Assembly: GCA_030704615.1 (NCBI GenBank) | Contig: CM060731.1 | Span: 8,804,001 to 8,868,000, forward strand | Direction: 5' to 3' | DNA from: Takakia lepidozioides | Lineage: Eukaryota; Plantae; Bryophyta | Length of the DNA: 64,000 bases | Shown here: positions 1-64,000 of the stretch, in pieces | How the letters are laid out: every line of letters begins with the position of its first letter | Position numbering within the stretch: position 1 is the first letter of the stretch | Translations under genes and position numbers: made by a program | Notes under the pieces: model-generated | The model's database searches: none | Seen by the model: only the letters and a program-made list of their open reading frames with translations | Told to the model about the DNA's origin: nothing

Positions 1-86
1 GTCAGACCTCCCCCTACTCCATCTACTGTCATAGTTTAACAACAACTCAAGAAAAAAGGGTGATATTTAAGGTCACAGATCCCTAC

Positions 87-2095
87 AAGTCTGCGTCGTT
101 GTTCATTTCAGAATGCGTAATCCCCCGTCCTGCGCTCATATACTGCACAGAGCCGCGTCCAAGTGTCTCTGATGTTCCTATGCTGTCATGTCATGTCCAA
201 AAAATATATTGATACAAAATCATCACATTGTATAGGCACTTGAAAACTTCAATGCAATTAGATGGAGATAACTTGGGTGCAAAGTGAAAATGTAACCTAT
301 ACAAACAGGTTTTCTACATTGAACATTAAAAACAAAAGGAAGATACATGCTTTAAAAACAAACCAATAAACATGTAAAGAATTAAGCTGTCTGGTTAGGA
401 GGACATAAGCATCACATAACACATGCAAGTAATCTTATGGATGTCATTAGGATACCATAACATAAATCGTGCAAAAAATGTTACATTGATTATCTTGCAG
501 TAAATTTGTACACCTCATCAACACAAGCATACATACAGCAAACATTCCATGAAACTTATTACTATTATTTCTTTTACTTTTGCAGACTCCTGGGGATGTC
601 TTTGATAAGATAAAAGGGCAATAATGTAATAATTATTTCACAAACAGTAAATTGAGGACTGATAAGATTAAAACCTGTCTTTGTGCGTGAGTTTACCGTC
701 CACGATGTAAGTGAAAATCTCCATGTCACGATGTGGGTGCGTACCAAATCCTGCTTTAGGCTAGGTACCAAAAACATTCAAATATAGTGAGACAAGATTT
801 GAAATAATGTACTCATGAGACGATGTTTTCCACCCACACAGTAGGCATTGACAATCTCCCTTTCCTCTTTGCATCTGTTTATTGATTCCCTGCGCTGAGT
901 TTAAATTTCAGTGTAGTGCTGAGGGTAGGTTGGTCGTTCAGATCATCCTTAAGGTCCTCACATGTCACAAACTGTAAAACAAGGAGTTTTTTTTGCCTAA
1001 CGTCCCATGTTCAGACATTCTTCATGCTTCCGACATGGCCTTAGATACTTCGGCCTCCAAGTCAGCTTCATCTAGCAGGGTCAGTTCTTCCTGCCTAATA
1101 TTCAGGTTGAAAATCTCCTCTACCATATTCCACCAGGACTTGGCCTCTTTAATAGGACGGTCTTTCTTCCAAGCGATGGAATCTATCATCTTGAAATAGT
1201 TTAACACTTTCTATACCTACTTCCTCTCTGCTCCTTCCCACAGGAATAGTGAGAGAGAGCATGGAAGACTTTATTTTCTGCCATAGTGACCAATGTCACC
1301 AAGCAGGCTTGAGGGCATGCAAACGAAGGCGCAAGCATCAAGAAGGAAGAGGGAAGCAAACATGTTGCCAACCAACCAACCATGGTGGGTGTGAGGGAGG
1401 GGACTAAATGGGAGAAACCATCGCGAGTGTTAGTGAGCTACCTTATGCAAGGGAGAAGGCATTGGGAGGATACATACCTCTCTTTATTATTGTTTACCTT
1501 TTGCTTTTTTATGTTCATCTCCATACAACTTTCAATGGGGCCTTCGGAAAATTGACGAAAAATAAAAATGACAAAAAACGTTTTGTGTCAACAGGAAATC
1601 TCTATCAGGCTAAGCCCCAAGACCAACTCCTCTCTCTTATAGAATGGGCAGCACTTGACAGTTAATATAATAATGACACAAATGACCAATACAGTTCTCA
1701 CCTGAACAAGATCATCATTAAGCACACGCAGAACCCCAAAATCTTGATTCTGTGGGTTAAAGTACTCTGCAAAACTGCATCCAATATGAACACAACTTTG
1801 TTAATACTTCCAAGGATGTTCACACTGGAGTTTTGTACATACATTGACACTGCATCTAGGGTACCAGCTAATGGTCCTACACAAAACCATTCCTATGATT
1901 ACATGTGGATTATGTCCTGTCATTGTTGACATGTTGTAGCTCACAGTTTAGACCATGAGCAAAGTTTTGATATAGGAAATCCCCAACAACAGAGAAGTAG
2001 ACTCTCAGAAAACATGCCTGAAATGGAACCGACTTTCAAGCCACCATGTTGGCCTGGACACATGTAGGCTTGTGTGTGGTATGAGTCTTAGACTC
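87..2095 (-). CDS. Pirin-like (YhhW-type cupin) protein, spliced, 3' end outside window
   Basis: Manually joined exons 2018-2095 ([25 protein letters not shown]), 1702-1774 ([24 protein letters not shown]), 675-760 ([28 protein letters not shown]) and 87-182 ([28 protein letters not shown]). Phases are consistent and the pirin metal-binding motifs HPHRD.E and GI.HSE are present. Probable upstream exons at ~2887-2972, ~5505-5572 and ~5786-5840. Confidence 0.9.
805..1205 (-). mobile_element. Degenerate 3' fragment of the LINE family seen at 25962-30395
   Basis: Translation [21 protein letters not shown]...[12 protein letters not shown] matches KLIDSISWKQDRPVKQAKSWQ...LLDKSDLEAVVS in ORF 29597-30367. 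It carries the family 3' end motif ATGAGTACA. Confidence 0.8.
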
Positions 2096-3559
2096 CTGCA
2101 TTGAAAATTCCCAACGCTTCATTAGTCCCTATGACATAGAACTATCGCTAGTAAAAAGAGAAGAGACAAAACTTATATGCTTTGCATTGGAACCACAACA
2201 TTATAGTTCCTCTTTTGGAATCATGTTCAATCAGGGAGTTACCCTCCTTGAGCTCTCCTTTCCCCTCTTAGCGTACAAGAGATGTTGGAAAGCACAAACA
2301 TCATGCATCCATCTAAGTGCTAAGGACTTCAGACTTCCGTTTCACTGGTAGTAAAATGATAGGGGAAGATACCATGTCCAAGACAACAATAGATGCTCTT
2401 TGGAGGAAGCTACAGGAGTCTAGAAGGACTCTAACCAACGAATAACAAAAGAAGAGGACAATTAGGACGCAGCCTTGTATCTGATAATCAATGAGGTCAC
2501 TTCAGCATCACTAGTTGCTACAGGGAATGGGATAACAGACATTTATCCAGAACATGAAAGACAAAGCACACGTGCAAGGAGCAGATTTAAACCGTAGGGG
2601 CATATGAACCTAAAACCTTAGGAAATTTTCATGACCATCAGGTAGGTAGCAACCAGTTTTCGGATGCATAAGATACACTCGAAGGATGATTGTATTGCCA
2701 AACAATGCAAACAATAGAACTTAAAAGCCCAGCCACGATGTAAATTTCTCGGTTTCGAAGCTTCCATGGTCGCGTCCTGTGATGCGACCGCCGAAGCCAA
2801 AATTAGCATGAAAATCCCCCTAGTTTGTGTAGTGACAATCCCAATAAAAAAAATAGAACCTTAATCATTTCACTGAGAGGGCCTACATTTTTTCGGTGCT
2901 GAAGTCGCGCCTTGTGCTGGCAGAGAGTTTTAGAGAGGCAATGCGTGGCAAAGATGAAAATGAATGAATCGGTCTGCAAAAACCCAAGGGGATGACGTAG
3001 GATGGTTATGGCAATATGACAAGAACAACCTGTTATTTGAGGGAGTAAGGTAGTAAAAAAAGAAGTACGGAAAAGATCTGAGGACTTTCAGGACTTTCAG
3101 GATATTAGAGGACTTTCAGAGGAGAAAGTGAGAAACAAACAGCAAAGAAAAGAGAAACAGAAACAAGAAAAAAGACTCTAGAAAGGAATAGGATCCAGCC
3201 ACCGCACCTACGAAACACCACAGTGGTCAAGCAGCCAAACTGACTCTCTCTACAATCAACTTCAACACAACCACACTCACTGCACCGATGAATCACTCTC
3301 CTACAGCCTTGCTTTGGTAGGCAAAAGCCTTGAATTTTAACTATATGATTGGGGCACTCTATTGTTTGAGTGCCCACCCTGTGGACCGGTGGATGTGTAG
3401 ATAATGTCTACCAACACTCAACTCATGTAATCGGCTGGCTAAGTGTGTGGATAGTGCATTTCAACAATCACACAAAAGAAATTCAACGAGCCTAGTAAAC
3501 TCTGAATCCTTGAGAGGCTACCAAAGATAAAATGAGATTGCAACATCCAGTAAAGGAGA

Positions 3560-3940
3560 GCTTTCAAAGGCGAAAAAATGGCACCAGGAAAAAGGCCTGG
3601 GCATTTGGCTCAGCCTCGAGATTTTCAAAATTGGTAAACAGAGGTGCAGAACAAATCCCTTGATGGATTTGAAGAGGGCGTCTCTCTGGTGAGAGTACCC
3701 AGGACAAATGAATCAGAAAATGAATATTGTCTACAGGTTGCCCACACAACGGGCATATGCAATCCCCCTATCCTCTCTGCATCTGTTTGCTGTTCAAAGG
3801 TAGGCTTCCTGCCCTGAGTTTAAATTTCAGTCTAGTGCCGAGAGTGGGTAAACCCTTGAGATCATCCATGATGTCAAGAGAGAATGTACTCATGAGACGT
3901 TGTTTGCCGTAGCCTTGGATGTCAAAAGAGAGAGAGAGAG
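3560..3940 (-). mobile_element. Rearranged 3' LINE fragment (same family)
   Basis: CGQPVDNIHFLIH...FTNFENLEAEPNAQA matches the LINE C-terminus. The ATGAGTACATTCTCTC end motif and a (GA)n tract are adjacent. Confidence 0.8.
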
Positions 3941-6900
3941 GCAGAACCCAACTAAAACAAATTCAATAGTAACTAAGAAAACATTCCATGCTTACATGGC
4001 GTGGAAGCTGGATGGCTGGAAGCAGCCAAAACTCTTGCAAAACCTGCATGCAAGAATGATAGAACATGAGAACCTCTGATTAGAACCAATATGCGTTTTC
4101 ACATAGGATATCTATAGCAGCCCTCACACAAACCATAATCTGACATGGAATCATGGTTATTAGAAGTTGGCAGACTTACCATGCCGGCTCTGCACAAGAG
4201 GCAAGTGAACAAAAAAAATTCAATGATTGTCAAGAAGCTGATGGAAGTGAAGTGTGAAAAAAGCATGGAGTCTGGAGCGTTAACACCTACAGACAAACAA
4301 CTCTATGCAAGGGGCAAGCACCGGAGATTTTCAGTGATTCTTGAGAAGCTGATGGAAGGAGAGTATGACAAAGGCATGGAGTCTGGAGTCCAGTGATAAC
4401 ACCTACAGACAATCAAGCAAGAATGACTGAGTACCACCTGAGCACAGACATGCAATGAGCATCTATAGCAAAACAATCTTATTTTTCACATTGACAGGAG
4501 AAGTACTGTATTGATATTTCTTGTCCCTCCCCCAGGAAATCACACTCAATGACAAAAATCCACATCTGACATGCATGGTCCCATGCTCATTTGCATTTAA
4601 ATTTGACACCTCAAACCTCATGAGCACGCATGACAGCATAGACACTTGTCCTGATAATCATGTAGCCAATAAACAGACCAGGGTGAGCTATTGCAATATC
4701 ACCTAACTCTTTTGGAGACAATCTTTTCTCTTTCAGTTTGAGAGGTTCGTGCAGAAGTCTAGGCCAGAGTTCAACCTAAGAGTAAGATCTTGGTCTTCAC
4801 AACCAACAAAAGTGCAGACAAATGAGCATCTTCTATCAGCGGGGCATAATATTGAGATAGTGGACTCCACACCAATATGGTGTGATTACGCATGCACACG
4901 TAGCCTGTTCCTATGAACAGCGCACCACAATTTGATCTGCCCCGAGGTTCAAGCTTCCGAGAGAGAACAGGAACAGGCTCATCAACCACGAGGACCATGT
5001 CTTTACATTTAATGCAGACTTCTGATAGATTCGGAAGATGATAACGATAAACACCAAAAAATTTCCCCATCTCTCACCCCAAACTCAACTCAGAACTCCA
5101 GCTTTACAAAGATAATATCTCCTTGCCATCCGATTCCCCACCATCACCCGATCAGATTCAGCTTGCGCACAATTCAACCTCGAGATAGGCATATGAGTTA
5201 ATATACCGCGGAAGATACGTGCCATGCAAGAAATGAAGCAGGAGCAGATTTTTCTCCTCTGTTCTCTACAGAGAGACACTGATGTCTCTTTGGAGACTGC
5301 TCAACACTAGCAAAGGCTCTAAAAGTCCGCATTTTCCTCGTAATGTTGTTCACATGCCCTTAGACTTCCCTCGTGTGCTATTAAAGTCATTTACTTTCTT
5401 CTCTCTCTCTCTCTTGTCCCATAAGCTTTTTAAGCTTCCCGCGGACGTCATAAGTTTCGTGCCATTTCTCTACTAGACATTCGAAAGTAAAGCAATTGCG
5501 TTACCTGCACCAGGAGAGTGCGTCGACAGGGCAGGAGCGCTGGAGCGGACAGTGTCTCTGGCTACGCAAAACCTGTGAAATCAACTACCAAAATGAGTAC
5601 CTCTCTAAGAGATAAATGGAACATAAGCTTTTAAAACATATTAGACGAGTAAGCGATTTCTCAGCCAGCACATCTCTCTGTTTCCCTCACCCGTCCTTCA
5701 AACTCAACTGGAACGTCTCTACTCCACAGACACCACAACATGCAAGAAGGATGAAGAACGCAGAGACCGAATTTCCAGGTACTCACGTTCAGAGAGGTCG
5801 ACGGTGCGCAGCTTGAGGACGGAAGAAGGGCTAATAATGCGGTGGATCGCTATATACTATATACCCAACCTGGTCCGCGTACACGTGGCAGATGTTACGT
5901 AGGTTGTATTTAGGGGTCAGGCACACGTCGCGTGTGCCGTCACTGAATCGTGGTGTGCCGCCGTCCATCGGTTTTAGGCTCACAGCCTTAACATATCTCT
6001 TACCAAGCTTGCTGACGTCTAGTGAGGCCTTGGTACGAGTAGGGGTGCATCAAGGTGGTTTCATAATATTTGGACTTGCAATGTGACTCCGATGTGAGAG
6101 ATATAGTATTGAATGTCAAAGATTTTTTATTTTTTTAACAAAGTTTTTAATTTATTTATTTTTTGTTTGCAGAACAAGGGACCTGAGTGGCCCCTGATAA
6201 ACCTTATCAACCCCTAAGCGACGAGACCTATTTTTGGATTTTGGGACAAAACCGGGACCTATCCTCACAACTTCAGCCTGTAGCTGCCTACCCCTGTTCA
6301 TCCACGTGGATGAAGCGTACAAAGTCATACCTACCTACCAGATGCACAAGCACCCCAAATTTGGGGAGATTCTACCGTTTTGTTTGGGAGATTATAACGA
6401 TTGAAAATAGTGCATTTTCTGGGAAATGAAAAATAAACACCAAAACTTCATGTTTGACCAAGTAAAATATCAATGTTGCAAGATTTTCCTGGGAGAAAAA
6501 GTGCCATATTCTAGCATAGTGCTGCATCCCAAACCCTGGCACCAAATTTCAGGTGAATCTGCTAAAAATTTGGGGGGGTGCTTTGTATGTGAAATCTGGG
6601 GGGTAAATTATCATGGTTTGCCAAGTAGACCTATGACGTGATAACCTTTTTTCTAATTCCTCTCGTGAGTAAGTGTACACTATCATTACATACTGCATTG
6701 TCAAATTTTTTTGGAAAATCTGAGCCCTAGATGTTGTTTTTCAAGATTCCTCATTTGGCATGCCTCGCAGGCAAGTCAACGCTAAATTTGTACTTTGAAA
6801 AATTCTAGGGAGCATAGCTTTAATATTTCAGGGCGCTTTAAATTCCACGTGTGCTTCTCCTTAACCCCCTCACTTTATCTTCGGGACCTTCATCCACTCC

Positions 6901-7530
6901 AAGGGAGGTGAACTTGCTGCCCGACTGATGATTTGGGTCGCTTCGTTGTTTAAGGGTTAATAATGGAGGGAAAACAAATTAAAACCCCTATTACACCGCG
7001 GCTGTGGAGACTTCCAAAGGAAGACCCAGGAGACCTCTAGAAGACCCCCCATGTGTCCTACCCTATATAAACCACCCCACTATTTGACACGTTTCTAGTA
7101 ATTGCACCCCCGAAAAACACTAATCTGAGCCCACCATTGGCTGTTCCAAAGGTGCGCCTATTTTCTTACCTTTCATAAATTAAACATTATCTCCCCCCTC
7201 TTTCTAGGTGTCCCTACAGCCCGGGCCTACATGTCTACTCAACAGCCCCCGTTTTCCCTTTTCTCTCGCGGCTGCGTGTCCTTCCCCTCCTTTTCCACTC
7301 CCCCCCCACATAGTGCCATCTTCTTACCGGATTACATTTTTTGGAATGAAACTTGGGCTACATATTACACCATGAGGCACACAGACACTGTAATCAGTGT
7401 TCTAAGAACCACTTTTCCTCGATAAGAGGACCTTTCCTAGGAAACGATTCAAGAGACGCAAGTCTCAAGAACCAAGACCCTTCCAGCCTTGTTTTGCAGC
7501 TAGGTCAGGCAATTAAGGACACACTTCCTA

Positions 7531-7873
7531 TACCATACGTTGCTGTCAGATTCGACAGCACAGTGCCGAAATAATTATTTTTGGAGGCTCAATCCATTCG
7601 GCACCTCATATTTTATATTCCAGGGTTTCGGCAGTTTAGGATTGAAAATTTTCGCCACCTGCGATACAAGCTTGCGATATGAGCTCCGCATCTTTATAGG
7701 TTGTACGCGCCCTCGGGCCTCTGCAACGATCAAGCAATTCACAAGCACCAAATTTTCTTATTTTTGGACAAGCTGAGTATGTAATATTTCTAGACATATC
7801 ACTTGAGTTAATTCAAAATTTCAACAACCAAAATATAATTAATTTGTGTCGAATCTGACAGCAACGTAGGGTA
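7531..7873. mobile_element. TA-flanked MITE (Tc1/mariner-like)
   Basis: 27-bp terminal inverted repeats TACCATACGTTGCTGTCAGATTCGACA ... TGTCGAATCTGACAGCAACGTAGGGTA (1 mismatch), with TA at both ends. Confidence 0.7.
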
Positions 7874-8589
7874 TGTAGAATTGCTAAAAAGGCCTGAGAG
7901 ATCGAGCCATTGACCTTTCTATTAGCAGTAATACACTATCTGTAATTAAATCGAGGCTTTCATGGAGGGTTTGAGATGCTTCTAGCTTACATACTTCACT
8001 CTCAAACTCTGGGGAGAGAGTGGAGGGGGCACGGCGATCTCGCCAGGGAGCTTGGACCAGGCATGGAGGTCCTAAGTAGTGTTGGGCGGTATATTGATTA
8101 CCCTGATATACCCGCCTATATTAGGGTATATTGATACATGTATATATACCTTGGTGTGGCAAATTCAATTATTGGATGTATACCCTTAAATTAGGGTATA
8201 TTTTTATGATATACCCTTATCCTTATATTTACGGAGCAGACTATGCTTATCCAACGAGTTGAATGCAAGCGTGGGAGCATTGCTGGTAGGGGTCGTCGGG
8301 GATGGCCGTACCGGCAACGTTCTGGCGGGGCGCACTGTCAAATCCCCACCCTCCCTTGAGGCTTGCTCCCCTCTCTCACCTGCGAGCCTGTATTTGTAGA
8401 TTAAAGCATTAGAAAATCAAAGGTAGTGATGGTGTGGTGGCTAAGTGATGTGTGTTGCAAAGGTGAGGTCCGAGGTTCAATTCGTGGCAGTATAGTCACG
8501 TTGACTGATAGGTTTGCACATGGGACTGATTAATATATATTTTCATCTCCAAAATAATCCTAAGTCCAAGATCGTCGCTAGTTCCCTCT

Positions 8590-8960
8590 GTCTCCTCCTT
8601 GTTCCCAGTCCCGCTCCCCTATCCCTGTCCCTTGTCCTCGATCCCCTGTTCTTGGTCCCCGCTCCCCTCCTCGCGTCATGGAACGCGGCTCGCTCCCTGT
8701 TCTTGGTCCCCGCTCCCCTCCTCGCCTTATGGAACGTGGCTCGCTCCCCTGTTCCCGGTCCTCGCTCCCCTCCTCGCCCCCGGTTCCCAACCTCGGTCCC
8801 CTGTTCCTGATCTCGCTCCCCGCCTCGCTCCCGGTTCCCGACCCCGCTCCCCTACTCACCTTGTGGAATGCGGCCCGCTCCCTGTCCCACTATGGGGAGC
8901 AAGGATCTTGGACTGGGAACAGGGGAGCAAAATTGGAGAATGTTGGGGAACATGGTCCTA
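8590..8960. repeat. C-rich degenerate tandem repeats (CGCTCCCCTCCTCGC / TGGAACGCGGCTCGCTCCCTGT) with inverted copies at the right end
   Basis: Repeated motifs are visible directly and give low-complexity ORFs on both strands. Probably subterminal repeats of a non-autonomous DNA transposon. Confidence 0.65.
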
Positions 8961-9161
8961 AAGGTGGGGAGCCTAAGGAGGGAGCAGGAGGTGTGGAGCG
9001 CTCCCCACCTTCACAATGGGGGAAGACATTTGACAAATAGTCTGCCGGAGCCTCCTGAGCTTAGGCCAGCGGGCCCCACCACCTCACACACGCTTGCCTT
9101 AAACTCGTCTTGTGAGCTAGTCCTTGCCTATATTTACCCTCCATCAAGAAGTCCAATATAC

Positions 9162-9890
9162 CAGTGTTGTACTGGTATGTGCCAGCTGGCCAGGGTATGT
9201 GCACTGATATGAGTAAGGGTATTGTACAACATACCAGTTGGGTATGTCTTGGGATGTATACCCCGACTATACCTAGACCCCGGGTTTTGAACACTGGACC
9301 TACCCCTACCTACCATACCAGTCTAAGTATGAACAATTTTCATACTCGGCAGGATTGATGAACCCAAGCTAGCATGGGGTATGTGTTAGATACAATTTTT
9401 TTGTGCTTATCCTCATTCACATTTGTGCAATGTAAAAAATAGCACTATATCTTTGGGCTCCCAATCGCAGGCATCACTGATTTCAGCCGCTGGCATCACG
9501 TATCCAAACCATTACAACATAGATCACCATAATATAACCATGTACCAAAAATATAAATTTATAACTAACAACAGGGGTTTGTGGCTACAAATGTAAAAGA
9601 CGTAAAAATAACATGAAGTTAACCTTTAAATATCATAATATATAATGTAATTGTATCCATTAAAAATATAACCATACCATTGTACATATTGCCCCAGTAT
9701 GTCATTTGAGTTGTTGTCATACCCATGCCTAGGACCAGGGTATCTCAAACTTCGAAATACCCATACCCATCCTATAACCTACCCTGGCCACTCCTAATCT
9801 ACCCCGGGGCCTACAGTTGGACCCAACAGCCAAGTTGGACCGACCAGGACCATTCGGGTATGCCAAAATGGACATACCAGTACAACACTA
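9162..9890. mobile_element. hAT-type MITE
   Basis: TIRs CAGTGTTGTACTGGTAT ... ATACCAGTACAACACTA and a perfect 8-bp TSD CAATATAC (9154-9161 and 9891-9898). Confidence 0.85.
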
Positions 9891-11019
9891 CAATATACCC
9901 TACTTTTCCGAAGGGTATGTCTAACCAGGGTATATAAGGTAACATAGCCACGGCGGTAGCATTGACGGCCATAGCATAGCTGCTGCGGTAGCACAGCATT
10001 CGAGGTGACATTTAGCATGGAGGTGCTTTTAGGGAATCTCACCCATCTAGCAGTTTTTTCTGATGCAAAATAAGGGAGGGATTTTTTTGGGACAGGGCAA
10101 CCTTTATATGCTAGGTCTTCTCTCTTTTTGTTGTGTTGTTAGGGAGCCTTCAGTTGTAAGAAAGCTCCAATCACATATCTATGATTCCTAAAATGTCATA
10201 TAATCCAAAGAAAACCTCTTCAGATCCTGCATATATTTTTTGAAATTCAAGCCTCCTTCCTCTTGCATTGGGAATTAAAGCCAAAATATTATGCAGTATC
10301 TCATCAATTTTCTCTTTTACCATAGATTGTTTCTTTTGTTTTGTATTGGAAAACGTACAATTTTCAAAAACCATTAAATGGTACAGATGATTCCTTTGTG
10401 ACCCTAGGTGACTTTGGAAGGCTGCATCAATCGCTGCTGTATTCCGTTTGATGTCTGCACATGTTTTAGCCCACGCCTTATGGGACTCCGTCTGTAGATT
10501 ATGAAAGATATTGGAGAGAAAGACATTTGTCATTGGAAATTCATGAAGAATAACAAATTGAGTTTTTTGGAATATAAAATGACTACATAATATGTGCTCA
10601 ACGGCACCAGCCGTAGGTAGTGTGGTGTGAAGTGAGCCTTCCCGATGAAAATACTTATCAATGGTGTTTAATCTTCATGTCTTGGATACGCATAATCAGG
10701 AAAGGAAAATTGCAAGGACGCACATTAAAAGCAATCCATGTAGCTATTAAACCAAACTTAGATAATATTAAATGTGGTCCGAGTTAGGCTACAAGAGATT
10801 GATAATCAATATTGCATGTTCTGTACTTTTTCGACTCAATTATCATGACTGATATTGCAAAATGTTATATTGCATGTTATCAACAGCGGGTATCAATAGT
10901 TCAGTCGACATAGTGCACACATTCGAAACATGTATGCTTCAACATATGCATAATGCAACTACATGTCTTTGAGCACATAGCCATAGTCATCCTCACTAAG
11001 CACATAATTTGTAGATGCA

Positions 11020-11334
11020 CATAATCTATAGCTGCTCCTATTGCAGTAATCCATAGCTGCTCCTGAACTGATTGCATTCCTAAACCTACTATATCTGCCG
11101 CCTTAGCCCATGCTCATACCAGGAACAACAACTGGAGGAGGCGGCTCATATCAACAACGAGTAGAAACGGCAAACCCTAACCCCAGCCGGGTAGGGTTTC
11201 TGAGGAAAAACTACCTTATGAAGACTCGGCAGGTCTGTTACAGGTGAAATTTTCCTACAAACTATAACTGTCCGGTAGGGTACCTAATAACCGGGTTGAT
11301 GACCCGGTTAACCCTCTATACCAGTCCAACACTG
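11020..11334. mobile_element. Right end of a related hAT-type element
   Basis: Terminus ATACCAGTCCAACACTG at 11318-11334. The subterminal sequence resembles 12000-12266. No matching left end or TSD was found; TAGTGTTGGGCGGTAT at 8077 has no matching TSD. Confidence 0.5.
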
Positions 11335-11653
11335 GTATGCACGTCCCCTGCCAGCAAGTGCCAAAGTCGTAGAACCACGTGTTCAATATCCAATTCACAA
11401 AGTGGAACACTGCCCGAAGGAAAAGAAACCCTGCCCGAGACGAAGTAGGGAAGTAACTTGTCAGCAGGTTGTTATCGGGGAAGGTCTCTTTGGCGAAAAC
11501 CTGACAGCAACTTTACGCTGCGGAAAGTTCGTGGCCGTGGGCTTTGCGATGTTCACGGGTACGGCACTTCGAGGCCTTTGACAGCCGAAAGTCGTGGGCG
11601 CGAACTTTGAGATATAGACGGCAGTGTGATCAGCCAACTCCTCTTGCTAACTA

Positions 11654-12266
11654 GAGTGTTGGACTGGTATCAGGTTTTGCTTATACCAGTAGGTTCTTGG
11701 TATTTTGTTTTTGTGTTATGGCAGGTTGTTAAATAATGTTTTTTTTTTAAATTCTGGTACCAGGCTGGTATCAACAATGCACTTCATGAAAAAATGGAGG
11801 TCGGATATCAACAATGGTCCTCGGAAATATTCTTGCAAAATATCAACAACGGTTATCAATACTTGAAGTGCAGAAACGTGTCACTTTTGTAAACTACTTG
11901 AAGAGCCAATCTGCAGATCATAAGGAAGTTCAGCATGTTGTTGCCTAGCTTCAATGCCTAGCTTCAAATCCACACTACATGGCAATCCTAATCCTACCAT
12001 ATCTGCCATAGCTGCTACTGTATCCCCTCCCACATTGATACTAGGAAGCTCATACCAGGAGCTGCAACATAACTCGGGTAACAACACCCGGTCCTATCGC
12101 TCTAAGCCGGGGCGGGTAGGTTCTTGCCGATCACTCTCGCAAGCCCTAACCGCCGGGCCTGTTCTGCATGGAGTTTTCAGGTTTCAAGAACCTTCTGGTA
12201 GGTTAGCTATCCGGGCTGTTACCCAGGTTAATAACCGGGTGGACCCCCAATACTAGTCCAACACTG
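11654..12266. mobile_element. hAT-type MITE, degenerate
   Basis: TIRs GAGTGTTGGACTGGTAT ... ATACTAGTCCAACACTG; TSD not recognisable. Confidence 0.65.
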
Positions 12267-13138
12267 CTATCGACCCTCTAGGGAAAAAGAAGGGTCTCCT
12301 TTTGATCCCAGAGACGTGTTGAAAAATTTCCAAGATATTTGTCCCGGATCATGTCCCTTTCCACTCATTATTCACCCACCTCTGCCTCTCTTCCAAATTT
12401 GTTGGCTCCTCCCTAAGGAGCGACCAGGGATCATAATTGTTTTCCCTTGTATACACACAGCTTTGTCAGGCACACCTGGAAATGTCTTTTGTGAAGTGTC
12501 AAGTATCTCCAAAGACATTGATTATCACTCTCTGTTTGGTACTATGAAAGCATATTTCACATACCTACTTCAAGCTCTATCAAGAAGGTTGGGTGGTATA
12601 CCCTTTGCATGTTGCTTTGTCTCTGTTAGGTTTCTCATTTGTGTGAATACAAGTGGTGGTAGTTCCTGGGAGTGCCCACTAGAGCCTTCATGTTTCTGTG
12701 GAAATCTGCTGAAACCCCATAACCTCGGACATTGCTGATTGCGGATTTGGGGCAAGGCTCCAAGGATCACATTCTGCTTTATTGATGCTCTGACAGACAG
12801 AAGAATAGGTATCCTGTCTAGTAATTGTTTTCTTTCGGATCCTCAATTTCATGAAGGCCAACTAAACACTGCTTGCAGTGACAAATTATGGCAATTCTTC
12901 AGTTACTTGAAGCAACGTAAATCCGTTAGTCTTCATGAATTATTGTCCATCATCTGGCAGCACTTCTGTTGCCTAGATGACCCCAATAAATGGCTGGGTT
13001 CACCATGTTATCAATATCAGATGGTTCATTTTGCGAGGTCATTCGGTCATTCTCTGCTAGAATAACCAACCAGGGGAGGGGAGTTTAGCTAACTGGGAGA
13101 GATGAGATAAGGCCATGCTCCTTCTGCAAGGTCTCATA

Positions 13139-16100
13139 TCACATAATATCTGGACATTTTTCCCAAGCTTGCTTTTCCCGAGCTTCCCAATATTTGCCAC
13201 CGTAAATCCAAGATGGTTCCACATCACCATCCTCAATACTCTTGACTTGCATCACTCCAGGTTCCCTCTGTGACACATACAGAAACGCATGTTCAGTATC
13301 CAAACGCCTTTACCCACAGCAGGAAAAGAACAAGTTACAGACACAGAAGACCTGTACACATTGCATATGGGTAAGCACTCCTGTGACCACCTTCTGGGAT
13401 GGGGAGACAGAAAGAAATTGGTGTGCAGCTTGTTCGCCTGGCAACTCCCAGTCCCTCTTTCACTTTGCTGTTGGGTGGCCACATAGGATTTGTCTGGCCT
13501 TCTGCATGATCTCCTTCTCTGGGGTTCCTCATTGAAAGGTGGTTTGCACTCTCCCCTTGTCTAACTGATTTTGGCAGCTGATAACTCAGCAGTGCCCATT
13601 GGCTTGCCAAGAATATAAACAAAGGTTATTGTTTATAGAATTCTTCTGGGTGTTCCAGCTTTCCTCCCCAAACCACAAAAAGAACAGAGAATTGAGTAAG
13701 ACCTGCTCAAACCACGAGCACTGCCATTCTCCGCCTTCCTGCTTGCGTGATCGACGCGCCAACCTTTGCTTTTCTTCTAAGCGCAGTTTTTCTGGAGTGG
13801 CTTTTTCCAAGTCTCCCTCTTCCTGTTACTTCGGCCACAATTCCACATGAGTACTAGACACAACTCCACATGCAGCGTACAGAAACTAAGAGAAATCGAC
13901 CACCTCCACAAGTATCGCATGTTTGGTCTCCACATGCATTATTAATGTCCTCAGTAGAGAAACAGGAAAGATATCTCACCAGGGCACGTTGGTCTGGTCG
14001 AAACCTTGAGTCAGTGGGAGGTAGTGCCTCTGCTAATTTGGGCGTCAACTCTGTTCAGAACACCGGAAGAGAGCTTAGGCTTGCAGCAACAAACAGTAGA
14101 AGAAATAAGCGGAAAATGTGGGTCTTCAAATCCATCCAACAATAATTCTAACTGAGAAGGGACAAGACTCGGAAGATTTAAAGGTTACTCCCTCACCATT
14201 AAGGCCGAGAGTGTAGCGCGTGAAGCAATACTGTTGGTGGTAATCTTCAATTGGTTCAGGACTCTTCCAGAGACATCTCACCTTCGGATTATCAATGTCA
14301 AAATTGGTACACGGCTCTGGACATACAAATATTCGGTCCATATAGTTCCCAAAAATTGCATACTGTGGAAATCCTCTGGAATCATAAATCTGAAAAAGCA
14401 CAGGATCAATTATGATGTTACCATGCCTTCTGAGTATGAACTGACGAACCAGCTTTTAGTAAGAAACTCTTTTGTCATCACTGATATCATGGCATATTTT
14501 CTTATTAGTGCCAGTTGCTCCTGTATCATTGTGTTATACGTAGCCAAGAAACACAAGACTCCGAAAGATGAAGAGACTTCAGATAGGTTTGTGCTCAAGG
14601 CACATGGAAACAGAAAGGGGAGAGTTGCTAACCTTGCCACTAATGCGGCATTGCTCCCGGCTGCTTGCTTTATGAAAGCGCACACGGCTCACTTCCCCAG
14701 TCGTGTGATTACGCATTGCAAGCTCCCCATAATTGTCAATCCACACTTTACCGACCACAACATTATGGATGCATAGTGTAACACGGTTCCATGTGAAATG
14801 ATCTTTAAACTTTGGAATCTTCAAATGGGCCGCTCCATTACAAAGTACCTGTGGAAAAAGGATTTCTTCAGTTTACTCGAGGATCCTCAATAAGTCCTTC
14901 CACAGGAGATTGGAACATCCACACTCACATCAATCAATGACAGTGACAGCTATAAAGCTGGAGACTCAAATGACCCAACCTCTATAAGGACAGACAGTCT
15001 CAGGACAGCATGAGCATTTAATGCTACGAGGGGATGTGAATAGGAGTTTACCTCAATGCTTCTTCCCCAAAACTTGTTTACAAGCTCAATTTCTCCATAG
15101 CACATGTAGCTGCCGCTGTTATTTTCACTTTGAAATGCCAAAATTGGCGGATGGTGACTCACCTGTATGCACCAAAGTTCAAAAATTATTCAGACTCCCC
15201 TCTCTGCTGCCTTGACAGTTTGGCACCTACTTACAGTTTTGAAGATTGATTGGAAAGTCAGTGCTACATCTGCACCCCCTGCATAAAGCTCATTCCATAC
15301 AACAAGGAGCCTCTTGCATTCACTGACTTAATCTGGTGCACAAAAACACACATCCCTTCATGACTTCTGATTGCAAGACTTGATTGAAGTGTCCTACCTG
15401 TTCGGCAAGAAACCAGGAACGACCATCATGAAATTCAAATGTTTCCCCCAGCAATGGGTTGAAAGGCTTAGCATCACGGTGAATGCTGCCATAGTAGCTT
15501 GCACAAGTAAAAGTGGTTGCCATTAGCAATCGTTCAAGAGAATCTTCCTCCTGTACTGCCAGCTCTAATAAATCCCTGCACCATACAAGAGCGTAAGTGA
15601 GGTGGCTGAAAAATGCCCAACAGATAAATACAGGTACTCTCCTCCAGATAGACTGTTCACCAGATGGTTGCTCAGGCTCTCTCACCGGAGAGAACAGGAA
15701 GGGAGAGAATTTGTTGGCCAGCAGGTTACAGAGGCTCTCTTCACAGAGCAAAGAGACAGGGATGCACACATCCGGATGCCCTCCTTTATCCTGTGGCCAA
15801 ATCTCAATCAGCACACACCTATGCCCTTTCTTCCCACTCTTCTTCTTTGAGCACATGAAAAATCTTTGCAAATCCAAATATTTCAGTCATTGATGACTGT
15901 CCCCATTGTTGAGGTGAATAGATGTCTCACCGATACTGTAGTTCTTCAGCACATTTCTGAAGGACAGAGAGAGGCTCGTTAATGGTTGCCGGCATTGTGA
16001 TGTGGTTGAGATCTCTGCCCACGGCATTCTTGAGGACTGTCCAGACCGAGAAACCTCGTGACAGAGGTCTGGGAGCAGGTAACCTACAGATAACCACCAG

Positions 16101-19100
16101 CATCAGAGAGAGAGACAGGGAAGGTAATGGGAGGGAACAGACACTTTGAAAGACAGACAGCCCAAAGTTAACTAACCACAAGTTGCTTTAGAAGAGATTT
16201 TGTACAAGCTTTGAGACAAGGGTAGGGTAAGAAATGTGTAGAACGACAGATGAAGGACATGTAGGGTAGTAAAATGGGGGATGCACCTTGTCCTGGGCTG
16301 GTCAAGTTCCTCCCCTTCAGCCTCTGACAACATGTCAGTCTCCACAGTGTAGTCCCCTTCTTCTGGGGGCTCTTGGGTCCAGCCAGCTCTGTTGACCAAG
16401 CTTTCGTGCTCTTCTGGAGATGTGACCCGGGCCATACAGTCATGATGGGTAGTAAAATGAGGGATGCACCTTGTACTGGGTTGGTCAAGTTCCTCCCCTT
16501 CAGCCTCTGACAACATGTCAGTCTCCACAGTGTAGTCCCCTTCCTCTGGGGGCTCTTGGGTCCAGCCAGCTCTGTCGACCAAGCTTCCATGCTCGTCTGG
16601 AGATGTGACCCGGGCCATAAAGTCATGTTGATTTAGCACCTCCAGTGCTTCAAAGTATTCCTGCAATTTGGCAAAATTGGAGGGGAAAGTGATTCCATCC
16701 AGAAAATAAACAACTGCCCTGAAAATATGCTATAACAAAGAGAAAGTTGCGCTTGATAAAACCCAGTGCACACTACAGATCATCATGCACCTGAGGCATC
16801 GAGCTCCAAAGGCTGCAAGAATATTTGGATTGTAAAGAGCTAAAAAAAGCACAACTTTTTGAGAAACAAGTGGGAGGCTCATATTGTAACCTAGAGCCTG
16901 GAGAGAAGTCAGTGAAACACTGAACAGATAATTCTTATGCTGGATCAAGCTTAATTTGACAAGCAAGAGATCAAACGACAGTGCCAAGCCTGTCATTCAC
17001 GTTGAAAGACCGAAGATCAACAGATTTAATCTGGGAAGTATGCCTGATATCGCTGTCATCATACCTCATTTGTAAGCTCTGTGTGTACAATCGAAATTTC
17101 ATCCTCCGTATCGTCACCTTCACCATCACCGTCCTCTCCATCTATCTCCCTGTTGAGAGCAGTGTTATCACGCCCACATGCACACTCATTCTGTACCCGA
17201 ACAAAAACATGCTGTAAGACAGGTATCATTGCAAACAGTCTCTTCATATCAGTCCTCAATGATGCAAGAGGAGCAGTGAGATGAAGAGAGTGTGAAATAG
17301 TGACAACGGTTGAGCTCTTACCTTAGGTTGTTGTATACTAAAATGCGACTGAAGAGAATATGGAAGCAGAGTGTATTCCATCCTTAAACATTGTAGGCAC
17401 AAGAGGTAGAACTATGTCCAGCAATAGGTTACCTTCAGCCTCTCCCGTAAGTTCAAGAGGGCCACCCGATCTTGCTGCAGTTGTGGCAGCAATGCTAGGG
17501 ACTCCTGAAGCACTGCATTTTCAGCCTCCAATTCGAGTATGCGGTGGATCTCTTCTTTCAATGCCTGTGCACAAGACAAAGAATAGTCGCCCTCACTTCT
17601 TGACATCTTGTCAGGCAGGATTAACACTGGTACTTATATAGGAGGGTACTTATGAGTGCTTGCAACACATAACAGATAAACAAATGGCATTGGTAAGAGG
17701 GCTTCCCCAAGAATGCAGAGGAAATACAGGTGTGAACATTCCCTCTGGTATCAGTTGTAGGAGTTTCCTAGCCAAGGTATCTCTCTCGAACTACAGGAAT
17801 ATTGAAACTGTATAGAAAAACCCTGGAAAACACTGCTAACCTCTGCAAATGTGTTCTGCATGCAGTTCCAAGCAGCATGAAGAGGGCCTTCGACAAACAA
17901 TTCACTATTTCCAGGGGTTGGATGGGATGACAAAACTCCTTGAGAGTCTTCATTAGTAAGCGAGAAATTGACTGCAGCCAACCCTGGCTCAACTCCAGTG
18001 ATTGAATGATTCCCCACTCCACCCAATCTGCTGGCTCCCTGATCCGTCAAGCCTGAGTCATTCTCCTTACAACTCATAGATAGGTCCACTTCCAGCTCTC
18101 CTCTGATGTTTGTTTTGAGTTCTTCACTGGATGTTGGGGTAATCACAAAGTTAGGGTCACTCCCCATGCTCTTCCACAGCGTCACAGCCTGGTCCTCCGC
18201 CCCCAGTTCAGGCTCTGACAAGTGTCCATTCTGCAGCAAACCCAAACCATGTGCACCCCTCTTTCGCACTGTAACATCCTCTGCCCCAATGCAGCTGCCG
18301 TCTTGAAGAAGCATATACTCTCGATTGCCAAGACTTCCTTCCATTGGAAAAGACAGACTTCTGCACCGATTTCTTAAAACGTTCTTCCCGCCTGACAATA
18401 GTTGCACTGGAACTGATTTTTGAGACCTGGAGCAGAGACATGCAACTGGACTTTTAACTATTAATCCCAAGTTGAACGTTCGGGCTATCGACTGGCTGCT
18501 TGCAAACCGCAGAGACCCAATGGTTAGGTTCGCAGCTTCTGTTGGGAGTCCAAACAACGATATATCTATATACGAGCACACAATCGCTTGGTTTTGTCAA
18601 TAATTCAAAATAACATGGCAGAGCGCAGTTATACAGAAGCTTTAAGACAAATCTAATCTTCTTACACACACAGAACACACAACTGACCTGATGGCACGTT
18701 TCCCTTGTCGACTTTCATGGTCTCCTTTCCACTTGAAAAGAGATTTTGATCTATTTCTCTGACGGCTGCCATTTTCTTGTACCAACTGTACAGGCAAATT
18801 AACTCCCGAGAGATTTTGTGGAGGAGAAGCTGGCAGTATCTCAGATGAAGATAAGTTTTTTTCACAGGAGACAGTTGTCATGAGGTGATGGGAAGCAACC
18901 GGATCGAACACCTCTCTGTGTGGTCGCACTCTTCTCTGTGGCGGACTTGGGGTTGCTTTCTTAGACACCAGAGAGTGGTCAGTGAACCCCAGGGCCCCCG
19001 AGATGACTGTTAACGAATGCTGCAGGATTTGTAATTGCTGCAAGAAAGCTGCAAGCATGGCAAAGTACGAGAACTACATTGGTACAGTGGTCCTTTGTCT

Positions 19101-21689
19101 TTCAACTTGTGCTATTGTTAGTTTCTGTCTTTCTTTCTCTCTCTGTTTACCTCTCCCCAAGATTGAAATGCTGGAATGAGCAATTTAATCATCAATGGTG
19201 GTGAGAAAGGTCAAGAATAGCCTATTAATAACCTGATTAACTAGACCCCACATGGGCTATATTTGTTGGGACTGTGGTTGCAGCCCACAATAGAGCCAAC
19301 ATCCATGAAAGAAATCTAGCGCTATCTATAACACAGTCTAAGGAAATGATTTCCAAAGGCAGAATGGCAAAATGGACTTGTGTGGAACCCAAAAAGCTTG
19401 ACAAGAGTATAGAAATATGAACAGATGCCTCCGATTGAACCAGGAATTCCTCTATACTCCAACCAGAAACAGCAGAAAAGAATCCCAATAGGGCTTGACA
19501 CGCAGAATGCTTACAGACCATCAATAAATAAGCCAGAAAAACAGACAGAAACTCCAATAGTCAGGCAGGAATCTGGTAGAGACCAGGTAGTACCCTGCCT
19601 AGGAGCCTCCAAGTCCTGAAGGCGCTCCTCAAGCCTTCTGTTCAGCTCTTTCTCCTGCTCCTCCCACTCCTCTCTCGCATGCTGTGTAATAGAGATGCAT
19701 GCCTATTCAGGCACAAACACTTGCTGCATCTTTCCATCAACTAAAACTGCTATAAGACAAAAGTCTCTTAAGATGTACTTCAAACCATGGTTCATACCTA
19801 ACCACAATCACAGGTTGAAGTACATATGTTCGTATGCAAAGAGTGTGGCAAAGGTGACATTACCGAAGGAATCGATTGTTGTGGTAACAAAGAGTGCCCA
19901 GGCCCTGCTCCTACGGCCGCCTTCTGAACAGACTTGGTGTAGACGCGCATTGATTCTTGAATAGCATCCAGCCATGCCTGCATGCCATCCATCCATACAC
20001 CATCCTTAACACAGATTGTCCAACTACATTATTGTTCCAATATGGAGTGATCTTACCAATTTGCCTTACGGCATACAAAAAGGTGAGATGGGTGACGCAT
20101 GCCTCATGACAAGATTAGGAGAAGGGTTTTCTAACTATATCCAGTGATAAATGCTGCCTACAAATACAAGAGAGCAAAGACCTGGTCAATAGGTTGGCCA
20201 ATCCTGCAAAAGAGATATTGGAAATTTTACAATCTTAACTTCTAAACAGGCCTTCATAATTAAGGTCAACTTACAAAGGTTTTTGTTGCCAGCACCAGAG
20301 TCAGAAAGGTTGTTTGGGCCACCAAACAAGCCCGGCCAATTTTCTCGAGCAGCCTACCATTAGACTTGCTTACTCAGGTGAGATTTCTGTGGATATCCCA
20401 CATTGTTCAAGCTTGATGTTGAAAGTGTCTATGGATATTCTTTGCACTAAAGTGTGCAGTCAGACAGAAACTGCGCTCAAGTAACCTAATGCAAACCAGG
20501 CCTTGGCTAATACAACCAGCCTGTCTATACTATTTCAGTTCCCTTCACTTGCACAATGTCCAGAATATAATACCCTTTTGAGCCTACTCAAAAGTTCCAT
20601 GCAGCTTCATACAACCCACAGCTTTAAACACAATCGAATACCTGTCGATAGTCACGGTTGGTAGCTCGCAAGTGATACACCATGGAGCCCTTCATTATCT
20701 TGAATTGCCGCTCCTTCCCTATGGCTGGGACTACAGTTGCCTCCTGCAATGCCAAACTACATGAGTGAAGGTCCTTGCCCTACTCCTTTGATTCCATGCT
20801 ACCAAAACCCTCTCTTCTACCCTGTGGTTTGGACTACAGTTGCCCCCTGTGATGCCAAATCGCATGCGTGAAGGTGGCGGCCCTACTCCTGCTACAGCAG
20901 AAACCCTCCCTCTCATTGTCTCCCCCTCTCTGGGCAACAAGAAATATGGAAAACGACAAAGATGCTTACAAGGAGGCTGATGCAGCCTGGCCGACCGATT
21001 TGATCTGAGTTCTTGTAGTGAAGCAGTAGGCCAGGCGGGTGAGCCACGAACCAGCGGCGACGCCAGCGTTTGAATCTGCCAGCCCAAACCAGGACCCACC
21101 CTGCTGGGGGCTGCCCACTGGAATTAAAAGAGCTACTCACCAAGCTCCTATGCCACCTCCGAGGATCATAAATGCGCCTGTTCCCATCCCTCAACAGTAT
21201 GATAGTCCATAACCCATTCCATTCTGGAAAGCGCGGTGGAACTCTAGCCACAACTTTTCTGCCGCAATGTGTTGACCGATCACCAACTCCACGAACAAAG
21301 AAAAAGCCTATTTTGCTCTAGCGGTTGTCACAAGATACACATGTCTCTGCCCCGTTCCAATGGCTTCACAATCATGTCTTTGTGGTATCATCAATCGGGT
21401 ACCGCATTCTGAGATTTTCCAGCAACCGCGGATTGACCGGATTTACTGTCACGAGGTCGATGGCAATGTCCCAGCTTGTAGACACTCAAATGAATTCTCG
21501 AACTGGGGACACTCAAATGCTATACAGAGGGGTGATCTCAAACATAGCTTCAAAGATTACAAAGAAAAACGTACAGTTTAGGAATTCCCTGTCCAGAGAC
21601 ATGATTGCAACCTACCTATTCGAATGCGTTGCCTCCTTCGTGATGGAAGAGCGCCGCTGCCGCCGGCGCTGCTGGGCCATAATTTCCAT
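13139..21689 (-). CDS. Oxysterol-binding protein-related protein (ORP) with N-terminal PH domain, multi-exon
   Basis: PH exons (GWVLVWAGRFKRWRRRWFV; QFKIMKGSMVYHLRA; AWLDAIQES), FFAT-like EYFEALE, and OSBP domain motifs SVWTVLKNAVGRDLNHITMPATINEPLSVLQ, KPFNPLLGETFE, AEQVSHHPP, FTWNRVTLCIHNVVVGKVWIDNYG, LPPTDSRFRPDQRAL, EKLRLEEKQR. The last exon reads SWIYGGKYWEAREKQAWEKCPDIM* with the stop at 13139-13141. Confidence 0.93.
16264..16628 (-). repeat. 183-bp (61-codon) tandem duplication spanning an ORP exon end and donor site
   Basis: Two near-identical copies of H(D)xMARVTSP...GEELDQPxTR|CIPHFTT, each containing AG|GTGCAT. Confidence 0.9.
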
Positions 21690-23172
21690 ACGTGCTTTGA
21701 AATTTTGGTGGAGTCCCAATCCCAGTCGAAGCAGGGATATAGGGAGGGAGAAAAGAGAATCCTTCACTCCTAAAAACGCGTCATCTCAAGCACCGTGTGC
21801 GATCATCACGAGATACTGACGACGATGACGCAAAGCGAACGCAGAGCTGCCGCATTAACGCAAGCTTCATAAATAGACATGTCTGCTACAAACGCCGAAG
21901 AAAAAACATGCCGCCAACGACCTGATTCAGCCGATCGTCAAAGGTGCGATGCAGGAATCCAAATTTCGCATGTCAAGCAATCTACGCACACATCTGTGCT
22001 GCACTTGCACAATTCCAAACGAAAGGAAAAAACTTCACACGATCGATCCATGTCACGAGCATCTCATCAGCTGCTGGGCACATCCCCTTTATCTGTCTGG
22101 CCCCTCTTTGGCTCCCCCTTCGTCGCCATAGCCCGCGTATCTTGTACACGCCCCTCTCTCTTCTCCGAAGGAGCGGCCACGATTGGCTCAAGCTGTCATC
22201 CAAAGGTGTAAGTACGACCGCGTGGACTCACGAGGGGGTGCGTTGATGACAAGCCGCGGTAAAGAAACGGGATTACCGGCGACACGCACGTGCGAATAGT
22301 GTTTCGGTGGATGTAAAGAATAAGTGTGATGGATGTCAGATTTCGTGCATTAGTCGAAAGAGCCAATGAGTCAATTGGGCCCGTCAATAAGTGCGCAATT
22401 TCTCCCTCTCATGCCGCCTGATTGGCCACCAACGCATCCACCGCCAGACTGTGGGTCCGACTGTATGATGCGCATGCAGCTGGAGGCATAAAAGACACTG
22501 CCAAGGAGCCATGCCAGATTTTTCCAGCAAACAGATCACAGAAACAACAAGCTTAGATTCATGGCTTAACAAGTTAGTTATGATCTGAGCTTACTGTAAC
22601 TGAGTAGTCACTCTGTGGGCCTAATGCAACTGTGGCTCTTAAAAGTCTTCGAACTGTTTCACCTTGCTATGAGGGGTAGAACGATTGTGGATTATGTCAA
22701 TCTGGAAGGATTGAATAGAACCTTATTGTTTTCAACTAGAGCCAGAGTGGGTCAGGAGCCCATTCATCACTCACAACAGGCTGGTACACCCTAGACTGCG
22801 CATGTCGTGGCCCTGTGCAGTTGGACTTGACTCCGGATAATAATGTTTCTCTGCAAGCCTAAGTATCAGCTGGCAATTGGACCAACAATGGCACTGCTCA
22901 TCTGCGTAGATGTGTATCTGCAAGTAGCTACCTGTAAGCCAGCTAAGTAAAATGCTGGCGCAGAACCCTTTCAAAATCTTTGTTGAAGGTCCTCTCCTTG
23001 TAGAATTGCTCTTTCAAGATAATACAACAGGAAGCCTCTACACCTACCAGAACATTACCATATAATGTGCTTGCACAAATAACAGAGATTTGCAATTTAG
23101 CTATTGTTGACTGACACGCAGGGCACTAGCACAATCATACGCAGAAGTCAGAAGCCGATTTGCAACAGATGG

Positions 23173-26100
23173 TTACTTGATAATTGCCAAAATTGATTCG
23201 AGCATACGGAGGCGTTCTCGGAAGCCCTTGTCATCCAAGAAGTGAAGAACCCAGCTGGCCACAGTTTCGTTGAGCCCACGAACCCGCAAATAATGTTCAA
23301 ACTCAGCCTTCAACTTATCACTGAGTTTCCTCCTATACAAATTTCACCAGTTGACAGGGAGTCAGTAATTACTGCAGTGTACGACTTCAGCTCCAACAGT
23401 GTAAGGCTGTTTGCGTACACATAGATCGAGAGAAAGTCATCTACAAGAGCAAATGGATGTGTTTCCTGAAAGTAGAGAGAGGTCAGCAAGCCAACAAGCA
23501 GTCTTGTTGGACTTTGCTTGCCATAGCCTTAGCCCAGTTTGAATGGGGCAGAAAATGTGGGGAGCTGGGGATGAGAGGAGAGCAGAATGCAGGTGAGTGC
23601 AATATCCAACAGCTTGCTTATAGACTTAGGAATATGTAAAGCTGGTGGACACAGGAGGGAGGGGGAGCCGACCAATTCAAGACCAGTAAGAAGGTTGCTT
23701 ACTAGAAAGAAAGGAATCTGATGTGGACTGCAGATGCGATAAAATATAGGAATTGAACCTAATATAAAAGCACGCCTATTCAACTGATGTGTTTTCATGG
23801 TGGCAGCTGGTTGGACCTGAAGTATGATATGCCTGCATCGCCAAATGCAGGCAACCCCCTAAGTTTGCAAAGAAGCTTTTTCGAATCTCTCAGGACTCAC
23901 AAGGTGGAATCCATACTTGACAGGGGGTTTGCTCATGTAACAAAACATCTCTCTTGTCCATTAAAAACCTCCAGCTACAGCAGGGAGGGCTAGTATACAT
24001 TTGAGAGACTGCTTGGCTTGATTCCGAGCTAGAGAGCTGATGGGTGCAGACCCGAAGATGTACTTACCTGAAATTGGGTGTGTATTGGTCATCATCCACA
24101 GCCTTCAAACAGTTGATATCCCGATATTGGATGTAGTTGACTTGAAATCCCTCTGTGTAGCAGTCACAGCAGATCTCAAGAGCCTCTCCCCCACCTTTTG
24201 TGATACACATTGTGAAGACCACAGATAACTCTTCAACCGTACCTGTTTCTCGTGGATGGTGCTGTAGCTCACATGTAATTTGTATGTCTTCTTCCCCATT
24301 CATCCGCTGTAAAATCACTTCCATCTGGCCAGGCTTATCCAAATACTTGAATGGTTTGGGTGGTGCCTCCTTATATCCCTGCATAGTACCTGCCACCTAG
24401 CGCTGAGAAATTACCAATGTCTCTCTCCTCTGTCAATTTGAAGTAATGCTTAGAGAGGAGAGAAAACATCAAGGGGAATCAGTGGGTCCTATGGTATGTC
24501 AACTGATAGTTTGATTGATGTCTGAACTTGTTTTGGTTGTGGATGACCATTGTAACTCAGGATTAAACAACTGGTCTTAGGCAACACTTTATGACTTCTA
24601 TGAATACCTCACGATGACTTTGATGGTGGAGATTAAATACCGAAAACTTGGTTTTTAAGTGAAACTTAACTTGTCTATCTGCAAGTGACAGATTATCAGT
24701 GGGGTTTATCTGACTTTCCTCCTGACATTGTACAACATTGCTGAAAGCCTGCATCATTTCCTCTATGAGTACTGATGACCTTCAGCAGTGCATAGAATAT
24801 GACATTGCTGTGGCCCTGCATGTGCTGCACTATGAACATTGGTCACTATGACCTGTGCGGTGAATTCTCCCTCCATTGTGCGTTAAGAAAGTCTATGGAT
24901 TCGTGATGGCGGTATGGTATCATTAGAATCACAAGACGAGCAGTTTTTTGTTGTGTTGGACTGTAAAGGAGCTGATTCTCTCTTGCTTTCACTCTCTCTG
25001 GGTTTGGGGTTTAGGGTTTTAGAGTTTAGCCGTGTTGCATGCCTTGAGAAGAAGTGATTCTCTCTCTCACTCTCTCTCTCTCCTAAGTTTAAATTTAAAC
25101 TCAGGGCAGGAAGCCTACCTTTGAACAGTAAACAGAAGCAGAGAGGAAAGGGAGAGTGCAATTGCCCGTTGTGTGGGCAACCCAAAGACAATATTCATTT
25201 TCTGATTCACTGTCCGGGGTACTCTCACCAGAGAGAAGCTCTCCTCCAATCTATCAAAAGAATTGTGCCTGTACCTCTGTTTAGCAACTTTGAAAGTCTC
25301 GAGGCTGAGCCAAAAGCCCAGGCCCTTCTGAGGCCTAGTTTTTGGGCTAATCACACACAGCAGATTGATGCTTGTGTGAAGGGATTTCTAGAGGATATCT
25401 GGAAAACCCGAATCAATTCTATTTATAAAGGTAAGTCTTACTACCAATGTCAGCCCCTGACAGAGGTAGGTTCTGTCCCTTTGGTTTCCGCTCAAACTGG
25501 GCGCGGGGTCAATGGCCACAAGGCTACGGCAAACGTCATCTTATGAGTACATTCTCTCTCTCTCCTAGAGGAGTAATTGCTTGTATGAAGGTAAGTAACA
25601 CTACCCGAGTGAGCCCCTCACAAAGGTAGTCTCTGCTTTTCTTCCCCCCAAACTGGGCGCAGCATCTATGGCCACAAACAAAGTCTTATAAGTACATCTC
25701 TCCCTCACTCCCTCTCTCTCGCTCTCTCTCTCTCTGTAAACATCTTGAGGCTGAGGTGCAAATCTTGTGGCTAAGCTCAAACCCCTGGGCCTTAATGCTG
25801 GGCAGCTCTCACACAGCAGATTCGTGCTTGTGTGAAGGGCTTTCTAGAGGATATCTGGAAAGCCGAACTACTTGTTTATACCAAGGTAAGTCCCACTACC
25901 AGAGTGAGCCCTGGTGTCTGTTCCCTTTTGTCCTCTCTCTTTCTCTCTCTCTCTCTCTCTCTGGAGTACTCCCTGGAGTGTGATCTCTGAATGGTAACAA
26001 GTGGACTCCTACCGCTTGGGGGCAGCCCCTCCGCCCAAATTGGGCAGTCGTATGCTCTGTCTAGCATACTCGGCACTCGGGCTCGGGTTGGTTCCTGTGC

Positions 26101-29100
26101 TTAAACTTATGGCCTGCGAAAACAATCAAAAATTTAGCTCCAATCAACATCAACACTCCTCAGGGTGATCCCTGGGAATTGGTTACTTATGCCAAATCTA
26201 GGGCTTCATGTGTAGTTTTTGGGGTGAATCCCAGGATGGACGATGTGTCCTTTAAAACTACATGCTCTAGCTTAGGCTTGGATTTCATGGCTAATGGTAC
26301 CATCTCGAGACTTGATAACAGGGGTACGTTGAAGGTTGCAATGACCAAAAGTGCTTCTAATAGAGTCCCGCATCAATTCAATCTCAAAGAAGTTCGTCCC
26401 TTGACTGGCTGGAGAGCGGTCTTAGACATTGGTGATTCAATGGGGCGCTCTAGGAAGACAACCAAGGGCAACAACTTCAACTTGAGAGTTTCTAATCGGT
26501 TTGACGCTCTGGATGAGGTTGAATCCAAACAGCCAGAAGGACAAGATGCCCCTAAGTGTACGGAACCTGAACGTCCTGAATCTGAAGGATTTGGTACTCT
26601 GAATGGTTTACCAATCCTCAAGGTTTACACAAGACGAACAAATTCTATACACGGGGTAATTGTCCCCAAGCCGTCAGATGGACAATCTGTCTCTAAGTGT
26701 GCAGAGCCTGAAGGATTTGGTACTCTAAATGGTTTACCAATCCTCAAAGTCTACACAAGACGAGCAAAATCTATACACGGGGTAATTGTCCCCAAGCAGT
26801 CTGACGGACAATCTGCCCCTATGTGTGCGGAGCCTGTGCGTCGTGTAACTGAAAGATTTGGTACCCTGAATGGTTTACCAATTCTCAAAGTTTACACAAG
26901 ACGAGCAAAATCTACACATGGGGTAACTGTCCCCCCTTTGCAGAACGGTTGGCCGTCCAGGAGCAATCACAAGCTACCTAGACGACAAACAATTCACACA
27001 CAAAGGGCTGGCTTGCAGCTCGCCACTTTCAACTTCTCAGGGTTGACCATCCTTAGGAAACAACTTGAAGTGGGACAAGTTCTTCGGACTAATGATATTC
27101 ATATCTGTGCTGGGCAAGAAACATGGGAAACGTCGGATAAACTGGTTGGAGATGTCATTGGTTATAAATGGGCAGGTAAGATGTGTACTCTCAAGGCAGC
27201 CTCTGCCAAACGCGGTCAAAAAGGGGTCGGATTCTTTGTCCGTGATTTCTTGTTTGACAATTGTGAAATTATCAACAAGGGTTTGAGGTACGAGCATTGT
27301 ATCTGGCTAAAACTGAATTTGAAGGGCGGCATGAGTACAAAGGACCTCTTTGTTGGTTGTGTTTACATGCCCACAGAGGGGACCCTTAGTGCTGATGCAG
27401 ACAAGGCCTTCGAAGATGTAAAGCTGGACTGTGGACAAAATTTTGTTCCCCCAGTGTGCCAATGTGTTGATCGACAGAACTGATATTGGTACCTCTGACC
27501 ACTTCCTGGTTTGGACTGAGATCAAAAGGTGTTTTCCCACCACCAAGAGATCTGTGAAACGTTCGATTCGGAAGTGGCGCATAGAAAAATTCCACAATGA
27601 GGAGGTCAAGGCTGAGTACGTCCAGGCCTTGCAAGAGGCTCTCCCTCATTTTGTCCAATCGCTCCAAGAACTTCAGTCATGCTCTGTTAACGCAAGAAAT
27701 GAAGTCGAAAGAGCAGTGGACTCTTGGGAGAGTTTCGTTTCCTCCGTGGCTGACAAGATCATTGGGAGGAAACTAATTGTCTGCGGTAGAGCAGTTAATT
27801 GGTGGACTAATGAGATTAAACTCAAGATAGCTGAGAGACGAGCCCTCTATAAAGAGTGCTGCAATTTGGAAACCAACAGAGAATTGTGGGCGAGGTACTA
27901 CCAGCTCCGTAAAGATATCAATCAGCTTGTTAGGTCTCAGAAGAAATTATACTGGGACAAGTAAACTCAAACCACCATGGTGGTAATGACAAGAAATTCT
28001 GGTTGGCCCTTCAACGTTTGTACAAACCGAAAAACGGTCAACAAGTACAAGCGCTGAAGACTACTAAAGGTGCAGTGGTGACTTCATCGGTTGACATTGT
28101 CAAAACCTTTGAAACTCACTACAGTATCCTTGGCAGAACTTCTAGGTCTAACAGTGAGGGGTCTTCTGCTGAATGGAGGGACACAGTTGGAAAAACTATG
28201 ATTCAAAACAGCCCTGATGAACTGGAGTATATTTCAATGGCTTATAATGCTCCCATTAGTTCTTCTGAGATTGTGGAAGCAATTGAACATTTAAATGGAT
28301 ATAAAGCTGGTGGACCTGATGGTATTGTCAACGAGCTTATCAAGCACGGTGGCGATCCCATGATAGAGGCCCTAGTTCTCCTCTTTAACCTTATCTGGAA
28401 GACTGAAATGATCCCCTTTCGCTGGCGACAGGGGGTCATTGTCAATCTATACAAGAAGGGTGACAGAGAAGAACCGGGGAACTACCGTGGCATCACGCTC
28501 CTCAATGCTGTTGGCAAGACATTCTGCAGAGTTATAAGTACTCGTCTCGAGGTTGATCTGGAGTCTAGAGGTTGTTTCCACGAAGGCCAAGCTGGCTTTC
28601 GGCGAAACAGGGGCTGTGTGGATCATATCTTCACTCTAAGCCAGATTATCCAGGGAAGGAAAAAAGAAGGGAAACCCACTTATGTCTTTTTCCTGGATGT
28701 CAAAAAGGCTTATGACACAGTGTGGAGAGATGGCCTATGGTTCCGCCTCTGGTCTTGTGGGATCAAGGGAAAGATGTGGAGAGTTGTCCACAACTTGTAT
28801 GCTCACACCAAAAGCTGTGTCACTGTTAACGGACAGAAGTCCAACTTCTTTGACATAGACCAAGGTGTAGCTCAAGGATGTACTCTCTCCCCTCTGCTCT
28901 TCAAAGTTTTCATCAATCAACTCCTCGAGGATGTGGAAAGTGAGGGATTTGGGTTAAGGGTGGGTGATACCACCATACCAGCCCTTATGTTTGCGGATGA
29001 CTTCGCAGGCATAGGGGAGACTCCAACCAATCTCCAGGAGTTGATTGATTGCGCGAAGAGATACTTTGATCTTTGGGGGCTAGAGGCTAATGTCAGCAAA

Positions 29101-31941
29101 TGTGCAGTGGTAGCATTCAACGACAGAGGAGAGGGGTGACACTCAAAACATGTTGACGGCCTGGGGTGGGAGGAAGTGATCTTAAGTGGCAGTGGGGTAG
29201 CCAAGAGATCCCGGTCCTCCCTTCCTACACTTAACTGGGCGTTGAGTTCTCCTCCAATTGTAATTGGGATGCACATATCCGGAAAGTTGTTCAACTGGCA
29301 AGGGCAAAGCTCTGGGGCTCACTAAATTTTTCCACTGCAGAGGGGTCAACTCTGAGGTCAAGAAAACCATGCTTTGTCGCGTTATTAGACCTGCCTTGGA
29401 GTACGGATCTGCTATATGGGTTGATAACTCCAACCAGGCTAAGTCTCTAGAATCCATTCAAGTGGGGGTGCTTAAGGAGTGTATGTCAGCATGCTCCAAA
29501 ACAGCCAATGTGGCTGTTCGGGGTGAGTTTGGCATTCCGTCCTTAAGCTCCTGACGAGATGAATTCAAGGTCAGATGGTGGGGTCAGCTGCAACATATGC
29601 CCAACACCAGATATCCTAAGTTAATCGACTCTATATCTTGGAAACAGGACCGCCCTGTCAAACAGGCTAAGTCCTGGCAGAAGAGAGTAGAAGAGATCCT
29701 CAAGGACCTGGACCTGGATCCGCAAGTCTTGACCCTGCTGGATAAATCTGACTTAGAGGCTGTAGTGTCCTCAGCCATGTCTGTTGCCATGAGATTGTCT
29801 GATGAAAATGAAGTTAGGCAGAAAACTTCCCTGAACTTGTTTCCAGTCTGTGACGTGGGGGAGGACATCTTGGATGACCTCAAGGGTCTACCCACTCTCG
29901 GCACTAGACTGAAATTTAAACTCAGGGCAGGAAGCCTACCTTTGAACAGCAAACAGAAGCAGAGAGGAAAGGGAGAGTGCAATTGCCCGTTGTGTGGGCA
30001 ATCTGAAGACAGTATTCATTTTCTGATACACTGTCCGGGGTTCTCTCACCAAAGAGACGCTCTCTTCAAATCTATTAAGGGAATTGTGCCTGTACCCCTG
30101 TTTACCAACTTTGAAAGTCTCGAGGCTGAGCCAAAAGCCCAGGCCCTCCTGAGGCCTAGTTTTTGGGCAAATCACACACAGCAGATTGATGCTTGTGTGA
30201 AGGGATTTCTAGAGGATATCTGGAAAACCCGGATTAATTCTTTATATGGAGGTAAGTCTTACTACCAACGTCAGCCCCTGACAGAGGTAGGTTCTGTCCC
30301 TTTTGTTCCCGCTCAAACTGGGCGCAGGGTCAATGGCCACAAGGCTACGGCAAACAACGTCTTATGAGTACAATCTCTCTCTCTCTCTCTCTCTTTCCTT
30401 GAATGTGGCTATGTACTTCGTAACATCACTCAAGAATTGCTATTCTGTTCAGAATGTTCACCTAGAACAGAATGAAAAAACGGAAAACGGAATGACTCAT
30501 TAGGGTTTTCCCTAAGTCAACCTACAGCAGCTGCCCTATAAGGTTAAAGCCCTGGACACTCCTCTCATTTGGAAGACGAGGAGGCAAGAGCTGAAGGAGC
30601 AGTCAGCTAACAGCTGAACTATGGCTCCAAGCAAGGGTACTCACTCAGGCAACATGAAGGCAACATAGTGGCTACAATCAGGAACTTACATGTCTCTAGT
30701 AACACCTTCCTTTTGGGAATGGATGCTTACTGTCATGAGACCACCACCTCCTCCCTCTGGAGCATGGGCTGAGATATACGTGGTGCTGAGTTGTGGACCT
30801 TGGCTGAAATGGCTGAAAGGACCTCCCTTACCTCTCCTTTCTTTGCTAGTATGACCTGATGCAGGGATGACTTTGATAACAAATTTCAAGTGGATTAAGC
30901 CTGAGGTTCCACAGGGACCGCTCCTAACTGTGCCTTGCATGTTTCTACACAAGTGGGGTTTGTGCTCTGCGATCGGACATGATACTTATTGGTTCATTTT
31001 GGAAAGCTATAGCATGCAAGAGGGCCTGTCATTCACCTTGCACATCCTCACTAATCCCCATCATAAGCTTGTGGTGTCTTTTTGGGAGGGGTGCAGGTGA
31101 GTGCCATTCTTCTTCTCTGAAATTTTGAGTTCTTGTCTGAAAATAGCTTTGCTTTGCAGATATGAGAAAGCTGCTTACTTGCGGTAAACAACCAGTGTTA
31201 TAGCGCCACTACCTATGAGAGAAAGAATAACCATGACAGCAGGTTGCCCTTCTCCAGAGATCTGAACTATACTTCTAGGTTTTCCCAATCTGTTAGGTTA
31301 GAGATAATAGTGCATAATCACTATATATCACTATGAGGTACGTTATCTTATCATGAACTCATGTCACTTCCACTTCATTTGAAAGTGAGGAGGAAAATTT
31401 GTTTGTGAGAGAGGCCTACCTAGTGTGCATTCGATTGCCACTAAGAACACCAAAAAACTGGAGGTATGGAGGCAGATCTGGGTAGAGGCAGTTTCATGGT
31501 GGCTAAATTAGGATGTCTGATGTCGGTTAAAGAGGCAAACACAACACATTGTTTATAGTGTTTCCTTGTCTTTGACATGCTCTGTCCCCCAAGTGTTCAG
31601 GGTAACCAGGCTGTACAACAACTCTCGTGCCAGTCCTGTTTTCCGTGTGTCTCTCGCTTACAGACTTTCCTAACAGTTAACATAAATGGAGATACCTCGT
31701 ACGCTTTCTTCATCCTCTCAATCTCGCTTCTCAAGAATCGAACCAAATGACTCTGCCCAACTCCCGCTCTTTCCTTTTTCGTACCGAGTCGGCTCCCTGA
31801 TGATGCCATGCGGGTACCCAGCCAAGTATATCTACACGCAGAATCTAAAAGCTGCTCAGCTGAGCGAGGAATCAAGGTCTCTCTCCGTTGTAAGTACTGA
31901 CCTGCGCCCCTTCTCAGAAACTCCACCCCACTCCGCATCAT
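23173..31941 (-). CDS. Mitochondrial glycoprotein (MAM33/p32) family protein, 3 exons
   Basis: Exon 1 31696-31941 (Arg-rich presequence ...HLVRFLRSEIERMKKAYE), exon 2 ~24068-24396 (PPKPFKYLDKPGQMEVILQR...ITKGGGEALEICC...YTPNF), exon 3 23173-~23332 (KLSDKLKAEFEHYLRVRGLNETVASWVLHFLDDKGFRERLRMLESI*), which matches the MAM33 C-terminal pattern. Confidence 0.8.
25087..25563 (+). mobile_element. 5'-truncated LINE copy in a (CT)n tract
   Basis: Near-identical to 29913-30375. Flanked by CTCTCTCCTAAG on the left and CTCTCTCCTAG on the right (TSD-like). Confidence 0.9.
25650..25961 (+). mobile_element. Two more eroded LINE 3' fragments, each ending in (CT)n
   Basis: AAACTGGGCGCAG...GGCCACAA...AGTACATCTC and CACACAGCAGATT...TCTAGAGGATATCTGGAAA match the LINE 3' end. 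Confidence 0.7.
25962..30395 (+). mobile_element. Near full-length LINE (APE endonuclease + RT + C-terminal Cys/His motif), disrupted
   Basis: APE motifs LATFNFSG, AGQETW, GVGFFV, GCVYMP, SDH; RT motifs GPDG, NYRGITLL, QAGFR, FLDVKKAYDTV, GVAQGCTLSPLLF, MFADD; C-terminal CPLC...HFLIHC. Several frameshifts and stops. (CT)n at both ends. Confidence 0.95.
26580..26935 (+). repeat. Three in-frame ~40-codon repeats in the LINE N-terminal region
   Basis: FGTLNGLPILKVYTRR(T/A)(N/K)S(I/T)HGV(I/T)VP occurs three times. Confidence 0.9.
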
Positions 31942-33626
31942 GAAGAACACCACACAAACAGTAAAGCACATTTGAGCTTTACTCTTTCACTCTTCCACTC
32001 TTTCATATTCATAGTATGGATGGACCAGAATGGCTTTATGCATGTGAGCTCTATAGCTTTCAGATTTCAATGTGACATGAAGCTTCTCGTAGATTTTGCT
32101 ACCTTCAAAATCTGAATGTGGGGCCACCAACTTTGAGTTCTTCATTGTTTTGTACTTTCCGCAACCAATGTTACATGCAATTTCAGGTTAGTAATTCCAA
32201 ATGCTAATATTTCACTATCTAGCAGGGCATCTTCACCTAATGAATATGCTCTGAAAATATAAAGTTGTTAGTTAAAGGTGCAGGTTAATAAAAGCCTCTC
32301 ACTGCAGAACACCAAGGTCTGCCAAGAATTCCAGAAAGTGGGCAAGTGTTCAGAGTGTAAAATGTCCTGTATTGCAGATTTCTTGCTTCATTCTTCCAAT
32401 GTACTGCTCAAGATGAAGAAGTCAAAGTAGGCGCTGCACAAGTGATATTGACAAATAATGGCACAGCTCTATAACCTTCTTGTTCTCACATGGGACAGGG
32501 CTTTTTACGTGACCAGGATCCTACATTTCCTTCCTCGAGCAGGTAACTTGCAGGTGCTTTTGCTCGTTGCATTCCTTGCGTTTCAGAAATTTGTGCCCGG
32601 AAATTGTTCTTGGGGACGTGATCAGCCTTCTTGGACAGACAAATAGGCCTCATTGCTACGGGAGGTGGAGGTGTGGTATTGACTTTTGACGCCACAAGAA
32701 CTCAACCCTGGCCCACATCATACGTTACTGGTATACAATGCGCAGTCCCCTATTGCATGCAACGGGCAGATCCATGGGGAATGTAGATAGCACACCACAG
32801 GGTTCATATGTCAACATGATCATCCTCACTCTGATTCAGGACTAGCACAGTTCATATTATAGAGTTTTGAGGTACTATTGGCTGATTGTGCCTTGCCTGC
32901 GCAAAAGTGTTCACAGGTCTTCCAACGGAAGACGTGAAGTGCAAGTATAACTTCCTCCGGGAGGAGTCCTCTTTCTTCTTCTTGAAGTTGAGAAGATTGA
33001 ACGTAACATCACCTTTATTGAAGATGAAGTGCATCATGTACAGAGATAAATTACGAGTGCCTTGAATCTCAAATCTAGGAGCTTCCCAGCTTTATTATAG
33101 TCATCTACATTGTACACGACCCACATTGAGTCCAAAACTTCAATTTGAAGTCATCCTATTCCGTATTGCCTACAGTAAGGAGGACCAACCTGTTCTTGAG
33201 GGGTAAGTTTGCTTCACTCTCTTCTACAAATTACAATACTTCGTCAAATTTTGCAAGCAGGGGAAAATGATTCAGTAGTCCTCATATCACACACTTTGGG
33301 TCAGGTTTACATGGATGAGCTAATTAGATCTGGACACTGAACAATTCATGAACAATTTCTACATTGTTCTAAATGTCTGCACTTGGGCTATGGAGAGAGA
33401 GAGAAGGAATACCTAGTACACCGAACTTCTCTCAGCATCTTGGATATGTCTGTATTTGGAGCTTAGCGGGGTTTCAGTGTCTCACTTGCTTTTAGTCACC
33501 GAACGCAACCTGTTCGATCATCCTAGATTTTCTCAACTGATCTATCCAGGTCAAAAGTTCACGAGAGCTCAACTCAACCGACCAGAGACTTCACGAAGGA
33601 CGCTTCTCATGCACCACGCAAACGAG

Positions 33627-36600
33627 TTACCCGATGTGAACCCAGGTAGCAACACTGGGAACACCATTGGCGACAGCAAAGAGCATGTAATACGCTGATG
33701 GTGCAATCACTGAACTGGGCGGCGAAGTTGACGTGATCCTGTAACTGTTCCCACCCGCGTTGGTGGGAGCACTCACTCCCAGCTTCAAAAGTCGTTGTCC
33801 CTGCAAGGAAAGAAACAACAATGTAGCTCATTAAGACAGTTTAAATCCTTGAACATCGAGCAGAAAGGTGTGGGTGAACCCTCGAACAGGTTCAAAGTTG
33901 AGTCTACCCTGCTCACGTATAATGACGAGGTTGGTATAAGGATTATCTTGCATTAGAGGGGCATCATATAAGATGCGAATTTGCAATCGGCCACCTCTGC
34001 TGATATTTAAAGAGTAGGATGTCCAAAGATCCTCAGGTCCGCGACAAAACCAGTTTCAAGATATGTTGGTGAAATAGAGTAGACCTTCTAACTTGAATAT
34101 TAAGAACGGAAGGAATGTCACGTGGGTACGTACAGAGGTTAGACAGGTTCGTGAAAGGTACTAGAGCATACAACAGCTTGACATATGTTCAGATAACCTG
34201 TTCAACAGTCACTGCGCAAACAAGAGTCGACACTCGAGACTCGAGAGAGGGCACCCCAATAATGGAGACTCAGAACACAGTGACAGAAACAACAAGCTAG
34301 TGTACCACAATCGTAAACTTCTCCCAAACAACTAATAACAACCACCAGCAAGCTCGGAATCGAGACAACAAGCACCTAAGAAGGAAGTCGTCAACAGGAT
34401 TACTACAGTGAGCCAAAATCTGAGTCCACCTAAGTGCTAGTGCTGTAGCTTCAAGGATCATCATTCATCACCCGGTGGGGGAATTCACGCGACACTAGAA
34501 CAGCAAGAGGAAGAAGAGAGGAATCCGAGGGAATACCTCTGGGAGGGAGTAAAGGAATTCATAACTAACCAACGAAATGCTGATCTCTTCGAATCAACCG
34601 AGAGATAAACAATGGATCTGGAGAATCGAACACACCTGAGCATACGAGTGAGTAGTGAAAGGGGCGCTGATGAGATTGAGTTGGATATTGCCTTTGGGCG
34701 CAGCTGCAACAGAGACTGTGACAGTGAAGGCCTTGCCGTAGCTCAGCGCGTTGGGAACGTTGAGCCAAGCGGGGCGGGCACCGCTCAAGTAGGGCGGCGA
34801 GAAGGCTTCGATACTGAGGTCGGTGGGGAACTGGCCGGTGAACGTGTAGAACTGGTGCGTGTTGCTGCCGGCCACCAGAACCCGGCCGTCGGGAAGCAGG
34901 TTAGCCGTGGAGTGGTAGAGGCGCGGCGTCCCGGTGGCTGCCAGAGTGTGAAACCGGGCGCCCGCGCCGGCGCCCGGGCTGTAAAGGACCGGAGTATATA
35001 CCGGGTTCTGCGCGTTACCCCATCCCTGGGACCCGGTGCCCGCCCCGTTGATGATGAGCACGTCACCGGTGGGGAGCAGGACCATGTCCCCCATGTTCCG
35101 CCGCATGGGCATGTTCTCCATGGCCCAGCCCGGGTTGGCCGACGTGGCGACGATGCGGCCGCACGTTTGGCTGGACGGAAGTTGTCCCGCCGGGTACAAA
35201 TAGGCGCCGTAGGCGGCCCCTCCGCAGACGAGAACTTCGCCAGTCGTCCATCCGTCAGCAGCCGTCAGCGGGAGGAGGACGGAGCTTCCTGCCGACGGAT
35301 AGTTTCTGGGCTCCCCGGGGATGGTGGGGAAGTTTCGGACGACGGTGTTGGTTTGCCAGTTGTAGAGGACGGAGTCTCTGTTGGCGAAGATGAAGAGCAG
35401 GTTGCTTGGGAGGAGATGGACAAACGGGTAGTAGTTGTCGTTCTCCTGATCGTTGGTCTGCAAGACGACAAAAGACACGAGCGAATCATTTCTGGTGGCG
35501 TATGAAGATGAAGAGAAATAGATCAGCACATGCGAGTTGAAGAAGGTGGAGTATACTAGTGTTTGATAAGCCTGCAGCGGCGGTTTTGTTCACGATGTAC
35601 AATGTTCAATGGACAATCAGACTGTTTAAGCTTGCGCTGATTGTACATGTACATATATATATCTGGCTATGAAGACTCTGAAACATGCAGGGTGATCAGC
35701 GCAGGCTCTGGACTTATCTGAAAGTCTAGCTTCCTCCAATCGATGGCTGCTAGGTAGATAACTTAGAAGGAGACGAGATGAACTTGAGAACTGAAAGAGG
35801 CAGGTCGCTCTCTAGTCTCGAGCTATATAAGTTATATATTGTATACGTTTTTTATTTTTTTTCCCCTTAAGATCTTCGTAGGTGCTCTCAGCAGGGCTAG
35901 AACTTTCTGCAGTAAGATCGTAATAGCTCGCCGGCTCAGAAACATTGGCCGATTATGTTCCGAACCGCTCGAGTTGAAGGTGAAAGAAAGAGTTCAAATT
36001 ACCTTCGTAAGGAGGTTCAAAGTAAACTGGCCCTGACCATTTGCTGGCACATATTCAACAGTGAAGACACTACGGCCTCCTACGACTATCTGGCGCCCAT
36101 CTGGTAGCTGTTGATTGCTCGCATACCACCGACCCGTTTGCAGATTGTTGTTCGTTTCAACCCAATCGCAGTTCCCACCACTTCCACAAGGACTGAACGT
36201 TCGAATCTGTAGACACCGAAATGCGAAGTCCTACTCAGAAATAATGCAAAATTAAAATAAAGGTCCACATGATCAATACGTAATCGAGTTCCCTCGAAGA
36301 TTGTTTGTCGCAAAGGGGAAGCAGGTCCTGTCAACTGATGCATTACCTTCGTGACTCCATCGGAGTCTCCGCCTGTTTGTACGAGAGTGCCATCGGCTCT
36401 GAACTGTCCCGATGAGCACCAAGTGTCTGTGAAGACGAATAGAGGCCTGATATTGTTTGAGCCCGGGGTGTAGATGGCTGAGTGTGCTGTACAATCATGA
36501 GTCGAAACCTGTTCATGAAAACAAATCTAGAGTAAAAACCAGATGAGCCATGGAGATTAGTAATTTGCATAACTTGTGCGTCACGCTGAATTCACACCGC

Positions 36601-37255
36601 AACCATCCGCCGGTATTGGCCGCAATATTGCAGCTACACAACTGAATTAATTTCTCGATTGACTAATTAGTGAGTGAGACCGAAAAAAGCTTGTCATTTT
36701 GCAGGGTCGTTTGATTATGTCACTTCAGAATGGGTGGACTCGCGGGTTCTTCTAATTCGACTATGTTTGATCGGGTTCATTGGGTGAAGAACGATACACA
36801 CAAGACTTGGAATTGTGGCCGAGCTACAGGAGAGATCAGTATAATAGTCTCCTCCAATAGTTCGATACACAAACCGCTACTAGCTGCTGTTCAGCTTACG
36901 CAAAGAGATGCCCGGAGAGCGTATGAACATAGCTGTTATATTGCAGCAATCCATTCCTGGAAACATGAACGTGCATGAAATAAAACTTCAAGACAGATAT
37001 GATTGAACTCACGCGGTCAGCAGCGTTATTCCTACATCGTCCCCCATTCAAAGGGAGCTGAGAGGGACCGATGTTTGTTCTGTCCAGCAATACGACGGTG
37101 CCATAGTGGGTTACTGCGGTGTGCATTGACGCAATTCCTGCATTCTTCACAACAACCTCCCATGACCCAGCTTGCGCGTCCACAGCAGATTGCAGTGTGC
37201 TAATCGACACCAAGAGAGCCTGCACTATGAGGAACAAGCGCCTGACAGTTACCAT
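33627..37255 (-). CDS. Secreted glyoxal oxidase / galactose oxidase-like copper radical oxidase (GLOX-like), 5 exons
   Basis: Signal peptide then GSWEVVVKNAGIASMHTAVTHYGTVVLLDRTNIGPS; DTWCSSGQF; RWYASNQ; NYYPFVHLLP; RNYPSAGSSVLLPL; RNMGDMVLLPTGDVLIINGA; PRLYHSTANLLPDGRVLVAGSN; APFTTHS; C-terminal IAPSAYYMLFAVANGVPSVATWVHIG*. Confidence 0.93.
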
Positions 37256-38169
37256 TGCCAGAAGCTCCTCGGAAGCTCTAGCAGATATCCACATTCCGAC
37301 TTGTCTTTCGACCGCAACAAGGCTAAACAGTCGCGTAGATCGCAAGGCTCCCTCTTCTTTTCTGCCAAGTAGGCCCACTTGGTCGTCCAAGCTCAGTCCA
37401 AATCTCCTTCAACGCAAGTCACATTCCATCGGCCCTTGGTCCGAAGGAGTCACGTCCCCGCCACCTTTAGTCTTAGCAGTACCGAGGGAGAGGATAGACT
37501 TCCGCAATACATGCGCATATAAGTAGCAGCTGAATGGACTAAAGGATTGGATCGCTGAGGCAGAGCGGTGCAGTGAACGACACTGGAGGTCAACGACTTG
37601 AACTGCAAGGAAAACTGCGAGGGGAGAAAGAGCGTGGAGTTGGTGGGGTCGGTGAGTCCCCCACTGCGCATTGCGCAACAGATGTTTAATACAGCTCATG
37701 GTGGGCGCCGCCATTGTCTCTCGCTTTGTCTCTCTCTCTTCATTTATGAATGCACTCCACGACTTCGCATCACCGACAAGCTACCTCCCTAACCCAACAT
37801 ACTTACGCTACACAGAATGCTAGCAAACAAAAGAAGCTGAACTCAGTGAGACAAATACAAAAACAACTGCAACTCCAGCAAATTGCCAGCACGAATGTCA
37901 ACCTTACCAACTGAGCAGAATAACTTACATTATGTAGATATCATAGATAAATTTGAGGATGCATTATTTACATTTTTTTACTTTATGTTTTGAAAGGGAC
38001 AATATTGGAGAGGGAAGATGATAGGAATAATGTAAGAACTTAATGCGAGCGCGTCAGGACTGTCCAGCCCTGATACCCCGTACCGCCGGCTAGGCTCGGT
38101 CAATCCGTCCCCACCCAACTCTCATCCCATCTGCTTCGTCGTTCTACGACACCAGTCCGCCACTTCCAC

Positions 38170-39205
38170 CAGTCCGCCAGTAACCACTAACCACCATGTA
38201 ACCCTCTGCAACCCATGTAACCCCATGACCCTCTGTAACCCTCACCAGGTGTAACCCTCTGTAACACCGCAGAGCGTCACCCCCCCCCCCCCTATGTAAC
38301 TCTCACTCCATGTAACCCTCTATAAAACTTTGCAACCCATGTAATCCTCTGTGACCCTCTTAACCCATGTAGCCCTCTGTAACCCATGTAACCCCATGAC
38401 CTTCTGTAACCCTCAACATGTAACCCCATGTAACCCTCACCACCATGTAACCCTCTGTAACACCGCAGAGTGTCACCCTCACCCCTATGTAACCCTCACT
38501 CCATGTAACCCTCTGTAACCCTCACCAGGTATAACCCTCACCACCATGTAACCCATATAACCCTCTATAACACCGTAGAGTGTCACCCTCACCCCTATGT
38601 AACCCTCATTCCATATAACCCTTACCACCATGTAACCCTTTGTAACACCGCAGAGTGTCACCCTCACCCCATGTAACCCTCTGTAACCCTCACCAGGTGT
38701 AACCCTCACCACCATGTGACCCTCTGTAACCCATGTAACCCTCTGTAACCCTCACCAGGTGTAACCCTCACCACCATGTAACCCTCTATAACCCATGTAA
38801 CCCTCTGTAACACCGCAGAGTGTCACCCTCACCCCCATGTAACCCTCACTCCATGTAACCCTCTTGTGACCCTCTGTAACCCTCTGTAACCCATGTAACC
38901 CTCTGTAACACCGCAGAGTGTCACCCTCACCCCCATGTAACCCTCATTCCATGTAACCCTCTTTGACCCTCTGTAACCTTCACCAGATGTAACCCTCACC
39001 ACCATGTAACCCTCTGTAACCCGTGTATCCCTCTGTAACACCGTAGAGTGTCACCCTCACCCCTATGTAACCCTCACTCCATGTAACCCTCTGTAACCCT
39101 TTGTAACCCATGTAACCCTTTGTGACCCTCTGTAACCCATGTAACCCTCTATGACCCTATGTAACCCATGTAACCCTCTGTAACCCATGTAACCCTCTGT
39201 AACTC
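38170..39205. repeat. ~1-kb minisatellite built on (A)TGTAACCC(TC) with higher-order GTAACACCGCAGAGTGTCACCCTCACCC units
   Basis: Dozens of TAACCC-containing units are visible directly. Confidence 0.95.
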
Positions 39206-39632
39206 CGCCTCGTGTCCATCATACACGTGTAAACTATCCGACGGCCGAATGGAGGTTGAAATGGAGTGAAACCCTAATTTGCTCTCTCCATCCGTTTTTC
39301 AGATTCCTAGCTCGCTCGTTTTTTTGCTTTGGGGCATCAGCTTTTTGCAATTCCCGTGGCCAATCGGCTTCACACATCAATGCGAAAGATTTGTAGTTTA
39401 TTCAGTTCAGTATCGTCCTCCCAGCAACATGCAAAACAACATTTTCCGCGCAGCGATCCGGCAAATCTATTACTACGGTTTTCTCTACGATTGATACGGT
39501 TGTCTCTATCATTTTTCTTTCTCAATGTCATTCTTGTTGTTTTGTCACCATCCCCGATGGCTATGGTATTCCTGATATCCGCATTAGGAAAGGGTTTTGT
39601 TTCTTTCGGTCTAGCCATGCAAGCAGCCGCTT

Positions 39633-40294
39633 TGTCGTGCGCATACATATCGCTACACAACTACATCGCTGTCCAAAACCACACAACACATGTGCACACC
39701 ACACACTAGTATACCACTAGTCCACCACTAATCCAGCCACTAGTCCAACCACTAGGCTACAACTAGTCAGCCACTATGGCAGTCACTAGTCCACACAATG
39801 ATAAAGAAGAAGAATACAAGCACGAGCTCACAAATCTGAAGCATAACCTCATGCATATATAACCTCATCACTCAAATACAAGTCAAGCCAAGTGCACCCC
39901 ACGCCATGGGGAATCCACACTACGGCGCCATAGCTAGGCGCGGTGAGGCTCAACTCGAGAAAGATGAGCCTTCCGCGCTTGCCGTGAAGATAACCACTCC
40001 AGGGCCTAAATCTGCCTTGACCCCTGGATTGACACTTGGGCCAATCCCAAATGTCAATATGTAAAAGCTAGCTATTTCCTAGCTAGTTTCACACTAGTGG
40101 TAAAATAACTTGACAGCTGTCGTGCGCATACATATCGCTACACAAATACATCGCTGTCCAAAACCACACAACACATGTGCACACCACACACTAGTATACC
40201 ACTAGTCCACCACTAGTCCAGCCACTAGTCCAACCACTAGGCTACAACTAGTCAGTCACTAGGCTACCACTATGGCAGTCACTAGTCCACACAA
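39633..40294. repeat. Left terminal repeat block A-B-A'
   Basis: A 39633-39798 is near-identical to A' 40118-40294. B 39799-40115 is near-identical to B' 49210-49524. The B/A' junction is TGACA-GC-TGTCG. Confidence 0.93.
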
Positions 40295-40553
40295 TCGCCC
40301 CCATAGCTGGTGCTTAGGTCCCTCTAAGTCCAGGTAGCCACAAAATGTGATAGTGACCATAGCCTCACTAAGTCCTCCACCACTATCCCTACTACACTCA
40401 AACTCAATAGATCAAGAGGCCGGGTGCAAGAGTTGCCCCATTGTTAGTCGCCGTCTTGCAACCTATGAACTTGAGCTTGGGATCTCATGTATTGACTCCT
40501 ATGAGCTTGGCCTCCCATGTCTTGTTAGCTGCCTCCAGTCATGTCCACTGCCA

Positions 40554-40700
40554 CTATCCCAAGCAGTGTGGACACAACCAATCTCCGTCAGGAACCTTCT
40601 CAAGAGGTGGTGTCAAGCATCCCATATGCCAACCCCTTGAGCATCGATCACACACCAGCATGGTGGCTGCCCCTTTGGCAGATTCACAGAGCATGCACCT
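40554..40700 (-). CDS. PHD finger at the C-terminus of the retrotransposon integrase
   Basis: CMLC...MLVCDRCSRGWHMGCLTPPLEKVPDGDWLCPHC is a canonical C4HC3 PHD finger. Confidence 0.93.
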   Translation of the reverse strand, partial: RCMLCESAKGAATMLVCDRCSRGWHMGCLTPPLEKVPDGDWLCPHCLG

Positions 40701-43700
40701 CAAACCTGCAGGTACCACTGCCAAGTTTGGGTCAACTTTGCCATCGACATTGGGAAGGTGACATGGCGCACAATTACGCACATGGTCCTTCCAAGTCATG
40801 CCATCCCGACCCTCCAAGATCAGGACCCCTGAGGGCAACACCTCTCGAACCCTCAGAATAACACGCCCTGCAGTAACATCCAGAGTCGTAGGAGCAGTCT
40901 GCTGCAAATAAACATAGTCACCAGGGCTAAACCTCCAAACCCCAGGACGATATCCTCCACCACGTATAGTGGCATACCTCAACGTATCACGGTGTTGTGC
41001 AATGGCAAGGTTCTCAAAAGCCATGGGCATCACTTTCTTGAACAACTCTGCACGCTGATCACATGCACGTACCCACACGTCCGGATCGTCAAGGTTAAGA
41101 ACTTGAGCAGTGTCCCTACGAATGGCTGCAGGCAAATCCGGCTCTCGCCAAAGAAAAGGAAATATGGTGAGAAGGAGGCAAGTGATGCTTGTTTGCTGAA
41201 CCTGTAGCCCATGGCTAACCAAGGAACCTGAAGATCCCAATCTCCTAGGTGTCCCTTCTGCAAGCCATACTTGCGCAAACCCCTCTTCACCGTCTGAACA
41301 ACTCTCTCTGCTAAGCCATCGGCCTCAGGATGATCCTGAGAAGTGGTGCGGTGGTCTATCAAGGCTTTATCACACAAAGCCTGAAACTCCCCCAAAAACT
41401 CTCTCTCTTGGTCCGTGAGTACCTCAGCTGGAGCACCAAATCGGCTAAGCACACGATCCAAGAATGCATACGCAGCCCCCTCACTAGCCTTGTCAGGCAA
41501 TGGAACCAACTCAATCCACTTGGAGAAGTGCTCCACCATCACCAACACATATCTGTGGTGGCGCATAGTCAGTGGCAACGGTCCTGCGAAGTCAAGACTC
41601 CACCTGTAGCCCAATCCCATGATTGGTAAAGGATGCAACTGTGGTGTAGGGGCGTTGAATGAAGCACGCACCCTGTCACACACCATGCACCTAGCCACGA
41701 ATTGTTGCACCTCTGTATGCATACCACGCCACCAATACTGCCCCTGCAGTAAACTGTGAGTGCGTCGCACTCCAAAATGCCCCAACTCCTCATGGGCATG
41801 CCGCACTAACCGTGCATGCTGTGTGGGGTGAGGCACAATCCTCACCCGACCATCCTCCCACACTCGAAGTAGGTGTATCCCCTCCCACTTGAACATCTTG
41901 GCTCGTTGCAGGATCCGATCCCTCTCCCTGGCAGTCACAATGGCTGCCGTGTCTCCCGTGCGGAGGTAGTCCAACACAGCCGAATCCTCATGTATATCTC
42001 TGGCACCACCTAGCTCAACACTAGCCTCAGGGTCCTCAGACACTCCGTCTACAGTCATCCCTGTTGTAGGTCCAATCTGACCTCCCGATGCCAAGATACA
42101 CAAAAATGCAGATGCGTGTCATCCCGGCATCATCTCCTCGTCCGTCTCATCATGCCACCGAGCTCCAATGTCATCCTGCTGGCTCATGCATGGATTGCGA
42201 CTCAATCCATCCGCATCCCGATTGACCAAACCCGGTCGATGCACAACCTGAAAGTCATACTCCTGGAGTATAAGTGCCCACCGTGCAAGCTTCCCTGTAA
42301 GCTTGTCTGACTCCATCAACCACTTGAGTGGCTGGTGATCCGTGACAAGGGTGAAAAGATTGCCGTATAGATAGCACCTGAAGTGTGCCACGGCCCACAC
42401 TGCAGCTAAGCACTCTCCCTCATATGAGCTGTACTTAGCCTCTGCAGCGTTGTTCGAGCGGCTAGCGTAAGCCACTACGAACTCTCTTCCCTCATCATCC
42501 ACCTGTGTGAGCACCGCTCCAAGCCCCAGCATGCTCCAATCCGTATGCAGCTGAAAGGGACGCCCCCTGATAGGTCGTCTCAGGATAGGCGCCGAGCTCA
42601 ACCTCGCCTTGAGCTCTTGAAAAGCTCGTTCCTGCTCATCTTCCCACTGCCACTCCTGGTCACCTTGGTCAGCTTGGTTAGAGCCTTTGCAATGGTACTA
42701 AAATCCCTTGACAAACCGTCTATAATAGTTTGCCAACCCCATGAAAGCTCGAACTCGGCTCACATCCGTGGGGCGTGGAATTTGTGCAATGGCCTCTACC
42801 TTAGTCTATTGTACCCCCAATCCTCCAGGATATATCATGTGACCCAGATACTCAATCTGGTTGTGGAAAAACTTGCACTTCCCCGGATGCAACTTCAATC
42901 CGTGCGCTCTCAAGCGCTCCAATACCACCTGAAGGTGTCTCTCATGCTCCTCCATCGTAACACTAAAGATGATGATGTCATCTATGTAGCACCGAGCAAA
43001 GTCCACCCTGCTAGAATCCTATCCATGACTCTCTGAAACTCTGCAGGAGCATTCTTAAGCCCAAATGGTAAGAACCGCCACTGATATAGGCAATCCTTGC
43101 CGTGCTCATTGATCCCCCAGAATGCCGTCTTCTGCTTGTCCGCCTCCTTGATTGGCAACTGGTGATATCCGGATCGTAAATCCAAAGTGCTAAAGGCCTT
43201 AGCATGCCCGATGGCATCAAAGATCTCCTCTGGTGTTGGCATGGCATACTTATCGGACTTGGTCTGACGATTTACAGGCCGGTAATCACCGCACATACGT
43301 CTCTCCGTCCAATTGCCATAGACATCCTTCTTGGCTGGCATCACTGTGGCTGAAGCATACTCTCCACCAGAGAGCTCCACCAAACCTGCCTCCCAGAGAT
43401 CTTGAGTCCTCATCTGAATCAAAGACCTCTCCATGTCACTGTATCTATAGGGTCTCCGAAAGATTGGCGTGTCAGTGGCCAACTCAATACGGATCTCTTG
43501 ACCCTTCAGTGCTCCCAAGTCCTTCAAACTGAAGGCAAAGCAATTCCTGTAAGCCCTCAGGAACCGCCGTATACGTCGTCTCTCTCCTCCGGTGACAATG
43601 GGTCCAATGTCAGGCTCCCAATTGTCCTCCGTAACTGCAACCTTAAGTCCAGTGGGCTTAGAGGTAGATGACGCGTCCAGTGGTTGCTATGTTGCAACCT

Positions 43701-43989
43701 CTTGAGCAGTACTCCCTGCCTGCTCAGTCAATGACAAGGCCTCATCCTGCCCCATCATCTCATCCTTGAGACCTCCTCAACCCGAGAAGAATCCCCAACC
43801 TCATCCATCACAGCCGCCTTGGCTGCCAACTCCCTCTGAACCTCGAGCACCTCCCACGTGTGCCATGGATGCATGCACCCCGTGGTCCTCACATGCTCGC
43901 CCCCACTCACTGCCTGTACCGTCTCGGTAGGCAGAGAGACCATTGAGGGAAGTGTACTCCGCACTCTGCGTTGCTCAGCCAGAGCCAAG

Positions 43990-44960
43990 CTGATAATCCA
44001 GGTCAAGCAATTGAGATCCATTGCTTGCCCCAACACTTGACGACGTGATGCCTCAGAAAGAGACGACACCGCCGTGGTACCAGTGGTAAAACCCATTGCC
44101 CGCTCACGCTCGTCAGCATTAGGCTCCACTAACTGCTGCAACTGAGCATCCCACAGGAGGCCAGGTCCACTATCCCGGAAAGCATGCGATCCTGGGAAGC
44201 TGAGCAGTGTAGGTAATGCTGCTCGTGGTTGACCCACCTTGTTGACCCACCTTGTTGACCACTGCCAAAGGCGAACGGTCATCGTGTCTCACACGCTGAG
44301 ACTACCTCCCTGTGTCTAGAATGTTATCCACTGTGAGATGTGCTGGCCGTTGCACCCCATCAAATGCACGCTTGAGCAGTGCAAGGTGGCATCAAGTTAG
44401 TCCACCATAGCCGTGGACGATGAGCCCGTGACCCCACTGTAGCTGCATCTAGCAACACTGCTGACCCAAGCCACGACCGGACTTGATGCACACTAGCCAT
44501 CACCCTGGCCCGAGAATCGCCCATCAGTGGCACATTCTCCAAGATGTATGCTGGAGATACAGCTTGATGAAGCTGCAAGTGGCGCAAAACCCGCACCATC
44601 TCCCAAAACAGACCCGACCTCGAGTCTCGCAATCCATTGCCATGCCCGGCTGATGAATGCCCTTGGCAGGGCCAACCTGCCACTACCAGATCAATGGAGC
44701 CAACCCGCTCCAAATCATGCGCCCCCAGCATCAAAATGTCTGCTGGCAAGGCCTGCTGATATCCACGAATTGCAGACACCGACAACAACTCAGGGTACCG
44801 CTGCACCAACTGAGCAACATGGCAAAGTGAAACGCGTCGTGCAGTCTCATCCCTCTCCACATACAGGTAACGCCGAACTCGTACACCTGCTTGTAACACA
44901 GCAGCCAATCCGGTGCTGATCCCGCCAAACAAGTCCAGAAGACAAATGCCTTCATCCGGA
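43990..44960 (-). pseudogene. DNMT3-like C5-cytosine DNA methyltransferase domain inside gag-pol (frameshifted)
   Basis: Motif I LLDLFGGISTG, II YLYVE, IV DLVVAGWPCQ (catalytic PC), SGLFWE, VI YILENV, VIII AHRPRLWWTN, IX ERERAMGF, X RRQVLGQAM. Confidence 0.93.
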
Positions 44961-47589
44961 TATTGCCACACAATAGGTGTGGTGTCCAATGGAGACAATT
45001 GAGGTGGTCCTGGTGCAATCCCCACACTCTCCTCCTCTCCTGACGGTACAAAAGCCTCCACCCAGGCTTGTTGCACCCGTCGATCAGCATCCCGTTGCAA
45101 ATCCTTGCTCGTGCCCCACAATGGAGTCTGAGCAACCATGGTAGGCAACTCCGCCATACCATACATGTCATCCTGCTCTCCCGGAGGTGGTACATCCTCT
45201 GAATGAGCATTGCCCTCAAGCAACTCTCTAGGCCAACTCACTGCCGCTGTGAATGCTGCTAGTGTCGGCATCTTGCCTTGCTGGGCAACCGCAACTCCTC
45301 CTATGAACGTCACAGGGAGCTGCACACGCCGGCCCTCCCCTGACTGCCATGCAGCCTATAGGAAGCTGACTCCTCCCAAAAATCCAGGGTGAAGCCCATG
45401 GGTACAACCACTGCCCCACCAACCAGGACATCGTATGAGACTGCGTCTGTCACAATGGCCTTGGCTCGCATCACTGAGCCATCTGTAGGGTGATCCGGCC
45501 GTAGTCTGATAGCCAACTCACGCCGTGTCATGCCCGAGCCTGCTCCGATCCTCCCAGAGACGTCTGTATCTGGAAAGGACAAGGCTCCATATCCGCCTCC
45601 GTGAGGCCCAAGCCTGCAATAGCAGCTCTGCCCAGCATCAATGGCTGAGCTCCCGAGTCCAACAAGACCCGCAGTGGCCGGTACCTCTTGCCTGCCGGTC
45701 CACTCAAACAGAAATGCCATCCTGGTTGTCTAACATGACAACTCCAGGTGTCACCATGGCGCGCTCAATGGCTGGCCTAGGGCAGCTCCATCAACCTGGC
45801 AGCTGCAGCTTGCCATGGCGCCGCCGTGGCAGTCTTCAGCAGATCCACCTCTGGTCCCATGGCCCTCTGGCAGGAGGTGGACTCCCCTCCAACCTGAGCT
45901 GTAGCCTGGCAGCAGCCTCTGCTCTAGCTGCTGAAGCCGTTGGCCATGCCTTGGTCAACACCCTGACCTCCGCGTCCTTGGCCACGTTGAGCTTGCCCTT
46001 GGCCTGCACCTCGTGGCTGGCCACCTCGTCCTCTCTGGGCTGCTCCACCTCGCCCCCGGCCACCATTGTTCCCTTGGAACTGGCCTGGGCGCAACTCAGG
46101 ATGCAAACCATAACACTGGGCCTCTCCATGCCCGTGCTTGCCACAATGCCCACACTGCACTGTGCAGGCTGTGCATGTGCCGGCCCTTTGCCTCCCTCTG
46201 GCAATCCTTCTTGACATGGGGTCCTCCACATGTCCAGCACACCACATCCGCCCGTTGTTGGCCAGCAAATGAAGGGAGAGACCCCTGCATCTGAGGTCCT
46301 CTCCCCTTCCCTGAGCTTCACCTGAGCCCCCTTGTTGCCTTGAGCACGTTGAGGTAGTGGTTGGCTAGGAGCACCACTACCCCGTGGTGTCTCCTTAGCA
46401 AATCCCACCATGACCACTCGTTCCTCCACCATGTTGACTCTATCCGCTCTGCAAGCAAAACACATTTGCTAAGGTGGGTTGGGCCGCTTGTAGGAGAGTT
46501 GCATCCCGCACCCTTCTCCTCAGCTCCTTGTCCAATATCCCATACCAGAATTGGACTGCCTGAGCTTCCGTAACCCCTTGGGTTACATTTATCAAGCGCC
46601 TCATGCGAGTGAAAGCCTCCCTCAAGCTCTCGTCGGCTTCCGTTGGAACTCTTGCAAGCTCCGCAACTTCTCTGTCCTCACCCCTTGGTAGTTCCCTCTC
46701 AACTCTTCGAAGAACTCCACAACAGGGTTGAAGGCAGGCACGGGTGCTAGTGCTGGTGCGGTAGTGGCTTGGGTGGACGTCGTAGCTACTGTCCACCAGT
46801 CCCACTAGTCCACTGCTACTGCTGAAGCTGCCGGTGCAGCGGCAGGTGTAGCCACTGCCCTCGTGGCTCTAGTGCCCCTAGTGATGGGACACTGAAGGTG
46901 CCTAAACCCACACCGAGTGCCTCACGCAGTCACCTCCGTGTTGACACTCCCGGTCAAACATGTCCCTAACCCCCTCTCCACAAGGTAACCGGGTAGAGAA
47001 CCTGTTGCGGCTTTGGTTTACCCTAGTACCTGCATCCACCGCAAGCACTCCTATGGTTGGCTGGTCATCACCTCCAACCTCACCACAGGAGAAACAATGA
47101 TGGTCTGGCTGGTCATCACCCCAGCCTCACCATCGACAGCATGCTCTAGGACTGGCCGGTGATCAAATCCGGACCAATCACCTATAAAAACAAGCGCCCA
47201 CACAAAACTAGCATGGCGCACAGTCAAGCATGCAGGTATGGAGGGGATCCAAACACAAGAAATCAGAACGACAACTCCCCCACACCAAAAACAACTCCAC
47301 GGTGTTGCTCTTGCAAGGACACCCCAGCCCAAACCCGGACTGACTCTTGCCTCCACCTACGGAAAGGTCTTGGCCTAATGAGAGGGTGGAAACTACGAGG
47401 AAGAGAAGCTAAAGCAATAACCCCAGCATGCCCTCATCCCAACACTCTTCCTCTCCTCTCTTCCCTCACTTGCATGACCATGGGAATATCATGAAGATAC
47501 TCCTCAAACCGCCCTCCACGAGCTTCAAAATTCGGCCTTCAGACCACATGCCAGTCCTTAGGCAGTCCACCAGTGCCTCCACGAGTCAA

Positions 47590-47875
47590 CACGGGCCACA
47601 CAACCACCACAGCCCACACAGCTCACTGGTCACAGCCGTCACAGTCCCACAGGCCACTGGGCACAGCCTGTCACAGCCCGTCACAGCTGCCCACAGCACT
47701 CACAGCCCACAGTCACAGGCCACTGGCACAGCCCCACAGCCCACAGTTGTCACAGCCCCTCACAGCCCAGTGTCACTCAGGGCCCACAGCCCCTAAAGGC
47801 CTCAGGCACCACACCCCTCACAGCCCAAAGGCCAACAGCCCACAGCCCCACAGCCCTCACAGCCCCACAGGCCAT
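47590..47875. repeat. CACAGCCC tandem repeats in the retrotransposon 5' leader
   Basis: Many CACAGC(C/T)C units are visible. Four further ~100-bp-spaced (G)CATGCTCCACA(CA)TGC motifs lie at ~48390-48705. Confidence 0.85.
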
Positions 47876-49167
47876 CATCTGCCCCATCCATGGCCGCTCT
47901 GGCAGTTTAGCCATTTCTCCAAGGGGTTTAGCCACGCCAAGCTAGGGTTTGTGTCTCTTGGACTCTAGGCTTCTTTCCACCGAGCTATGGCGGCTGTGAG
48001 GAAATCAGCAAGGTATTCTTGCTCTTTCGGCTCCCACACACCACCATAGTAGCCCTAAGCCATGAGGGGGTTGCCACAAACCAAGCCTTCTTTCTCACTT
48101 AGCCTCCCCAAACACGCCACTAAACTCAATGGCAAACAACCAAGCCTGCTGGTTCCCAGCCCTTGTGAGCACTCATTCAAGCACTCTCCTTGGCCATAGC
48201 ATCTGTCTTAGAGCCTATTCCAGCCCCCTACACCTGCTGCTTCAAGAGTTGCGCTCCCTTCAAGCTTGAAGTTGAAACCCCAACTCACATAGGCCCTACA
48301 AGTGCTTTTCTTTCACTCCAAGTGGAAACCAGCCCTAGACCTTCCGTTCTAGCTCTCTAAAGCTTGAAAACAAGAGCCTCAATGGGCTGAAGGCATGCTC
48401 CACACATGCCCCACTCTCACCATAAGAGAATCAGCTCCTTTGCTTCATTTCTTGCACCCACAAACCTGAAAATACAAGCTTCAGCAGGCTGAAAGCATGC
48501 TCCACATGCCCTACAGGGAAACCAGCCCCTTCCTTCCTTTCTTGCACTCCCACACCTGAAAGTGCAAGCCTTCACCAGGCTGATAGCATGCTCCACACAT
48601 GCATTGCCCTCACATAAGGGAAGTCAGCCCTTCCCTCTTCCTTGCTTGCCCTCCAAGCTTGAAGATGGAAGCTTCAATGAGCTGAATACATGCTCCACAC
48701 ATGCAACCTCTTCACACAAGATATCAGCCCCCTATCTTGGCTCCTTGGCTCCTTGATGCTCTCTAAGACAAGACTAAGCACTCCACAGCCTTTGCCAAGC
48801 TCCTGAAACCCTAAGGCTTACATTTCCAGCCACCCTCGTTGGTCTGCAATCCTTCACACAATGAAAGCTCGCATTCCCAAGTCCAGTTCTCAGCTTTGCC
48901 ACCAAAGCCACTATAACCTGCTCTTGACTGGTCCTCTTCCCAATCGTGCTTGCTCATGCATGTACACAATCTGAAACCATCAAGGTGCTCTGGAATTACC
49001 TGCAGCATGGTGCTTTCATCTCTGAAGCTGAAGATCGAATGCCAAGGTCTACCACCTCGTAACCCACATCGCCTCCGCTTCTAACAACCAAGAGCTCCAC
49101 GTGTGCTCCTTGCATAACAACTTGGTTTCTCTCATTCTCAAGCAAAAACCACAAGTGCTACAACTAA

Positions 49168-49209
49168 CTCGTATCTGGCACTCACAGATACGAGCTCATC
49201 TTTCTCGAG
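49168..49209 (-). other. Self-priming-type primer binding site plus adjacent hairpin
   Basis: The 16 nt abutting B' (49194-49209, GCTCATCTTTCTCGAG) are the reverse complement of 49363-49378 inside the LTR. A 10-bp stem CTCGTATCTG/CAGATACGAG lies at 49168-49194. Confidence 0.75.
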
Positions 49210-49524
49210 TGATAAAGAAGAAGAATACAAGCACGAAGCTCACAATCTGAAGCATAAACTAAATCATTATAACCTCATCACTCAAATACAAGTCAAGCCA
49301 AGTGCACCCCACGCCATGGGGAATCCACACTACGGCCCATAGCTAGGCGCGGTGAGGCTCAACTCGAGAAAGATGAGCCTTCCGCGCTTGCCGTGAAGAT
49401 AACCACTCCAGGGCCTAAATCTGCCTTGACCCCTGGATTGACACTTGGGCCAATCCCAAATGTCAATATGTAAAAGCTAGCTATTTCCTAGCTAGTTTCA
49501 CACTAGTGGTAAAATAACTTGACA
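49210..49524. repeat. Right terminal repeat B' (partial 5' LTR)
   Basis: TGATAAAGAAGAAG...AAATAACTTGACA, a copy of 39799-40115. Confidence 0.95.
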
Positions 49525-50469
49525 GCTTATTTGACGGGGTGCCCATTCACTCTCCTCTCATGTATCTTTTGTTCACACAACAGCCGGGGGCTCCTACTCA
49601 TCGTTATTCTGGATGCAATACGTATCGGATCATGCGTGTTACATGTCTGATGGTGTTATATGACTGCGTCCATGTGCTATGGTTTCACACAGGGGTTCAC
49701 GGTTTTTTTCTTTCTCAATACATGGTGGCTTGGTAGACGGTTTAGTAATGGAGGTTTAGATGGGGTTGACATATTTGATGGGTTACGTGGATGTTGCGCT
49801 CGCAAAGCCACATAGGCTAGGGTTACATGGGTGGGGCGTTACGTTGGGGGATGCTAGAGTGTGAGCCCAGGAAAGAAACCCATTGCCCGCAAAACGTCTT
49901 CATCCATAATTACCCTGCAACCGCAAACAGAAACCCCAACCTTGTCAGCCTAGGGACCCACCTCAACCCCAACAGTGACCTCGTCATCCCGCCCTGTGCA
50001 TGATACTGCGCACTGACATCATCCATGGGACCATCCATGCATGGAACATTCATCCACAGTGCACATCCAATCTGGCTTCATCCATCCAAAAACATTCATC
50101 CTCCATCCATCCAACCAAATATTGGTGTGATGGCATATGTCCCATGACTATCTACTGGACTATGCACATATTCATCTCTATTGAAAAACTTTTATTGAAT
50201 GCACACGGTTGAATTGGAGAGCAATGTTTAGAAGGAAAACACTTTCAAATTCGTAGGACGCGGGGGAGAGAATGTTTCAATTCAGGGATGTGAATTTCAT
50301 TGTAGTCCGTGCTCATTACAACGGATGGTGGGAAAGAAATGGTGGTGCAACGGAAAAACGGAGAGTGTTCCCCTCATGTTCCATAAATGAATGCCCTCAA
50401 GTACATCCGTAGGTGGTGTCAACACTGCTACTGCTACCACTGGAATCTGTTGTACTGCTAGAAGTACTG

Positions 50470-53400
50470 CTACCACCTGAGTAGGCCAGTGAAAATATCT
50501 GCATCTCCTTCCATACCAAACAAGTGCATGTCCCCTGATTTGCAAGCATGGTAAGAAGCGCCTGCAAGAGACAAAATGATGGAATTATACTTTTAGAATA
50601 TTGAGTAAAAGTGCAGAAGGAAAGAATCGATGACAAAGGCAAGAAGAGAAACCTGTGCCCAGAGTGAGATCTATGATGCGGGCCCCTGGCCGAGAACAAC
50701 TCTCAATGATCGTTTGGATAAAAGCCGGGCTTTTTTCACGGGCCCCTCTCCAAGGCGTTTCTATTTGGCTTTCGCAAACATATGTTGGAGTCCACATAGT
50801 TGTAGTGCATGTCATCGACGACAGGATCGAACCTCTCGTTTATGAAACATCCTCCCCCATGAAGTTCGAACTCCACCACTGTGGTGGGAGTCGACAGTGG
50901 ATGTACCCTCACGAGACAGACGGCCTCAAATAGACGGGTCTGCGATGAAGAGGTCAATAATTAGTGAGGATGTTTCAGCACATCTGGGTGGGAGTGCAGA
51001 CCCATTCCGGATGGAACGGGTTTAGAGTCATTGCTCCTGCACCGCCATAACTGAGTGCGCTGAAGCACTCAATTCAGGCAGTGCGAACCGCATGACTTCA
51101 TACCAGTCAACAGTGGAAGTTCAACAGAAAGGCATAAAAAAAGTATTGAAACGTACCTTCTGCCTTGGGAAATCCCCCTTCGTCAGATATAGGTTGTTGA
51201 CACAATTCTAGGTCTTGATAATCCGCATCCCCGAGGCTTTCGAGTAGCTTGCCAGCTCCCCGGCGACATCTCATCGTGACAGATTGTATGATAACAAGAA
51301 CCCCTGCATCGGAAAGGAAAAACTTGCAAAAGGAAAATACCCAACTCCAATACCTCTCGTCAAATTTGTTCCATGTTGGGCAGGTGTTACTGGGCAGAAT
51401 ATCCAGGACTGGATGCCCGTCCGGAATGTCCACAATAACCATCTCCGAAGCAAAACGGTTTCAGTGCACCATTCACCCAAGATTCCTTCCCCCTCCATGC
51501 CTGCAAGCAATATAGCGTGTAAGAAGGGGAAGATGTTTTATAAGCGACCTTTCTGATCCGAGTAAAAAATTAACAAAGAAAACAAAACACAAACACGTGC
51601 ATGATAATTGCTTACCGATTGGAGAAAAACACATAGCTTGTCCCAAGTATTGGAAGGATCACCACTGTAACTTGACTTCCTTGTCTCCATCATGGCTAGG
51701 AACCCGTCGTTTACCAGCTCGCACGTGCCCGGAAAAATGATTCTAGATGGGTGCTCCATTGCATCGTAGGGCTCTTTAAGACCCTTCTTCTTTCGGTCAG
51801 GCTTTCTGGCTGGGGGTGGGGTCTGCACTGGCCCCGGTTGCACCGCGGACTCCATCTCATTCTCATTCGGAGTGGTTTTCTGCCCCTTTACCTTCCCTTT
51901 CCCCTTGTCCTTTCTAGGCTTGACTGGCGTATTCTGTGCAAGAGGCTCTTTCTCAGCCAATATCCTCAAGTTTTCTCATGCAAACTCCTTCTCCGTTAGA
52001 GGGGCCAAGGCTCTGCATTGTCGTTTTGATTTCGGGTCACAAGCTCAGACCAAGGGCATCCAGACCGTGGGGATATCCATATACCAGCAGCAGTCTCGAA
52101 GATGCGAGGTCTCGTAATCCTTCAAAATCCCTGCAGTGTACATTGTCTGAGCGTTGGATGGATCATACCATAGGTCAATAAAGTGCGGGTGTCGACTCAG
52201 GTTATTGCCTGGAATGAGAACGTTCTTGATGTACCTACACAATCAAAACAAAGGGAATATTAGTGAGTGGGGAAAGTGTGAGATAATAGTTTAAGGACCC
52301 CTTGACTGTGTGCGCCAGCGCACTCAATTTTGGTCTGTCCACCCAGGCCCTACTTACAAGCCAGAGCATATGTGGTTCAGTACAGGATCGGATATTCGTA
52401 TGTAGAATGAAAGCTTGGGAGACACAGAAGTGCCCACCCCTTTACTGAGTGCGTCAGCGCACACAATTTTGGGACTGTTTATTCAAAAGAGCAGGGCTGC
52501 AACGAAATCGAAACTTCGTGAGACAGACGTAGTCTTCTAGAGTATCCGTCGGTGGAGTCATAGTTATCTTGTAATCGTTCAGCTGCTTCTCCAGCACCAG
52601 CTGTGCCCGAGCCTCTATCTGCGCAAGAACAGTTCTACAATTCAGAGAAAAGATGTTTAAGAAGAGTAAGTGACTTTTCCCAGTGCAATGCAGATTTGCA
52701 GTGGAATGGAAAGGGGAGAGGAAAAAACCTGTGCCCAGTACGTGGCTTTGTGCAGCCACATATCGAGAACATGGTCACTGAATTGCTTTATGACTCATGT
52801 TTCCTTGTTCTTCTCACTCTTCAGAAAGCAGTGGTTATCTTTCACTGTCGGGTCGGCGTTCCAAATCTCAAGCCATTTCACTTTCACCTCTGGCTCCACT
52901 ACGGCAGTGGACAGGCGATGAAGCTTCTCCTGCATCATTTCGGGCTTGGTGTTCACGTTCCAGTGGATCCTGACCTGATTCAAGAACTTTGGGCCAAAAG
53001 CAGGGTCGGCTATTCTGAGTTGTTTCACGAACGCGCTCATGTAGTGCCTCTTCGCCACCTCCATCTCTTTGTTCATAGATTCTTCCACTCCTTTTGAGGA
53101 TCGTTCCCCTGGGTCTTTTTTTGCATAGTACTCTGCTTTCCCTTTCTCTCCAGCCTCCGCAATCTCTTGCTGAACATTCCAGTATACAACTTAGTAGTCA
53201 ACTGGTTTTATGAATGAACAAGTAGACAGAGCTAGGGAATGAATACTTACAGCATACATGTAGTCACAGAAAGCCTCCCTGGTGAGCTTGTACCATGTGT
53301 CGGCGGATTTGGAGGTCTCGCACTTCTTGTAAGCCTCAACACTGATAAGGTTTTTGAAGGTGACCAGTGGCATTTGGCCCACCTTTTGTATCCTAAATAG

Positions 53401-55870
53401 AGTGTGGACCAAATTCGTCGTCACGTTTGCACTTTCGGTTCCCCTGCAGTCCCACACAAACACTATGACTTCCTCCTTCACCAGGAAATACAAAACAGAC
53501 AGAACAAATCGGAGAATTCTGATGGCATGAAGGGTGAGCATTATACTTACTTGTTGATGTCATGCATAGCCGTCAGAAGTGTTGTGACGTTTCCTTCGGA
53601 TCCAGCACCATGGACGCCACAAGGTAGTGCCAGTCCTCGTCTGTGCTGTGATATTTGTTTATGACGTTCATCCAGGCCATGAAGCGGTGATTGCCATCCC
53701 AAATATGAAACATTTTCCCGGAGAACACTTGTGTGGACAGTCTCCTCGAAATCTGGGCTTCAAACTCCTCGTTTACTTCTCGCCATATTGGATCCCAGCT
53801 TTTCACAATTGACTCGTCCACCAAGACCTCCTGTCCACTGGCATCGCACAATGACACGTAAAACACTGGAGACCCCTCTATGTATCCGTGACTAAAATCC
53901 TGCTCCAACTTGGACACATCCCCGGTCAGGGCAGGTCGAACGATTGGCATTGATATTAGGCGGCAGAGAGGGATCATAATCTTGCCTCCAGGTACCTGCA
54001 TAGACTTGATCACCTGCGCGGAATTGACCTTCTGGTACATGAGGACCTTTGCCGCTCTTTCTTCGTAGAAAGGATCGTCTTCTTCAACAGGCTTCTCAGT
54101 CACTGCCTCCTCCTGTTGCTGCTGCTTCTCAGGCTGCAATCCTTTTCTTTTCCTCCCCTGCACCTCCCACAATTACAGCCTTTTCGTCATTCCACATCTA
54201 CATTTTCCTGATCTGGCACCTACAAGAATTGAGTGCGGTGGCGCACTCACTTTCGAGACTCACAAAGGATCGGAACATACAAACATCAGTTCTCCAAAAC
54301 TACACATATAACCCTCATTTCCTGTCAATCGGAATTGAGTGTGGTGGCGCATTCATTTCTTGGACACCTTCCATGACATCTATGAAATTATGTTCATTGC
54401 AGGCACTCCATCTCTACTCAGTCAATGGCTCCTTTGTCACTTCCTCTTCCACATTGTGTGCTTCATTCTAGAGGCAGAAACTGAGTGCGCCACCACACTC
54501 AAAACTGTACAAATATATATTCAGTTAAAAACCGGATTCAAAATCAACTTCGACTTACATACTGTCTTCAAATATCTGCGAGTCCACTGTTAAAATTGAG
54601 TGCGCCACCACACTCAGTTTCCAGGGTGTTCTGATGTTCGCCCCATAACTAAAAAAGAATGCTTTCCAATTTTCACAATCATTTTCACTTTGTAGTTCAT
54701 CTCAGACATCATCAAATCAACCATCTAAAGGTGCTCAAAAAACTGAGTGCGGTGGCGCACTCATTTCTGGGAGCCCTTAACCTACTTTCTCTTTCGAGCA
54801 CACCAGGGTCTTTACCTCTGTCCACGAAGATGGTCGACCTCACCTCAGAACTGAGTGCGACACCGCACTCAGTTTCAAGGTTATCGTTTCTGTCTATCTG
54901 AAAACTCAAAAGAGATCTCGATTTGAATGAAACACACTTTCTAACTTTCGTTTCACCTCTCTCATAAGCAAACTGACCATTCTATGGTGATCCAAAATTG
55001 AGTGCGGTGGCGCACTCAGTTCTGGGAGCCATTAAATCTGTCTGCCTACTTCTGTTTTGAGTTCATTGGGGTCTTCACGTTTGTCCAAAAACATTTGTCG
55101 ATCACACCTCTGAACTGTGTGCGCCAACGCACTCAGTTTCCAAGTTAGACTTAATGTGATTCTCAGAACTCATAAGAGATCTCACTATGGAATAAACGCA
55201 CTTTCTATCTACCGTTCACCTCAGGCAATAGCAACTCAATGATTCCATGGAGCTTAGAAACTGAGTGCGGTGGCGCACTCAGTTCAGGGTGGCTACTCCA
55301 CTGTCTCTTGGACCTAAACTGTGAACATCACCTTCCTCTTTCCCTAATGCCCAAGTGATCACCCAGCATCCAGTTGAAATGAGTGCGCCACCGCACTCAG
55401 TTTCCCCTTGTCCCTCTCAGGGTTCCGTTTCAGATCCTGCTGCCTCTAAGACTTTCTTATTCACCTCGGCCTACAATGGAAGTGATAGAGCTCCCCTCAA
55501 AACTGAGTGCGGTGCCGCACCCAATTTTCAGGGGATCTCTCGTATCCTGTCTATGCACTTGGTATGACAGTCAAGCGACATTTATGCAGTTTGGGAGAAG
55601 GATTACCCTGGGTTTCATGACACCACTTCCCGATGCATCTTCTTGTTGCGTCCTCACAACTTCCCTTGGTGTCGCTTCTTTCTCACCGACGGTGGTGGTG
55701 TCGATGTCCATGTCATGCACAATGGTCTCCGTGGCAGTCTCCTCCCCTTCCCTTCTTCCCTCCATTTCAGGCTGGCCCGCCTCTGTGATCTGTTCTGATT
55801 CGTGGGTTGACGTATCCTGTGCAACCTGCTGATCATCAGCATTTTGCACATTGCGCAACTTTCTCATTCT
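50470..55870 (-). pseudogene. Spliced gene: acidic N-terminus + ParB/Srx-like domain + beta-class N4C/N6A DNA methyltransferase; degenerate
   Basis: ParB-like: IPLCRLISMPIVRP...FHIWDGNHRFMAW (53573-54172). MTase: VIVDIPDG (motif IV position), WNKFDERYWSWVFSFCKFFLSDAGVLVI, then PWRGAREKSPAFIQTIIESCSRPGARIIDLTLGTG|ASYHACKSGDMHLFGMEGD, matching HPTxKP..I...S.PG..VLDPF.GSGTT......R..IG.E. GT-AG introns separate the segments; multiple stops and frameshifts. Exon joining is by eye. Confidence 0.72.
54226..55527. repeat. Array of 11 ~28-bp palindromes AAAYTGAGTGCG-(GTGG/CCAC)-CGCACTCARTTT
   Basis: Cores start at 54230, 54336, 54482, 54597, 54744, 54852, 54999, 55116, 55262, 55380 and 55504. Three outliers at 51052, 52307 and 52446. 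Confidence 0.92.
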
Positions 55871-56479
55871 GACTCGCGCGTTTTTCCTCTCTCTCGCACT
55901 CGTGAAGAACAGGGACTGTCTTCTACGTCTTCTTACTATGTCTTCTCTCTCACTCCCGCAGCTCTCCAGCTTGACTAACAACAATAGAGAAAGTAAGGAA
56001 CCCTCCAAAGCCGTCAGTTATGCATGTGGTTAAGGACGTGCGTGTCTACCTTCTAACCCCCCAAATGGATCGATCTCACTGGCTGCGGTTTATTGGGCGC
56101 CCCTAATGCCATCAATAAGGCCGTTTTCTTCAAATGTGGATGTTTTGTGATTTAAATGAAATATTGCGCACATGAGGCATGCCATCGCCCTATCATACAC
56201 GGATTTTTCCTTCTTCAAAATGAAAACATACATAACGTCAGGAACGCCATGTCCGCGTTCATCTGGCGTCGGATATTTCCCGGGTTTGGCACTCAATGCA
56301 CTGTCCGGGTTCACGTTGCAGCCTACAGGAATATGGTTTCATATGACGTTCATGGTTTAGCTATCCTTAAAACGATTACTTCGTAATCGTTTCTGAAAGC
56401 ATACCGTCGGACAACCTCTGTTGCATGTCTTAGGAAATGGGCAGTAGTGTCGATAGTCTGTTTTGTCTAAGTCATAAAC

Positions 56480-58735
56480 CAGCGGTTAACATTTGGCGGA
56501 TTCGTCCTATTGTAGTGGGGGAGGTTCTGTATCGCTTGCTGAGCCGCTCTATCTGCATCCAGTTTCGGGAGGTCTTTTCTTCTCATTTTTCTCCACATCA
56601 GTTTGGGGTCGCTATTTCGGGAGGTTGTGAAGCGGTGGTGCATGGGATTCGGGCTTCCCTTGACCTTCATCCAGACTGGGTCGTCCTTTAGGTGGATGTG
56701 ACCAACGCCTTCAACACGGTGTCCAGATCAACAATATTTCAAGAACTGCGATCAGCCGGCGGCGCATGCCATCAACTCATTCCCTTTGTGAGATTGTTTT
56801 ATGCTTCCTCCACCCCTTTGTTTTACAGTCATCACACCCGTACCGGAGATCTTTCTATAATCCAGTCCGAAGTAGGAACCCGTCAGGGCGATCCATTAGG
56901 GGGACCTCTTTTTGCTTTTGTCCACTTCCGAGCCCTTCGCTCATCTGCGCAAGCCTTCCAATCTTGTATATTTCCTTCTATTGCTGATGATACCCACATC
57001 ACTGGCCCTCCCACTCATATCATTTTGGCTTTCCATCACTTTGCTACCCAACTTCACTCTCTTGGGCTCACTGTTCAACCTCGCAAATCCACAGTTTGGT
57101 CACCCTCTGGTCTGCCTTCAGATTTCGTGCCCCCTGTTGACTTTGTAGCACCATCTGAGGGTATTCGAGTGTTAGGTGTTCCCTTTGGTAGTACCCCTTA
57201 CACAACATCTTTCTTCCAAGACGCTTTGCTACATGATACAAGCCATATAGAGCTTCTTCCCAAACTAGGCGATATGCAGGTAGCCCATGGCATTCTCACC
57301 AAATGCTTTTTACAGCGACCTTCTTATCTTTTGCATTGTTTCCCCCCCACTCCCCAGTTTGTGGAGCTTCTGTCTTCTTTTGATACGACTATTATGGGGG
57401 TTTTTGGTCGTCTATTAGGCCCAGGTGCATTTGATAGTGAGCAGGGGCCATTGGCATGTCGTCAGGCTACCCTCCCGATCTCTTCTGGAGGAGTGGGTTT
57501 ACTACCCACAGTCGTCACTGCCCTTGTTGCCTTCCTAGGTAGTTGGGCTTTAGTCGCTCCAGCCTTGGCATCTCGGTTTCTGTGTCAGCAACATCCTTTT
57601 CTCATGGAGGTGGTTGCCCACATCGACGATGGCTCTTTGTCCTTCCAGCAACATCTTCGTTCAGTGCGGGATCTCATCCCAACACCAGCACGGGCTTGTC
57701 TGCCACCCTTTGAACAGTTGGTCACTCAAGGTCTGGAGCATTTACAGGATACCATCATGGAACGCGTGCACCGACACTCATTTGTCAGTATGCTTTCCAA
57801 CGCTCCTTCAGATGCACATCGGGCCAGACTTCTCTCGTGCGTAGGGCCCGGAGCAGGCGCGTGGCTCACGGTACGACCAACCATTGCACCCTTCCGTATG
57901 TCTTCTGATGTATTTACCACCTCCCTACGAGTTCGACTGGGTCTTCCGCATCCCTCTGTGTTAGGACTACAACAGTGTGTTTGTCGCCATCTTCTCGATT
58001 CACTCGGCGTACATCTTCTTTGTTGCCCCTACAGTGGAGAACGTACTGCGACCCATGACGTCGTCCGGGATGCAGCAGCTGCGGTTGCTCGTGATGTTGG
58101 GATACATGTCATTCAAGAGCAGGTGCACATATTCCCATCGACCCACAATCACCATTCCACTCGACGACGGGTTGACATTGTTCTCTCACAGGACGGACTG
58201 CGTACATTGGCGGACGTTGTCATCGCTGATCCTACTAGGTCGGATCTCCTGCCCCGCACAGCCTCATCACAGGGAGTTGTCGCTTCAGTAGCTGTGTAGG
58301 GAAATGAGCATGACTATCCATAGACACATTCCTTCCTTTGGCAGTCAAGATCTTTGGTTGTTTGCATCATCAGTTCAACGAGTTCCTTCGCACATGTGCC
58401 CATCGTGCAGCAGAAAACAAAAGCCTTGGAAGCCCATACGCCTCTGTTCTTGTAGCTTTCTTTAGACAACGAGTTTCTGTTGTTTTGCAAAAGGCTCAAG
58501 CTCAATCGATTTTACGTTGGGCAGAGGTTGCTAGGGCGGCTTCATCTCGCCTCCCCGCACTATCTGATCCACCCTCTTTCCTGTTGTCTGACCTTCTTCA
58601 GGCGGTAGGTGATACTAGAATAGTTTGATTTATTTCTTTGTGTTAATATATCTAGCTTTACGAGCTTTGGTTGTTTCCTCTTGGGGACAGTTACACCCAT
58701 TTGTACAGTCACCCCACTTGGGTCTTTTTATAAAG
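56480..58735 (+). mobile_element. 5'-truncated non-LTR retrotransposon with restriction-like endonuclease (CRE/R2/NeSL-like)
   Basis: IRPIVVGEVLYRL, QFGV, D..NAFN, GTRQGDPLG, SIADD, LGVPFG, GGVGL, CVC...HLLCC...THDVVRD (Zn knuckle), RRVDIV...LADVVIADP (PD-D/ExK-type), FGCL. In-frame stops at ~56689 and ~58297. Confidence 0.88.
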
Positions 58736-58828
58736 CTATGCAGGGTTATAGCAAACGTCCCAGGATTCACACTTGTTGGCATACCTAGTCATCTTGAGGA
58801 AAGTGATCTTCCCAGTGCTGATCATAAC

Positions 58829-59580
58829 CAATGTTGGGAGGTTATTTATTCTTGTCTCTAATAACAGTTGGTTATCTATCCGGTTATATATATATATAAC
58901 TGCAGGAGATGAAATTTTTTAAATAACCGGTCCCGATAGGAACCGGCAGACTATACGCATACAAGTAACCAATCCCAATAGTAACTGGCGGAGGCCAAAA
59001 CTTTAAAAATTGATGTAGACAACCGGTTGGGTGTTTTCTAAGTGGACGGTTATGAATATACATATTGGGTCTAATAACCTAAGGCTATGAGTGGCGGTTA
59101 TGAGGTGTGAGTCCTTGGCTAGATTCATGAATGAGATTGCCAAGGCTTCATATATTGAAGCACATTGAAACATTATGATAGGACATTCTTTGAAATCCCC
59201 ATTGATGAGCCCAATTTATTTAGTTATTCCAGATGCATGTGTCATATATCTAAAATATATCTGCAGGCCAGCTCCATTGTACTGATGCAGGCTTGAAAAC
59301 ATATTTATGATTGATAGAAGTTTCAACTATAATTCCATATTATTTTATAAATAAATAAATAAATATACATAACCGGTTGTATAACCCTCAGTTGTAGCAA
59401 AAATGATAACCGGATTTATGGATACCGGGCCAAAAAAACATGTCACTCTTAATCGCAACCGGCAGGTTATTAGAAAGTCAATAAATTGAAGTAACCGGCC
59501 TACAAGGTTCTTTCCATATTGAGTTCCAACGTAACTGCAACCGCCTGTTAGCAAAAAATATAAATAACTGCCCAACACTG
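58829..59580. mobile_element. hAT-type MITE 1
   Basis: Termini CAATGTTGGG ... CCCAACACTG; flanks ATCATAAC / GTCATAAC. Confidence 0.7.
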
Positions 59581-59588
59581 GTCATAAC

Positions 59589-60176
59589 CAGTGTTGGACT
59601 GGTATGTCCATTTTTTAATACCAGACTGGTCCTGGTGTGAAGGGTCCCACCCCTTTTTCATACCAGGTATCTATACAGGTATGAGCAACTTGGGTATGAA
59701 TCTGGTATGAGTAGTTGTACTTTGGGCTGTATAGAGTATGGTACTGGTATTGCCCTTTCTCTGTAGTGATGGGGGGGGGGTATGAGCACTGGTATGGTAT
59801 TTCTACAGCTCACCATACATAGAAATAAATATCATTTAGCACATAGCTAATTTTAATCCAAGCCGTGAAACACCAGGCAAAGTAGCACGAAACAGCAAAT
59901 GAAGTCTAAATTGCAACATGGAGCCTTGAATTAACCAAATTGTAGTACAAGGTATAACTAGCTGCACTAACATATACTCATACCTACCTCCATTCGCCAT
60001 GAACTCACCGCAATACTGGTATCAGGACCATGCTATTCCTCCATATACCCAGACTAGTACGTGTATCACGTGGGTACACTGGTTCTTTCATACCCGACTT
60101 TAGTATGTTCTTCAGTATATATATTCATACCTGTATTCCATACCTAGGTTAAACCAGGTATACCAGTCCAACACTG
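59589..60176. mobile_element. hAT-type MITE 2
   Basis: Perfect TIRs CAGTGTTGGACTGGTAT ... ATACCAGTCCAACACTG; flanks GTCATAAC / GTCATAAA. Confidence 0.85.
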
Positions 60177-60623
60177 GTCATAAATCCATTAGGATATGAA
60201 ACTAGGGCTGGAACTGCCATAGTGCTTGGGGCAGCCAACAGTAATCCTGTAACTTGAGTGGTGACGTCAGGGCTGCATTGACAGCGTAATCGGAGCTGAT
60301 ATCAAAACGGGTACAGGACCCTATATTACTCAATGTTTTCTTGAGTTTGCACAGCTAGTGGGGGACAGAAGGTACAACTTTACATGTCCAGCTGAAGAAG
60401 GGGTTGAGGTTGAAGTAGGTCACTGGATCTGCAGGTGAGCGTGGACACTGGTAGGTGAGTTATTCTGGAGCTCTGTAGAGTTGTAGATTAGAGGAGCACA
60501 AGGACTACAGGTCTCAGAAGGATATGTTAACTGGGGGACTGGTCAAATGTTAGAGTTTTGGCTGAGGGGTAAACTGACAGCTTATATAATTTTTGTTGGT
60601 GCTGCAATATCCTTGCTTACCAG

Positions 60624-62400
60624 GGGCATTGCTGGCAGGCTCGGCAGGGCAGGGCTTCACACCTCACATCATTACAGTTGCAGGTCTTGAGGTAAAGCCA
60701 CTTCCACTTTCTTTTACTTGGGTGTCCTGATGCTCAATTGTCATTCTTTCCATGTTAGCTTGGTCCTGCAAAGGTATGTTTGACAGAAGGGGAAGCATCA
60801 TTGGATGAGGTGAATTGGCAGGCAGTGTTATCTCTGCAATTTGATGGAGGATGTGGGACTCTGGGATTTCCAGGATGTTGCAACAAAGATAATGTCATTT
60901 GCGCAGCATGGACCACGAGCCTTGTGTGTCATGTCAGCCAATGGTGCTGTCTCCAATGTCACCCTACGCCAGCAGGCATCCTCAGGGGGCACGGTCACAT
61001 ATGAGGTAGAAAGAAATGAAAGAAAGTGATTGCTTCCTACATTTCATATGGGTTCTCTATTTTCTTTTTCTTATGTCAACTTTAGGGCTGCTCTCTTCCT
61101 GCCTGCCATATTGAGTGGCACTTATCTACTGCTGTGGATGACAAGACTTGTCGTGTCACTATGATTTGTGAATGAGAAGAGGATATGCTTGTGAGCATAG
61201 GCCAAGTAGACCCATTGTGGATGAATCTGAGGTTCGTGATCATGACTTTCTGCCATGGCACATGGAAGGTTGAAACCTAGCTTAATAACATCTTATTGGA
61301 GTTGTGAACCTAACCTTGATGAGAGGTAAATAACATTGTGTTAGCACAGGCAGCTCAGGCCAGACACTATAACCCCCGGGTTGTCTATTCTGATGCTTTC
61401 AAAGTTGGTCAGTCTGTTTTGTGTGCGATTGCAGCCTGGTAAGCAAGTCTCCAAGGCCAAACGGAAAATTGTCATGAATCGCTCGTATTTTTGCTGCAGG
61501 GGCGATTTGAGATCCTATCTTTGTCGGGTTCATTTCTTCCAACAGATTCTGGAGGCGTATCCCGCCAACGAACGGGTGGGCTAAGTGTCTGTTTAGCGAT
61601 GGACGTGTAAATAGGTGGTGGTGTTGTGGCAGGCCTGCTTATGGCAGCATCCCCTATACAGGTAGCTCTTCAGGGTTTTATGTGTCTGGTTTTGCCTGTT
61701 CTTTCCAGGTCTCCCCACACATTCACATAATTCACAGAGGCATGGAGAAGGGGAGGGGGGGAGTGGGGTGGGATTGGTTTCAGCGAGGATTTGAAGGGCC
61801 ACAGAATGGGGATGTTGTCAAAAAGGAATACTGAAGTAGCAAACTTGCTAGCAAGTCAAAGTGAGCTCAGTGGATGACAAGCTTGCTCTTACCAACAATC
61901 CAATTAAAGATTCAAATAACTGCACAAACAAGTTCTTTGTAAGGTAATGTTTGGCACTACGTCTTAAATCTTACTGGCTAACTGAGTGTGCTGATCGAAA
62001 ATGACTGTAACAGTACTCTTTTGTGGCACTGCTGTAGAAGAGTAACCACATTGAACCATAAACCGCCTTCTGTCTTTTGGTTCTTCAAATTCTGTAGATG
62101 TTTGCATCATGACAGCAGGGTGGGGAGCTTGCAATTGTATGACAGCTTCCTTGTTGTTCTGTAGGTGTTCTGAGCAAGATGCCCGAAAGCTTATGTTGAA
62201 TGCATCCTCTCTAACTAGTAGGTCTGCTGGCGGTTGATTTTAAGCTCAGTTTCCAGCACAACATGTAAACATTTTTTTTGCTGCACTGTAGGTGGTGGTG
62301 GGTAGTTTCATTTCAGATCTTGGGAAAACAAAGCAAGGACTGGAAGCTGGAGTGAGCCAGGAGTTACATTGTCTCCAGCAGCCACATCTGGGGCTGCCAC
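60624..62400 (+). pseudogene. AT-hook motif nuclear-localized (AHL, PPC/DUF296) gene, disrupted
   Basis: Exons GALLAGSAGQGFTPHIITVAGLE; DVATKIMSFAQHGPRALCVMSANGAVSNVTLRQQASSGGTVTYE; GRFEILSLSGSFLPTDSGG..RTGGLSV.LA[frame disrupted, TAA]IGGGVVAGLLMAASPIQ; VVVGSFISD. No intact AT-hook exon or start was found upstream. Confidence 0.8.
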
Positions 62401-64000
62401 CACTGCAACCCAGCGAGTGTCGAAGACTGAAGTGAAAGGTGGTCCAGATTCTTGGAGTGATGCTGTGTGCTTCTATTTGAACTTGGAAGTGTTGGAGTAT
62501 CTGTACTAGTTTATTTTGTGGTGATCAGGCTACTACTTTTTGACATTATGAAGATGTTCATGTGACTGGTAAGTAGTTGATGCGGTCTGCCTCTTCCAGA
62601 GGTCACCATATCCTATCAAGGAGCACTCGTGGCTTCTATATTCATCCTATGATTTGACAACAAGGTGCATGCAGAAGTGGCGAGATCGAACCCTCATTGG
62701 GCAGGGAAAGGGAAAACCTGATAACTTGGCTTGTCTAGAATGAAACTTATCATCCCAGGTATTGTGCATTTTTGATTGCAGGCGCAGGACACCATCAAAC
62801 AGTTGGAGGGCCAGTTCCCATCAATCAGTCTAGTCTACAGACCAACCAGAGTGTGGGCATGTTCCAACCGATGGGGGCTTGGGCAAACCCACAGGCATTG
62901 GGAGAAGGTCGCCGCACTGACACCAATATCTCCTTGCCAGGTGGATGATGCCCAGATGGCAGCAAATTGGTAGACTAATCCCAGATGTGGACGGACATCT
63001 GTCAAATGCCACCCTTTTTTGTTCTTGCCCTTTTGAAAGAGAGAGAGAGGTGATAAGCAGCAGCATGCTTGAATGGTGATAGAAAACTCAGGATTGGTCT
63101 GGGCTGGACATTTGTCGATTCTGCACGACCAGGGCGCGCACACATTTCATGGCATGTATAGGCTTACAGGGGAGTCACCAATGCAGCTACTTGGGTTACC
63201 TGGTGGAATGGGGAAAGTTTTACAGTGATGTCGTGTCTCTGGCATTCAGGTTCTCTGTGGGGAGAGGGGCGGCCTGGCTGCAGTTTTGGAAAGGTGCCCT
63301 CTGAAGGTGAAAGCTTCCTGTGAGGTGTATCTTTCTTTAGTGGATCTGGAATCAAATTGGTACCTTAATTTTCTTACTCTCATCCCACTCTTGACAGATA
63401 TTTCTACCCTATTGGCAACTGCGAAGGGCTTTTAAACTTATTCCAGTTGCACCATGTTCCTCCACTACAGCTAGACTTAAAACACTTGTTGAGGCATCTG
63501 CCACCATTATGAGAGCTCCCACCATGGGCCAGAAGGCCTGCTTGATGGAGATTCACTGGGAGCTTTCTTAGAACATTGCGATGTTGTTGTTGACTACCAG
63601 CAAATTTGACTTGAGTTGCAATTCTGGAGAGCCAGTTGGAAGATTATACCAATGAGAATTCCTTTTTGTCCTTTGAAAGTGTAACAGATGAAATAGGCTG
63701 GTAAGTTGCGAAGAAAACCATGGAGACAAAGTGTGTTTTGGGGATGTTTCTCAAACTGAATGTTCCTACAAAAGCTGGTGACAGTTTGAATTATTTGTCC
63801 TTGAACCATCTTGTTAGTTAGTACTGCGGAGTGGGTCGATGAATGGTTGTCATGGCTACAGACCGTTGTCAAAGGTGGAATATTAACCCCCTCTCTCAGC
63901 CTTGAGGAATACAGGGCCGATAGACGATACCGATGCATGGGATCAGCAAAAATGCCAAACCACTAGGCTACAGCCCTGATGTGCAAAAGTATTGAATGCT

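Follow-up and report, generated by a model that had tools for sequence, protein, structure and literature searches.

A land-plant retrotransposon of the Gypsy-DNMT3 type with permuted terminal repeats

Introduction

What does a cytosine methyltransferase do inside a land-plant retrotransposon, and how does an element built in this way make its copies and insert them? The locus that raises this question lies in a 64,000-nucleotide stretch of Takakia lepidozioides DNA, hereafter the window. A sequence-only reading had placed a full set of C5-methyltransferase motifs between the protease and the reverse transcriptase (RT) of a Ty3/gypsy element and knew of no description of such elements from land plants. 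The family itself is known, since de Mendoza et al. 2018 described KnitGypsy-Dnmt3 of Klebsormidium nitens, including purifying selection, and the legend of their Figure 4c gives these elements DIRS-like repeats together with Gypsy domains (PMC5890265). The accessible text of a later article repeats the 2018 result (PMC12344493), and a 2026 preprint names 'streptophytes (Gypsy-DNMT3)', its accessible text containing none of the terms 'land plant', 'bryophyt' and 'split direct' (bioRxiv 10.64898/2026.05.21.726589). Neither 'PHD' nor 'methyltransferase' occurs in the main text of PMC6317226, and the accessible part of PMC6453930 does not mention such elements. In the literature covered we found neither bryophyte nor chlorophyte members described, nor the readthrough stop or the end mechanism reported below; some of this may stand in supplementary trees of the papers from 2018, 2025 and 2026, in subscription journals, in theses or in Repbase. 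The claim of novelty in land plants therefore stands in part, as the occurrence is real and no description was found, but the family was published for Klebsormidium and the preprint, as far as accessible, names streptophytes.

Results

The methylase and its element

The domain order gag-PR-RT-RH-INT with a DDE integrase is that of Ty3/gypsy, and the element that includes the methylase covers 9.9 kb (39633-49524, minus strand) between copies of a 4-bp target duplication (Table 1). All six motifs named in the sequence-only reading (FGG, PCQ, ENV, RxR, IX and X) were found where it had located them, in canonical order, with the protease motif upstream and the RT motif region (42977-43299) downstream. 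The HMM search proposed there matched the region to PF00145 (E=1e-12), and in the gag region Pfam gave no match at E 0.1.

Table 1. Features of the element, listed in element sense (positions in the window)
Feature	Position	Strand	Basis
Target-site duplication, 4 bp, AAGC in element sense	49525..49528	-	sequence comparison
Repeat A1, begins TGTC, ends TTATCA; element 5' end	49210..49524	-
Stretch of 17 nt in A1, complementary to the primer-binding position; predicted self-primer and 5' end of the RNA	49362..49378	-
Primer-binding site directly behind A1; no TGG start	49194..49210	-
5' non-coding stretch, long; short tandem repeats 47607-47874 and 48324-48730	46870..49193	-
gag, several frames; CCHC knuckle 46113-46154	45700..46868	-
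Aspartic protease; VLLDSGAQP 45642-45668	45415..45668	-	motif by eye; relatives have PF13650
DNMT3-like C5 methyltransferase, motifs I to X	43990..44960	-	Pfam, motif reading, profile and structure comparison; broken in assembly between VIII and IX
Methylase motif I, ICLLDLFGG	44921-44947	-
Methylase YVERD	44849-44863	-
Methylase motif IV, AGWPCQG	44660-44680	-
Methylase motif VI, YILENV	44531-44548	-
Methylase motif VIII, AHRPRLWWTN	44396-44425	-
Methylase motif IX, ERERAMGF	44088-44111	-
Methylase motif X, LGQAMDL	44013-44033	-
In-frame TAG then CAA CCA; predicted readthrough stop, gag-PR-methylase versus RT-RH-INT-PHD	43681..43689	-
Reverse transcriptase and RNase H	42119..43680	-	PF00078, PF17917, PF17919
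DDE integrase; HHCC 41678-41794; D 41582-41599, D 41405-41419, E 41297-41317	40900..42118	-	Pfam, motifs
PHD finger, integrase tail	40557..40700	-	Pfam
Purine tract TGGGGGCGA directly before B1; predicted plus-strand primer	40295..40303	-
Repeat B1, ends CGCACGACA	40118..40294	-
Palindrome GACA-GC-TGTC at B1/A2 junction; predicted integrase cut site	40112..40121	.
Repeat A2, first 188 bases identical to A1	39799..40115	-
Repeat B2, ends GACA; element 3' end	39633..39798	-
Target-site duplication, 4 bp	39629..39632	-	sequence comparison

The likeness to DNMT3 proposed from motif VIII was borne out by profile and structure comparisons. DNMT3A/3B ranked first among the solved structures for the window piece (E 2e-9), and a 32-row methylase profile gave 2e-27 for DNMT3A/3B, 2e-16 for DRM and 5e-9 for M.HhaI. 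With an AlphaFold model of the unbroken relative L007 (pLDDT 91), all the matches listed were DNMT3 chains. The domain is intronless and DNMT3-like without rearrangement, and keeps the key residues, the comparison set being free of host plant DNMT3. The catalytic Cys was kept in 72 of the 73 metagenome loci and in 74 of the 75 tree sequences, these counts of motif conservation being biased upward for the metagenome loci, which were collected via methylase peptide patterns.

The window insertion is young, because the first 188 bases of A1 and A2 show no difference. The few differences between A1 and A2 cluster near the 3′ end of A (window 49240-49270 versus 39830-39860) and reflect either recombination between variants or assembly error. 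The copy had been described as frameshifted, and the 13-bp tandem duplication cited for this is present in the window sequence (44228-44260). However, 8 of 10 single-base losses relative to sister contigs (among the 12 of 106 indel rows listed) fall in homopolymer runs, a sign of errors in the long-read consensus and not of age, so some of the frameshifts are probably artifacts of the assembly.

A joint of the two flanks (39628>49525) was found in contigs from runs X1 and X2, which come from the same sample, and from run X5 of a second study, and represents either an empty allele or a paralogous flank; the contig comparison gave 3 shared letters at this joint versus the 4 seen in the window. 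Summed contig depth in X1 was 8,000-40,000 for the element versus 29 and 147 for the right flank, with the methylase bins about as deep as the RT bins. This evidence on sister copies points to a high-copy element family carrying the methylase, summed depth being distinct from copy number.

A conserved stop codon between methylase and RT

A TAG codon (43687-43689) separates the methylase from RT in the window. An in-frame stop stands just before RT in all 25 loci for which both anchors could be located, as TAG or TAA with CAACCC behind it, as well as in the window and L006 (both TAG CAACCA), L066 (CAATCA) and L067 (CAGTTA). This conservation across loci indicates that the TAG is not a product of decay, and that the methylase is the tail of the Gag-protease ORF. 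In unbroken relatives the methylase is in the RT frame, yet is parted from RT by the conserved TAG/TAA in a readthrough-type context. The sequence CAR-YYA is a readthrough signal known from tobacco mosaic virus, and four of the stop contexts fit it. Readthrough would supply a rarer RT-RH-INT-PHD product, and the methylase would be packaged at Gag levels. The Klebsormidium and Closterium proteins differ in this respect, as methylase and RT run through with no stop.

Host range, selection and descent

Using the methylase as query, 75 relatives were found at E<=1e-10 (proteins of 351-2000 aa), up to 80% identical, with Marchantia polymorpha (many), Calypogeia fissa, Sphagnum, Closterium and Klebsormidium (KFL_009030040) as named hosts; the family comprises 563 clusters at 50% identity. 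Elements of Scenedesmus, Tetrabaena, Pleodorina, Chlamydomonas eustigma and Hariotina follow a second arrangement, RT-RH-methylase-INT-PHD. When proteins were collected by integrase alone, 43 of the 86 had the methylase and a single one (P0406) lacked it, 35 began within 250 residues of RT and were not judgeable, and 7 held neither RT nor methylase. The domain is therefore not indispensable, as the relative without it indicates.

Absence from sister copies, or neutral evolution with loss of the catalytic Cys, had been named beforehand as outcomes that would speak against a methylase belonging to the element. The domain was instead present in relatives and sister copies alike, and selection on it was purifying. 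Between the window and 73 metagenome loci (of 80 collected, mostly of a family with Sphagnum as the closest named proteins), dN was 0.23 and dS about 1.8 for the methylase, giving a dN/dS of about 0.13 with the Cys retained in all but one locus; for RT, dN was 0.19 and dS about 1.9 against 41 loci (dN/dS 0.10). Loci of young divergence showed a methylase dN/dS of 0.6-0.8, as expected from decay after insertion. Horizontal transfer between moss and Sphagnum-type families was considered and is not needed, the synonymous sites being near saturation.

In the RT-RH tree of 85 sequences, the group with the methylase before RT (window, Marchantia, Calypogeia, Closterium and Klebsormidium) had a support of 0.997; in the methylase tree, the chlorophyte-type group had a support of 0.65 and two long branches strayed. 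Both trees separate the two arrangements, and 20 of 32 well-supported RT splits recurred in the methylase tree (60 shared sequences). The trees were built with FastTree and midpoint-rooted, with neither outgroup nor host DNMT3, and Sphagnum P0016 and P0058 were too short for inclusion. As read from these trees without outgroup, the pattern suggests one old capture of the methylase and one move within pol. A recent phage source finds no support in IMG/VR, where the scan with P0402 gave nothing, that with the methylase profile only distant viral methylases (24-44% over short stretches), and that with the chlorophyte-type profile one 4-kb contig and two weak matches.

Taken with the published description, membership of the window element in the Gypsy-DNMT3 (KnitGypsy-Dnmt3) family is close to certain. 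The two share Ty3/gypsy domains, an unrearranged DNMT3-like domain before RT, purifying selection and, as far as the Klebsormidium repeats are known from the figure legend, a DIRS-like repeat order; KFL_009030040 is a direct match for both methylase and integrase. The window element differs in its land-plant host and high copy depth, and the accessible description of KnitGypsy-Dnmt3 does not mention a self-primer, purine tract, palindrome or 4-bp duplication (PMC5890265).

Several observations were made alongside. In the chlorophyte Ty3 elements P0220, P0399, P0402, P0426 and P0435 the methylase lies between RNase H and integrase and is often missed by Pfam; for P0426 the protein-atlas annotation lists PF00145 and nothing further. 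A G-patch is added in some chlorophyte elements (P0244, P0303). The RT-RH-INT-PHD of a Coleochaete scutata transcript (P0368) shares 80% identity with the window integrase and groups within the bryophyte-type elements, a finding due to strong constraint, transfer or contamination.

Permuted ends of the element

A canonical LTR element has two equal LTRs at its ends, a primer-binding site after the first and a polypurine tract directly before the second. The window element departs from this layout, as its repeats follow the order A1-genes-B1-GC-A2-B2, with the purine tract before B1, 180 bases ahead of A2, and with B2 after A2. The complete order was found in the window and four further distinct loci, L026 (=L056), L058, L060 and L070, and its 3′ part in L057, L064 and L007. 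Among the ten elements with both ends, the 4-bp target duplication was exact in eight and matched at 3 of 4 bases in the other two. All integrated copies seen begin at A (TGTC) and end at B (GACA).

The primer-binding site pairs with a stretch inside A1. In the window the pairing was 16/16, versus a best of 12 among 200 shuffles, and although the sequence of the site differs among three families (window, Sphagnum-type and L067), the best-kept copy of each pairs 16/16. Self-pairing exceeded all 200 shuffles in 9 of the 21 A1 ends, the remaining ends being those of decayed copies. A tRNA-primed site would begin with TGG; tRNA priming was judged solely by the missing TGG, and no tRNA genes were found within the window. 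A TATA box lies 26-27 nt ahead of the self-primer stretch in two families, and only a weak one in the window.

A G-rich purine tract precedes B1 in all three families, and the B1/A2 junction is GACA-GC-TGTC or a decayed form of it, palindrome and purine tract both being found also in the distant L066 and L067. At the A2/B2 junction the end of A is joined bluntly to the base that follows the purine tract in the window, L026, L058 and L070; L057, L060 and L064 show substitutions relative to this exact joint. B1 and B2, like A1 and A2, share element-specific variants (for B, 5-13 differences within versus 7-19 between elements), which indicates that each pair was copied from one template. The mirror isoform A-B-A-genes-B was not found, as B precedes none of 20 distinct A1 ends (19 loci and the window); L067 was kept outside this count, for its order of B, A and primer site looks like a collapsed, permuted assembly. 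Nine distinct loci stop at B1 without A2-B2, one of which (L036) shares its flank with the A2-B2 copy L057, and these may be later deletions by B1-B2 recombination or assembly collapse.

Two minor points concern the junctions. L012 (=L020) is a deleted copy with half of A, 9 nt of the primer site, B and a 4-bp duplication; reading it (L012:13186-13474) as a circle junction with a kept primer site was rejected, since an internal deletion explains it equally. In old copies the internal CAGCTG at the B1/A2 junction (L026, L056, L057, L058, L067 and L070) often carries C>T or G>A changes, as would be expected of a methylated CHG, the comparison being confined to this site.

Discussion

Replication and integration

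We lean slightly toward a reading of the whole in which this land-plant Gypsy-DNMT3 copy would make its methylase with Gag, methylate new DNA in the particle and integrate via the internal palindrome; for the last step, taken by itself, the balance of probability is a little more favorable. The RNA would start at the A1 stretch that pairs with the site behind A1 and would prime itself as Tf1 does. Reverse transcription would then give a linear B-GC-A-genes-B-GC-A, the true LTR being B+A. Because this linear product would start with B and end with A, and integrated copies start with A and end with B, we propose that the DDE integrase would cut the upstream GACA-GC-TGTC with a 2-nt stagger, leaving CA-3′ ends and 2-nt overhangs, and that the natural ends would be joined before (as a two-LTR circle) or after strand transfer. 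In the accessible text, foamy virus integrase is described as cleaving palindromic LTR-LTR junctions (PMC1180852).

The missing mirror isoform weighs on this proposal. A symmetric two-LTR circle with two equal palindromes should also yield A-B-A-genes-B, and the count of 0/20 speaks against it, so that an unexplained bias for the upstream palindrome must be assumed; our guesses as to its source are that the upstream LTR becomes double-stranded earlier, or that the downstream site is methylated. A cycle like that of DIRS and PAT elements would yield A-genes-B-A-B only and would thus fit the count, and it likewise uses the internal palindrome; the window element and split-direct-repeat elements agree exactly in repeat order. 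In such a cycle the RNA would run from inside A1 into B2 and be primed at its 3′ end, the B1-A2 junction would template both lost ends, and the circle would be integrated at the restored B/A junction, with the DDE integrase replacing the tyrosine recombinase and the methylase acting on the cDNA as above. It leaves unexplained, however, the co-varying primer site directly behind A1, the purine tract directly before B1, and an A2/B2 junction that equals both boundaries joined, and we regard it as unlikely. That the element is a one-off capture of a host DNMT3 fragment, now decaying, with odd ends due to local rearrangement or misassembly, is hardly credible; the window copy is indeed broken in many places, but the same architecture recurs in dozens of loci and in named genomes, selection is purifying at saturated dS, and the end structure is alike in three families, with an empty site of matching duplication.

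The A1-genes-B1-A2-B2 order is common to the window element and the split-direct-repeat DIRS elements (PAT, TOC1, Ngaro and SymbioDIRS-Dnmt3), from which it differs in having a DDE integrase and a 4-bp target duplication. To our knowledge, DIRS elements lack target duplications. A Pfam scan of 10 ORFs gave rve and no recombinase, and a six-frame motif scan for a tyrosine recombinase gave only four loose matches, in other genes or off-frames. A primer site complementary to the element's own repeat is shared with Tf1/Sushi and the plant Tcn1 chromoviruses (Neumann et al. 2019, PMC6317226, as far as accessible), a likeness drawn apart from any RT kinship to Tcn1, Phygy and Selgy; the window element differs from them in its PHD finger, methylase and permuted ends, and no chromodomain was found. 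With the foamy virus and HIV-1 integrases acting on two-LTR circle junctions it would have in common a palindromic end-to-end junction as substrate. According to the accessible text of these reports, junction cleavage is there a side route, from natural ends (PMC1180852, PMC1905944), whereas in the window family the junction belongs to the LTR itself, with CA and TG separated by 2 bp, and sets all the integrated ends observed. Gypsy-7a_cRei of Chlamydomonas reinhardtii, active in the laboratory, has a PHD finger and LTRs of unequal length, the right one exceeding the left by 8 bp, and the figure legend from which we draw this likeness lists no methylase (PMC9940879, Figure 6A); it possibly has the same permuted ends with a tiny B.

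Role of the methylase

As judged from sequence, the most likely role of the domain would be packaging with Gag and action on nascent cDNA, and we give methylation of element cDNA by the methylase a little better than an even chance. The least certain step concerns the purpose of the marks, which would silence the new copy in advance or disguise it, and may protect from integrase the second palindrome that is retained. It is also conceivable that the domain was kept for another job, namely DNA or RNA binding in the particle, RNA methylation, or methylation of target chromatin together with the PHD finger, and the following speaks for it. The Klebsormidium domain gave no methylation in yeast, a test that its authors, in the accessible text, call inconclusive (PMC5890265); the Pro of motif IV is often replaced by Glu in relatives (ECQ in 28 of 75); the PHD finger resembles those of the CHD4/KDM5/BAZ2 type; and the CpG content is unremarkable, the observed/expected ratio of the element being 0.51 versus 0.45 and 0.69 for two other retroelements of the window, a comparison in which no element-specific trace of methylation was found. 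Against another job, the Cys, ENV-type, RxR and SAM-binding motifs are kept across algae and bryophytes, the fold is that of DNMT3 and not of DNMT2, and the place in the Gag ORF suits action within the particle, so that we hold it to be improbable. For comparison, the DNMT3 carried by SymbioDIRS is described as active on CG in yeast (PMC5890265, accessible text).

A broader form of the cDNA-methylation reading, which we consider doubtful, would make the elements an ancient green-plant Ty3 lineage, from chlorophytes to bryophytes, in which the cDNA ends no longer serve for integration, the DDE integrase always opens a built-in palindromic LTR junction and all insertions are circularly permuted. 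The Gag-borne DNMT3 would mark new DNA and thereby prevent cutting at the second junction that is retained, as well as at the junctions of hundreds of genomic copies, following the logic of restriction-modification.

The methylase itself is expected; the main interest is in the host range, the expression at Gag level and, above all, the permuted ends. DNMT3-bearing retrotransposons are extended from one alga to liverworts, mosses, several charophyte groups and chlorophytes, and since Marchantia polymorpha has annotated copies, genetics there can test the role of a transposon-borne methylase, a question open since 2018. If the end model holds, these would be natural LTR elements with an LTR-LTR-type junction as normal substrate, which bears on the old question of whether integration truly proceeds from such junctions. 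The ends of these elements would be mis-called by LTR finders, and through the methylase ORFs the number of DNMT3 genes annotated in bryophytes can come out too high.

Surroundings of the element in the window

An array of GTAACCCT-type repeats (38190-39230) lies just outside the 3′ end of the element, and beyond it a glyoxal/galactose-oxidase-like host gene (34597-37408, minus strand). The best named matches of a glyoxal oxidase exon were mosses and a clubmoss; in the exon tree, drawn from a set without hornwort, it fell in a clade with only mosses as named members (support 0.995), none of them close, so that by this gene the host is probably a moss. Two sets of non-LTR-type RT ORFs, labeled by eye, lie on the plus strand (25058-30364 and 56692-58296), one an endonuclease-RT with a duplicated 300-bp tail and the other a second RT. 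Exons resembling oxysterol-binding protein (15323-18596, minus strand) contain KPFNPLLGETFE, which we take to be the motif of that protein. A 42-nt motif (TGAGTGCGGTGGCGCACTCA core) is present in eight dispersed copies at 51047-55540 around broken minus-strand ORFs, one of which has DGNHR, presumably a ParB-like motif.
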